Origin: Candidatus Falkowbacteria bacterium
GTDB lineage: Bacteria; Patescibacteriota; Patescibacteriia; JACRDY01
Length of the DNA: 21,024 nt
Reading direction: 5' to 3'
NCBI GenBank assembly: GCA_016218485.1
Contig: JACRDY010000068.1
Location: 1-21,024, forward strand
Part shown: one piece after another, positions 1-21,024 of the stretch
Layout: each line of letters opens with the position of its first letter
How positions within the stretch are numbered: the first letter of the stretch is position 1
Translations under genes and position numbers: made by a program
The notes under the pieces: generated by a model
What the model saw: only the letters and a program-made list of their open reading frames with translations
Database searches by the model: none
Told to the model about the DNA's origin: nothing

Positions 1-402
1 GTAATACAGAGACCTCAAGCGTTATCCGGACTTATTGGGCGTAAAGCGTCCGTAGACGGTTGAGTAAGTCAGTGGTCAAATCTTGGAGCTCAACTCCAAG
101 ACCGCCACTGAAACTGCTCGACTAGAGGCCGGAAGAGGCGAGCGGAATTGCCGGTGTAGGGGTAAAATCCGTTAATATCGGCAAGAACACCAAATGCGAA
201 AGCAGCTCGCTGGTACGGCCCTGACGTTCAGGGACGAAAGCGTGGGTAGCGAATGGGATTAGATACCCCAGTAGTCCACGCCGTAAACGATGGGCACTAG
301 GCATTGGAAGTATCGACCCTTTCAGTGCCGCTTCTAAAAAAGCAAACGCGTTAAGTGCCCCGCCTGGGGAGTACGAGCGCAAGCTTAAAACTCAAAGGAA
401 TA

Positions 403-447
<45 letters not shown>

Positions 448-524
448 GTAAGCGAGGAACCTCACCAAGGCTTGACATCCTAGGAATCCACTGGAAACAG
501 AGGAGTGCCTTCGGGAACCTAGAG

Positions 525-566
<42 letters not shown>

Positions 567-638
567 ACCGTTAAGTCGGGAAACGAGCGCAACCCCTATG
601 TCGTGTTACAAGTGTCACGACAAACTGCCCCCGCCTAA

Positions 639-773
639 GCGTATTTACTTCGTAAATGCGCAAATTACGAATTACAAATTACGAATTATTCAGTATCCAG
701 AAAAATCAAGATACCGAAATTCGTCATTCATAATTACTCATTCGTAATTTGCACGTAGCGAAGCGAAGTGCAT
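639..773 (+). repeat. ~135-nt AT-rich insertion in a terminal 16S helix, just upstream of the GGAAGGTGGGGATGACGTCAAGTC block (E. coli ~1160-1175 hairpin). Built from ATTACGAATT-type words and internally palindromic.
   Basis: The flanking stem CCCCCGCCTAAGCG / CATTTAGGCGGGGG encloses tatttacttcgtaaatgcgcaaattacgaattacaaattacgaatt...attcgtcattcataattactcattcgtaatttgc. The equivalent E. coli loop is ~10 nt. The word AATTACGAATTAC recurs in the intergenic spacer at 9316-9350. Confidence 0.5.
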
Positions 774-782
774 TTAGGCGGG

Positions 783-818
<36 letters not shown>

Positions 819-1005
819 CTTACGCCTTGGGCGACACACGTGCTACAATGGCCGGTACAACGGGTTGCCAAACCGCGAGGTGGAGCCAATCCCTAAAAAC
901 CGGTCTCAGTTCGGATTGAGGTCTGCAACTCGACCTCATGAAGTCGGAATCGCTAGTAAACGCGTATCAGCCATGGCGCGTTGAATACGTTCTCGGGTCT
1001 TGTAC

Positions 1006-2038
1006 TCGGATCGCCTGGCAGCGATAGAAAAAAAGACGTGACCTGCCTCCGTTATAACTACGGCAAGGCCAGGAAATCGTCTACAGCGAATTGGAACGCT
1101 GAAAGCAGAGGGCACGTTTTGTCCGCGAGGACAACACGAAGGGCCCATAAGCATTTTGCAGCTTGAGTCCACGTTATAATAATGAAAGAGGTTGACGACC
1201 CATCTGTGAGTACATGGGGAAGTCATCCAATACCACCAAAGCCCTTTCATTATCGGTGGACCGGAGATGTAAAAAAATGTTTTCTTTCGTAACCCAGGGA
1301 GATCTGGCACGAGTCCTCGGAGGTATCCGCGGGACAGAATTTCTGTTCTATGGTAAACTAACCCCGAGGTAGATTAAGAAGTGATTCTTAGTTAATGCTA
1401 TGCCAGAAGTCTGCAGAGCTCGTAGTACCAATCGCCGTCCATTTAGGCGCAATCCTAAATTACAACCGCCGATTGGGAAGGAGCAAATCCAACAAAAACC
1501 GCTTAATCCGCACTACATTGCGGGATTCATAGATGGCGAGGGATCTTTTTCGGTGAGTATTAATCATCATAAAACCCTCACCAGCGGTATTGAAATTAAA
1601 CCGGAGTTTGAAATAGAGCTTCGAGCTGATGATAGGGAAATTCTTGAGCGCATAGTCGCGACCATTGGCTGCGGAAAAGTCTACGATTGCTCATATGAGC
1701 GTTATGGATGGTTCCCGCATGCCAAACTTAAAGTGACGAGTGCAAAAGATTTAGAGGAAAAACTCTTCCCGTTCATTGATCAATACCCCTTGCAAGCAAA
1801 AAAGCGCCAGGTCTATGCCTTATTTCGCGAGATTGTTCTGATGGTGAGAAGTAAGAAACATCTTAGTGAAGAAGGATTGCAAAAAATTCAGCAACTGCGG
1901 AATGAGATGCGAAAATTTGGCAAAAAACATAATTTTGTTGTCAAATTTAACGCTCAGTTGGAAACCGCCAGGATACGGGAAAACCGTTCGTCCGGTGGTG
2001 TCTGACAATAAGTTAGTAATAATTTATTGCATCAAAAA
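1006..2038 (+). other. Group-I-like intron in the 16S rRNA near E. coli position ~1390 (between GGGYCTTGTAC and ACCGCCCGTC). Exact splice junctions were not resolved.
   Basis: The conserved 16S sequence stops at ...gggtcttgtac (1005) and resumes at accgcccgtcacgtcaagg (2039). The intervening ~1 kb carries a LAGLIDADG ORF, which is typical of rRNA group I introns. Confidence 0.6.
1400..2005 (+). CDS. LAGLIDADG homing endonuclease, single-motif type, intron-encoded
   Basis: A 201-aa ORF with the motif NPHYIAGFIDGEGSFSVSI (LAGLIDADG dodecapeptide with the catalytic acidic residue) in its N-terminal part. It is about the size of I-CreI-like homodimeric enzymes and lies wholly inside the 16S interruption. 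Confidence 0.8.
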   Translation: MPEVCRARSTNRRPFRRNPKLQPPIGKEQIQQKPLNPHYIAGFIDGEGSFSVSINHHKTLTSGIEIKPEFEIELRADDREILERIVATIGCGKVYDCSYERYGWFPHAKLKVTSAKDLEEKLFPFIDQYPLQAKKRQVYALFREIVLMVRSKKHLSEEGLQKIQQLRNEMRKFGKKHNFVVKFNAQLETARIRENRSSGGV

Positions 2039-2548
2039 ACCGCCCGTCACGTCAAGGGAGTCGGTAACACCCAAAGTCCACGTTCGTGGGCAAAGGTGGG
2101 ATCGATGACAGGGACGAAGTCGTAACAAGGCATCCGTAGCGGAAGCTGTGGATGGATCACCTCCTTTCTAAGGAGTAACTTCCCGTCAGGCCATTGGCCT
2201 GACGCGGACATACGTGGTCGGTCGGGTTCGATTTATCGGACTCGTTACTCCGGTTAGTTTGAACATATCCCCGTAACCGGCCGCAAGGTCTCTATGGGGT
2301 AAAGGTTTTTATCACTTTTGAGTCGTTAACAATAAAAAATCATCGGCCGATTCGGCGGATGATTTTTTAGATTCAAGATTTAGGAATTAAGAATTAAGAA
2401 TCCAGTGAACGGTTGTTTGAACATAAACACAACCCCACCCTGTCCCTCCCCCTTATGAATAAGGGGGAGAGACTGGTTCGACCATGGACTTCACTAAATT
2501 ATAATTTTAATAGACAAAAACAATCTTAACTGCTAAATTAGTGATACT

Positions 2549-3115
2549 ATGACCGCAGAAACCATGGACTGGCCGCTGCCGATCGCCGAAAAACAGTTTG
2601 ATAACGCCGCGGCAGTGGTAGCTGGGCTGTATACCATTCCCCGCACCGGCTGGGTGCAGCGCGGGGTGGACAACCCGGAAAGTGTCGGGCAGCATACGGA
2701 TGCGCTCGTTACTTTGGCGCGAGAATTAGGGCCGCAGATAGCCGGGCTGGATCAGAAAAAATTAGAACGAATGCTGCAGATTCACGATTGGCCGGAGGCG
2801 CTGGTTGGTGATCAGGTAGCTTTCAGCTCCACAGAAAAACAACAAAAATTTTTAGTAGAAAGGGCCGCGATGCAAAAAATTTGCGCTGCATTAGGAGACG
2901 AGGGAGCGGAAATTATGAACCTGTGGCTGGAGTACACTGATGGCCAGACGGGTGAAGCAAGTATTGCTAAGCAGCTGGATAAACTGCAGGCACTCATGCA
3001 GGCGACCACGTACGAGCGCGCCGGGCAGACGGTGCGAGCACGTGATTTCGTTCACTACCGAGCAATGATTACGCATCCCTTGCTGCGTCAGATGCTGGCT
3101 GAACTGGAAAAATAG
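2549..3115 (+). CDS. HD-domain phosphohydrolase (YfbR/HDDC2-like 5'-deoxynucleotidase family)
   Basis: A 188-aa ORF with an H...HD...D arrangement: RTGWVQRGV-NPESVGQHTDALVTLA ... QIHDWPEALVGD. Confidence 0.6.
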   Translation: MTAETMDWPLPIAEKQFDNAAAVVAGLYTIPRTGWVQRGVDNPESVGQHTDALVTLARELGPQIAGLDQKKLERMLQIHDWPEALVGDQVAFSSTEKQQKFLVERAAMQKICAALGDEGAEIMNLWLEYTDGQTGEASIAKQLDKLQALMQATTYERAGQTVRARDFVHYRAMITHPLLRQMLAELEK

Positions 3116-3337
3116 TTTTTGAAGTTAAAAAAATCGTTGGCAGTGTGCCGGCGGTTTTTTTAACCAGAGAGATAAGAATTAAGATTAAAGATTTAAGAAT
3201 AAATACACCATTCTTAAATTTTTAATCTTATCCCTTAATTCTCCCGCTACTTGACCAATTACCAATTACCAGTAAGATAAGGGTAGGTTTGTCACTATAC
3301 CGTATAATACGGTGCACCAATAGAGGAGGAGGTCACG

Positions 3338-4612
<1,275 letters not shown>

Positions 4613-4647
4613 GGGTCAGGAGGGGAAGTTTTTCGCGAAAATTACAG

Positions 4648-4684
4648 GCCGGGTTCGCAAGGACCCGGCTTGATCTATTTTTTA
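4648..4684 (+). terminator. Candidate intrinsic terminator after purD
   Basis: Hairpin gccgggttcgcaaggacccggc followed by tctatttttt. A second imperfect hairpin plus T-run follows at ~4708-4745. Confidence 0.4.
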
Positions 4685-4854
4685 CTGTTTGGTGGCATCC
4701 CTGCTCGACTCACCCCGCACAATGCGGAGTGGGTGGGTTTTTATTGAATTACTTAAATTCTAAATTCAAAATCCTAAATTCCAAATACTTAAATCATAAA
4801 TTCTAAACACGCAATACCGAGTTTAAGATTTTGGATTTAGGTAGTATGATTCAT

Positions 4855-4911
4855 CCAGCACCTTCCAGAATATCCCGCAGCAAGCTGACGGGATATTCTG
4901 GAAGGTGCTGG
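4855..4911. repeat. Perfect long hairpin / palindromic element, copy 1 of the CCAGCACCTT family
   Basis: ccagcaccttccagaatatcccg-cagcaagctgac-gggatattctggaaggtgctgg, a 23-bp perfect stem. It is itself flanked by an inverted pair of AT-rich word-repeat arms (4745-4800 / 4912-4965). Confidence 0.7.
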
Positions 4912-4990
4912 ATTTATTTAGGATTTTGAATTTTAGGTTTATAATTTAATTCTTAGTTATGGGTAAGTCTCATTCTATAAATTTTCAGAG

Positions 4991-5083
4991 AGCGGGTAGG
5001 GGGAATCGCCAGCTCATCGGCAAAGTCGTGAGCTGATCCGCTAAAGCCCGAAGGGCTATGAGCGGAAACCCCCCTCCAGTTTG
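4991..5083 (-). pseudogene. Partial second copy of the tRNA-Gly 3' portion (anticodon-loop 3' side through the acceptor 3' strand) with a 59-nt structured insertion in the T-loop
   Basis: Minus-strand reading: AAACTGG-AGGGG-GGGGG-TTT[CCGCTCATAGCCCTTCGGGCTTTAGCGGATCAGCTCACGACTTTGCCGATGAGCTGGCG]ATT-CCCCC-TACCCGCT. It matches tRNA-Gly segments on both sides of the insert. The insert has two hairpins, one with a UUCG tetraloop. Confidence 0.5.
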
Positions 5084-5101
5084 CCTGCCCGCCAGAGCCT
5101 C

Positions 5102-5173
5102 AGCGGGTAGGGGGAATTGAACCCCCCTCTCCAGTTTGGAAAACTGGAATAATAACCGCTATACGATACCCGC
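5102..5173 (-). tRNA. tRNA-Gly (anticodon TCC)
   Basis: Reverse complement: GCGGGTA-TC-GTAT-AGCGGTTA-TTAT-T-CCAGT-TTTCCAA-ACTGG-AGAGG-GGGGG-TTCAATT-CCCCC-TACCCGC-T. Cloverleaf with U73 discriminator, closely similar to bacterial tRNA-Gly(UCC). No encoded CCA. Confidence 0.85.
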
Positions 5174-5191
5174 TCAGGCTGAGGCAGGCGG

Positions 5192-5213
5192 GGAAAACTG
5201 GAATAATAATCGC
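5192..5213 (-). pseudogene. Partial copy of the tRNA-Gly D-loop, D-stem 3' strand and anticodon stem/loop up to the anticodon, lying just 5' of the intact tRNA-Gly
   Basis: Minus-strand reading: GCGATTATTATT-CCAGT-TTTCC, against the intact gene GCGGTTATTATT-CCAGT-TTTCC. Together with the 4991-5083 fragment it forms an outer tRNA-Gly-like copy split in the anticodon loop by [spacer + intact tRNA-Gly + spacer]. Confidence 0.45.
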
Positions 5214-5228
5214 TTACCATTATATACA

Positions 5229-5304
5229 TGGTCGGGCCGGCGAGGCTCGAACTCGCGACCTCCTGGTCCCAAACCAGGCGCGCTACCAACTGCGCTACGG
5301 CCCG
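5229..5304 (-). tRNA. tRNA-Pro (anticodon TGG), CCA encoded
   Basis: Reverse complement: CGGGCCG-TA-GCGC-AGTTGGTA-GCGC-G-CCTGG-TTTGGGA-CCAGG-AGGTC-GCGAG-TTCGAGC-CTCGC-CGGCCCG-A-CCA. C1:G72 is typical of tRNA-Pro. Confidence 0.85.
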
Positions 5305-5325
5305 ACCATGTTTTTAATGATGAAA

Positions 5326-5448
5326 GCCGGGACGCGCTTCACCCGCCCAAATTTAGCTCTCATCATTAATGGTATCCGCGATTACCCACCATCGTGTAAT
5401 CAAAACGGACAACGTTTTTGTACCGAGCTAAATTTGGGCGGGTAAACC
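5326..5448 (-). repeat. Copy 1 of a ~125-nt terminally palindromic structured element (candidate ncRNA or MITE), immediately 5' of tRNA-Pro
   Basis: Terminal inverted repeats CACCCGCCCAAATTTAGCTC ... GAGCTAAATTTGGGCGGGTAAACC (~20 bp) enclose internal hairpins (CAAAACG-gacaa-CGTTTTG; GATTAC...GTAATC). Two further copies at 5756-5879 and 6149-6273 show the same organisation. Confidence 0.7.
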
Positions 5449-5465
5449 AACTGCGCTACGGCCCG
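5447..5465 (-). pseudogene. Partial copy of the tRNA-Pro 5' end (acceptor 5' strand through the D-loop), abutting element copy 1
   Basis: Minus-strand reading: CGGGCCGTAGCGCAGTTGG, identical to the first 19 nt of tRNA-Pro, followed directly by the element's TTTACCCGCC end. Confidence 0.5.
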
Positions 5466-5543
5466 TTAATAACAATTAACAGTTAACAATTAACCAGTAA
5501 CAAACAACCAAATATGCTAGTCAATTGTTAAGCGTTAATTTGT

Positions 5544-5640
5544 TAACTGTTAATTGGTGCCGAGGGGCAGAATTGCCCGCTCGTCTTCGCGAGCGGATCC
5601 GCTCAGGCCGAATGGCCATGAGCGGAAACTGCCGACGCTC
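5544..5640 (-). pseudogene. Partial second copy of the tRNA-Phe 3' portion with a ~50-nt structured insertion in the T-loop, and an encoded CCA
   Basis: Minus-strand reading: ...GGCGTC-GGCAG-TT[TCCGCTCATGGCCATTCGGCCTGAGCGGATCCGCTCGCGAAGACGAGCGG]GCAATT-CTGCC-CCTCGGC-A-CCA. The insert shares CCGCTCAT-GCC-TTCGG-C-T-AGCGGATC with the Gly-copy insert. Confidence 0.5.
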
Positions 5641-5662
5641 CCGCCAACTATTCCAGGCAATC

Positions 5663-5734
5663 TGCCGGGGGGCAGAATTGAACTGCCGACGCCATGCTCT
5701 TCAGGCATGCGCTCTACCACTGAGCTACCCCGGC
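5663..5734 (-). tRNA. tRNA-Phe (anticodon GAA)
   Basis: Reverse complement: GCCGGGG-TA-GCTC-AGTGGTA-GAGC-G-CATGC-CTGAAGA-GCATG-GCGTC-GGCAG-TTCAATT-CTGCC-CCCCGGC-A. No encoded CCA. It is flanked by the inverted leader/trailer GCAATCT...AGATTGC. Confidence 0.85.
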
Positions 5735-5755
5735 AGATTGCAAATTATAGTTGTA

Positions 5756-5879
5756 GGCGGGACGCTCTTCACCCGCCCAAATTTAGCTCTAGTAATTAAT
5801 GGTATCTGTGACTCTCTCACGCGCGTGTAATCCAAGCAGATAACGCTTTTGTGCCGAGCTAAATTTAGGCGGGTAAACC
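5756..5879 (-). repeat. Copy 2 of the ~125-nt element, immediately 5' of tRNA-Phe
   Basis: Same terminal inverted repeats (CACCCGCCCAAATTTAGCTC...GAGCTAAATTTAGGCGGGTAAACC). The interior is divergent, but the internal hairpin is kept by different base pairs (AAGC/GCTT versus AAAACG/CGTTTT in copy 1). Confidence 0.7.
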
Positions 5880-5918
5880 AGCCCCGAAGGGGCCCCTTTG
5901 GGGCTGAGCTACCTCGGC
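5880..5918 (-). pseudogene. GC-rich double hairpin plus a 15-nt fragment matching the 5' end of a tRNA-Phe variant
   Basis: Minus-strand reading: GCCGAGGTAGCTCAG-CCCCAAAGGGGCCCCTTCGGGGCTGG. GCCGAGG is exactly complementary to the CCTCGGC acceptor 3' strand of the partial Phe 3' copy at 5544-5640, and not to that of the intact tRNA-Phe (GCCGGGG/CCCCGGC). Confidence 0.45.
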
Positions 5919-5966
5919 TTACCCTGATATCTGAACGGAATATAGTATTAGCAAATAGACTGCATA

Positions 5967-6048
5967 GGGCGTACTTGGATTCCCCGCCTGCCAGCGCCTG
6001 CGGCGCAGCCGTTGGCGGGCAGGGAACCAAGGACCTCGTCATTATCAG
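5967..6048 (-). pseudogene. Partial second copy of the tRNA-Ile 3' portion with a 42-nt GC-rich hairpin insertion in the T-loop
   Basis: Minus-strand reading: CTGATAA-TGACG-AGGTC-CTTGG-TTC[CCTGCCCGCCAACGGCTGCGCCGCAGGCGCTGGCAGGCGGGG]AATCC-AAG-TACGCCC. The insert sits at the same T-loop position (after TTC) as in the Gly and Phe copies. Confidence 0.5.
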
Positions 6049-6066
6049 CTCCGCCCCGCACCAAAA

Positions 6067-6140
6067 TGCGCGTACTTGGATTTGAACCAAGGACCTCGTC
6101 ATTATCAGTGACGCGCTCTAACCAACTGAGCTATACGCGC
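6067..6140 (-). tRNA. tRNA-Ile (anticodon GAT)
   Basis: Reverse complement: GCGCGTA-TA-GCTC-AGTTGGTTA-GAGC-G-CGTCA-CTGATAA-TGACG-AGGTC-CTTGG-TTCAAAT-CCAAG-TACGCGC-A. No encoded CCA. Confidence 0.85.
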
Positions 6141-6148
6141 ATATTGCT

Positions 6149-6273
6149 GCGGGGTGAACGCTCTTCACCCGCCCAAATTTAGCCTTAGTAATTAAGGGTA
6201 ACCGCGATTACTCACCATCGTGTAATCTAAGCGGACAACCTTTTTGTACCGAGCTAAATTTAGGCGGGTAAAC
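6149..6273 (-). repeat. Copy 3 of the ~125-nt element, immediately 5' of tRNA-Ile
   Basis: The terminal inverted repeats and interior are highly similar to copy 1. It is followed at 6274-6313 by the same GC double hairpin and a 5' tRNA fragment GGACGTATAGCTCAG, which pairs with the TACGCCC strand of the partial Ile 3' copy. Confidence 0.7.
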
Positions 6274-6420
6274 CAGCCCCGAAGGGGCCCCTTTGGGGCT
6301 GAGCTATACGTCCGTCATCTAGAGTTTACTGCTAGGGTAGATAAAAATAACTACTCGGCAGTCTAATACAAAACGGTAAAAAAAGCAAGGTACGAGCAGG
6401 CTGATTTAGTCTTAATTTGA

Positions 6421-6449
6421 TTGATTAATTTAGATATTTCGGCTAGTAT
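6421..6449 (+). promoter_or_regulatory. Sigma70-like promoter for mnmA
   Basis: TTGATT, 17-nt spacer, TAGTAT, ending ~15 nt upstream of the ATG at 6464. Confidence 0.45.
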
Positions 6450-6463
6450 GCTAGAGCAGTTTT

Positions 6464-7564
6464 ATGACTCAAAAGAATAAGAAACCCACAGTCATCGTGG
6501 CCATGTCCGGCGGCGTGGATTCGTCTGTCGCGGCCGCTTTACTACAGCGGCAGGGCTATGACGTGCGCGGCGTGCATATCAAGATGTGGTCGGATCCGGA
6601 TATCCCCTGTTTGTTTACTTTTGACCGGATTGACGCCATGAAAGTAGCGATCCAGCTCGGCATTCCTTTCACCACTTGGGATCTGACGCGCGAATACCGC
6701 AGCGCGGTCGTGGACTACATGATCCGCGAGTTTAAGGCCGGTCGGACGCCCAACCCGGACGTGATGTGTAATAGCGAGATCAAGTTCGGGGTGTTTTTGG
6801 ATAAAGTTTTAAAAACGGGCGCGGAGTATTTGGCGACGGGGCATTATGTGAAAAAAGCGCAAAGCGCAAAGCGCAAAGCACAGAGCCAGTCCACGATACA
6901 AAAATTGTATATCGCGGCGGATGGGAATAAGGATCAGAGCTATTTTCTCTGGCGGCTGAATCAGCAGCAGCTGCGGCATAGCCTGTTTCCCCTGGGTGGT
7001 CTGACTAAGCCGCAGGTGCGAGTCCTCGCCAAACAGTTTAAGCTGCCTACCGCTGACAAGCCGGACTCGCAGGGTATCTGCTTCATCGGCGAGATTAACC
7101 TCAAGGATTTCCTGGAACACTACATCCCCCGCCGTCCGGGCACAATCGTGACCACGGACGGCCGCGTACTCGGCCATCATGAGGGTCTCCCCTTCTATAC
7201 CATTGGTCAGCGTGAGGGGCTGGGTCTGGGCGGTGGCATCCCCTACTATGTCGTTGCCAAAAATTTTAAAACCAATCAGCTGATTGTTGGCAGCCGGGGC
7301 GCGGCTGAACTGTTTCTGCCGAGTTTGCGGTTCACCGCCGCCAATTGGCTACTTGGCAGCGAGCCGAAACTGCCTCTGATCTGCCTGGCGCGTATCCGCT
7401 ACCGTCAGCCGCTGGAGCGTTGTCGGGTCAAACGCATCAGCGGTCGCGGCATTCGGGCGATCTATCAAGCGAAATTTACCGAGCCGCAGCGGGCCATTAC
7501 TCCCGGTCAGTCCATTGTGTTGTACAGGAGCGAGGAGATGATCGGGGGCGGGATTATTATTTAG
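6464..7564 (+). CDS. mnmA: tRNA-specific 2-thiouridylase (tRNA (5-methylaminomethyl-2-thiouridylate)-methyltransferase)
   Basis: A 366-aa ORF. PP-loop VAMSGGVDSSV near the N-terminus. Collinear with MnmA throughout (DQSYFL, GICFIGE, ITPGQS..GGGII C-terminus). It contains an ~8-codon in-frame insertion encoded by GCGCAAAGCGCAAAGCGCAAAGCACAGAGC at ~6856-6890. Confidence 0.85.
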   Translation: MTQKNKKPTVIVAMSGGVDSSVAAALLQRQGYDVRGVHIKMWSDPDIPCLFTFDRIDAMKVAIQLGIPFTTWDLTREYRSAVVDYMIREFKAGRTPNPDVMCNSEIKFGVFLDKVLKTGAEYLATGHYVKKAQSAKRKAQSQSTIQKLYIAADGNKDQSYFLWRLNQQQLRHSLFPLGGLTKPQVRVLAKQFKLPTADKPDSQGICFIGEINLKDFLEHYIPRRPGTIVTTDGRVLGHHEGLPFYTIGQREGLGLGGGIPYYVVAKNFKTNQLIVGSRGAAELFLPSLRFTAANWLLGSEPKLPLICLARIRYRQPLERCRVKRISGRGIRAIYQAKFTEPQRAITPGQSIVLYRSEEMIGGGIII

Positions 7565-7700
7565 TCCTTAGTCCATAGTCCCTAGTCCTTAGTCCATAGT
7601 CCTTATTCCATAGTCCTTAGCGTATAGTTTTAGCGTGAAAGCCTCCACTAAGTACTAGGGACTAAGGACTATGGACTATGTATAGGACTATGTACTATTT
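7564..7700. repeat. Palindromic spacer built from TAGTCC/TAGGAC-type 6-9-nt words
   Basis: gtccttagtccatagtccctagtccttagtccatagtcc...actagggactaaggactatggactatgtataggactatg. The two arms are reverse complements of each other. Confidence 0.55.
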
Positions 7701-7817
7701 CCTCTAATTTTGCTATACTAATACTATAGCTATCAGGACATTGACGCTTTTCCAGTCGTGTGCTAACCTATTGGCAAACAAAAGCCCTATGATACGGGTT
7801 TTTTATTTTAAGTCAGT

Positions 7818-7920
7818 CCAGCACCTTTCATCATTTTTATCTAAAATTTGCCATTATATTAGCTAAAATAAGATTAATTATGGTTGATTTATTTTAGATA
7901 AAAATGATGAAAGGTGCTGG
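7818..7920. repeat. Long perfect hairpin, copy 2 of the CCAGCACCTT family, with an AT-rich interior; it ends exactly at the start codon of the next gene
   Basis: ccagcacctttcatcatttttatctaaaat...attttagataaaaatgatgaaaggtgctgg, an ~30-bp perfect stem. Confidence 0.65.
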
Positions 7921-8523
7921 ATGGCTAAAAATATGCAAAAATCACGGATATTGCAAAAACTACGTAAATATTGGAGAAAATTAGGCGCTTTTTTGGTGCA
8001 CATGCATGTGCGTCGGGTTGAATTGGCTGTTTTTGCTGTAATTTTATTTGAATTTTCTTTTCCTCAAGTATCATTAGCTCAAGAATTGCAGGCTCCGGCC
8101 AGCTATCAGACCGAGAGCGTGATGTATGAAACAGTGATTCGGGATGCCGCTCCGGTTATCAGCGACGCGGCTGTATTGGCTGATTTTAATAATAGTCTGC
8201 CAATGGCGGCTGATCGTCAGCCGACCCGTACCATCTGGGTGACGGTAACGGCCTACTCCAGCACTCCGGATCAGACTGACGACAGCCCGTGTATTACGGC
8301 TAACGGGTTTGATGTCTGTGAACACGGGCAGGAGGACGTGATCGCGGCCAATTTTTTGCCCTTTGGTACCACGGTCAAAATGCCGGAGTATTTCGGCGAC
8401 ACAGTCTTTACTGTGCAGGATCGGATGAACGCGCGCTACTACAGCCGCGTTGATGTCTGGATGCAGAGCCGGGAGGCGGCTAAACAATTCGGCGTGCGGA
8501 CGCTTAAGGTTGAGGTTTATTAG
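7921..8523 (+). CDS. Secreted 3D-domain protein (MltA-like fold, cell-wall binding/remodelling; related to YocH/YuiC C-terminal domains)
   Basis: An N-terminal hydrophobic signal/anchor (LAVFAVILFEFSFPQVSLA). The C-terminal region has VTVTAYSSTPDQTDDSPCITANG ... VIAANFLPFGT ... FTVQDRMN...VDVWM, with three spaced Asp residues. The true start may be the internal ATG at 7933. Confidence 0.6.
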   Translation: MAKNMQKSRILQKLRKYWRKLGAFLVHMHVRRVELAVFAVILFEFSFPQVSLAQELQAPASYQTESVMYETVIRDAAPVISDAAVLADFNNSLPMAADRQPTRTIWVTVTAYSSTPDQTDDSPCITANGFDVCEHGQEDVIAANFLPFGTTVKMPEYFGDTVFTVQDRMNARYYSRVDVWMQSREAAKQFGVRTLKVEVY

Positions 8524-8587
8524 CTACAAATAGCGAATAGCACATAGTCAATAGTACATAGCGCTTGAGAAGGGCGTTTTTTTATAT

Positions 8588-8700
8588 GGCTACATTATCA
8601 CATTGCTACATTGCCAAATTGCTAAATTGTCACACTGTTGTGTGGGTTATTTAGCAATTTGGCAATGTAACAGTTTAACAATTTAACAATGTAGCAATTT
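8588..8700. repeat. Large palindrome of ATTGC/ACATTG-type words
   Basis: A perfect 17-bp inverted repeat, ttgccaaattgctaaat / atttagcaatttggcaa, sits inside longer symmetric arms (ctacattatcacattgctacattgcc ... ggcaatgtaacagtttaacaatttaacaatgtagc). Confidence 0.55.
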
Positions 8701-8745
8701 TGCTTTTCCCTTTTACTCCCGCGTGAAATACGGTATAATATTTTT

Positions 8746-9246
8746 ATGCAGCTATTTGTTAAAAAATTCACCAAAAACGGCCTGAAAATAGGTTTTTTTG
8801 TGGTGGCGCTGTGTTTGATGTTGGCGCTGGCATTGCCGGTGCTGGCCGTTACTGGACAGGGTGGTGACACGGGGCAGGGGGATACGAGTGGGCAGGGTAA
8901 TGACACCGGATCGGGTGGTGATACGGGACAAAATGAAGGGGGTAAGGCCAGTATTATATCCCTGGAAGATCCATTGAATGTAAAGACGGATGCAACAGGG
9001 CCATTGTCCAACATAGCTATTGTGCAGGAAATAATTCTCCGTTTGGCTAAATTCCTGATCGCGCCCATCGGCGCTATTGCTTTCCTCTGTTTGGTGATTG
9101 GCGGGTTTTATATGATTTTTTCCGGGGGTAATGAGGAGCGGGTTAAACAGGGCAAAGATATTATTGTCTGGACCGTGGTGGGGATTATCGTGATTTTTAG
9201 CGCCTACGCGGTGATTAATTTTGTGCTGACGGCGGTGAGAGGATAG
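8746..9246 (+). CDS. Secreted small membrane protein with TrbC/VirB2-like conjugative-pilin topology (signal peptide, Gly/Asp/Thr-rich low-complexity segment, two C-terminal TM helices)
   Basis: A 166-aa ORF. Signal peptide FFVVALCLMLALALPVLAVTG, then repeats QGGDTGQGDTSGQGNDTGSGGDTGQNEGG, then two hydrophobic helices separated by GGNEERVKQGKD. TATAAT at 8733-8742. The family assignment rests on topology only. Confidence 0.35.
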   Translation: MQLFVKKFTKNGLKIGFFVVALCLMLALALPVLAVTGQGGDTGQGDTSGQGNDTGSGGDTGQNEGGKASIISLEDPLNVKTDATGPLSNIAIVQEIILRLAKFLIAPIGAIAFLCLVIGGFYMIFSGGNEERVKQGKDIIVWTVVGIIVIFSAYAVINFVLTAVRG

Positions 9247-9478
9247 CACAAAGCTCAGAGCACAAAGCGCAGAGTTCAGAGCGCAAAGCACGTTTCAAAA
9301 GAGCGTCTTTTTTTAATTAGGAATTACTAATTACGAATTACGAATGAGATTACCAAAGAGCGGCTTTTGGCAGGCTAGGAACATGTAACATGTAGCATAT
9401 AGCATGTAACTCCATACAAGCTACACGCTACATGCTACAAGATTTTCTCTCATTTTAAACACTTTTATATACTTTTGA

Positions 9479-9507
9479 TTGACTTTTTATTTAAAATATG
9501 CTATATT
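9479..9507 (+). promoter_or_regulatory. Sigma70-like promoter followed by a ~175-nt structured leader upstream of the 9685 gene
   Basis: TTGACT, 17-nt spacer, TATATT. The leader contains hairpins CACACTGCAGAAGTGTG, CAACCGAA..TTCGGTTG and CCCCGCAAGGGG (GNRA loop). Confidence 0.5.
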
Positions 9508-9684
9508 GACAAATCACACTGCAGAAGTGTGTTTGTATACAGAACCTTGAAAACGGCGTTTATGACCAATAAGCGCTTACAAATATGCAACTCAAGTACA
9601 ACCGAAGAGTCAGTTTTCGGTTGAGTGAAATAGTACAGTCAACAATTCCCCGCAAGGGGTGCAACGGTTTTCGGAGGTGTCATC

Positions 9685-10698
9685 ATGATGCGATTGATTG
9701 AGTCTCTTGATGCGAAAGTCCAAAAGTGGTTCGGCATTCAGCTGATCAAGCTGTGGGACGCGAAAAGCCAAGGCAATCCCCCAGTCATTGTTCGGCTGGA
9801 TGAAAAGCACGAGATCGTTTTCCGATCCGTCTTCGGCAGTGACGACCACACCTTCAGTGGTTACCGGATAGAAGAACCCACCTATTGCTGGTGGGTCCCG
9901 GTCTTCCGTGACGAATACGTCGCCACGATTTTTACCGGGGAGTACTCCGCACCGTTCAATACGCAAGGATTTGAGGCCAACTCCGGCGTGGAAAATATAA
10001 ATGACCTGGAAAAGGAATTCAAGGGCATGATGGGCGCTGCCGCGTGGGAGAAGGCTCGTAAGGAACTGGAAGAGGTGATACAGCGTCGTCTGAAAGGCGG
10101 CGCGCCGAAAGTGACGATATACGTCTCCGGTACGTTGCAGCTCGATGTTGAAGGCATCATCAACGCCAGCGCGAAATACGCCACTCGCTTGTTCAAGAGC
10201 GGCAACGCGGATCAGATCATCAACGGCATGATGGAGCTCGCGCTCGCCCATGTCTTCGGCAGCATGATGCTGGAATCAGCCCTGATCCTCGCGGGTCATC
10301 GGCGGGAAAAGACGATCAAGCAGCTGATGAACTTGATGAATTTCGGCTGCCTGGAAGTGGACGAAGGTGGCGAGCCGATCGAGGCGACGCGGGTCACGGG
10401 TATCAAAGGTCTGCGGTACTACGGTCTCCGTCTGGTGCAGTTCGGTATCAAGCGGATTGTGCCGCCGGAGGAGATTGAGGAAGCGATCCGTCAGGAAGAA
10501 AGCGCCGAACGAGAGCGCGTGGCCGATAAAGCCAAGGCTGATGTCGCGGCAATGATTCACGATCTTCCAGCGGCGTTGGCGTTTACGGTTATGCACCTGA
10601 CCGATGCCCAAGTCAAAGGCCCGGGTCTCGAAATTTCAGTCAGTAAGAATAAGAAGGGAAAGTCCGGCGGTGCAGCAGCGAGTGACTCCACCGATTAA
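9685..10698 (+). CDS. Hypothetical soluble protein, 337 aa, no recognisable domain
   Basis: Long ORF with a GGAGGTG RBS 6 nt upstream and coding-like composition. No motif recognised by eye. Confidence 0.6.
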   Translation: MMRLIESLDAKVQKWFGIQLIKLWDAKSQGNPPVIVRLDEKHEIVFRSVFGSDDHTFSGYRIEEPTYCWWVPVFRDEYVATIFTGEYSAPFNTQGFEANSGVENINDLEKEFKGMMGAAAWEKARKELEEVIQRRLKGGAPKVTIYVSGTLQLDVEGIINASAKYATRLFKSGNADQIINGMMELALAHVFGSMMLESALILAGHRREKTIKQLMNLMNFGCLEVDEGGEPIEATRVTGIKGLRYYGLRLVQFGIKRIVPPEEIEEAIRQEESAERERVADKAKADVAAMIHDLPAALAFTVMHLTDAQVKGPGLEISVSKNKKGKSGGAAASDSTD

Positions 10699-10754
10699 CA
10701 CCAATTCGGGTCGCGGGCTTAAACCCCCGCGACCCGCTCAATCAGGAGTAGTCA

Positions 10755-11753
10755 ATGGAAACAGGAAAAGTCCCATATAGTGAGCCAGGTGAGGTAGATG
10801 CGAAGAAGAAGAAAGATCAATCAGGAGGGAGCATCTACGGCTGGACTATCGCCGGTTTTGCCCTGCTGGCCCTGGTGGTTGTGCTGGTGATCGTGGTAGG
10901 TATCGTGGCGGGGATCGTCGGGGCAATTTCCTGGCTAGCTTTAGGGCTCCTCAGCGTACATATCTCCGCGATTGTACTGCTGGTGGGCTGGCTGTACCGC
11001 CAAAAGGCATTTAGCGCCGCATGGGCAGTGATCTGGGCCGCCATTCTGTTTTTCGGCATCCCAATATGGCTCTTGAAGTATAGTGCCTGGTCGCCTGAGG
11101 CGGCCAAGATGATCAGCGTGTACATTGAGACCGAGGCGGACAAGCAGCGTGAGCTGCCAAACCCGCCGAGTGAGACCTATGAGGAACCAACTTTTCAGGA
11201 CTTCGTCCGTGAGGCCGGAGATCTAGGAGATGGTGAGACCACCACGTTTGAGGAGCCGGCATTTCCGATTGACACGTCAATCCATTGGAAGACCCAGCGA
11301 GGCGTGTGGTGCGTGTACTTTGATCCGAAGACGGATCCGTACCCGTGCCGCGGCAATACCGGCCTGCCCGGTCATGGCGACTTTCGTCTGAAGAACGACG
11401 GGCCGCACTTCACCATCAAGGCCAAGGGGCCGGTGGAGGGGCTGATATTCAGCTACACGGCCAAGACCGGGACTCACCCGGTGCGCAAAGACGACGCGAC
11501 CATCGCGGCCGAGCGCAGGGCCTATGAAGAGAAGGCGGCCGCGATCAAGGACAAGGCCGCGGTTCAAAAAAAGCCGCCGGACGAGTGGTACCAGAATCCA
11601 ATAACATGGATCGTTGTGGCGGTGCTTGCGCTGGTGATCGGCCTGATCATCAGCCGGGTTCGCGCTGGCGGTCGGGTCAAGGCCGCTCAACGTGCGGCAG
11701 ACCAGCAGGCCGTATTGGCACAGTTGGCAAAGGGCGAGGTCACGGTGGAGTGA
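10755..11753 (+). CDS. Hypothetical integral membrane protein (about 4 N-terminal TM helices, a central soluble domain, a C-terminal TM helix), probably co-transcribed with the 9685 gene
   Basis: A 332-aa ORF with an AGGAG RBS. A stable hairpin cgggtcgcgggcttaaacccccgcgacccg with no T-run sits in the 56-nt gap after the upstream gene. Confidence 0.6.
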   Translation: METGKVPYSEPGEVDAKKKKDQSGGSIYGWTIAGFALLALVVVLVIVVGIVAGIVGAISWLALGLLSVHISAIVLLVGWLYRQKAFSAAWAVIWAAILFFGIPIWLLKYSAWSPEAAKMISVYIETEADKQRELPNPPSETYEEPTFQDFVREAGDLGDGETTTFEEPAFPIDTSIHWKTQRGVWCVYFDPKTDPYPCRGNTGLPGHGDFRLKNDGPHFTIKAKGPVEGLIFSYTAKTGTHPVRKDDATIAAERRAYEEKAAAIKDKAAVQKKPPDEWYQNPITWIVVAVLALVIGLIISRVRAGGRVKAAQRAADQQAVLAQLAKGEVTVE

Positions 11754-11833
11754 TGAACTATAGCCCCGGGGGTACGCCCCCGGGCTCACGACTGACCTGG
11801 TTCATATACCAGATCAGTCACACGCAAAGGACG

Positions 11834-11857
11834 GTGGGCCATTTCCCACCGTTTTTT
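11834..11857 (+). terminator. Intrinsic terminator after the 10755 gene
   Basis: ggtgggccatttcccacc + gtttttt. A second hairpin, ccccgggggtacgcccccggg, lies at 11773-11795. Confidence 0.6.
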
Positions 11858-11879
11858 CATTGGCAAAATCTTGGTAACA

Positions 11880-11907
11880 AAAAACCGTCTTGATCAGAGA
11901 CGATTTT
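11880..11907 (-). terminator. Intrinsic terminator directly after the tRNA-Cys 3' end
   Basis: Minus-strand reading: AAAAAATCGTCTCTGATCAAGACGG + TTTTTT. Confidence 0.55.
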
Positions 11908-11982
11908 TTGGAGGCCTGGAGGGGAATTGCACCCCTGCATAGAGGTTTTGCAGACCTCTGCCTTACTGCTTGGCTACCAGGC
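11908..11982 (-). tRNA. Candidate tRNA-Cys (anticodon GCA), CCA encoded, with a non-canonical T-loop
   Basis: Reverse complement: GGCCTGG-TA-GCCA-AGCAGTA-AGGC-A-GAGGT-CTGCAAA-ACCTC-TATGC-AGGGG-TGCAATT-CCCCT-CCAGGCC-T-CCA. Perfect 7-bp acceptor, and U73 as expected for Cys. The T-loop UGCAAUU lacks the usual T54-Psi55-C56 (it has G at 55), and the D-stem has 3 bp plus an A-A. Confidence 0.55.
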
Positions 11983-12087
11983 CGTAAATTTACGTGGTCT
12001 TACTATAGCAGGATAAACCTTTAAAATCAAGAGTTTTTGCTGATTAAGAGTTTAGAAATATTTTAGATAGGCTGTGGTAGACTATTT

Positions 12088-12116
12088 TTGACAGGGTAAC
12101 TACCCTTTGCTATAAT
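12088..12116 (+). promoter_or_regulatory. Consensus sigma70 promoter for the 12133 gene
   Basis: TTGACA, 17-nt spacer (containing the palindrome GGGTAACTACCC), TATAAT, then ~16 nt to the ATG. Confidence 0.6.
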
Positions 12117-12132
12117 TCTTAAGCTATCGTTT

Positions 12133-12597
12133 ATGGGCAACACTAATCAACAATTTGAATTATTAGCCATTAAACAAGATTTGGCGGAATTTCGTCAAGA
12201 AAATAACGAACTGTTTTTGGCTATTAAGCAAGATCTAGATCGGATGGCCACCAAGGACGATCTCCAAGGCGTGAAGGACGATCTCCAAGGCGTGAAGGAC
12301 GATCTCCAAGGCGTGAAGGACGATCTCCAAGGCGTGAAGAAGGACTTACATAGGTTCGCCACCAAAGACGACCTATTAGCATTCGCCACCAAAGACGACA
12401 TGGAACATTTTCGGGATGAATTAAAAGAAGAAATTCATCAGACATTTGATGTGCTAATTACCGGGCAGGATAAAATAGTGAAGATACTGATGGATCAGAA
12501 AGCGGAAAACGCGGCCAATCAATCAGCGCACGGACGTTTCCAGACCACGCTGGATACCCACGAACGGAGAATAGGTGTTTTGGAAAATCCTGTTTAG
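12133..12597 (+). CDS. Coiled-coil repeat protein with KDDLQGV heptad repeats
   Basis: A 154-aa ORF with ATKDDLQGV-(KDDLQGV)x3-KKDLHRFATKDDLLAFATKDDMEHF. The heptad periodicity suggests a coiled coil. Confidence 0.6.
   Translation: MGNTNQQFELLAIKQDLAEFRQENNELFLAIKQDLDRMATKDDLQGVKDDLQGVKDDLQGVKDDLQGVKKDLHRFATKDDLLAFATKDDMEHFRDELKEEIHQTFDVLITGQDKIVKILMDQKAENAANQSAHGRFQTTLDTHERRIGVLENPV
12253..12336 (+). repeat. Perfect 4 x 21-nt tandem repeat (aaggacgatctccaaggcgtg) inside the 12133 CDS
   Basis: Four identical consecutive units encoding KDDLQGV. Degenerate units follow (aagaaggacttacat..., accaaagacgacctatta...). Confidence 0.9.
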
Positions 12598-12625
12598 TGT
12601 ATTTGCGGGCAATGGTATAAAATCG

Positions 12626-12654
12626 TCCCCCGATCCATCGGGGGCGGTTTTTTT
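12626..12654 (+). terminator. Intrinsic terminator after the 12133 gene
   Basis: cccccgatccatcggggg + cggttttttt. Confidence 0.65.
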
Positions 12655-12656
12655 AT

Positions 12657-12713
12657 CCAGCACCTTTCAGAATACCCCGTCAGCTTGCCGTGGGGTATGC
12701 TGAAAGGTGCTGG
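12657..12713. repeat. Perfect long hairpin, copy 3 of the CCAGCACCTT family, immediately upstream of polA
   Basis: ccagcacctttcagaataccccg-tcagcttgcc-gtggggtatgctgaaaggtgctgg. It is homologous to copy 1 (4855-4911) with compensatory substitutions on both arms. Confidence 0.7.
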
Positions 12714-12750
12714 ATTTTATTACCCCAAAAATGGTAAAATAGGCCTATCT

Positions 12751-15549
12751 ATGGCTAAGAAAAAGTTAGTAATTATAGATGGCAACGCCCTGATTCACCG
12801 GGCGTTCCATGCATTGCCGCCGACGCTGCGGACCAAGGACGGCACGGTCGTCAACGCCGTATACGGTTTTGCTTTGATTCTTCTCAAAATTTATAAAGAG
12901 CTGAAGCCTGATTATCTCGCCTTGACGTTGGACCGGGCCGCGCCGACATTTCGCCATATTGAGTACACCGAGTACAAGGCGCATCGGATCAAGCAGCCCG
13001 ATGAGCTGTACGCGCAAATTCCACTGGTTAGAGACTTGGCGGGCGCGTTTAATATCCCGACGTACGAGCTGGACGGCTACGAGGCGGATGACCTGATTGG
13101 CACGATTACCGCCAAGACCGACGGCGGTGTCAGGAATATCATTGTTACCGGCGACATGGACACGCTCCAGCTGGTGGATAACGACACTGAAGTCTTCACC
13201 ATGAAGAAAGGGGTCAATGACACGGTCACCTATGATAGTGCCGCCGTGGTCGAGCGCTATGGCCTGCGGCCAGACCAGATGATTGATTACAAAGCGCTGC
13301 GCGGGGACGCTTCAGACAATATCCCGGGCGTGCGGGGAATCGGCGAGAAAACCGCGGTGGAGCTGCTGCAACAGTTTGGGACTTTGGAAAATGTATATAA
13401 AGAAATAAAGAAATTGAGAAATAAAGAAATTACCAGTGTCCGGCCAAGAGTGGCAGAGTTGCTGTTGGAGCATGAGCAGGACGCGCAGATGTCACAGCAT
13501 CTGGCGACGATTGTCCGGGACGCGCCAATTAAGTTTATGATAGAGGACGCGGTAGTGGCCGGGTATGACCAGCAGGCGGTTTTTGACTTATTCCAAAAAC
13601 TGGAATTCAAGTCGCTCTTGAGCAAGATCCCGGGCATGGAAGGCCGGCAGCGTCCCGAGAGTAAAGAGGGGCAGCGGGGGTTGTTTGATAATTCAAAATC
13701 ACAAATTCAAAATAATAAATCCGAAATAAATTCTAAATTCCAAATCCGAAACGGCTACCACTTGCTGGACGATGAGAAGAGTTTTAAAAAGTTTATCGTG
13801 GAACTCAAGAAGCAAAAGTTGATTGTTATTGACACCGAGACCACGGGGTTGGATACGATTACGGATACATTATTGGGGATTGGGTTTTGTTGGAAAGAGG
13901 GGGAAGGATATTATTTAGAAATAAAGAAATTAAGAAATAAAGAAATTGAAAAAGCCATCAGCAGGATTTTATCTGATGAGAAAGTAAAAAAAGTCGGGCA
14001 CAATTTGAAGTTTGATATTGAGGTATTGACGAACGCCGGGTTTACCGTCCGGGGTGTGTATTTTGACACCATGCTCGCCTCCTACCTCCTGGATCCGGGC
14101 TCTCGGGCGCATGACCTGGATACGTTGGCCTTCACCGAGCTTGGCTACCAGATGACGCCGATTGAGCAGCTGATTGGCTTGGGCAAGAGTCAAATTACTT
14201 TAGCCGACGTGGCGGTGGAAGTCGTGGCCGACTACTGCTGCGAGGACGTGGATTATACATTTCGGTTGTATCAAAAGTTAAGTAACGCCATTGAGCAGAG
14301 AAACAGTTTTGGCTTGATGGAAACCATAGAAATGCCGCTCGTTGCCGTGTTAGCCAAAATGGAACTCTTGGGCGTGAAGATTGACATGAAGTTCCTGGGC
14401 CAGCTGGATCGTGAGATTGAGACCACGCGGCAGAAACTAGACAAGAAAATTTTTGCCATGGCAGGCAAAGAATTCAATCTTGATTCACCACTGCAGCTCA
14501 AAGAAATCCTGTTTGAGACGCTGGAAATCCCGACCGAGGGGCTGAAGCGCGGTAAAACCGGTTTCTCCACGGCCGCGGCTGAATTGGACAAAATGCGCGG
14601 GCTGCACCCGATTATTGACTTGATTTCCGAGCACCGGGAGCTGGCCAAACTGCAGTCCACTTACACCCAGGCACTGCCAAAATTGGTTAATAAAAAAACC
14701 GGCCGGGTGCACACCAGCTTTAATCAGACGGTGGCGGCTACTGGTCGGCTGTCTTCGTCAGACCCAAATCTCCAGAACATTCCCATTCGGACGTCATTAG
14801 GCCGCGAGGTGCGCAAGGCCTTCATCGCCGAAAAAGGCTGCCAAATACTGAAAGCCGACTACTCGCAGATTGAGCTGCGGATCGTGGCTAGTCTGGCGCA
14901 AGACAAAGAGATGTTGGCGATTTTCAAGCGCGGGGAAGATATTCATGCCGCTACAGCGGCAGCGATTCACGGCGTGCCCCTGGACAGTGTGACTAAGGAA
15001 ATGCGCTACAGCGCTAAAGAGGTCAACTTCGGCGTGCTCTACGGCATGGGCGCGTACGGCCTGTCGTGGCGCACCGGCATCAGCATGGCTGAGGCCAAAA
15101 ATTTTATTGATAAATATTTTAAGACCTTCTCTGGCGTGAAAAAGTTCGTGGATAGTACGATCAAGTTCGCCCGGCGGGACGGCTACGTGGAGACGCTGTT
15201 TGGCCGCCGCCGCTATCTGCCGGAGATTAATTCAGGCATGGCGCAAGTCAAAAACGCGGCCGAGCGCATGGCCATCAACGCGCCAATTCAGGGCACGGCC
15301 GCGGACTTGATTAAGCTGGCCATGATCGCGCTGGACACAAAGTTAGCGGCTGAATTTACAACAGAAGAAGTAAAGATGATCCTGCAGGTGCATGATGAAT
15401 TGGTGTTTGAGGTAAAGAGCGGTTTAGTAAAAACCGTCGCGCCACTGGTGAAGGATGTGATGGAGAACGTGTACCAGCTGCGCGTGCCGATTGTGGTGGA
15501 CGTGGAGGCGGGGGAGAGCTGGGGGGAGACGGGGGAGGTTAGTTTGTAA
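12751..15549 (+). CDS. polA: DNA polymerase I (5'-3' exonuclease, 3'-5' exonuclease and polymerase domains)
   Basis: Start chosen at MAKKKLVIIDGNALIHRAFHALPP (ATG 12751). The ORF-track start at 12685 lies inside the upstream hairpin. 5'-nuclease motifs are present (GDASDNIPGV.GIGEKTA), as are the 3'-5' exo region (VIDTETTGLD ... YLLDP) and the Pol A family motifs (RRxxKxxNFGxxYG; VHDELVFE). Confidence 0.9.
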   Translation: MAKKKLVIIDGNALIHRAFHALPPTLRTKDGTVVNAVYGFALILLKIYKELKPDYLALTLDRAAPTFRHIEYTEYKAHRIKQPDELYAQIPLVRDLAGAFNIPTYELDGYEADDLIGTITAKTDGGVRNIIVTGDMDTLQLVDNDTEVFTMKKGVNDTVTYDSAAVVERYGLRPDQMIDYKALRGDASDNIPGVRGIGEKTAVELLQQFGTLENVYKEIKKLRNKEITSVRPRVAELLLEHEQDAQMSQHLATIVRDAPIKFMIEDAVVAGYDQQAVFDLFQKLEFKSLLSKIPGMEGRQRPESKEGQRGLFDNSKSQIQNNKSEINSKFQIRNGYHLLDDEKSFKKFIVELKKQKLIVIDTETTGLDTITDTLLGIGFCWKEGEGYYLEIKKLRNKEIEKAISRILSDEKVKKVGHNLKFDIEVLTNAGFTVRGVYFDTMLASYLLDPGSRAHDLDTLAFTELGYQMTPIEQLIGLGKSQITLADVAVEVVADYCCEDVDYTFRLYQKLSNAIEQRNSFGLMETIEMPLVAVLAKMELLGVKIDMKFLGQLDREIETTRQKLDKKIFAMAGKEFNLDSPLQLKEILFETLEIPTEGLKRGKTGFSTAAAELDKMRGLHPIIDLISEHRELAKLQSTYTQALPKLVNKKTGRVHTSFNQTVAATGRLSSSDPNLQNIPIRTSLGREVRKAFIAEKGCQILKADYSQIELRIVASLAQDKEMLAIFKRGEDIHAATAAAIHGVPLDSVTKEMRYSAKEVNFGVLYGMGAYGLSWRTGISMAEAKNFIDKYFKTFSGVKKFVDSTIKFARRDGYVETLFGRRRYLPEINSGMAQVKNAAERMAINAPIQGTAADLIKLAMIALDTKLAAEFTTEEVKMILQVHDELVFEVKSGLVKTVAPLVKDVMENVYQLRVPIVVDVEAGESWGETGEVSL

Positions 15550-15655
15550 GTTCATAAGTTCATTAGTTGGTAAGTTTATTAGTTTATTAGTTGGAAAGTT
15601 TAAAAGTTAACCCCGTCGGATCGCTCTGGCGGGGTCTTGCTGTTCGTGCGGGGGT

Positions 15656-15769
15656 TCATGGCAGGACGCCCAGGACGTTGCAGATGGCGTTGGCCACGAA
15701 TGTGAAGACGATCGCGCCGATGGCGGTTTGCCACGCCATCACGAACATGGATTGCGTGAGATGATGCAT
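15656..15769 (-). CDS. Possible small hydrophobic peptide (37 aa), immediately downstream of the 15779 lipoprotein gene
   Basis: Minus-strand ATG at 15769: MHHLTQSMFVMAWQTAIGAIVFTFVANAICNVLGVLP-stop. It is followed by the hairpin CCCCGCCAGAGCGATCCGACGGGG and a T-rich tract. No clear RBS. It is below the ORF-track length cutoff. Confidence 0.25.
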   Translation of the reverse strand: MHHLTQSMFVMAWQTAIGAIVFTFVANAICNVLGVLP

Positions 15770-15778
15770 GGGTTGCCC

Positions 15779-16192
15779 TTACTCGCAGACGCGGTCGCGT
15801 GCCTTGATGGCCTCGGCCAGTTTGGCTTCCGTGAGGAGACGCTGCTTGTCCAGGCGCGTGGCCTCGCTGTAGAGCCGCTGCCACTCCAGCTCGATGGCGG
15901 GGTAGTTGGCGTTGTATCGCGACGAGGTGATGTCCTTGGCGACTTGGTAGTCGGCCAATTTGAGGTCCGCCGCTTTGGCGGAATCCTTGGCTTTGTCAGT
16001 GAGGTCGTCCAGGTCGCCCTGGAGTTTGTCGGCCTGCTTGTCGGCCGCGGTGCAGGCGGCCTTGGTGTTCGCGACCGACTCTTTTCCGATCATGTTGTCC
16101 ATGGCCACAGCCTGCTGGTTGGTCGCGGCGCAGCCGTTGACGACGATTCCCAGGCAGCACATCAGAACGAACAGAACGAGCGCGCGTTTCAT
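15779..16192 (-). CDS. Small lipoprotein, paralog A (signal peptide, lipobox VNGC, coiled-coil body, C-terminal Cys)
   Basis: MKRALVLFVLMCCLGIVVNGCAATNQQA.... GGAGGAGG RBS. A conserved 5'UTR hairpin CGTCCAATCCCGGACG sits directly upstream of the RBS. Confidence 0.7.
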   Translation of the reverse strand: MKRALVLFVLMCCLGIVVNGCAATNQQAVAMDNMIGKESVANTKAACTAADKQADKLQGDLDDLTDKAKDSAKAADLKLADYQVAKDITSSRYNANYPAIELEWQRLYSEATRLDKQRLLTEAKLAEAIKARDRVCE

Positions 16193-16379
16193 CGGTTTCT
16201 TCCTCCTCCGTCCGGGATTGGACGGTTATGTTTGCGATTGTGTATCTTATGACATTTTCGTCGGGCTGTCAATTATGGTTGAGATAAAAATAATGTCTGG
16301 AAAATAGGGCTTTTAGAAATGGTTGAGCCCCGCCGGAACGATCCGATGGGGCTCTGTTGCGCGCTGATTCGCGATGGAG

Positions 16380-16688
16380 TCATTTCTGACTCCGTTCGCA
16401 GTAGGTATTGCGCATGGCTTGCGCGATTTCCAGGTTGAGGTGGAGCCGGTCTGACTGTTGTGCGAGCTCGACCGCAGCCGGACCAGACTTGGTCGAGCGT
16501 AGGCGCTGCTCAGTCACCGCGATCTCGTGGCTGATGTTAGCGATCGACTGCTCGGCCTCGGCGCACTTTGCCGGGTCGGCTACGTCCTGCATCCCCAGCA
16601 GATGCGGGATTGTCAGGGCGTTGGGGTTGGTGGCCGCGCAGGCCACCGTGAGGCATAGTACGGTGACGGTCAGGATGGCCTTAATCAC
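16380..16688 (-). CDS. Small lipoprotein, paralog B, with a GTG start
   Basis: The ORF-track 179-aa ORF is an over-extension. AAAGGAGGACGACC-GTG gives M-IKAILTVTVLCLTVACAATNPNA... (lipobox VAC), about 102 aa. Its start overlaps the stop of the upstream paralog by 8 nt. Body and C-terminal Cys are homologous to paralogs A and C. Confidence 0.6.
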   Translation of the reverse strand: MIKAILTVTVLCLTVACAATNPNALTIPHLLGMQDVADPAKCAEAEQSIANISHEIAVTEQRLRSTKSGPAAVELAQQSDRLHLNLEIAQAMRNTYCERSQK

Positions 16689-17109
16689 GGTCGTCCTCCT
16701 TTGACGGGCAGTAGTATGTGCGCCGTCGGGTGGCTTCAGTGAGAGCTTTGCTCGTGTTTTGTTGATCGACCGCCAGTGAGTTGATGGCGGTCTCGAGCCG
16801 AGTCCACTGGGCTGAGAGAGCGGCGTTTTCCTCCGTATCATCCTCGCCCCGCAGGGTTTTCTGGAGGCTGACTCGGAAGTAGCCCTTGATCTCGGCTTGC
16901 GTCTTTTTGATCGCCGCATCGAGCTTCTCGAGCGTGCTTGTCAGCGCGCTGACGTCCTGGCGCGCTTTGGCGCACTCGGCCTCCCTGTCGGCGACCCACT
17001 CATGGCCGAGGAGCATATCCAGCTCGGCGGCGTTCTGGTTCTTGGCCGCGCAGCCACTGGCGAGGCACGCCAGCACCAGCAGTGCCAGAACGAATGATGT
17101 CTGTTTCAT
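16681..17109 (-). CDS. Small lipoprotein, paralog C
   Basis: MKQTSFVLALLVLACLASGCAAKNQNA.... GGAGGA RBS. The same conserved upstream hairpin as paralog A (CGTCCAATCCCGGACG-A-GGAGGA). Confidence 0.7.
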   Translation of the reverse strand: MKQTSFVLALLVLACLASGCAAKNQNAAELDMLLGHEWVADREAECAKARQDVSALTSTLEKLDAAIKKTQAEIKGYFRVSLQKTLRGEDDTEENAALSAQWTRLETAINSLAVDQQNTSKALTEATRRRTYYCPSKEDDRD

Positions 17110-17436
17110 TGCTTGTATTCCTCCTCGTCCGGGATTGGACGATTGTATTGGCGATTTTTGACTTTACCTTATTTCCACCTCCCTGTCAATGGCATTAGAC
17201 TAAAAAAATACGGCAAGCTAATGGGGCGGCTCACCGTGGTTTCCTGGAAAGGAATGGAGGGGGTGTTTTGAGGTATGGTGCTGTGGCAGCGGTCTCTGCC
17301 GGGGCGGCTTGCAGCTCATCTTCGGAAATATTGCGATGAGCGCCGCCGATCTCTGCCTGTTGGTCTGGCGGCAGATTTGGCGGGGTAGCAGTGAGGATGG
17401 TGTACACATGGCCAGTGCCATTGAGCCGACTGCTGA

Positions 17437-18030
17437 TCACTCTGGCCGGCCGTCCTTGCCACAGGACCGGGCTCCCGTTGGGGAATTTCGGTGCTGCATT
17501 TTCTTCATTCTGCTCTTCCTCCTGGTGATGGGCGTAGTGTACCGGATTATTTTTTTTCGCCAAGACTGTTGGTAAAAGGTAAGCCCGTCCCCGAACGCGG
17601 GAGGGCGGGCCAAATGAGCTTGCTGGCAGAAGCGGCGGCGCCAGCTTTTGATCTGTTCTATTTGAACACTCACATCGCGATACTTCCCTCGGGTCTGGCG
17701 CTGGATCGCCGACATCGACAGCAGGACTCTGTAGTCCCGTTCGGTCATTGTCTCCGGCAAGAATGGCAGGACGATGAATGCTCCACCAGACTGTTCCAGC
17801 TCGTCCAGTACGTTCTGGCCGTAGTAGTGCCGGATGGCCGCTCGGAAGACCATGTCTTGGGTGACAAGATCGCTCAAGAGCTGCTCCTGTAGGACCTCGC
17901 GGGCAATCTGTGCCAGTTCGAGGTCGTCGCAGGTTTGGCTCCCGTGTTCTATCTCAATCAGGGCGGCGAGTTGGCCATTGGCGGTGCAGCCGATGGAGAC
18001 TGCGATCATTAAAAAAAGAGCGCGTTTCAT
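17437..18030 (-). CDS. Lipoprotein, unrelated to the A/B/C paralogs; its 3' end is uncertain
   Basis: MKRALFLMIAVSIGCTANGQ (lipobox IGC) with an AAGGAGAAGG RBS. The last ~60 codons are basic and low-complexity, and they overlap an alternative 110-aa ORF (17231-17563) in another frame. Possible frameshift or misassembly. Confidence 0.5.
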   Translation of the reverse strand: MKRALFLMIAVSIGCTANGQLAALIEIEHGSQTCDDLELAQIAREVLQEQLLSDLVTQDMVFRAAIRHYYGQNVLDELEQSGGAFIVLPFLPETMTERDYRVLLSMSAIQRQTRGKYRDVSVQIEQIKSWRRRFCQQAHLARPPAFGDGLTFYQQSWRKKIIRYTTPITRRKSRMKKMQHRNSPTGARSCGKDGRPE

Positions 18031-18096
18031 TGCCTTCTCCTTGAGCGTGAAAGGGTTATGTTCTTTGTACCATACTAGGGGAAAAGGTCAAGATTA

Positions 18097-18167
18097 GACA
18101 CAGATTACACAGATAAACACAGATGGCACAGATCCGTGTGATCTGTGATTATCTGTGTAATCTGTGT
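18097..18167. repeat. Near-perfect ~70-bp palindrome of CACAGAT-type words, abutting the stop codon of the 18168 gene
   Basis: agacacagattacacagataaacacagatggcacagatc|cgtgtgatctgtgattatctgtgtaatctgtgtct. A second copy, 68/71 identical, is at 20861-20931. Confidence 0.8.
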
Positions 18168-19796
18168 CTAATAGATTTCCTTCTGGTAACACTCCTCACA
18201 GTACACCCGTTCCGGCCGCTCCGGCGCGTACGTCGTCTCAAATTCATTGGTGCAGCCCGCGTTCATGCAGGCGCGGTGGTACAATGTGCGCGGGTTGCGT
18301 TGCTGGAGTCGCGCCAAATGGCGACAGTCAAAGCACTGGCGGGCGATTGGCAGGCCGTGGCTGCGGTAGAATTTCAATTCCTGAGGAATAATTTTGTAGT
18401 CTTTTTTGCAAGTAGTGCAGGCCAGGATTTCGTTGAGAATGGCGTCTGTCACTTGGGTAATGTCAGCTGGTATGTCCGTCAGTGTTTCTCGGCCAAAGGT
18501 GCCCGGCAGCTCATTCTGCCAGAACCAGCCTTTACTCTGGACCTCATCTTTGGTCAGGGGAAAGTACTCCCGCGCGATGGTTTCGTTATAGCAGAACGGG
18601 GACAGGCGGATCGGGAAAAATTCGCCGTACTGGTCAGCTCGCTTCATCTCCTCAATAATCTTTTCTTTCAGTTGCTTATATTCGGTTTCGGAATATTTTT
18701 TGTTCAAAATTTGGTAGGAGCCGTGTTTGAGTCCGGTGCAGCCGAATAAATTTTGACTATAGAAACACTGCCACGAGTAGCTCGTGAATGAGCAGTCCCA
18801 GCAGGCCACCGTCGCAATTTGATATTTACTGTTGACGATGCTGATACAGTTGTAGCTCATTTCGGCTTTTGGCGAATAATTAATATCACTGACCGCTGAC
18901 GCGCCTCGGGGCAGGTTCCAGACGTAGAAGCAGTCTTCCAACTCTTGTGATTCAAAGCAGTGCGCGGCGTTGCGACAGTTATAGAGGTAGTCGCCGGTTG
19001 AGTTCTCGCAGTGGCGGATGCGCGCATATGGCCGCGGCACGGTCAGGCTGAATTGGTAGAATGTTTGATAAAATTTTTCCGGATTAGCTTTGGCTTCCGC
19101 TAACACTTTCGCGCATTCTTCCTTAGTCGCCGGTTTATTGAAAATATAATTTTCTTTGTGGCGCAGGCCGACGCAGCCAATGCAATTCTGGCAGCTGATG
19201 CAATCATAGCAAAAGGCCAGTTCAGATGAATTTTCGCAGTCATTACAATAAATGCCGGAGAAAAGATTTTGGCAGTGGACGCACTGGTAGCAGTTTTGCA
19301 GATCAAAGCCTTGCGCGCAGTCCATGGAGTCAAACGAGTTATTAACAAAATAGGAATAGTAAATATTCTCCCCGGTAACGCCGGAGATGCACATATAGGA
19401 ATCTTTGTAGTAGACCGAGTGCGGGCAGTAGTCGCTGTTTTCGCCGTGCGAGATGATCAGCGCCAGGTGCGGAGTTTTCAGTAGCAGCTCTTTGAATTGT
19501 TCCAGAAATGGTTTAGCTGGATCATAGTCCAGCGCTGGCGCTTGCCACCTGTCGCTCCACCAGCACTCCGGGCAGTACTGGAGGTAGGGTTTGTCTTTGG
19601 CGTAAAAAGAGACAATAGCTTTTTTGCAGAGATCACATTGGCGAGTATAGAGCATTCGTTCATTACGCCAGGCACAGCGAGATCGCTGCCGGCAGTCCGG
19701 GCAGCTTTTTGGCTCGGGCAGATTCAGTTTCACGAAGAAGTCTTTCTCGGCGCTCGTCAGGTCAAATTGTGCGTTGCAGTGTTGGCAGGTGGTCAT
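18168..19796 (-). CDS. Cysteine-rich multi-zinc-ribbon protein, 542 aa with roughly 60 Cys, and homologous N- and C-terminal double-CxxC modules
   Basis: N-terminus C5xxC8...FxxLNLPEPKSC32PDC35RQRSRCAWRNERMLYTRQC54DLC57...YC75PEC78WW. C-terminus CTTCKKDYKIIPQELKFYRSHGLPIARQCFDCRHLARLQQRNPRTLYHRACMNAGC...YCEECY. Both share the skeleton CxxC-F-LP-CxxCR-R-RN-R-LY-R-C-C-YC-EC. The centre has ~20-aa repeats of the form YNC-x3-C-x2-S-x2-L-x2-C. Confidence 0.7.
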   Translation of the reverse strand: MTTCQHCNAQFDLTSAEKDFFVKLNLPEPKSCPDCRQRSRCAWRNERMLYTRQCDLCKKAIVSFYAKDKPYLQYCPECWWSDRWQAPALDYDPAKPFLEQFKELLLKTPHLALIISHGENSDYCPHSVYYKDSYMCISGVTGENIYYSYFVNNSFDSMDCAQGFDLQNCYQCVHCQNLFSGIYCNDCENSSELAFCYDCISCQNCIGCVGLRHKENYIFNKPATKEECAKVLAEAKANPEKFYQTFYQFSLTVPRPYARIRHCENSTGDYLYNCRNAAHCFESQELEDCFYVWNLPRGASAVSDINYSPKAEMSYNCISIVNSKYQIATVACWDCSFTSYSWQCFYSQNLFGCTGLKHGSYQILNKKYSETEYKQLKEKIIEEMKRADQYGEFFPIRLSPFCYNETIAREYFPLTKDEVQSKGWFWQNELPGTFGRETLTDIPADITQVTDAILNEILACTTCKKDYKIIPQELKFYRSHGLPIARQCFDCRHLARLQQRNPRTLYHRACMNAGCTNEFETTYAPERPERVYCEECYQKEIY

Positions 19797-19893
19797 AGGT
19801 TTATCTTTAATTATCCAGCATACTCGCAGAGGAGTTTTTGGTCAATTATAATCAGACAATAGTGGTTAATTCTATTGGTATAGTTGATTAAAT

Positions 19894-19922
19894 TTGACTT
19901 ATTTTAAAGTAAATAATATAAT
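19894..19922 (+). promoter_or_regulatory. Consensus sigma70 promoter for the TrmB-family regulator
   Basis: TTGACT, 17-nt spacer, TATAAT. It lies ~190 nt upstream of the ATG at 20112. Confidence 0.55.
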
Positions 19923-19957
19923 ATTACTGTCGTCGGAAATTGTTGACGAGTTCACCT

Positions 19958-20078
19958 GGAGTGACGAATTGAAGCCGAGCGAAGCGAGGCTGAAATTCGT
20001 TATTGTTGCTCATGTAACGAATTTCGTCCCGCTGTGCCCGCCTAACGGCAGGGCTGGCGGGACTCAATTCGTCACTCC
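19958..20078 (+). promoter_or_regulatory. Highly structured leader: candidate cis-regulatory RNA (a closing 15-bp helix around three hairpins), or alternatively nested palindromic operator sites
   Basis: Outer pairing GGAGTGACGAATTGA (19960-19974) / TCAATTCGTCACTCC (20063-20077). It encloses AGCC-gagcgaagcgag-GGCT, GAAATTCGTTA...TAACGAATTTC (11 bp) and GTCCCGC...GCGGGAC (7 bp). Confidence 0.4.
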
Positions 20079-20111
20079 ATTTAACACAGTTGGAGGTTGT
20101 ATTAATACTCT

Positions 20112-20861
20112 ATGTCCACCAAAAATATTCTAGAAGACTTGGGTCTAACCAAAAGCAAGGCTGATGTGTACTTGGCGGCGTTAGCCGTTGGCAGCGGCTC
20201 GGCCCAGGAGATCGCCAATCGGGCGGGTTTACCGCGGACTACTACTCATGAAATTCTGCAGACGCTCGTCGGCATGAGTCTGATTGGTTTCGTGACTAAA
20301 GGCCGGACGCGGATCTACAGCGCCGAGCCGCCGGAGAAGCTCAAAATTTTACTCAAAGAAAAAGAGGCCAGGCTCGAAAAGGCTTTGCCAGAATTGTCGG
20401 CTCTCTTCAACACCAGCGGCATTCGGCCGCGGGTGCGGTTTTACGAAGGTGAGGATGGTATTAAAACAGTGTTTGAAGACACGCTGACCGTCAGCAACAA
20501 GCTGTTGCGCAGTATTCTTTCCATGAAAGACCTGTATGAAATGCCGGGCAAGGATTACGTCAACGCCTACACGCGCCGGCGAATTGCGGCTGGAATAAAA
20601 CTGCGCGTGGTGCGTTCAGAGGGTAAAGAAGTGGAGAAAGTTTGGCCGGCGAGCACTCGAGACAGCCGCGATCTGCATTACGCGCCGGATGATATGTTTT
20701 TCCCGATGACGGTGTATATTTACGACAACAAGCTCGGGCTCATCAGCAGCAAAAAAGAAAACTTCGGCATGATTATTGAGTCGCCGGATCTGTATCAGAC
20801 CATGAAGAATATGTTTGAGGTGATGTGGCAGGTGACGCGGGTGATGAAACCGGTGGATTAG
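20112..20861 (+). CDS. TrmB-family transcriptional regulator (N-terminal winged HTH plus C-terminal effector domain)
   Basis: A 249-aa ORF with the N-terminus LGLTKSKADVYLAALAVGSGSAQEIANRAGLPRTTTHEILQTLVGMSLI, which matches the TrmB HTH pattern (LGLTxxEAxVYLxLLxxGxxTAxEIAxxSGVPRTKVYxVLxxL). Confidence 0.65.
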   Translation: MSTKNILEDLGLTKSKADVYLAALAVGSGSAQEIANRAGLPRTTTHEILQTLVGMSLIGFVTKGRTRIYSAEPPEKLKILLKEKEARLEKALPELSALFNTSGIRPRVRFYEGEDGIKTVFEDTLTVSNKLLRSILSMKDLYEMPGKDYVNAYTRRRIAAGIKLRVVRSEGKEVEKVWPASTRDSRDLHYAPDDMFFPMTVYIYDNKLGLISSKKENFGMIIESPDLYQTMKNMFEVMWQVTRVMKPVD

Positions 20862-20931
20862 ACACAGATTACACAGATAATCACAGATCCGTGTGATCTG
20901 TGATTATCTGTGTAATCTGTATCTAATAGAT
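20861..20931. repeat. Second copy of the CACAGAT-word palindrome
   Basis: agacacagattacacagataatcacagatc|cgtgtgatctgtgattatctgtgtaatctgtatct. It overlaps the TrmB stop codon on one side and abuts the stop of the partial paralog on the other. Confidence 0.8.
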
Positions 20932-21024
20932 TTCCTTCTGGTAACACTCCTCACAGTACACCCGTTCCGGCCGCTCCGGCGCGTACGTGGTCTCAAATTC
21001 ATTGGTGCAGCCTGCGTTCTTGCA
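20923..21024 (-). CDS. 3' end of a second paralog of the cysteine-rich multi-zinc-ribbon protein; it continues beyond the window
   Basis: Positions 20923-21024 are ~96% identical at the nucleotide level to 18168-18262 (same ...CEECYQKEIY-stop), with a few substitutions. Confidence 0.7.
   Translation of the reverse strand, partial: CKNAGCTNEFETTYAPERPERVYCEECYQKEIY

Follow-up and report, generated by a model that had tools for sequence, protein, structure and literature searches.

Does a putative cell wall enzyme encoded next to a pilin-like protein serve a secretion machinery, and do the two genes that follow complete it? The question is raised by a 21-kb window, the entire contig of a Candidatus Falkowbacteria MAG, in which four ORFs on the plus strand (P1, P2, P3, and P4) encode proteins of 200, 166, 337, and 332 aa, at the positions first reported for them. 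The initial annotation noted a resemblance to the virB1-virB2 gene order and tentatively suggested that the four genes make up a minimal module for a surface appendage or for secretion. As far as the identities of the proteins go, the resemblance is supported, and the pairing recurs in three arrangements among relatives; a self-contained module is not supported, in view of three transcription units, the SPFH family of P3, the turnover of the P3-P4 slot, and the lack of any ATPase or channel gene in eight Pfam-annotated loci and among about 40 neighbors scanned in the others.

Transcription Units and Regulatory Signals

P1, P2, and P3-P4 appear to be transcribed as three separate units. P1 is followed by a terminator-like hairpin (AGCGCTTGAGAAGGGCGTT) and a T-run (8560..8585, plus strand), and P2 has a promoter-like site of its own, TTTACT-16-TATAAT, 6 nt 5' of its start (8712..8739, plus strand; consensus match only); with both signals intervening, P1 and P2 do not form a single operon. 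A second terminator-like hairpin, ACGGTGGG-CCATTT-CCCACCGT followed by T6, lies 3' of P4 (11831..11858, plus strand); it was read straight from the sequence and is absent from the scan output. P3-P4 is preceded by the promoter TTGACT-17-TATATT, with a TG extension (9479..9507, plus strand). The site, initially reported as a strong promoter, is retained, its -35 and extended -10 elements being kept at the DNA level 5' of the SPFH genes of two relatives (loci L007 and L009), whereas no excess over chance was found in the scan, with 8 promoter-like sites in the region against 6.4 ± 2.1 by chance; its credibility thus derives from conservation in relatives and not from the scan count.

At the other end of the region, a perfect inverted repeat with arms of 31 nt and a loop of 43 nt (7817..7921) abuts P1, its right arm (…GATGAAAGGTGCTGGA) overlapping a Shine-Dalgarno-like stretch and reaching as far as the first base of the start codon of P1. 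The repeat is a member of a genome-specific palindrome family with termini ATCCAGCACCTT, and the 11-mer AAGGTGCTGGA occurs in 6 copies versus 0.28 expected. It could play a part in controlling P1 translation.

P1, a Membrane-Anchored 3D-Type Barrel Protein

P1 (7921..8523, plus strand) comprises (i) an N-terminal basic helix followed by one membrane-spanning helix (about residues 33-53), (ii) a disordered linker (about residues 54-100), and (iii) a C-terminal extracytoplasmic domain of 100 residues (101-200), a divergent YuiC/MltA-type 3D double-psi β-barrel. The first assignment of P1 as a 3D-domain protein is supported at the level of the barrel fold by AF2, Foldseek, and hhalign, though the Pfam 3D model missed it: no member of the P1 family, P1 included, reaches that model, and of the three aspartates for which the domain is named, P1 lacks the first (A143/N144). 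The AF2 model displays a block-mean pLDDT of 87-96 over residues 101-200, and Foldseek returns Pa4485 and YuiC as the top PDB matches, with MltA further down the list. Moreover, hhalign relates P1 to a Pfam-3D phage protein with 95% probability (E = 2.4e-8), and this bridging protein matches YuiC at 1e-18; the PHROG matches of P1 are likewise phage peptidoglycan enzymes. The family counts >2551 homologues, labeled '3D domain-containing' by NCBI and JGI. Invariant in its alignment are T110, Y112, D167, and D178, which align, via the bridging alignments, with T91/Y93, D151, and the catalytic D162 of YuiC, the latter equivalent to D308 of MltA (PMC4499186). P1 is, as judged from alignment and structural modeling, a homologue of 3D-type lytic transglycosylases with the catalytic aspartate kept.

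According to a host-directed reading, P1 would be a lytic transglycosylase tethered to the cell surface and damaging the wall of the host bacterium at the contact site to release nutrients, the pilin providing the contact; the disordered stretch of about 45 residues between anchor and catalytic barrel is in line with this, as are the phage wall-degrading proteins that constitute the closest sequence relatives of P1 outside the phylum. We regard this reading as very unlikely, considering that the TM helix anchors P1 in the cell's own membrane with no predicted release site, that the linker is short against two cell envelopes, and that the high conservation of the family (45-60% identity across orders) is unlike that of typical host-interaction effectors and of the fast-evolving neighbors. 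In the explanation that we prefer, P1 would face outward from the membrane and cleave the cell's own peptidoglycan locally.

P2, a VirB2-like Pilin

P2 (8746..9246, plus strand) scores 38.0 bits against PF18895 (T4SS_pilin), above the Pfam cut-off of 26.6, 22.3 bits against TrbC/VirB2 (PF04956), below the cut-off of 27.9, and E = 2e-5 against NF045849, an ICE pilin-like model, with orthologues at 38-50% identity. The pilin topology proposed at the outset is borne out by a signal-peptide-like N-terminus (about residues 1-34, …PVLA preceding VT) and, according to hydropathy and the family HMM, by two C-terminal helices (about residues 104-126 and 139-161) connected by the short basic loop SGGNEERVKQGKD, a conserved element of the pilin family (GNEE(K/R)VK). 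Residues 36-66 form a low-complexity, G/D/T/Q-rich segment. By these sequence criteria, P2 is a bona fide PF18895 T4SS pilin with VirB2 topology, predicted to be exported by Sec and, after signal-peptide cleavage, to insert in the membrane as a two-helix hairpin.

Genes for VirB4, VirD4, and VirB6 were found neither in the window, nor in eight Pfam-annotated loci, nor among the ~40 neighbors scanned in other loci; the absence of a VirB4-like ATPase from the window, reported earlier, applies to the whole contig. Of the two points on which the initial annotation let its idea depend, the family of the pilin came out as expected and secretion genes were not seen nearby. The connection with a T4SS is drawn from family membership and the literature. 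VirB4 occurs in 2417 of 3035 Patescibacteria genomes (about 80%), the core genes of the T4SS usually lie elsewhere on the chromosome, VirB2-like pilins are present in 1948 assemblies and lie near virB4 in only 1135 of these, and VirB1 homologues are rare in the phylum (PMC12102498).

Recurrent Pairing of P1 with Pilin Genes

A PF18895 gene lies ≤2.5 kb from P1 in 37 of the 68 evaluable, non-identical P1 loci, in three arrangements: (i) P1 followed by a single pilin gene, in one monophyletic clade; (ii) P1 preceded by an array of 6-9 pilin genes, in a large clade; and (iii) a pilin divergent from P1, in L091. The genes around the pair vary from clade to clade, and the adjacency persists. P1 and the pilin being recurrent neighbors, P1 is proposed as a wall-opening helper of the T4SS. 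The arrangements are confined to a few clades, which implies few independent events.

In the other 31 loci, P1 has no pilin neighbor and sits among housekeeping genes, with either Nramp and RidA upstream and polA downstream or infB-rbfA-nrnA downstream, a context that fits a general wall-remodeling role. P1 might be a housekeeping lytic transglycosylase of growth or division, its adjacency to the pilin inherited and uncoupled; P2 would then be one of the dispersed genes for T4SS pilins, and P3-P4 would be unrelated. The family occurs in 434 species representatives, usually with one copy per fetched locus (two in tandem in L027 and L039); the promoter and terminator signals of P1 and P2 are separate; the arrangements are mostly clade-specific; and the Uhrbacteria-type loci, where polA lies directly downstream of P1, suggest that the pilin and P3-P4 were inserted between old neighbors. 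We consider this account possible, if rather doubtful: the distance between P1 and the pilin stays within about 2 kb in all three arrangements, a proximity to a pilin locus that a random gene would show in about 1% of cases in a ~1 Mb genome, by rough inference, and the adjacency outlasts the turnover of the surrounding genes.

The P3-P4 Operon

The P3-P4 promoter is followed by a 5' leader (9508..9684, plus strand; about 171-177 nt) structured by three local hairpins. It is rich in hairpins, as initially described, and folds better than shuffled sequences (MFE -49.5 kcal/mol, z = -2.66, 1 of 200 shuffles equally good); it matches no Rfam family, and its conservation in relatives is patchy only. 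P3 and P4 had both been described as devoid of recognizable domains, which proved correct for P4 only. P3 (9685..10698, plus strand) is a divergent member of the SPFH/Band-7 family and has no membrane anchor at its N-terminus, matching PF01145 over residues 143-285 with 45.9 bits (cut-off 23.6) and covering only about two thirds of the profile; matches to HflC/HflK are weak, and those to PH stomatin and HflC in the PDB marginal. An orthologue occurs in L009 (E = 1e-21), Band_7 is weakly detected in the corresponding neighbors of L007 and L009, and no close homologue was found in 5.8 billion proteins.

A 57-nt gap separates P3 from P4 and contains a GC-rich 11-bp intercistronic hairpin followed by an AGGAG ribosome-binding site (10707..10736). 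P4 (10755..11753, plus strand) is, by hydropathy, a membrane protein with three N-terminal hydrophobic segments (about residues 24-111) and, beyond a soluble domain of about 165 aa, a fourth such segment (about 278-306); its C-terminal tail is basic. It could be assigned to no family of Pfam, NCBIfam, PADLOC, or PHROGs, contains neither NfeD nor another known SPFH-partner domain, and finds only itself among 1.84 billion representatives, a sequence orphan; L007 and L009 carry positional analogues of equal architecture.

SPFH proteins are general membrane scaffolds, and we know of no established role for the family in T4SSs. In sister lineages, the P3-P4 slot is occupied by unrelated gene pairs (hhalign probabilities ≤10%). 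For both reasons, a self-contained module is unsupported. Such a module, in which the SPFH and polytopic proteins would replace VirB4/VirB6 as the assembly platform, could invoke the block of P1, pilin, soluble, and polytopic proteins present in all clade members examined (the window, L002, L007, L008, L009, L011, and L092) and retained although the soluble and polytopic proteins diverged past recognition, together with the N-terminus of the mature pilin, whose hypervariability and low complexity suggest surface exposure. We nevertheless judge it very improbable: four proteins distributed over three transcription units lack an ATPase or other energy source, the scaffolds are generic, the soluble/membrane pair shows no detectable homology between sublineages and is missing from the other two P1-pilin arrangements, and the order of polA and a zinc-finger gene is also kept in the clade, making synteny weak evidence.

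Proposed Explanation

The reading that we favor, with roughly even credence, combines a dispersed T4SS pilin, P1 as a wall-opening helper, and a separate SPFH-partner operon, in three independent transcription units. On the chromosome of this ultra-small bacterium, a member of the Falkowbacteria (ABY1-type Patescibacteria), P2 would be drawn on by a Patescibacteria-type T4SS, an apparatus that descends from the monoderm conjugation class MPF-FATA and whose genes lie elsewhere in the genome. P1 may be a functional VirB1 analogue of another fold, opening the wall for this envelope-spanning machine. P3 would act as a soluble SPFH scaffold brought to the membrane by its polytopic partner P4, on the model of YdjG/H recruiting YdjI in B. 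subtilis; recruitment of a cytosolic SPFH protein by membrane proteins of its own operon has thus been described before (PMC8581546; bioRxiv 10.64898/2026.02.06.704340). The slot of the operon, flanked by the pilin gene and polA, evolves rapidly. The family and fold assignments, the transcription signals, and the synteny are observed, and the enzymatic activity, the formation of a pilus, the coupling of P1 to the T4SS, and the interaction of P3 with P4 are inferred. The kinds of components are already known; the recurrent enzyme-pilin pairing may indicate the wall-opening helper missing so far for the Patescibacteria T4SS.

Comparison with Known Systems

Like the VirB2-like pilins of Patescibacteria T4SSs (PF18895; Quiñonero-Coronel et al. 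2025, PMC12102498), P2 comprises a signal peptide, two helices, and a basic loop and is chromosomal with no adjoining relaxase; the tandem arrays of divergent paralogues described for these pilins are also seen in relatives of P2, whereas P2 itself is a single gene that does not lie near virB4 and has a 3D-type hydrolase as its partner. Compared to the YdjI/SamI and YdjG-YdjH system of B. subtilis (PMC8581546), the P3-P4 operon has no PspA gene, and P4 does not detectably resemble YdjG, YdjH, or NfeD; P3 is likewise an SPFH protein without its own anchor, co-transcribed with a polytopic protein.

With YuiC/Sps proteins and MltA (PDB codes 4WLK and 2GAE; PMC4499186), P1 shares the double-psi β-barrel, the TxY motif, the substrate-binding and catalytic aspartates, and the identical 11-residue spacing between them, in the minimal single-domain form of YuiC. 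It differs in lying outside the Pfam 3D model with the first aspartate replaced, in the invariants of its own family (DQTD, cysteines C124 and C133, and QDRMN), and in being anchored by an N-terminal TM helix instead of being secreted or lipid-anchored. Compared to the VirB1-type hydrolases of T4SSs (VirB1, pIP501 TraG, and PrgK), P1 displays an MltA/3D barrel in place of the SLT/GH23 lysozyme-like or CHAP domain, and forms its own transcription unit outside a T4SS cluster, pilin-less in many relatives; nevertheless, as in these systems, a predicted wall-cleaving enzyme adjoins a pilin gene in the virB1-virB2 order, and the same local opening of the wall for an envelope-spanning machine would be expected of it.

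The pilin-family protein P2

Judged by its sequence, P2 (8746-9246, plus strand, 166 aa) is a member of the T4SS pilin family (VirB2-like, PF18895), with a score of 38.0 bits against a Pfam curated cut-off of 26.6 (E = 1.8e-9) and residues 94-160 aligned with profile positions 6-71 of 71. PF18895 is also the precomputed assignment for P2 and its homologues, the related TrbC/VirB2 family PF04956 is matched below its cut-off (22.3 bits, cut-off 27.9, E = 1.5e-4), and an ICE pilin-like NCBIfam model is matched at E = 2e-5. The hydropathy profile comprises three segments (8-40, 95-129, and 135-166), the last two separated by a short, positively charged loop, SGGNEERVKQGKD. The N-terminus resembles a signal peptide, with cleavage predicted after A34, and is connected to the helices by a G/D/T/Q-rich low-complexity stretch. 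The VirB2/TrbC-topology pilin-like protein recognized by the initial annotation is thus confirmed, both by the family match and by the expected signal and two-helix build. The helix-loop-helix is kept among orthologues and the mature N-terminal part is wholly different between them, a divergence that would fit a surface-exposed end.

The 3D/YuiC-type protein P1

P1 (7921-8523, plus strand, 200 aa; the NCBI model comprises 196 aa, four codons fewer) belongs to a family with over 2551 homologues, which NCBI and JGI describe as "3D domain-containing" and which occurs in 434 GTDB species representatives. The Pfam 3D model (PF06725) has no match at E ≤ 10 in P1 or in 24 further family members, all 25 being aligned, and P1 retrieved nothing when compared directly, by phmmer and by profile, with the PDB sequences; the homology is therefore argued through a phage intermediate and the fold. 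An hhalign comparison of the 25-sequence alignment with gp073 of Bacillus phage SP-15 gave a probability of 95.2% (E = 2.4e-8, 97 columns), and gp073 in turn scores 35.4 bits on PF06725 and reaches YuiC at 1e-18. In addition, the C-termini of NCBIfam EntA/B/D match P1 at E ~1e-4, and tblastn retrieved 89 phage records with 33-39% identity.

The AF2 model of P1, built from 25 sequences, predicts a confident β-barrel at residues 101-200 (block-mean pLDDT 87-96). Foldseek searches of the PDB with this model disclosed (i) the DPBB protein Pa4485 (4avr, E = 7.8e-5); (ii) YuiC (4wlk and 4wjt, E = 2-5e-4, probability 1.0); and (iii), lower, MltA (2gae, E = 0.047). YuiC displays three conserved aspartates, D129, D151, and D162, the catalytic D162 corresponding to MltA D308 (PMC4499186). 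According to a mapping through two chained alignments, the invariant D167 and D178 of P1, 11 residues apart, align with YuiC D151 and catalytic D162, and the invariant T110 and Y112 with YuiC T91 and Y93; the first name-giving aspartate, YuiC D129, is replaced in P1 by A143 and the invariant N144. The assignment to the 3D domain proposed by the initial annotation holds at the level of fold and profile homology, the Pfam 3D model itself remaining unmatched. Sequence and model firmly identify P1 as a divergent homologue of the 3D/YuiC-type lytic transglycosylases, an activity that it would be expected to share. The barrel follows a basic helix, a single transmembrane helix, and a disordered linker and should therefore be exposed on the outer side while anchored in the membrane of the cell itself.

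P3, an SPFH protein, and its putative membrane partner P4

P3 (9685-10698, plus strand, 337 aa; NCBI protein HY933_04660) had been described as a protein with no recognizable domains. This description does not stand, as P3 matches the SPFH/Band 7 family PF01145 at 45.9 bits (cut-off 23.6, E = 8.4e-12), with residues 143-285 aligned to profile positions 58-172 of 176. No N-terminal anchor or hairpin is detected, the first 180 residues being free of hydrophobic segments and a marginal one lying at 185-204; likewise, hydropathy reveals no N-terminal membrane anchor in the orthologues from L007 and L009, two relatives among the fetched loci (numbered L001 onwards). A word-indexed search of 5.8 billion proteins retrieved only P3 itself. 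The gene at the same position in L009 is clearly related (E = 1e-21), and the L007 and L009 genes at this position show weak Band_7 matches. A profile search of the PDB with three orthologues yielded only marginal matches, to PH stomatin and HflC (E 0.3-0.8), and the single-sequence AF2 model (pLDDT 36) was discarded.

The absence of recognizable domains holds for P4 (10755-11753, plus strand, 332 aa), with no family found in Pfam, NCBIfam, PADLOC, or PHROG, weak PHROG matches aside. It begins with three hydrophobic segments, continues with a soluble domain of ~165 aa, and closes with a fourth hydrophobic segment and a basic tail. The lack of Pfam and NCBIfam matches includes the membrane/OB-fold domain of NfeD, the usual operon partner of SPFH proteins, and exhaustive HMMER searching of 1.84 billion representatives returned only P4 itself. 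Its positional counterparts in L007 and L009 preserve the architecture with barely any sequence likeness. P3 is, firmly, an anchor-less SPFH protein encoded with a membrane partner, P4, and represents one more such bacterial case. Two other readings of the pair were discarded: a defense system, with no PADLOC matches, and a phage origin, for which PHROG offered only weak matches (E > 0.01) to the C-terminal hydrophobic segment of P4.

Transcription units, promoter, and leader

The four open reading frames were verified at the sequence level as initially annotated. Promoter-like and terminator-like signals look as if they divide the genes into three units: (i) P1, with a hairpin and T-run behind it at 8560-8585; (ii) P2, with its own promoter-like site, TTTACT-16-TATAAT, at 8712-8739; and (iii) P3 and P4, which have a common promoter, TTGACT-17-TATATT, at 9479-9507, lie 57 nt apart, with an AGGAG site and a GC-rich hairpin in the gap, and are closed off by a T6-tailed hairpin at 11831-11858. 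The P3 promoter, already noticed in the initial annotation, is credible because its -35 and extended -10 elements are kept at orthologous positions in two relatives whose proteins are only ~23% identical. The consensus scan makes no such case, with 8 promoter-like sites in AT-rich intergenic DNA versus 6.4 ± 2.1 in shuffles, a chance level with no enrichment. The P3 leader, of ~171-177 nt, is moderately structured (folding versus shuffles, z = -2.66) and matches no Rfam family; its reading as a riboswitch or other known RNA was rejected, Rfam returning only sub-threshold, miRNA-like matches from long hairpins elsewhere.

Other features of the contig

The window, which is the complete 21,024-nt contig of the Falkowbacteria MAG, comprises besides P1-P4 (i) the 3' two thirds of a 16S rRNA gene, ending at 1021; (ii) an HD-domain gene, purD, five tRNA genes, and mnmA; (iii) tRNA-Cys, a coiled-coil gene, and polA; and (iv) three small lipoprotein-like genes, a Cys-rich 542-aa gene, and a TrmB-like gene. 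A group II intron D1-D4 Rfam match (1370-1483, 48 bits) and a LAGLIDADG-type homing-endonuclease-like ORF (1400-2005), both downstream of the 16S gene, may together form an intron-associated element (1370-2005) near the start of the next rRNA gene. The coiled-coil gene (12133-12597) follows a perfect TTGACA-17-TATAAT site at 12088-12116 and carries a perfect 21-nt tandem repeat of 4.1 copies (12253-12339) coding for DDLQGVK units; by eye, a similar K/E-rich heptad-repeat protein of 151 aa occupies the same position before polA in L011. The mechanical ORF of polA begins with TTG at 12685, the likely start being an ATG near 12752 (MAKKKLVIIDG…). The three lipoprotein-like genes (15779-16192, 16681-17109, and 17437-18030, each on the minus strand) display lipoprotein-like signals (…GCA, …GCT) within DNA of raised G+C (0.57-0.60), the first two with coiled-coil-like bodies, and none received a family assignment.

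Palindromic repeats of a genome-specific family, bounded by ATCCAGCACCTT…AAGGTGCTGGAT, occur at 4853-4913, 7817-7921, and 12655-12715, and the 11-mer of this family is found 6 times in the window versus 0.28 expected. The copy at 7817-7921 extends over the ribosome-binding stretch of P1 to the start codon of this gene, and a second copy sits ~40 nt upstream of the likely start of polA; the left arm (CACCTTTC) is similar to the anti-Shine-Dalgarno end of 16S rRNA. Elsewhere in the fetched loci, this 11-mer was found only in L001, which comes from the same organism, and in single copies in L020 and L024. Nearly every intergenic region also contains quasi-repeats of 7-, 8-, 14- or 16-nt period with inverted copies, forming long imperfect gene-flanking hairpins (4754-4807, 7561-7697, 8583-8700, 9245-9345, 9379-9440, 15539-15608, 18093-18172, and 20857-20927), and the distant sites at 18093-18172 and 20857-20927 carry a common ATTAGACACAGATTACACAGAT unit. 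These quasi-repeats could be insulators, terminators, or small mobile repeats.

Synteny of P1 and pilin genes

In the clade of the window (the window, L002, L007, L008, L009, L011, and L092) P1 is invariably succeeded by one pilin, a soluble protein, a polytopic membrane protein, and polA, in that order. Only in the window, L007, and L009 is this soluble and membrane pair of the SPFH type, and elsewhere it is without detectable relation; the post-pilin gene pairs of sister lineages compared with P3/P4 gave hhalign probabilities of 10% or less and nothing by BLAST. On its own this gene order is weak evidence, since collinearity in the clade extends to polA and a zinc-finger gene. The proposal of the initial annotation, a self-contained minimal appendage or secretion module made of P1-P4, is very improbable: it would be without an energy source, its genes appear to fall into three units, and the set is not kept outside this narrow clade.

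A broader comparison relies on a P1-profile scan of GTDB species representatives, which returned 80 loci, and on a local pilin HMM, which located 240 pilin genes in 90 sequences (the window and L001-L089), the pairing being counted over 68 evaluable, non-identical P1 loci. P1 is followed by a pilin in 6 of the 68; in 31 (e.g., L041, L081, and L024) an array of 6-9 pilin paralogues, co-oriented with P1, ends ~0.1-2 kb upstream of it; and the other 31 contain no pilin within 10 kb, P1 lying there between Nramp/RidA and polA or before infB-rbfA-nrnA. The adjacency noticed in the initial annotation therefore recurs in 37 of 68 evaluable loci, and in a further one, L091, where the pilin is divergent from P1. 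In a neighbor-joining tree of the P1 domain, the loci with P1 followed by a pilin form a single clade nested within the half that has no pilins, and those with an array preceding P1 occupy most of the other half. This distribution suggests that at least two or three configurations of the pairing arose or were retained; a single inherited accident would not account for it, yet the independent events are few. That P1 is a housekeeping wall enzyme and its pilin adjacency only synteny is the less probable explanation, although one of real weight; if it were correct, the locus would be an ordinary case of the dispersed pilin genes of Patescibacteria.

Of the 37 pilin-bearing loci, 12 encode a conserved protein of ~530 aa that lacks a Pfam match and has 8 or more hydrophobic segments (e.g., L024:3000-4619, L020:3655-5274, L088:4727-6316, and L041:3778-5361, each on the minus strand); in the loci inspected, its gene is divergent from the pilin array, adjoining it or lying within ~1.3 kb. 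By analogy, its build resembles membrane glycosyltransferases, and one idea is that it might modify the pilin.

Secretion machinery and proposed function

The observation of the initial annotation that the window contains no VirB4-like ATPase is correct: the whole 21-kb contig is without VirB4, VirD4, and VirB6, and no secretion ATPase or channel occurs among its other genes. The contig holding nothing beyond the window, nearby VirB4, VirB6, and VirD4 genes were sought in relatives, with a negative outcome: the VirB4, VirD4, VirB6, and TrbL families are absent from eight Pfam-annotated loci (L002-L004, L007-L009, L091, and L092) and from ~40 scanned neighbors in other loci; of the 37 clusters of ORFs of 400 aa or more, 30 had their representative among these neighbors. 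The scanned neighbors with a Pfam match are all housekeeping (PPDK, Lgt, MFS, ComM, SBP, PBP1, RNase J, AspRS, DnaA, GlmS, and others), which speaks against T4SS genes beside the pilin arrays, and a few have no Pfam match at all. Across this contig, the eight loci, and the ~40 neighbors, P2 is not encoded with a VirB4-containing T4SS.

VirB4 is reported in 2417 of 3035 Patescibacteria genomes (~80%), and VirB2-like pilins, defined by the same two Pfam models, in 1948 assemblies, lying near virB4 in only 1135; pilin gene arrays of 2-11 genes are also described (PMC12102498). Few systems have been shown to be indispensable to cultivated Patescibacteria in their epibiotic life, and the T4SS is one of them; no function has been assigned to it, and in most cases no VirB1-like wall hydrolase has been identified (PMC12102498, PMC11665869). 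VirB1 homologues occur only rarely, and their role may fall to other glycosidases (PMC12102498). The ten papers on Patescibacteria that the searched library lists for such a domain do not contain the phrase "3D domain".

The identities of the parts are firm: a tethered MltA/YuiC-type homologue, a PF18895 pilin, and an anchor-less SPFH protein with its membrane partner. In the mechanism that we propose as the most likely, and whose chances as a whole we consider evenly balanced, the pilin P2 would feed a T4SS encoded elsewhere in the genome, P1, an analogue of VirB1 with another fold, would open the wall for this T4SS, and P3-P4 would constitute a separate membrane-scaffold operon in a fast-evolving slot. 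A more far-reaching version, improbable at present, is that the P1 family supplies the wall-opening part, long sought, of the Patescibacteria T4SS in ABY1 lineages, as a VirB1 analogue with the MltA/3D barrel, and that the four-gene block is an accessory pilus-base cassette, the two hypervariable proteins at its end (P3 and P4 here) organizing the membrane pilin pool or adapting the apparatus to particular hosts. In the proposed mechanism, the Patescibacteria T4SS would have in P1 a highly conserved, easily recognized, and testable 3D-type candidate for the wall hydrolase that it is missing.

Comparison with known systems

VirB1-type hydrolases comprise SLT/GH23 or CHAP/NlpC-P60 domains and are encoded inside a T4SS gene cluster; P1, in contrast, is predicted to adopt an MltA-type barrel and has no T4SS cluster around it, the pilin adjacency being the only feature in common. 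The virB1-virB2-like order seen in the initial annotation is thus recurrent as a neighborhood, and differs from VirB1 in fold and gene cluster. For P3-P4, the best analogy is YdjI/SamI of B. subtilis, a cytosolic SPFH protein recruited by membrane proteins of the same operon (PMC8581546; bioRxiv 10.64898/2026.02.06.704340). The polytopic protein that follows the pilin in L092 (2266-3528) begins with a CxxC…CxxC zinc-ribbon-like motif and is reminiscent of YdjG, the zinc-ribbon membrane protein that recruits the SPFH protein YdjI in B. subtilis, with no sequence similarity detected between the two.

Follow-up and report, generated by a model that had tools for sequence, protein, structure and literature searches.

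On the minus strand of a contig from an uncultured, groundwater-type Candidatus Falkowbacteria bacterium lies a cluster of small lipoprotein-type genes, here called A, B, C, and D, together with a short hydrophobic ORF, pep37. The locus raises the question of what kind of proteins these are, and why two of the genes, A and C, should carry the same stem-loop directly beside the ribosome binding site. The window considered here is the whole contig, 21,024 nt of a MAG (locus tags HY933_04685 to _04700), in which the neighbors of the cluster are polA, the gene of a 542-aa protein rich in Cys, and that of a TrmB-like regulator. Coordinates and reading frames were confirmed for all members (Table 1), and the A-B-C-D arrangement is real. 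An earlier note on this DNA had described a co-oriented cluster of small lipoprotein-type genes including three paralogs; the reading frames, BLASTP matches, and signal peptides ending in Cys in all four of A to D agree with that description. Within the window, GC3 peaks in the cluster, with 0.82 for pep37 and 0.86 for A vs. 0.43–0.71 for all other window genes. No counterpart of pep37 is present in any protein collection examined, and it has no family match.

The GTG start of B overlaps the stop codon of C by 8 nt, with a GGAGGA 6 nt upstream of the start, and the Shine-Dalgarno (SD) sequence of B sits within the C-terminal codons (KEDD) of C. The GenBank gene models are too short for both B (70 aa) and C (131 aa), cutting off both signal peptides, and are corrected here; the Logan gene call for B gives the same product as in Table 1.

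Table 1. Features of the small-lipoprotein cluster and its surroundings, in order of position in the window.
Feature	Position	Strand	Description
Terminator, GC-rich hairpin	15610–15635	both	Common to convergent polA (plus) and the A-pep37 unit (minus); copy 1 of 24-nt hairpin element
pep37	15656–15769	minus	37-codon hydrophobic ORF (MHHLTQSMFVMAWQTAIGAIVFTFVANAICNVLGVLP), 3' of A and ahead of terminator; putative coding
Paralog A	15779–16192	minus	137 aa, HY933_04685
A Shine-Dalgarno, GGAGGAGG	16202–16209	minus	From sequence and anti-SD CCUCC in 16S rRNA
A leader stem-loop	16208–16225	minus	6-bp stem CCGUCC/GGACGG, loop AAUCCC
A promoter, predicted sigma-70	16244–16272	minus	TTGACA, 17-nt spacer, TAAGAT; 10/12 matches; aligns with C promoter
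C-B terminator hairpin, putative	16325–16354	minus	After B; copy 2 (inverted) of 24-nt element; z-score -3.1; weak U-tract
Paralog B	16380–16688	minus	102 aa, GTG start
Paralog C	16681–17109	minus	142 aa
C Shine-Dalgarno, GGAGGA	17119–17124	minus	From sequence and 16S rRNA 3' end
C leader stem-loop	17125–17142	minus	6-bp stem UCGUCC/GGACGA, loop AAUCCC, same as that of A
C promoter, predicted sigma-70	17161–17189	minus	TTGACA, 17-nt spacer, TAAAGT
D-transcript terminator, likely	17202–17235	minus	Stem-loop then U7; just upstream of C promoter
Stretch with ambiguous coding content	17231–17625	minus	62-codon tail of D, overlapping ORF, and SD/ATG
D	17437–18030	minus	197-aa ORF, HY933_04700; orphan lipoprotein

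Judged by BLASTP (A-C 2e-8, B-C 1e-7, A-B 4e-6; 28–44% identity), A, B, and C are true paralogs. There is no sign that they are a collapsed-repeat assembly artefact, as the earlier note had allowed they might be: nucleotide identity among them is below 50%, and the only other assembly, built independently (Logan, SRR12113407), shows no difference across 15292–16716, which together argue against this. Neither Pfam nor NCBIfam gives a family match for any of the three. Among 1.84 billion representative proteins, just one outside homolog was found (P0006; E=7.8e-11), with the same three Cys. On the basis of these searches the family is very rare, and it is undescribed.

Three features are invariant in the paralogs: the lipobox Cys with A-A-x-N directly after it, another Cys 25–26 residues further on (C47 in A, C42 in B, C46 in C), and a third Cys 2–9 residues from the C-terminus. 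Of the 13 invariant columns in a four-sequence alignment, seven fall within residues 21–50 and three within 128–136, and there are none within 51–127 (A numbering). The most conserved part is thus a tether of about 25 residues (C-A-A-x-N ... L-L-G-x-E-x-V-A-D), while the helix surfaces and distal tip vary freely. In A, the signal peptide and lipobox (VVNG-C) lead into a 26-residue conserved tether, Cys47, a helix (37–88), a loop (89–96), and a second helix (97–136) ending at Cys136. C has a LASG-C lipobox, Cys46, and Cys134; B has the same tether and a Cys pair (C42, C97), but a hairpin about 33 residues shorter.

Lipoboxes were scored by a PROSITE PS51257-style pattern, which is matched by LTVAC in B, LASGC in C, and VSIGC in D. 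With VVNGC, A falls outside it solely through an Asn at -2, its Cys being at the homologous position, and P0006 (YMTGC) fails narrowly, through a Tyr at -4. A positively charged n-region and hydrophobic h-region are present before the Cys in A, B, C, and D, with a maximum 10-residue hydropathy of 2.7–3.4; positions 2–3 hold K/R in A, C, and D, and Lys3 is the only basic residue in this region of B. These features suggest that the cluster proteins are lipidated. No Lgt or LspA was found among the ORFs of this 21-kb contig, which is one contig of the MAG.

The AlphaFold model of A has a pLDDT of 78.7 overall and above 90 over both helices, and the mature proteins are predicted to be antiparallel alpha-helical hairpins. 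The body had been described before as a coiled coil ending in a C-terminal Cys; the helical character and the Cys hold, but what is predicted is not a simple coiled coil but a helical hairpin. Judged by the length of the helices, it would measure about 7–8 nm in A and C and less in B. One Cys opens helix 1 and another closes helix 2; at the open end, next to the membrane, the two would come to lie beside each other, so an intramolecular disulfide that clamps the hairpin is likely. That the conserved Cys form disulfides, as suggested earlier, is plausible. The least-helical segment is near the midpoint between the two Cys (Fisher P=0.004, eight proteins), Gly69-Pro70 of B is at this midpoint, and the B deletion is centered on the hairpin tip. 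Foldseek searches with the hairpin recovered generic alpha-hairpins only, such as HlyD, EmrA, and the LSD1 tower.

Proteins of similar layout occupy the same slot, downstream of polA, in the two related genomes with the closest polA relatives (L002 and L003). Their ORFs are convergent with polA, two in tandem in L002 and one in L003, and encode an N-terminal hydrophobic transmembrane-like anchor, a Cys within C[AQ]E[AL]E[AQ], and a C-terminal Cys. Homology with the family is not statistically established (hhalign probability ≤4%), and in an unconstrained MAFFT alignment of all candidate relatives the only invariant columns are the two Cys and Met1. The midpoint test on these proteins and D alone (n=4) gives P=0.058. 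Fast-evolving proteins of this kind are missed by sequence searches but can be detected by position and architecture.

D shares the order of anchor, Cys, turn, and Cys with A, B, and C (VSIG-C lipobox, Cys34, Cys135). It had been considered unrelated to the paralogs, and in sequence this is upheld, homology not being statistically established (hhalign probability 2.6%), although the layout is nonetheless alike. No homolog of D was found in a search, and its AlphaFold model is uninformative (pLDDT 38.8). The C-terminal part of the ORF, about 60 codons, is doubtful because it runs through a stem-loop and a strong SD and ATG (GGAGGAAG and ATG at about 17510, minus strand). A 110-codon ORF (17231–17563, minus strand) overlaps this tail in another frame. 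GC3 across the ambiguous stretch is 0.57–0.65, vs. 0.71–0.86 in the lipoprotein genes, and its ORFs have no family matches. It appears to be transcribed, since it is located ahead of the likely D-transcript terminator.

The element shared by A and C, CGTCCAATCCCGGACG, is found exactly twice in the window, at 16209–16224 and 17126–17141 on the minus strand, ending 0 nt (A) or 1 nt (C) ahead of GGAGGA. This placement had been pointed out in the earlier note and is correct. Random occurrence does not account for it: both exact copies abut GGAGGA, and with up to three mismatches allowed only 0.13 matches are expected by chance. The 16S rRNA of this organism ends in GATCACCTCCTT (2155–2166), which includes the anti-SD CCUCC, so GGAGGA is a genuine SD. 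The two stem-loops are identical at 16 of 16 positions, and the closing pair changes from C-G in A to U-A in C, one compensatory pair. This covariation is of one pair in two sequences, and a palindromic protein-binding site in DNA would covary likewise. Folding energy is unexceptional relative to shuffled sequences (z = -1.2 to -1.6). No Rfam 15 covariance model matches either stem-loop, even at E up to 10; nothing above chance level was found elsewhere, and the genes of L002 and L003 have no such stem-loop ahead of them.

The SD is outside the pairing, the closing pair taking at most its first G. Of the earlier suggestion of translational control, what stands is a leader stem-loop beside the ribosome binding site, conserved far beyond the coding sequence; sequestration of the SD does not, and since the SD is left unpaired, simple translational occlusion is unlikely. 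Between the A and C units, nucleotide identity falls from about 80% in the leader to 65% in signal-peptide codons and 43% in mature codons. The excess in the leader over the mature coding part points to selection, and mismatches between the leaders on both sides of the stem-loop argue against a recent gene-conversion tract. Counted from the predicted -10 boxes, the stem begins about 12 nt from the predicted transcription start. Stabilizers of the ompA or Bacillus subtilis 5' type have a stem-loop within a few nt of the transcript 5' end, so this would not be a classical 5'-terminal stabilizer.

The two units resemble each other at their other ends as well. A terminator scan at 15610–15635 gives an 11-bp stem followed by a T-run, and the 24-mer within it, CCCCGTCGGATCGCTCTGGCGGGG (15611–15634), recurs at 16328–16351 with three mismatches (21/24 identical, 0 expected). 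By their sequence features, C-B and A-pep37 are duplicated transcription units: both begin with a predicted TTGACA promoter and an approximately 45-nt leader that contains the stem-loop, and both close with a predicted terminator hairpin of related sequence.

The 16-mer might instead act in DNA, with CGTCC-N6-GGACG as a palindromic operator at about +13 to +30 where a dimeric repressor forms a roadblock, co-regulating A and C. It is a perfect 5-6-5 palindrome at an equal distance from both promoters, and the flanking-pair change from C..G to T..A keeps dyad symmetry as well as RNA pairing. The loop or spacer sequence is invariant too, a constraint not required of an RNA stem whose role is structural alone; this spacer, AATCCC, is however itself asymmetric. 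A TrmB-type HTH regulator is encoded 3 kb away, but no third copy of the site exists in the window with up to three mismatches, for example at the promoter of this regulator or at D, and a site abutting an SD is more typical of an mRNA element. To our knowledge, the 16-mer resembles no known operator. An operator is unlikely on balance, though worth keeping in mind.

The identity gradient could also be read as that of a variable surface lipoprotein family, or of an interface for host contact (episymbiosis), in which conserved expression signals and a conserved signal peptide would stand before exposed domains that have diversified, through switching or through selection for variation. A life attached to hosts is commonly assumed for CPR bacteria. 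The tandem copies, the variable hairpin bodies and tips without invariant columns, and a rate of evolution that leaves relatives barely detectable would all fit. A variable family had been proposed earlier, but no switching device was found in the window: the promoter spacers lack homopolymer tracts, the genes have no internal tandem repeats, and neither a recombinase nor an invertible element is present. There are also just three copies, and the L002 and L003 relatives keep one or two at a housekeeping locus. This reading is quite unlikely, and a role in adhesion or episymbiosis is pure speculation.

A slim chance can be given to extracytoplasmic thiol-redox or envelope-stress proteins, the Cys pair being a redox switch or a disulfide-relay client and the hairpin a chaperone or sensor like Spy or CpxP. 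Besides the invariance of the two Cys across all candidate relatives, the gene for P0006 adjoins a divergently transcribed one for a DsbD_2/CcdA-type membrane protein (PF13386). This neighborhood is a single case, however; neither the window nor L003 has a thiol-redox gene next to these genes (L002 has a thioredoxin about 4 kb away), and the proteins have no CxxC motif and no similarity to the CpxP, Spy, or Zra families. A phage-derived module, with C and its relatives as Rz-type membrane-anchored coiled coils and the overlapping B as partner, is very improbable: C matches PHROG 739 (phrog_739, "Rz-like spanin") at E=7e-4, P0006 two Rz-like PHROGs at E=0.02, and the Rz layout (PMC6139136) resembles that of the family, but these matches are weak and limited to the anchor and first helix amid dozens of coiled-coil noise matches, none is seen for A or B, B is itself paralogous to C and not a Pro-rich o-spanin, the flanks are polA and housekeeping genes with no adjacent holin, endolysin, or phage gene, and no relatives were found in the viral contigs searched. 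Overall, no evidence of phase variation or phage origin was found.

The best explanation, with about an even chance of being right, is that these are rare, lineage-restricted, lipid-tethered and Cys-clamped hairpin proteins, with a selected RNA stem-loop in front of two of the genes. They would be anchored on the outside of the cytoplasmic membrane, with the parts in the order anchor (here a lipoprotein signal peptide and lipobox Cys), tether, hairpin, and Cys pair. There would be three transcription units, D (perhaps with something further), C-B, and A-pep37, the latter two being old duplicates of one unit that have both kept a near-consensus promoter and strong SD along with the shared leader and terminator hairpin. 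The stem-loop, held constant by selection, would most likely act in the mRNA, keeping the abutting SD single-stranded and shielded from upstream pairing; it may also delay decay in the 5'-to-3' direction, or offer its invariant AAUCCC loop to a binding factor. A and C would as a result be expressed at a high and coordinated level, and translation of B would be coupled to that of C.

A bolder and distinctly doubtful extension is that a clade related to Falkowbacteria has a dedicated "stalk" system on the cell surface, encoded at the slot next to polA, with a transmembrane or (here) lipid anchor, a tether docking to a membrane partner, and variable tips contacting wall, S-layer, or host cell; the AAUCCC stem-loop would be a private RNA element with a specific factor, coordinating the expanded copies. 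The envelope of CPR/Patescibacteria is experimentally almost unstudied, the cells being uncultured, tiny, and probably host-attached. A small, membrane-tethered, and probably highly expressed family could be a tractable handle on it, given its simple predicted architecture and two easily testable features, the disulfide clamp and the leader stem-loop.

Among known systems, Braun's lipoprotein Lpp and its paralogs (PF04728; YqhH) are one parallel: like them, the cluster proteins are small, all-helical, provided with a lipobox, and probably abundant, with a strong promoter and SD, and paralogs stand in tandem in some genomes. By analogy, one could imagine a similar role as envelope spacer or "ruler" here. 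Matches are below significance: with Pfam LPP (PF04728) only C scores, at 15.6 bits vs. a cut-off of 29.1, A and B do not match, and the NCBIfam YqhH match has E=0.71. Lpp is a parallel trimer, in contrast to the intramolecular antiparallel hairpin with a Cys clamp predicted here. The C-terminal Lys by which Lpp attaches to peptidoglycan is not conserved in the family, where only B (...RSQK) and P0006 (...LCK) end in K, and A and C end in ...VCE and ...DDRD. The general view is that CPR cells do not have an outer membrane, and this host, in contrast to those of Lpp, probably has none.

The Rz-type i-spanins have a membrane anchor at the N-terminus, two helices with a flexible linker between them, and a Cys near the C-terminus that forms disulfides (PMC6139136), an order of parts close to that of the family. 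The Rz anchor is transmembrane, vs. a lipobox in the window proteins and a transmembrane-like segment in L002 and L003; its disulfides are intermolecular, where the geometry here suggests an intramolecular clamp; and it belongs to a lysis cassette with o-spanin, holin, and endolysin, where the context here is chromosomal housekeeping without an o-spanin partner. The best structural matches are to the alpha-hairpin domains of HlyD and EmrA (Foldseek TM 0.65–0.70, normalized to query), but at E-values ≥0.2 and 9–14% identity, as for a generic two-helix hairpin, and without the lipoyl and beta-barrel domains or an efflux context.

Multigene surface lipoprotein families of the Mycoplasma Vlp/Vsp type have conserved 5' regions and undergo phase variation. 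They resemble this cluster in their tandem, co-oriented genes and in a leader and signal peptide far more conserved than the mature domain, but here there is no phase-variation mechanism, no internal repeats, and a copy number of three. The CHCH or twin-Cx9C proteins of the mitochondrial intermembrane space are disulfide-stapled helical hairpins, also with a helix-turn-helix locked by opposed Cys on its two helices in an oxidizing extracytoplasmic compartment; they have two Cys pairs and no sequence relationship to the family, which has a single pair at the open end, much longer helices, and a predicted lipid anchor. Across these comparisons the cluster appears, on present evidence, to represent not a novel type of system but an orphan version of the small helical lipoproteins of the envelope.

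The window is a whole contig (21,024 nt) from a metagenome-assembled genome of Candidatus Falkowbacteria (CPR/Patescibacteria). Along with the lipoprotein genes (locus tags HY933_04685 to _04700) it carries part of a 16S rRNA gene, five tRNA genes, purD, mnmA, a gene for an SPFH protein and polA. The lipoprotein genes and pep37, a 37-codon hydrophobic ORF following A, lie on the minus strand 3' of polA, which is convergent with the cluster. GC3 is higher in the cluster than elsewhere in the window, but there are no mobile-element genes that might indicate a horizontal or phage origin. The 16S rRNA ends in GATCACCTCCTT, so GGAGGA 5' of the start codons is a true Shine-Dalgarno (SD) sequence here. 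In the GenBank models B is 70 aa and C 131 aa, and both signal peptides are lost; the longer starts used here are backed by a well-spaced GGAGGA and by the paralog alignment, and for B by an independent gene call in Logan (102 aa).

Positions of features in the window, with strand where reported
Feature	Position	Strand	Remarks
16S rRNA gene, 3' part	1-2166		runs off contig start; interrupted by insertion with LAGLIDADG ORF
Rfam "group-II-D1D4-1" match	1370-1483		within 16S insertion
LAGLIDADG endonuclease ORF	1400-2005		within 16S insertion
16S rRNA 3' terminus	2155-2166		
Repeated tRNA units	5316-6306		
Gene for 200-aa protein	7921-8523	+	
154-aa ORF	12133-12597		no family
21-nt tandem repeats	12232-12357		in 154-aa ORF
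polA inserts	13380-13439, 13904-13963		
Hairpin ending A-pep37 unit	15610-15635		common to polA
pep37	15656-15769		
A	15779-16192	-	
16-mer, leader of A	16209-16224		
Hairpin ending C-B unit	16325-16354		strong, z = -3.1
B	16380-16688	-	GTG start
C	16681-17109	-	
16-mer, leader of C	17126-17141		
Stem-loop followed by U7	17202-17235		likely terminator of D transcript
Region of D tail	17231-17625	-	
D	17437-18030		
Gene for 542-aa protein	18168-19796	-	directly 5' of D
143-nt direct repeat	18127-18269, 20882-21024		
Periodic-repeat intergenic regions	18093-18172, 20857-20927, 7562-7680, 8583-8698, 3167-3243, 15539-15610		

The earlier note took A, B and C to be paralogs, and BLASTP bears this out (2e-8 for A-C, 1e-7 for B-C, 4e-6 for A-B). 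In all three, A-A-x-N follows the lipobox Cys, a second Cys comes 25-26 residues past the first, and another lies 2-9 residues short of the C-terminus. A PROSITE-type lipobox pattern is matched by B, C and D and missed by A solely through an Asn at -2. A collapsed repeat or other assembly artefact is excluded because nucleotide identity between the paralogs is low, at 44-50%, and an independent assembly of run SRR12113407 matches the window identically over 15292-16716.

Sequence comparison gives no support to D as a fourth paralog. It has no significant similarity to the A/B/C family and is an orphan, with no homolog found, and its single-sequence AlphaFold model is unusable (pLDDT 38.8). The last ~60 codons of the D ORF cross a stem-loop rich in GC as well as a strong GGAGGAAG+ATG, and this tail is overlapped in another frame by a 110-codon ORF whose product includes PKFPNGSPVLWQGRPARV..GHVYTIL. 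GC3 is atypical in both, and the region may be frameshifted or misassembled, or may hold a small gene missed by the annotation.

Near-consensus promoters, in which TTGACA is separated by 17 nt from TAAGAT or TAAAGT, are predicted for both A and C, and counting from the -10 boxes gives each gene a leader of ~45 nt. In both leaders the 16-mer CGTCCAATCCCGGACG, which can form a CGTCC-N6-GGACG stem-loop, ends 0-1 nt 5' of GGAGGA, the placement to which the earlier note had drawn attention. It is found exactly twice in the window, at these paralogous positions, against 0.13 matches expected with three mismatches allowed, which rules out a chance motif. The hairpins that end the C-B and A-pep37 transcription units are 21/24 identical to each other, where zero matches are expected; C-B and A-pep37 thus appear to have arisen by duplication of an entire unit. 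Nucleotide identity between A and C is ~80% in the leader, 65% in the signal-peptide codons and 43% in the mature codons, and the stem-loop (16/16) and adjoining SD are identical. Since mismatches occur every few bases on either side of the stem-loop, the pattern argues for purifying selection on it rather than a recent conversion tract.

RNAalifold predicts a 6-bp stem that is closed by a C-G pair in A but a U-A pair in C, one compensatory change. Neither predicted fold pairs the SD, so control by occlusion, as in an RNA thermometer, is unlikely. Compared with shuffled sequence, the stability of the stem-loop is unremarkable (z = -1.2 to -1.6), and no Rfam family matches it. An SD-abutting hairpin was not seen at 13 other gene starts in the window, and is thus no general habit. 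The hairpin that lies 3 nt 5' of the SD of B, within the C coding sequence, is a different one, non-homologous and not significant (z = -1.7). The 22-nt pattern of stem-loop plus SD has no matches in the GTDB representative genomes (a set without the window's own contig) and three unrelated ones in JGI metagenomes, two in high-GC sequence and the third 5' of an apparent IS21-type transposase, judged by eye from the translation. The 13 matches to the 16-mer in viral contigs are in unrelated contexts and were judged to be chance.

The protein family is very rare. Word-indexed searches of 5.8 billion proteins and an exhaustive HMMER scan of 1.84 billion representatives gave a single outside member, P0006, a 149-aa protein from JGI metagenome 3300075153 (E=7.8e-11) that keeps the same three Cys. 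Searching the full set of 81 fetched loci with a profile added no further members. The cluster proteins match no family in Pfam, NCBIfam, PADLOC or the PDB beyond sub-threshold coiled-coil noise, and matches to PHROGs are weak and of the same kind. The JGI name of P0006, "CwlO-like peptidoglycan hydrolase," is probably coiled-coil noise as well, since Pfam gives it sub-threshold coiled-coil matches only.

An AlphaFold2 model of A, built on a four-sequence alignment, has a disordered tether followed by a helix (residues 37-88), a loop (89-96) and a second helix (97-136), with pLDDT >90 over the helices, predicting an antiparallel alpha-helical hairpin. Foldseek comparison with the PDB found generic hairpins only (HlyD, EmrA, LSD1 tower, PI3K iSH2), with E values of at least 0.2. 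Cys47 (start of helix 1) and Cys136 (end of helix 2) face each other in the predicted hairpin. B lacks ~33 residues, and the middle of this deletion falls at the hairpin tip. Helix propensity is lowest close to the midpoint of the two Cys: in B a Gly-Pro is exactly there (69.5), and in A the AlphaFold loop centre is 92.5 vs. a midpoint of 91.5. Tested objectively over eight proteins, helix propensity gave a Fisher-combined P of 0.004. The opposed Cys, the tip deletion in B and the midpoint helix break suggest that an intramolecular disulfide clamps the hairpin at its open, membrane-proximal end, although the same pair could instead form intermolecular bonds. The conserved positions gather in the tether and clamp: the four-sequence alignment has 13 invariant columns, of which seven are in A residues 21-50, three in 128-136, and none in the hairpin body. 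Over the tether alone, B-C similarity is 44%.

Syntenic loci were fetched using polA as query. In the two closest relatives, L002 (PolA identity 63%) and L003 (66%), ORFs of similar layout occupy the same slot, convergent with polA: two in tandem in L002 (9934-10870, minus strand) and one in L003 (3523-3963, minus strand). They are small and unannotated and have their own TTGACA promoters; the leader stem-loop is absent 5' of them. Each encodes an N-terminal hydrophobic anchor, transmembrane-like and without a convincing lipobox, a Cys within C[AQ]E[AL]E[AQ], close to the CAEAEQ of B, a break close to the midpoint, and a second Cys not far from the C-terminus. The C[AQ]E[AL]E[AQ] pattern has no other occurrence in six-frame translations of the 1.13 Mb of fetched loci, which is not an independent test because it was set after seeing these sequences. 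When all seven proteins are aligned by MAFFT without constraints, the invariant columns are the two Cys and Met1 only. Profile-profile comparison with the family is not significant (probability <= 4%) and for the outsiders by themselves the midpoint test yields P=0.058, so the link is positional and architectural, and homology is not proven. The record label of both loci, "uncultured Gammaproteobacteria," is probably wrong. In the more distant L004 and L005, other secreted proteins occupy the polA slot.

In many intergenic regions of the window, 7-9-nt periodic repeats form long near-perfect palindromes, e.g., ATTAGACACAGATTACACAGAT.../...ATCTGTGTAATCTGTGTCTAAT; just 3' of polA there is an 8-nt-period tandem repeat instead. 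They appear to be a hairpin family built from repeats and placed at gene ends throughout the genome, and similar repeats (ATGCATT x3) are found in L002. The 143-nt direct repeat (97% identical) takes in the 3' end of the 542-aa gene together with one palindromic element. The contig stops inside the second copy of the repeat, which points to another paralog or to an assembly broken by the repeat. The 542-aa protein is very Cys-rich, with many CxxC pairs; it belongs to no Pfam family and has a weak match to an uncharacterised PHROG only (E=2.7e-5).

Other repeats are found within or around genes. Three units of ~400-430 nt, 68-91% identical, each accompany a tRNA gene (Pro, Phe, Ile), with inverted repeats in their conserved flanks, so that the repetition extends to the structure surrounding the tRNA genes. 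The two in-frame, AT-rich inserts in polA (~36 nt, 500 nt apart) each encode ...EIKKLRNKEI..., an unusual low-complexity insertion in a housekeeping enzyme. Five tandem repeats in the 154-aa ORF, three of them identical, encode KDDLQGV heptads. The 16S rRNA insertion is ~1.1 kb long, near rRNA position ~1400. The 200-aa protein has no Pfam match, and its C-terminal domain matches phage L-alanyl-D-glutamate peptidase PHROGs (E=5e-11); it is possibly a cell-wall hydrolase in a non-phage context.

The cluster proteins would be helical rods tethered to the cytoplasmic membrane on its outer face. They are probably abundant, to judge from near-consensus promoters, strong SDs and a GC3 that is the highest in the window. 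A disulfide would lock each rod at its base, the conserved tether would probably dock to a membrane partner, and the distal rod surface could vary freely. For the leader stem-loop, action in the mRNA is the most plausible reading: it would keep the SD accessible and insulated and perhaps slow decay or bind a factor, with the outcome that A and C would be co-expressed and B coupled to C. As a whole, this picture of tethered, clamped rods and an mRNA-acting stem-loop has roughly even prospects, its architecture being much more secure than its function.

The 16-mer could instead be a DNA operator for a protein; this is unlikely, but stays a live alternative because the loop is invariant and the element is also palindromic in DNA. 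The conservation gradient would fit a variable surface or host-contact family, as suggested in the earlier note, but no switching device or internal repeats were found in the window and the sole comparison assembly is identical, making this distinctly improbable. For a thiol-redox or stress role the chance appears slim: on its 3.6-kb contig, P0006 has a divergently oriented neighbor encoding a DsbD_2 (PF13386)/CcdA-type membrane protein, a weak hint of thiol chemistry from a single case.

A spanin-like phage remnant, to which the weak PHROG matches and a layout parallel to that of Rz spanins (PMC6139136) could point, is very improbable given that there is no lysis cassette and no relative among viral contigs. 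Taken together, these results confirm and sharpen the observation in the earlier note and give its interpretation partial support. The cluster is of modest interest unless a function or a wider distribution emerges. These genes form an undescribed, very narrow family, best seen among small helical envelope lipoproteins, with a leader stem-loop privately conserved.

Follow-up and report, generated by a model that had tools for sequence, protein, structure and literature searches.

Tandem arrays in Patescibacteria encode a family of cysteine-rich proteins with predicted zinc-finger ends and a β-solenoid core

What might a cysteine-rich protein of 542 residues do in a Candidatus Falkowbacteria MAG, and what is to be made of the TrmB-like gene and the apparent second copy beside it? 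The window analyzed here is the whole 21,024-bp contig, which breaks off within a small array whose genes belong to a multigene family found throughout Patescibacteria, with one complete gene and one gene cut off by the contig end.

Results

The complete family gene (HY933_04705; ORF identical to P0001) occupies 18168..19796 on the − strand and encodes 542 aa, as given in a preliminary description of this DNA. A divergent intergenic region of 316 bp (19797..20111), assessed by consensus scan and RNA folding, separates it from a TrmB-family regulator gene of 249 aa (20112..20861, +; ORF and Pfam), and the last 33 codons and stop of the second family gene, recognized by translation, lie at 20923..21024 on the − strand. 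The regulator expected between the two copies is therefore in place. The copies had been described as convergent; both are on the − strand and hence in tandem, with the TrmB gene pointing away from copy 1 and toward copy 2. This layout of family gene, antisense TrmB-like gene and family gene is the standard cassette of such arrays.

Judged by sequence, each end of the protein is a predicted Arg-rich double zinc finger, zf_Tbcl followed by zf_Tbcl_2, and the two modules are homologous. The N-terminal module (residues 1–88; 19533..19796, −) was delimited by Pfam and Cys conservation, and the C-terminal module (residues 453–542; 18171..18440, −) by these and by homology to the N-terminal one. Comparison of residues 1–92 with 450–542 (BLASTP 8e-14, 30% identity over 86 aa) supports the mutual homology already claimed for them. 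The protein itself scored below both Pfam cut-offs: it matched zf_Tbcl (PF13451) weakly at residues 3–40 with 17 bits (E 0.0059; gathering score 24 bits) and zf_Tbcl_2 (PF23477) at residues 504–540 with 15.3 bits (E 0.016; gathering score 27 bits). Among 44 homologs, 23 matched zf_Tbcl at E ≤ 0.01 (best 4.9e-10) and 15 matched zf_Tbcl_2 (best 7.6e-7). The zf_Tbcl ligand pattern CxxC ... CxxC is present as C4, C7, C32 and C35, putative zinc ligands that form site 1 of the N module and are Cys in 96–100% of 105 homologs. In site 2 (C54/C57/C75/C78), C57, C75 and C78 are Cys in 70% of the same set. The outer site of the C module, C510/C515/C533/C536, is Cys in 99–100% of homologs, which gives a range of 96–100% for the outermost Cys4 sites of both modules. 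The N module carries the Arg-rich helix CRxxxRxxxRNxRxLYxR; R36, R40, R44, N45 and R47, together with R492, R496 and R508, are near-invariant among homologs, and the end of the protein is conserved as ...CYxKE(I/V)Y. The cysteines, estimated earlier at about 60, number 41, and conservation across the 105 homologs reaches 80% in only 16 Cys columns.

zf_Tbcl and zf_Tbcl_2 ('probable treble clef') are families of about 35–50 residues each with no assigned function; they have the same CxxC...CPxC and CxxC...YCxxC patterns as the terminal modules, and neither accession was mentioned in the literature searched. Unlike these fingers alone, the family protein adds a 350-residue core, and residues ~90–450 have no Pfam family. 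Pfam searches, by which a known family might have been recognized, picked up the terminal fingers only.

Between the modules, the protein is an internally duplicated β-solenoid with 12 residues per turn. Solenoid 1 (residues 112–222; 19131..19463, −) has about nine 12-residue coils, in which every third position is Cys or a small residue, and ends in the coil CxxCxxCxxCxxC (C196–C208), conserved at 72–95%. Solenoid 2 (residues 259–368; 18693..19022, −), defined by consensus, half sub-profiles and secondary structure, is homologous to solenoid 1, as the sub-profile of each half matches about two sites per protein. A cap, G-C-x-G-L-(K/R) ... Y-x-I-(L/F)-N ... S-x-E-E-Y, is conserved at the end of both. 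Strands in the AF2 secondary structure are spaced every 12 residues, and nearly all Cys–Cys spacings are divisible by 3, with lags of 3, 6, 9, 12 and so on dominating both solenoids; the repeat unit is this 12-residue coil instead of the ~20 aa first read. A helix and a conserved extended segment follow (residues 369–452; 18441..18692, −; conservation and pLDDT), with the motif EYGEFFP..SPF.YNET.A..YFPL, near-invariant G391, F393, F394, P395, Y403, N404, E405 and W426, and pLDDT mostly above 90, dipping to about 85 at 431–440. The metal-free AF2 model of the 542-aa protein had a pLDDT of 89.8 and a pTM of 0.90.

The solenoids are more variable than the terminal modules (column entropy of 2.0–2.2 versus 1.6). 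Most central cysteines are only 20–70% conserved, many homologs carrying other residues there, and seem to be structural; few of the invariant residues are Cys, the majority being aromatic, Arg or Asn. Solenoid 1 is acidic, and the median pI comes to 6.3. No TM segment was predicted in the 542-aa protein, and family members, about 550 aa each, are cytoplasmic. No close structural match was found in the PDB, and profile searches returned no known DNA-binding family. The solenoid can be likened to the narrow Cys-containing β-helices of the insect antifreeze proteins TmAFP (1EZG) and CfAFP (1M8N); CsgA and the LpxA/LpxD-type left-handed β-helix were compared as well. It has TmAFP-like 12-residue coils with an inward Cys or small residue at every third position, and shows no significant structural or sequence similarity to TmAFP that would indicate homology.

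A profile search returned 6,383 family representatives at 50% identity, the best 150 of which are all full length (542–602 aa). The best 79 genomic loci are nearly all labeled as Patescibacteria or CPR lineages, to which the family is confined as far as could be seen; this agrees with the expectation that such proteins recur in CPR genomes without an assigned function. The family was not found in IMG/VR pattern scans, INPHARED phages or PLSDB plasmids, and no PADLOC defense family (0) matched the Cys-rich protein. Tandem paralogy, suspected from the window, is the rule: at least two family genes occur in 69 of the 79 loci and at least five in 33, with a maximum of 10 within 22 kb. Nearly all family genes in arrays are co-oriented (340/342), and 198 of 280 gaps between them are ≤150 bp. 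For 307 array genes in other genomes, the best within-array identity had a median of 44% (maximum 61%) and the best match in another genome's locus a median of 56%; only 5.5% of array genes have their nearest relative in their own array and not in another genome. By these identities, the array paralogs are anciently diverged, with identifiable orthologs across genomes, and are not fast-evolving. The loci of the closest ortholog (L004 and L014) have housekeeping neighbors only, and in other genomes Fic/DOC, AbiEii, RhuM-Fic, ORF6N and toxin–antitoxin-like small genes interrupt the arrays. The VirB2 pilin arrays of Patescibacteria are likewise tandem, with 2–11 diverged paralogs in tiny genomes (PMC12102498), but the pilins are small, secreted and unrelated, whereas the family proteins are much longer and the one tested has no TM segment.

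The strongest lead, invisible within the window, is a recurrent neighboring TrwB/VirD4-like ATPase. Genes of the TrwB/VirD4/HerA type were found at 25 of the best 79 loci (35 genes), about 17 of them in the array's own orientation and ≤190 bp from its edge; at the majority of the 79 loci no ATPase lies within 10 kb, and the 21-kb contig has none of this kind. The ATPases share T4SS-DNA_transf, TrwB_AAD_bind and TraG-D_C matches with the TrwB/VirD4 coupling proteins, and TrwB was the sole PDB sequence match. Unlike coupling proteins, they are soluble (the ten tested lack TM segments) and lie outside T4SS loci, no T4SS gene recurring beside the arrays in the 79 loci; unlike in coupling-protein systems, no relaxase or known substrate signal was seen. 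The ATPase also matched the PADLOC models mad8, HerA and DndH and, at 8.5e-54, the phage family phrog_5156. Four ATPases carry zf_Tbcl_2 (45–56 bits versus a cut-off of 27), a weak argument for a connection because the finger is generic and the family-specific C-module profile misses the ATPase fingers. One study reports 5,713 VirD4-type homologs from 2,918 Patescibacteria genomes and places these ATPases far from virB4 (PMC12102498). The conserved gene neighborhood of arrays and ATPase suggests a motor–client pair.

The regulator in the window has a TrmB-type winged HTH (PF01978, 9.7e-11, 41.8 bits versus a cut-off of 25.6). Its winged HTH, long helix (coiled-coil) and PLD-like domain make up a TrmBL2-type architecture, which differs from Thermococcales TrmB by the absence of the sugar-binding C-terminal subdomain. 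Scores against the NCBIfam TrmB/TrmBL1 equivalogs were 24–26 bits versus cut-offs of 600–650, the TrmB matches covering only the N-terminal ~95 residues of the 249 aa (model ~340). By neighbor clustering, TrmB-like genes occur in 22 loci, window included, and all 22 TrmB-like genes that adjoin a family gene are antisense to it: 13 were scored divergent, with gaps of about 0–330 bp, and 9 convergent, most of the latter having a family gene on either side and therefore also facing the start of the next one. Such sandwiched antisense genes were also found in other lineages. A 10-kb stretch can hold several TrmB paralogs. The regulator had been taken for a dedicated one, which is not supported: its closest orthologs (63–67% identity; ten loci at about five distinct genomic places) sit beside unrelated genes, namely thioredoxin/TrxR (in one case a divergent thioredoxin/thioredoxin-reductase operon), RecA/AsnB, trigger factor and a response-regulator-like gene, and none of the ten loci has a family gene close by. 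The neighborhoods of related genomes, proposed as a source of conserved partners, thus yielded recurring antisense TrmB-like genes and soluble TrwB/VirD4-like ATPases, but not a dedicated partner regulator.

In the intergenic region, the consensus scan found a sigma-70-like match, TTGACT-17-TATAAT, at 19894–19922 on the + strand and weaker ones at 19845–19817 and 19946–19918 on the − strand. A structured 123-nt element in the TrmB leader (19957–20079) folds at −76.9 kcal/mol (z −10). No Rfam match at gathering level was obtained in 17900–21024, which includes this element and the palindromes described below; under the threshold, there were generic miRNA-hairpin matches only.

The repeat of the gene 3′ end and palindrome at copy 2 spans 20856–21024 and is 97% identical over 143 nt, minus one 9-nt word. 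Its 102 nt of visible coding sequence are in frame (33 codons plus stop, translating to CKNAGCTNEFETTYAPERPERVYCEECYQKEIY) and differ from copy 1 by three substitutions, one of them nonsynonymous (M to K). The preliminary description had reported a second copy from 20923 with a ~96% identical 3′ end and taken it for a recent duplication. The similar gene end stands, but neither a full-length near-identical paralog nor a recent duplication follows from it: in other genomes, array-mates only 38–50% identical share 82–100% identical last 60–120 nt and/or the downstream hairpin. Gene tails are 94% identical at L045 and 90% at L015, where the proteins share 45% identity in each case and the two L015 genes enclose a TrmB gene, like those in the window; at L006, the downstream sequence is 100% identical and the proteins 47%. 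Because diverged array-mates share near-identical ends, the 3′ end is a poor guide to the remainder of copy 2, and gene-end homogenization is the most likely explanation of the near-identity, over recent whole-gene duplication. The contig does terminate inside the repeat, as it would if copy 2 were an assembly artefact or strain variant and not a second gene of one genome. We regard that as very improbable: plain k-mer overlap is an unlikely source because there are several mismatches, in addition to the 9-nt deletion, and because the TrmB 3′ end runs straight into the repeat without similarity to the copy-1 flank; moreover, the same three-gene layout is the norm elsewhere.

Both gene ends carry the same palindrome of about 70 bp, as had been observed, at 18093–18172 (palindrome 1, 40-nt arms 90% complementary) and 20857–20927 (palindrome 2, 33-nt arms 97% complementary). 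Palindrome 1 consists of four CACAGAT words followed by three inverted ones, at a spacing of about 9–10 nt, and palindrome 2 is the same element minus one 9-nt word. The stop codon of the complete family gene lies inside one arm of palindrome 1, and those of TrmB (+) and the second family gene (−) both lie within the arms of palindrome 2. The window contains 15 CACAGAT words versus 1.8 expected, a count reached in 0/100 shuffles. Folded as RNA, the hairpins have energies of −48 to −53 kcal/mol and z of −11 to −12 (palindrome 1, −51.1 kcal/mol and z −12.1; palindrome 2, −48 and −53 kcal/mol). Five CACAGAT palindromes adjoin family genes in another MAG, with 81% column identity when aligned with the two in the window, and the word is conserved although the orthologous proteins of the two genomes share only 62% identity. 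The palindrome is a gene-end hairpin common to the family genes of this lineage, overlapping their stop codons. Hairpins of a similar kind, made of CACAGAT words, are also present in unrelated metagenome contigs that have no family genes.

Discussion

Our best guess, held tentatively, is that the family protein is a zinc-stabilized rod that works with an orphan ATPase. We infer that it may bind zinc and nucleic acid and make protein–protein contacts. The terminal zinc modules would be handles for docking onto the partner ATPase, onto a polyanion (nucleic acid being the most plausible one) or onto both, and the more variable solenoid would be the paralog-specific body. The hexameric, soluble TrwB/VirD4-like NTPase that adjoins many arrays, and sometimes bears the same zf_Tbcl_2 finger, would then have the family proteins as its clients or adaptors.

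A rather doubtful alternative is that they are autonomous nucleic-acid-binding proteins (transcription factors, nucleoid or RNA-binding proteins), whose two Arg-rich modules grip two sites spaced by the rigid solenoid, with the ATPase secondary. Treble-clef fingers often bind nucleic acids, CPR genomes have few recognized regulators, both modules present a conserved arginine ladder on a helix, and CACAGAT words about one DNA turn apart beside family genes in two genomes are candidate sites. Yet nothing ties these words to the family proteins rather than to TrmB or RNA structure, and the median pI, the acidic solenoid 1 and the lack of a match to any known DNA-binding family all speak against it. 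T4SS substrates are typically recognized through C-terminal signals, and the residues ...CYxKE(I/V)Y, highly conserved and nearly always the end of the protein, could be such a signal if the arrays encoded an effector repertoire passed by a VirD4-like coupling protein to the Patescibacteria T4SS and into a host cell. A multigene repertoire next to VirD4/TrwB-type ATPases fits host interaction, and the arrays of 2–11 diversified VirB2 pilin genes offer a parallel (PMC12102498). We nevertheless consider such export unlikely, as the tested ATPases, in contrast to true coupling proteins, have no membrane anchor, ATPases of this kind lie far from virB4 (PMC12102498), no T4SS gene recurs in the 79 loci, no such ATPase is encoded in the window, tightly folded multi-zinc proteins would be poor translocation substrates, and the paralogs are anciently conserved (median best match elsewhere of 56%) and not fast-evolving.

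The toxin–antitoxin-like and Fic-type genes that interrupt arrays elsewhere, and the ATPase matches to mad8, HerA, DndH and phrog_5156, could mark defense-island-like regions, with the family protein a component of defense or inter-organism conflict. Patchy defense genes, however, differ from these ancient, uniformly full-length and broadly distributed paralogs with their often housekeeping neighbors, PADLOC has no match for the Cys-rich protein, and the family is absent from the viral, phage and plasmid collections, so that we give this role little chance. A metal or redox buffer, metallothionein-like or Fe–S-bearing, would draw on the central cysteine lattice: there are 41 Cys, the coil at residues 196–208 is conserved, and one TrmB ortholog faces a thioredoxin operon. 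It is the least probable of these functions, since most central cysteines are poorly conserved and look structural and the invariant residues are seldom Cys.

For the rod-and-ATPase proposal, the TrmBL2-like protein would repress or tune the divergent family gene from the common intergenic region, and the hairpin would end or stabilize the transcripts of both convergent genes. Like intrinsic terminators and REP-like palindromes, the CACAGAT hairpins are long and stable and sit between genes, immediately downstream of stop codons. Unlike them, they have no U-tract and their stems are not GC-rich: no canonical intrinsic terminator was found at the palindromes, a terminator scan recovered short inner sub-hairpins only, without enrichment over shuffles, and the long stem, read from the sequence, is AT-rich and followed by CUUGACCUUUUCC. 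They also differ in consisting of one 7-nt word that recurs every 9–10 nt or so. The window holds at least seven other hairpins.

Architecture of the cysteine-rich protein

The large ORF at 18168..19796 (− strand; NCBI HY933_04705) encodes a protein of 542 aa with 41 cysteines, fewer than the ~60 given in a preliminary description; HY933_04705 was found on a single contig only, the 21,024-bp window. The structure prediction recommended in that description was run with 105 homologues, and the resulting AlphaFold2 model was confident (pLDDT 89.8, pTM 0.90). It divides the protein into an N-terminal zinc module (residues 1–88), a short helix (residues 97–107), a first beta-solenoid with strands every 12 residues (residues 112–222), a helical hairpin (residues 225–250), a second solenoid (residues 259–368), a helix (residues 370–386), a conserved extended segment (residues ~389–452) and a C-terminal zinc module (residues 453–542). 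No transmembrane segment was predicted.

As previously proposed, the N- and C-terminal modules share homology (BLASTP 8e-14); both have a zf_Tbcl finger first and a zf_Tbcl_2 finger second. The window protein falls under the Pfam cut-offs for both fingers; among 44 homologues, 23 matched zf_Tbcl and 15 matched zf_Tbcl_2. The outermost zinc sites (C4/C7/C32/C35 and C510/C515/C533/C536) are cysteine in 96–100% of homologues, whereas most inner-site cysteines are retained in just 70–79%, with C54 and C460 as exceptions (97–98%). A near-invariant arginine ladder (CRxxxRxxxRNxRxLYxR) is present in both modules.

The repeats between the modules had been described as ~20 aa in length, which is not right because the coil spans 12 residues and almost all of the central Cys–Cys spacings are multiples of three. 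Judged by the alignment, the central cysteines look like core-packing positions instead of obligate ligands, since most are only 20–70% conserved; one CxxCxxCxxCxxC coil at residues 196–208 shows 72–95% conservation. Column entropy is 2.0–2.2 in the solenoid versus 1.6 in the terminal zinc modules. Foldseek with the model returned left-handed beta-helix enzymes at TM-scores ≤0.23, and a PDB sequence search with the window protein gave no match below an E of 0.8.

Searches of Pfam, NCBIfam, PADLOC and PHROGs for a known-family identity produced just the sub-threshold fingers and one weak match to a PHROG of unknown function; residues ~90–450 are covered by no Pfam family, and PADLOC gave no match to the Cys-rich protein. 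No solved structure was found for the family and literature searches gave no description of it; a passage in the Lipocone preprint that seemed relevant concerns other proteins. No known family or system explains the gene. It belongs to a very large family whose members are public as hypothetical proteins yet undescribed, and its locus is unexceptional within that family; the novelty lies in the family description and its context, not in this gene.

A large family organized in co-oriented arrays

An exhaustive profile search, with representatives taken at 50% identity, retrieved 6,383 sequences at E ≤1e-3 and 2,501 at E ≤1e-30. The best 150 of the 6,383 are all 542–602 aa long and match end to end. 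Scanning one genome per species gave 569 relatives. Of the 79 best loci, nearly all carry Patescibacteria or CPR lineage labels, including Peregrinibacteria, Paceibacterota, Nomurabacteria and Gracilibacteria, and the few other labels look like mis-binning. A mobile-element origin was rejected, as searches for family relatives in IMG/VR, INPHARED phages and PLSDB plasmids were negative.

Family genes are organized as co-oriented tandem arrays. Two or more genes are present in 69 of the 79 loci and five or more in 33, with a maximum of 10 within 22 kb; 340 of 342 family genes lie on one strand, and 198 of 280 intergenic gaps are ≤150 bp. For 307 array genes, identity to the nearest array-mate is 44% at the median and never exceeds 61%, while the median is 56% for the top match in another genome’s locus, and an array-mate is the closest relative for just 5.5% of genes. 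Judged by these identities, the array paralogs are old. Patescibacteria genomes are roughly 1 Mb in size and many devote 10–20 kb to arrays of this family; for a protein without a known role, such an outlay (as many as 10 genes in 22 kb) is considerable. Insertions break up some of the arrays in other genomes: ORF6N (KilA-N-like), Fic/DOC, RhuM–Fic fusion and AbiEii toxin genes (loci L006, 9343–9915 and 13314–13862; L007, 11677–12219; L013, 11740–12768; L033, 11647–12684; L079, 13315–13962; and L012, 3246–3899).

Recurrent neighbors of the arrays

Conservation of the neighborhood, another check recommended at the outset, was assessed by clustering all neighboring ORFs across related loci. Just two families were widely common, a TrmB-like regulator and an ATPase, and these are the recurrent partners of the arrays. 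Family-specific zinc-module profiles gave zero matches to non-family ORFs in the loci, and the idea of such modules in other neighbors was dropped.

The TrmB-like ORF of the window (20112..20861, + strand; 249 aa with a TrmB-type HTH) does lie between the two family copies. These copies had been called convergently arranged, but both are on the − strand, with the TrmB-like gene divergent from copy 1, across a 316-bp intergenic region, and convergent with copy 2. The neighbor clustering places TrmB-like genes in 22 loci, window included. Every one of the 22 that directly adjoin a family gene runs antisense to it, and two further ones lie ~5–6 kb off on the same strand. Thirteen were scored divergent from the family gene, with gaps of ~0–330 bp, and nine convergent, most of the latter sandwiched between two family genes and thus facing the start of the next one. 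The closest orthologues of the window TrmB-like protein (63–67% identity) instead neighbor thioredoxin/TrxR, RecA/AsnB, trigger factor or a response-regulator-like gene, with the family gene absent; one such locus (L091) is syntenic with the window (polA upstream), yet is without a family gene. The pairing is therefore a recurrent cassette, as TrmB-like genes abut arrays in many loci, but the supposed dedication of the regulator to the family does not hold. In loci L093 and L094, a 67%-identical TrmB-like orthologue is divergent from a thioredoxin/DUF7387/HicA/thioredoxin-reductase cluster. The window also carries, between a TTGACT-17-TATAAT promoter-like site and the TrmB start codon, a 123-nt three-way-junction element (19957–20079; −76.9 kcal/mol, z −10) with a perfect 16-bp closing stem, which had no Rfam match and was absent from 99 loci examined.

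The ATPase is encoded by 35 genes in 25 loci and matches T4SS-DNA_transf, TrwB_AAD_bind, TraG-D_C and DUF87, with TrwB as its sole PDB sequence match. About 17 of the genes lie ≤190 bp from an array edge on the same strand, no transmembrane segment was predicted in 10 of 10 ATPases tested, and four ATPases bear a zf_Tbcl_2 finger (45–56 bits versus a Pfam cut-off of 27). The family is thus linked, by neighborhood and a common finger, to soluble VirD4-like ATPases. A 2025 survey counted 5,713 VirD4-type homologues across 2,918 Patescibacteria genomes, just 148 of them near virB4, and its authors could not exclude exaptation for other functions (PMC12102498). By our rough estimate, ~two VirD4-type genes per genome would place roughly three in ~1.4 Mb of loci by chance, compared to the 35 observed. 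Counting against this lead, the ATPase is missing from the window contig and from the loci of the closest orthologue, where the neighbors are housekeeping genes. One array-adjacent ATPase (L035, 621–2084) and its relatives match the phage family phrog_5156 (8.5e-54). Distant relatives (24–26% identity) occur in Bacillus phage G and SPO1-like phages, and one of these relatives carries the annotation VirD4 component-like.

Homogenized gene ends and word-built hairpins

The same CACAGAT-word palindrome is present at both gene ends, as first noted (18093–18172, and again from 20856). Each consists of a run of CACAGAT words at ~9–10-nt spacing followed by the inverted run, and the stop codons of the flanking genes are located within the arms. 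Predicted RNA folds have energies of −48 to −53 kcal/mol; neither a U-tract nor an Rfam match was found at the palindromes. From 20856 to the contig end, the second palindrome and the final 102 nt of the large ORF appear again with 97% identity over 143 nt. The ~96% identical 3′ end reported for copy 2 (20923..21024, − strand) therefore holds, in frame and with one residue different from copy 1, but its visible coding portion is limited to these last 102 nt.

That a recent duplication produced copy 2 was set aside after gene-end identity profiles were compared. Nothing like a near-identical whole second gene was seen among the 307 array genes, and array-mates in other genomes that are 38–50% identical as proteins are 82–100% identical over the last 60–120 nt and/or the downstream hairpin. 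Tail identity is 94% at 45% protein identity in L045 (whose first 120 nt are also 82–85% identical) and 90% at 45% in L015, where the gene pair flanks a TrmB-like gene in the same layout as the window; in L006, the 80 nt downstream are 100% identical at 47% protein identity, and in L014, the last two alignment windows of 60 nt, spanning gene end and hairpin, are 87–90% identical at 44%. Since diverged array-mates have such near-identical ends, the most natural reading of copy 2 is a further family gene, perhaps quite unlike copy 1, with a homogenized end and hairpin. The 5′ ends of neighboring family genes are also locally near-identical over bodies of ~45% identity (L045, 8234–11755; L081, 8265–13572; and L070, 5549–8895), so both gene ends seem to be homogenized, presumably by gene conversion. 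The suggestion that copy 2 is a misassembled repeat of copy 1 is very improbable because the copies vary at several positions and in one 9-nt word, and the 3′ end of the TrmB-like gene runs straight into copy 2. Quite apart from protein function, such local homogenization and a word-built hairpin common to diverged paralogs call for an explanation.

At least seven other long intergenic hairpins are present in the window, some built from other words (TAGTCC, ATTGCTA), so that gene-end hairpins of this word-built type appear to characterize the genome as a whole. The CACAGAT version is tied to the family in two genomes. The MAG SO_2017_GW1_108, which holds a 62%-identical orthologue of the window protein, has this hairpin 2–4 nt past the stop codons of four family genes and a little upstream of one more. 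Aligned together, the seven hairpins of both genomes show 81% column identity and 38 invariant columns. A palindrome-word scan also picked up nine unrelated metagenome contigs (L082–L090), one from human gut, with a perfect copy of the 25-nt string ATCTGTGATTATCTGTGTAATCTGT, in several cases within similar CACAGAT/CACGGAT-word inverted repeats; no family genes are on these nine contigs. We read the element as a transcript-end or stabilizing hairpin that travels with gene ends, and it is also a possible protein-binding word array.

Possible roles of the family

The preliminary observation is thus confirmed in part and its interpretation supported in part. What the analysis establishes is the domain layout, the arrays, their two recurrent partners and the homogenized gene ends. 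As the best explanation of the whole, we tentatively suggest that the terminal Arg-rich zinc modules would serve as conserved handles binding a polyanion, the ATPase or both, with the higher-entropy solenoid as a paralog-specific body. The soluble VirD4-like motor would then have family proteins as its clients or adaptors, a TrmBL2-like protein would control the divergent promoter region and the hairpin would terminate convergent transcripts. It is conceivable, if somewhat doubtful, that the family and these ATPases constitute an undescribed Patescibacteria-specific molecular system in which a motor acts on up to ten or more anciently specialized rod proteins. If so, thousands of ‘orphan’ coupling-protein homologues in the literature would be accounted for, and the system might underlie episymbiont host interaction or nucleic-acid handling; the Cys-lined 12-residue solenoid may moreover represent a new fold for metal binding.

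Several rival roles are less probable. The family could comprise autonomous nucleic-acid-binding proteins, which we consider unlikely. Export of the proteins as T4SS effectors is rather less probable, given that the ATPase has no membrane anchor and T4SS genes are absent nearby. A part in defense or conflict would fit the Fic, AbiEii, RhuM and ORF6N genes inserted in arrays, but the family is uniform, ancient and chromosomal, and we rate this role slightly lower again. Metal or redox buffering is the most improbable of these roles.

Other features of the contig

The contig, which makes up the whole window and belongs to a Candidatus Falkowbacteria MAG, begins inside a 16S rRNA gene and otherwise has housekeeping content, including purD, mnmA, five tRNAs and polA. 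In the region 1–2005, the rRNA match covers 16S model positions 520–1533 and encloses, at 660–752, an inverted repeat made of ACGAATTAC-type words; downstream of the rRNA are a group-II-intron D1–D4-like match (1370–1483) and a LAGLIDADG endonuclease ORF (1400–2005). A block at 15600–18030 has a GC content of 56–62%, compared to ~49% in the Cys-rich gene, and holds three small paralogous − strand ORFs (15779–16192, 16681–17109 and 17437–18030) with lipoprotein-like N-termini; the two that were scanned had no Pfam match.

Four long word-built intergenic hairpins (7562–7680, 8583–8703, 3167–3243 and 5474–5540; words TAGTCC, ATTGCTA/AATTG and others) have predicted energies of −18 to −52 kcal/mol (z −5 to −10), and one begins on the mnmA stop codon. 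A different hairpin family with the common arm ATCCAGCACCTTyCA is present in three copies (4853–4913, 7817–7921 and 12655–12715; −42 to −58 kcal/mol, z −9 to −13) and could be a dispersed repeat. Next to the tRNA-Pro, tRNA-Phe and tRNA-Ile genes are inverted repeats whose arm is TTCACCCGCCCAAATTTAGC (5338–5446, 5768–5877 and 6164–6272).
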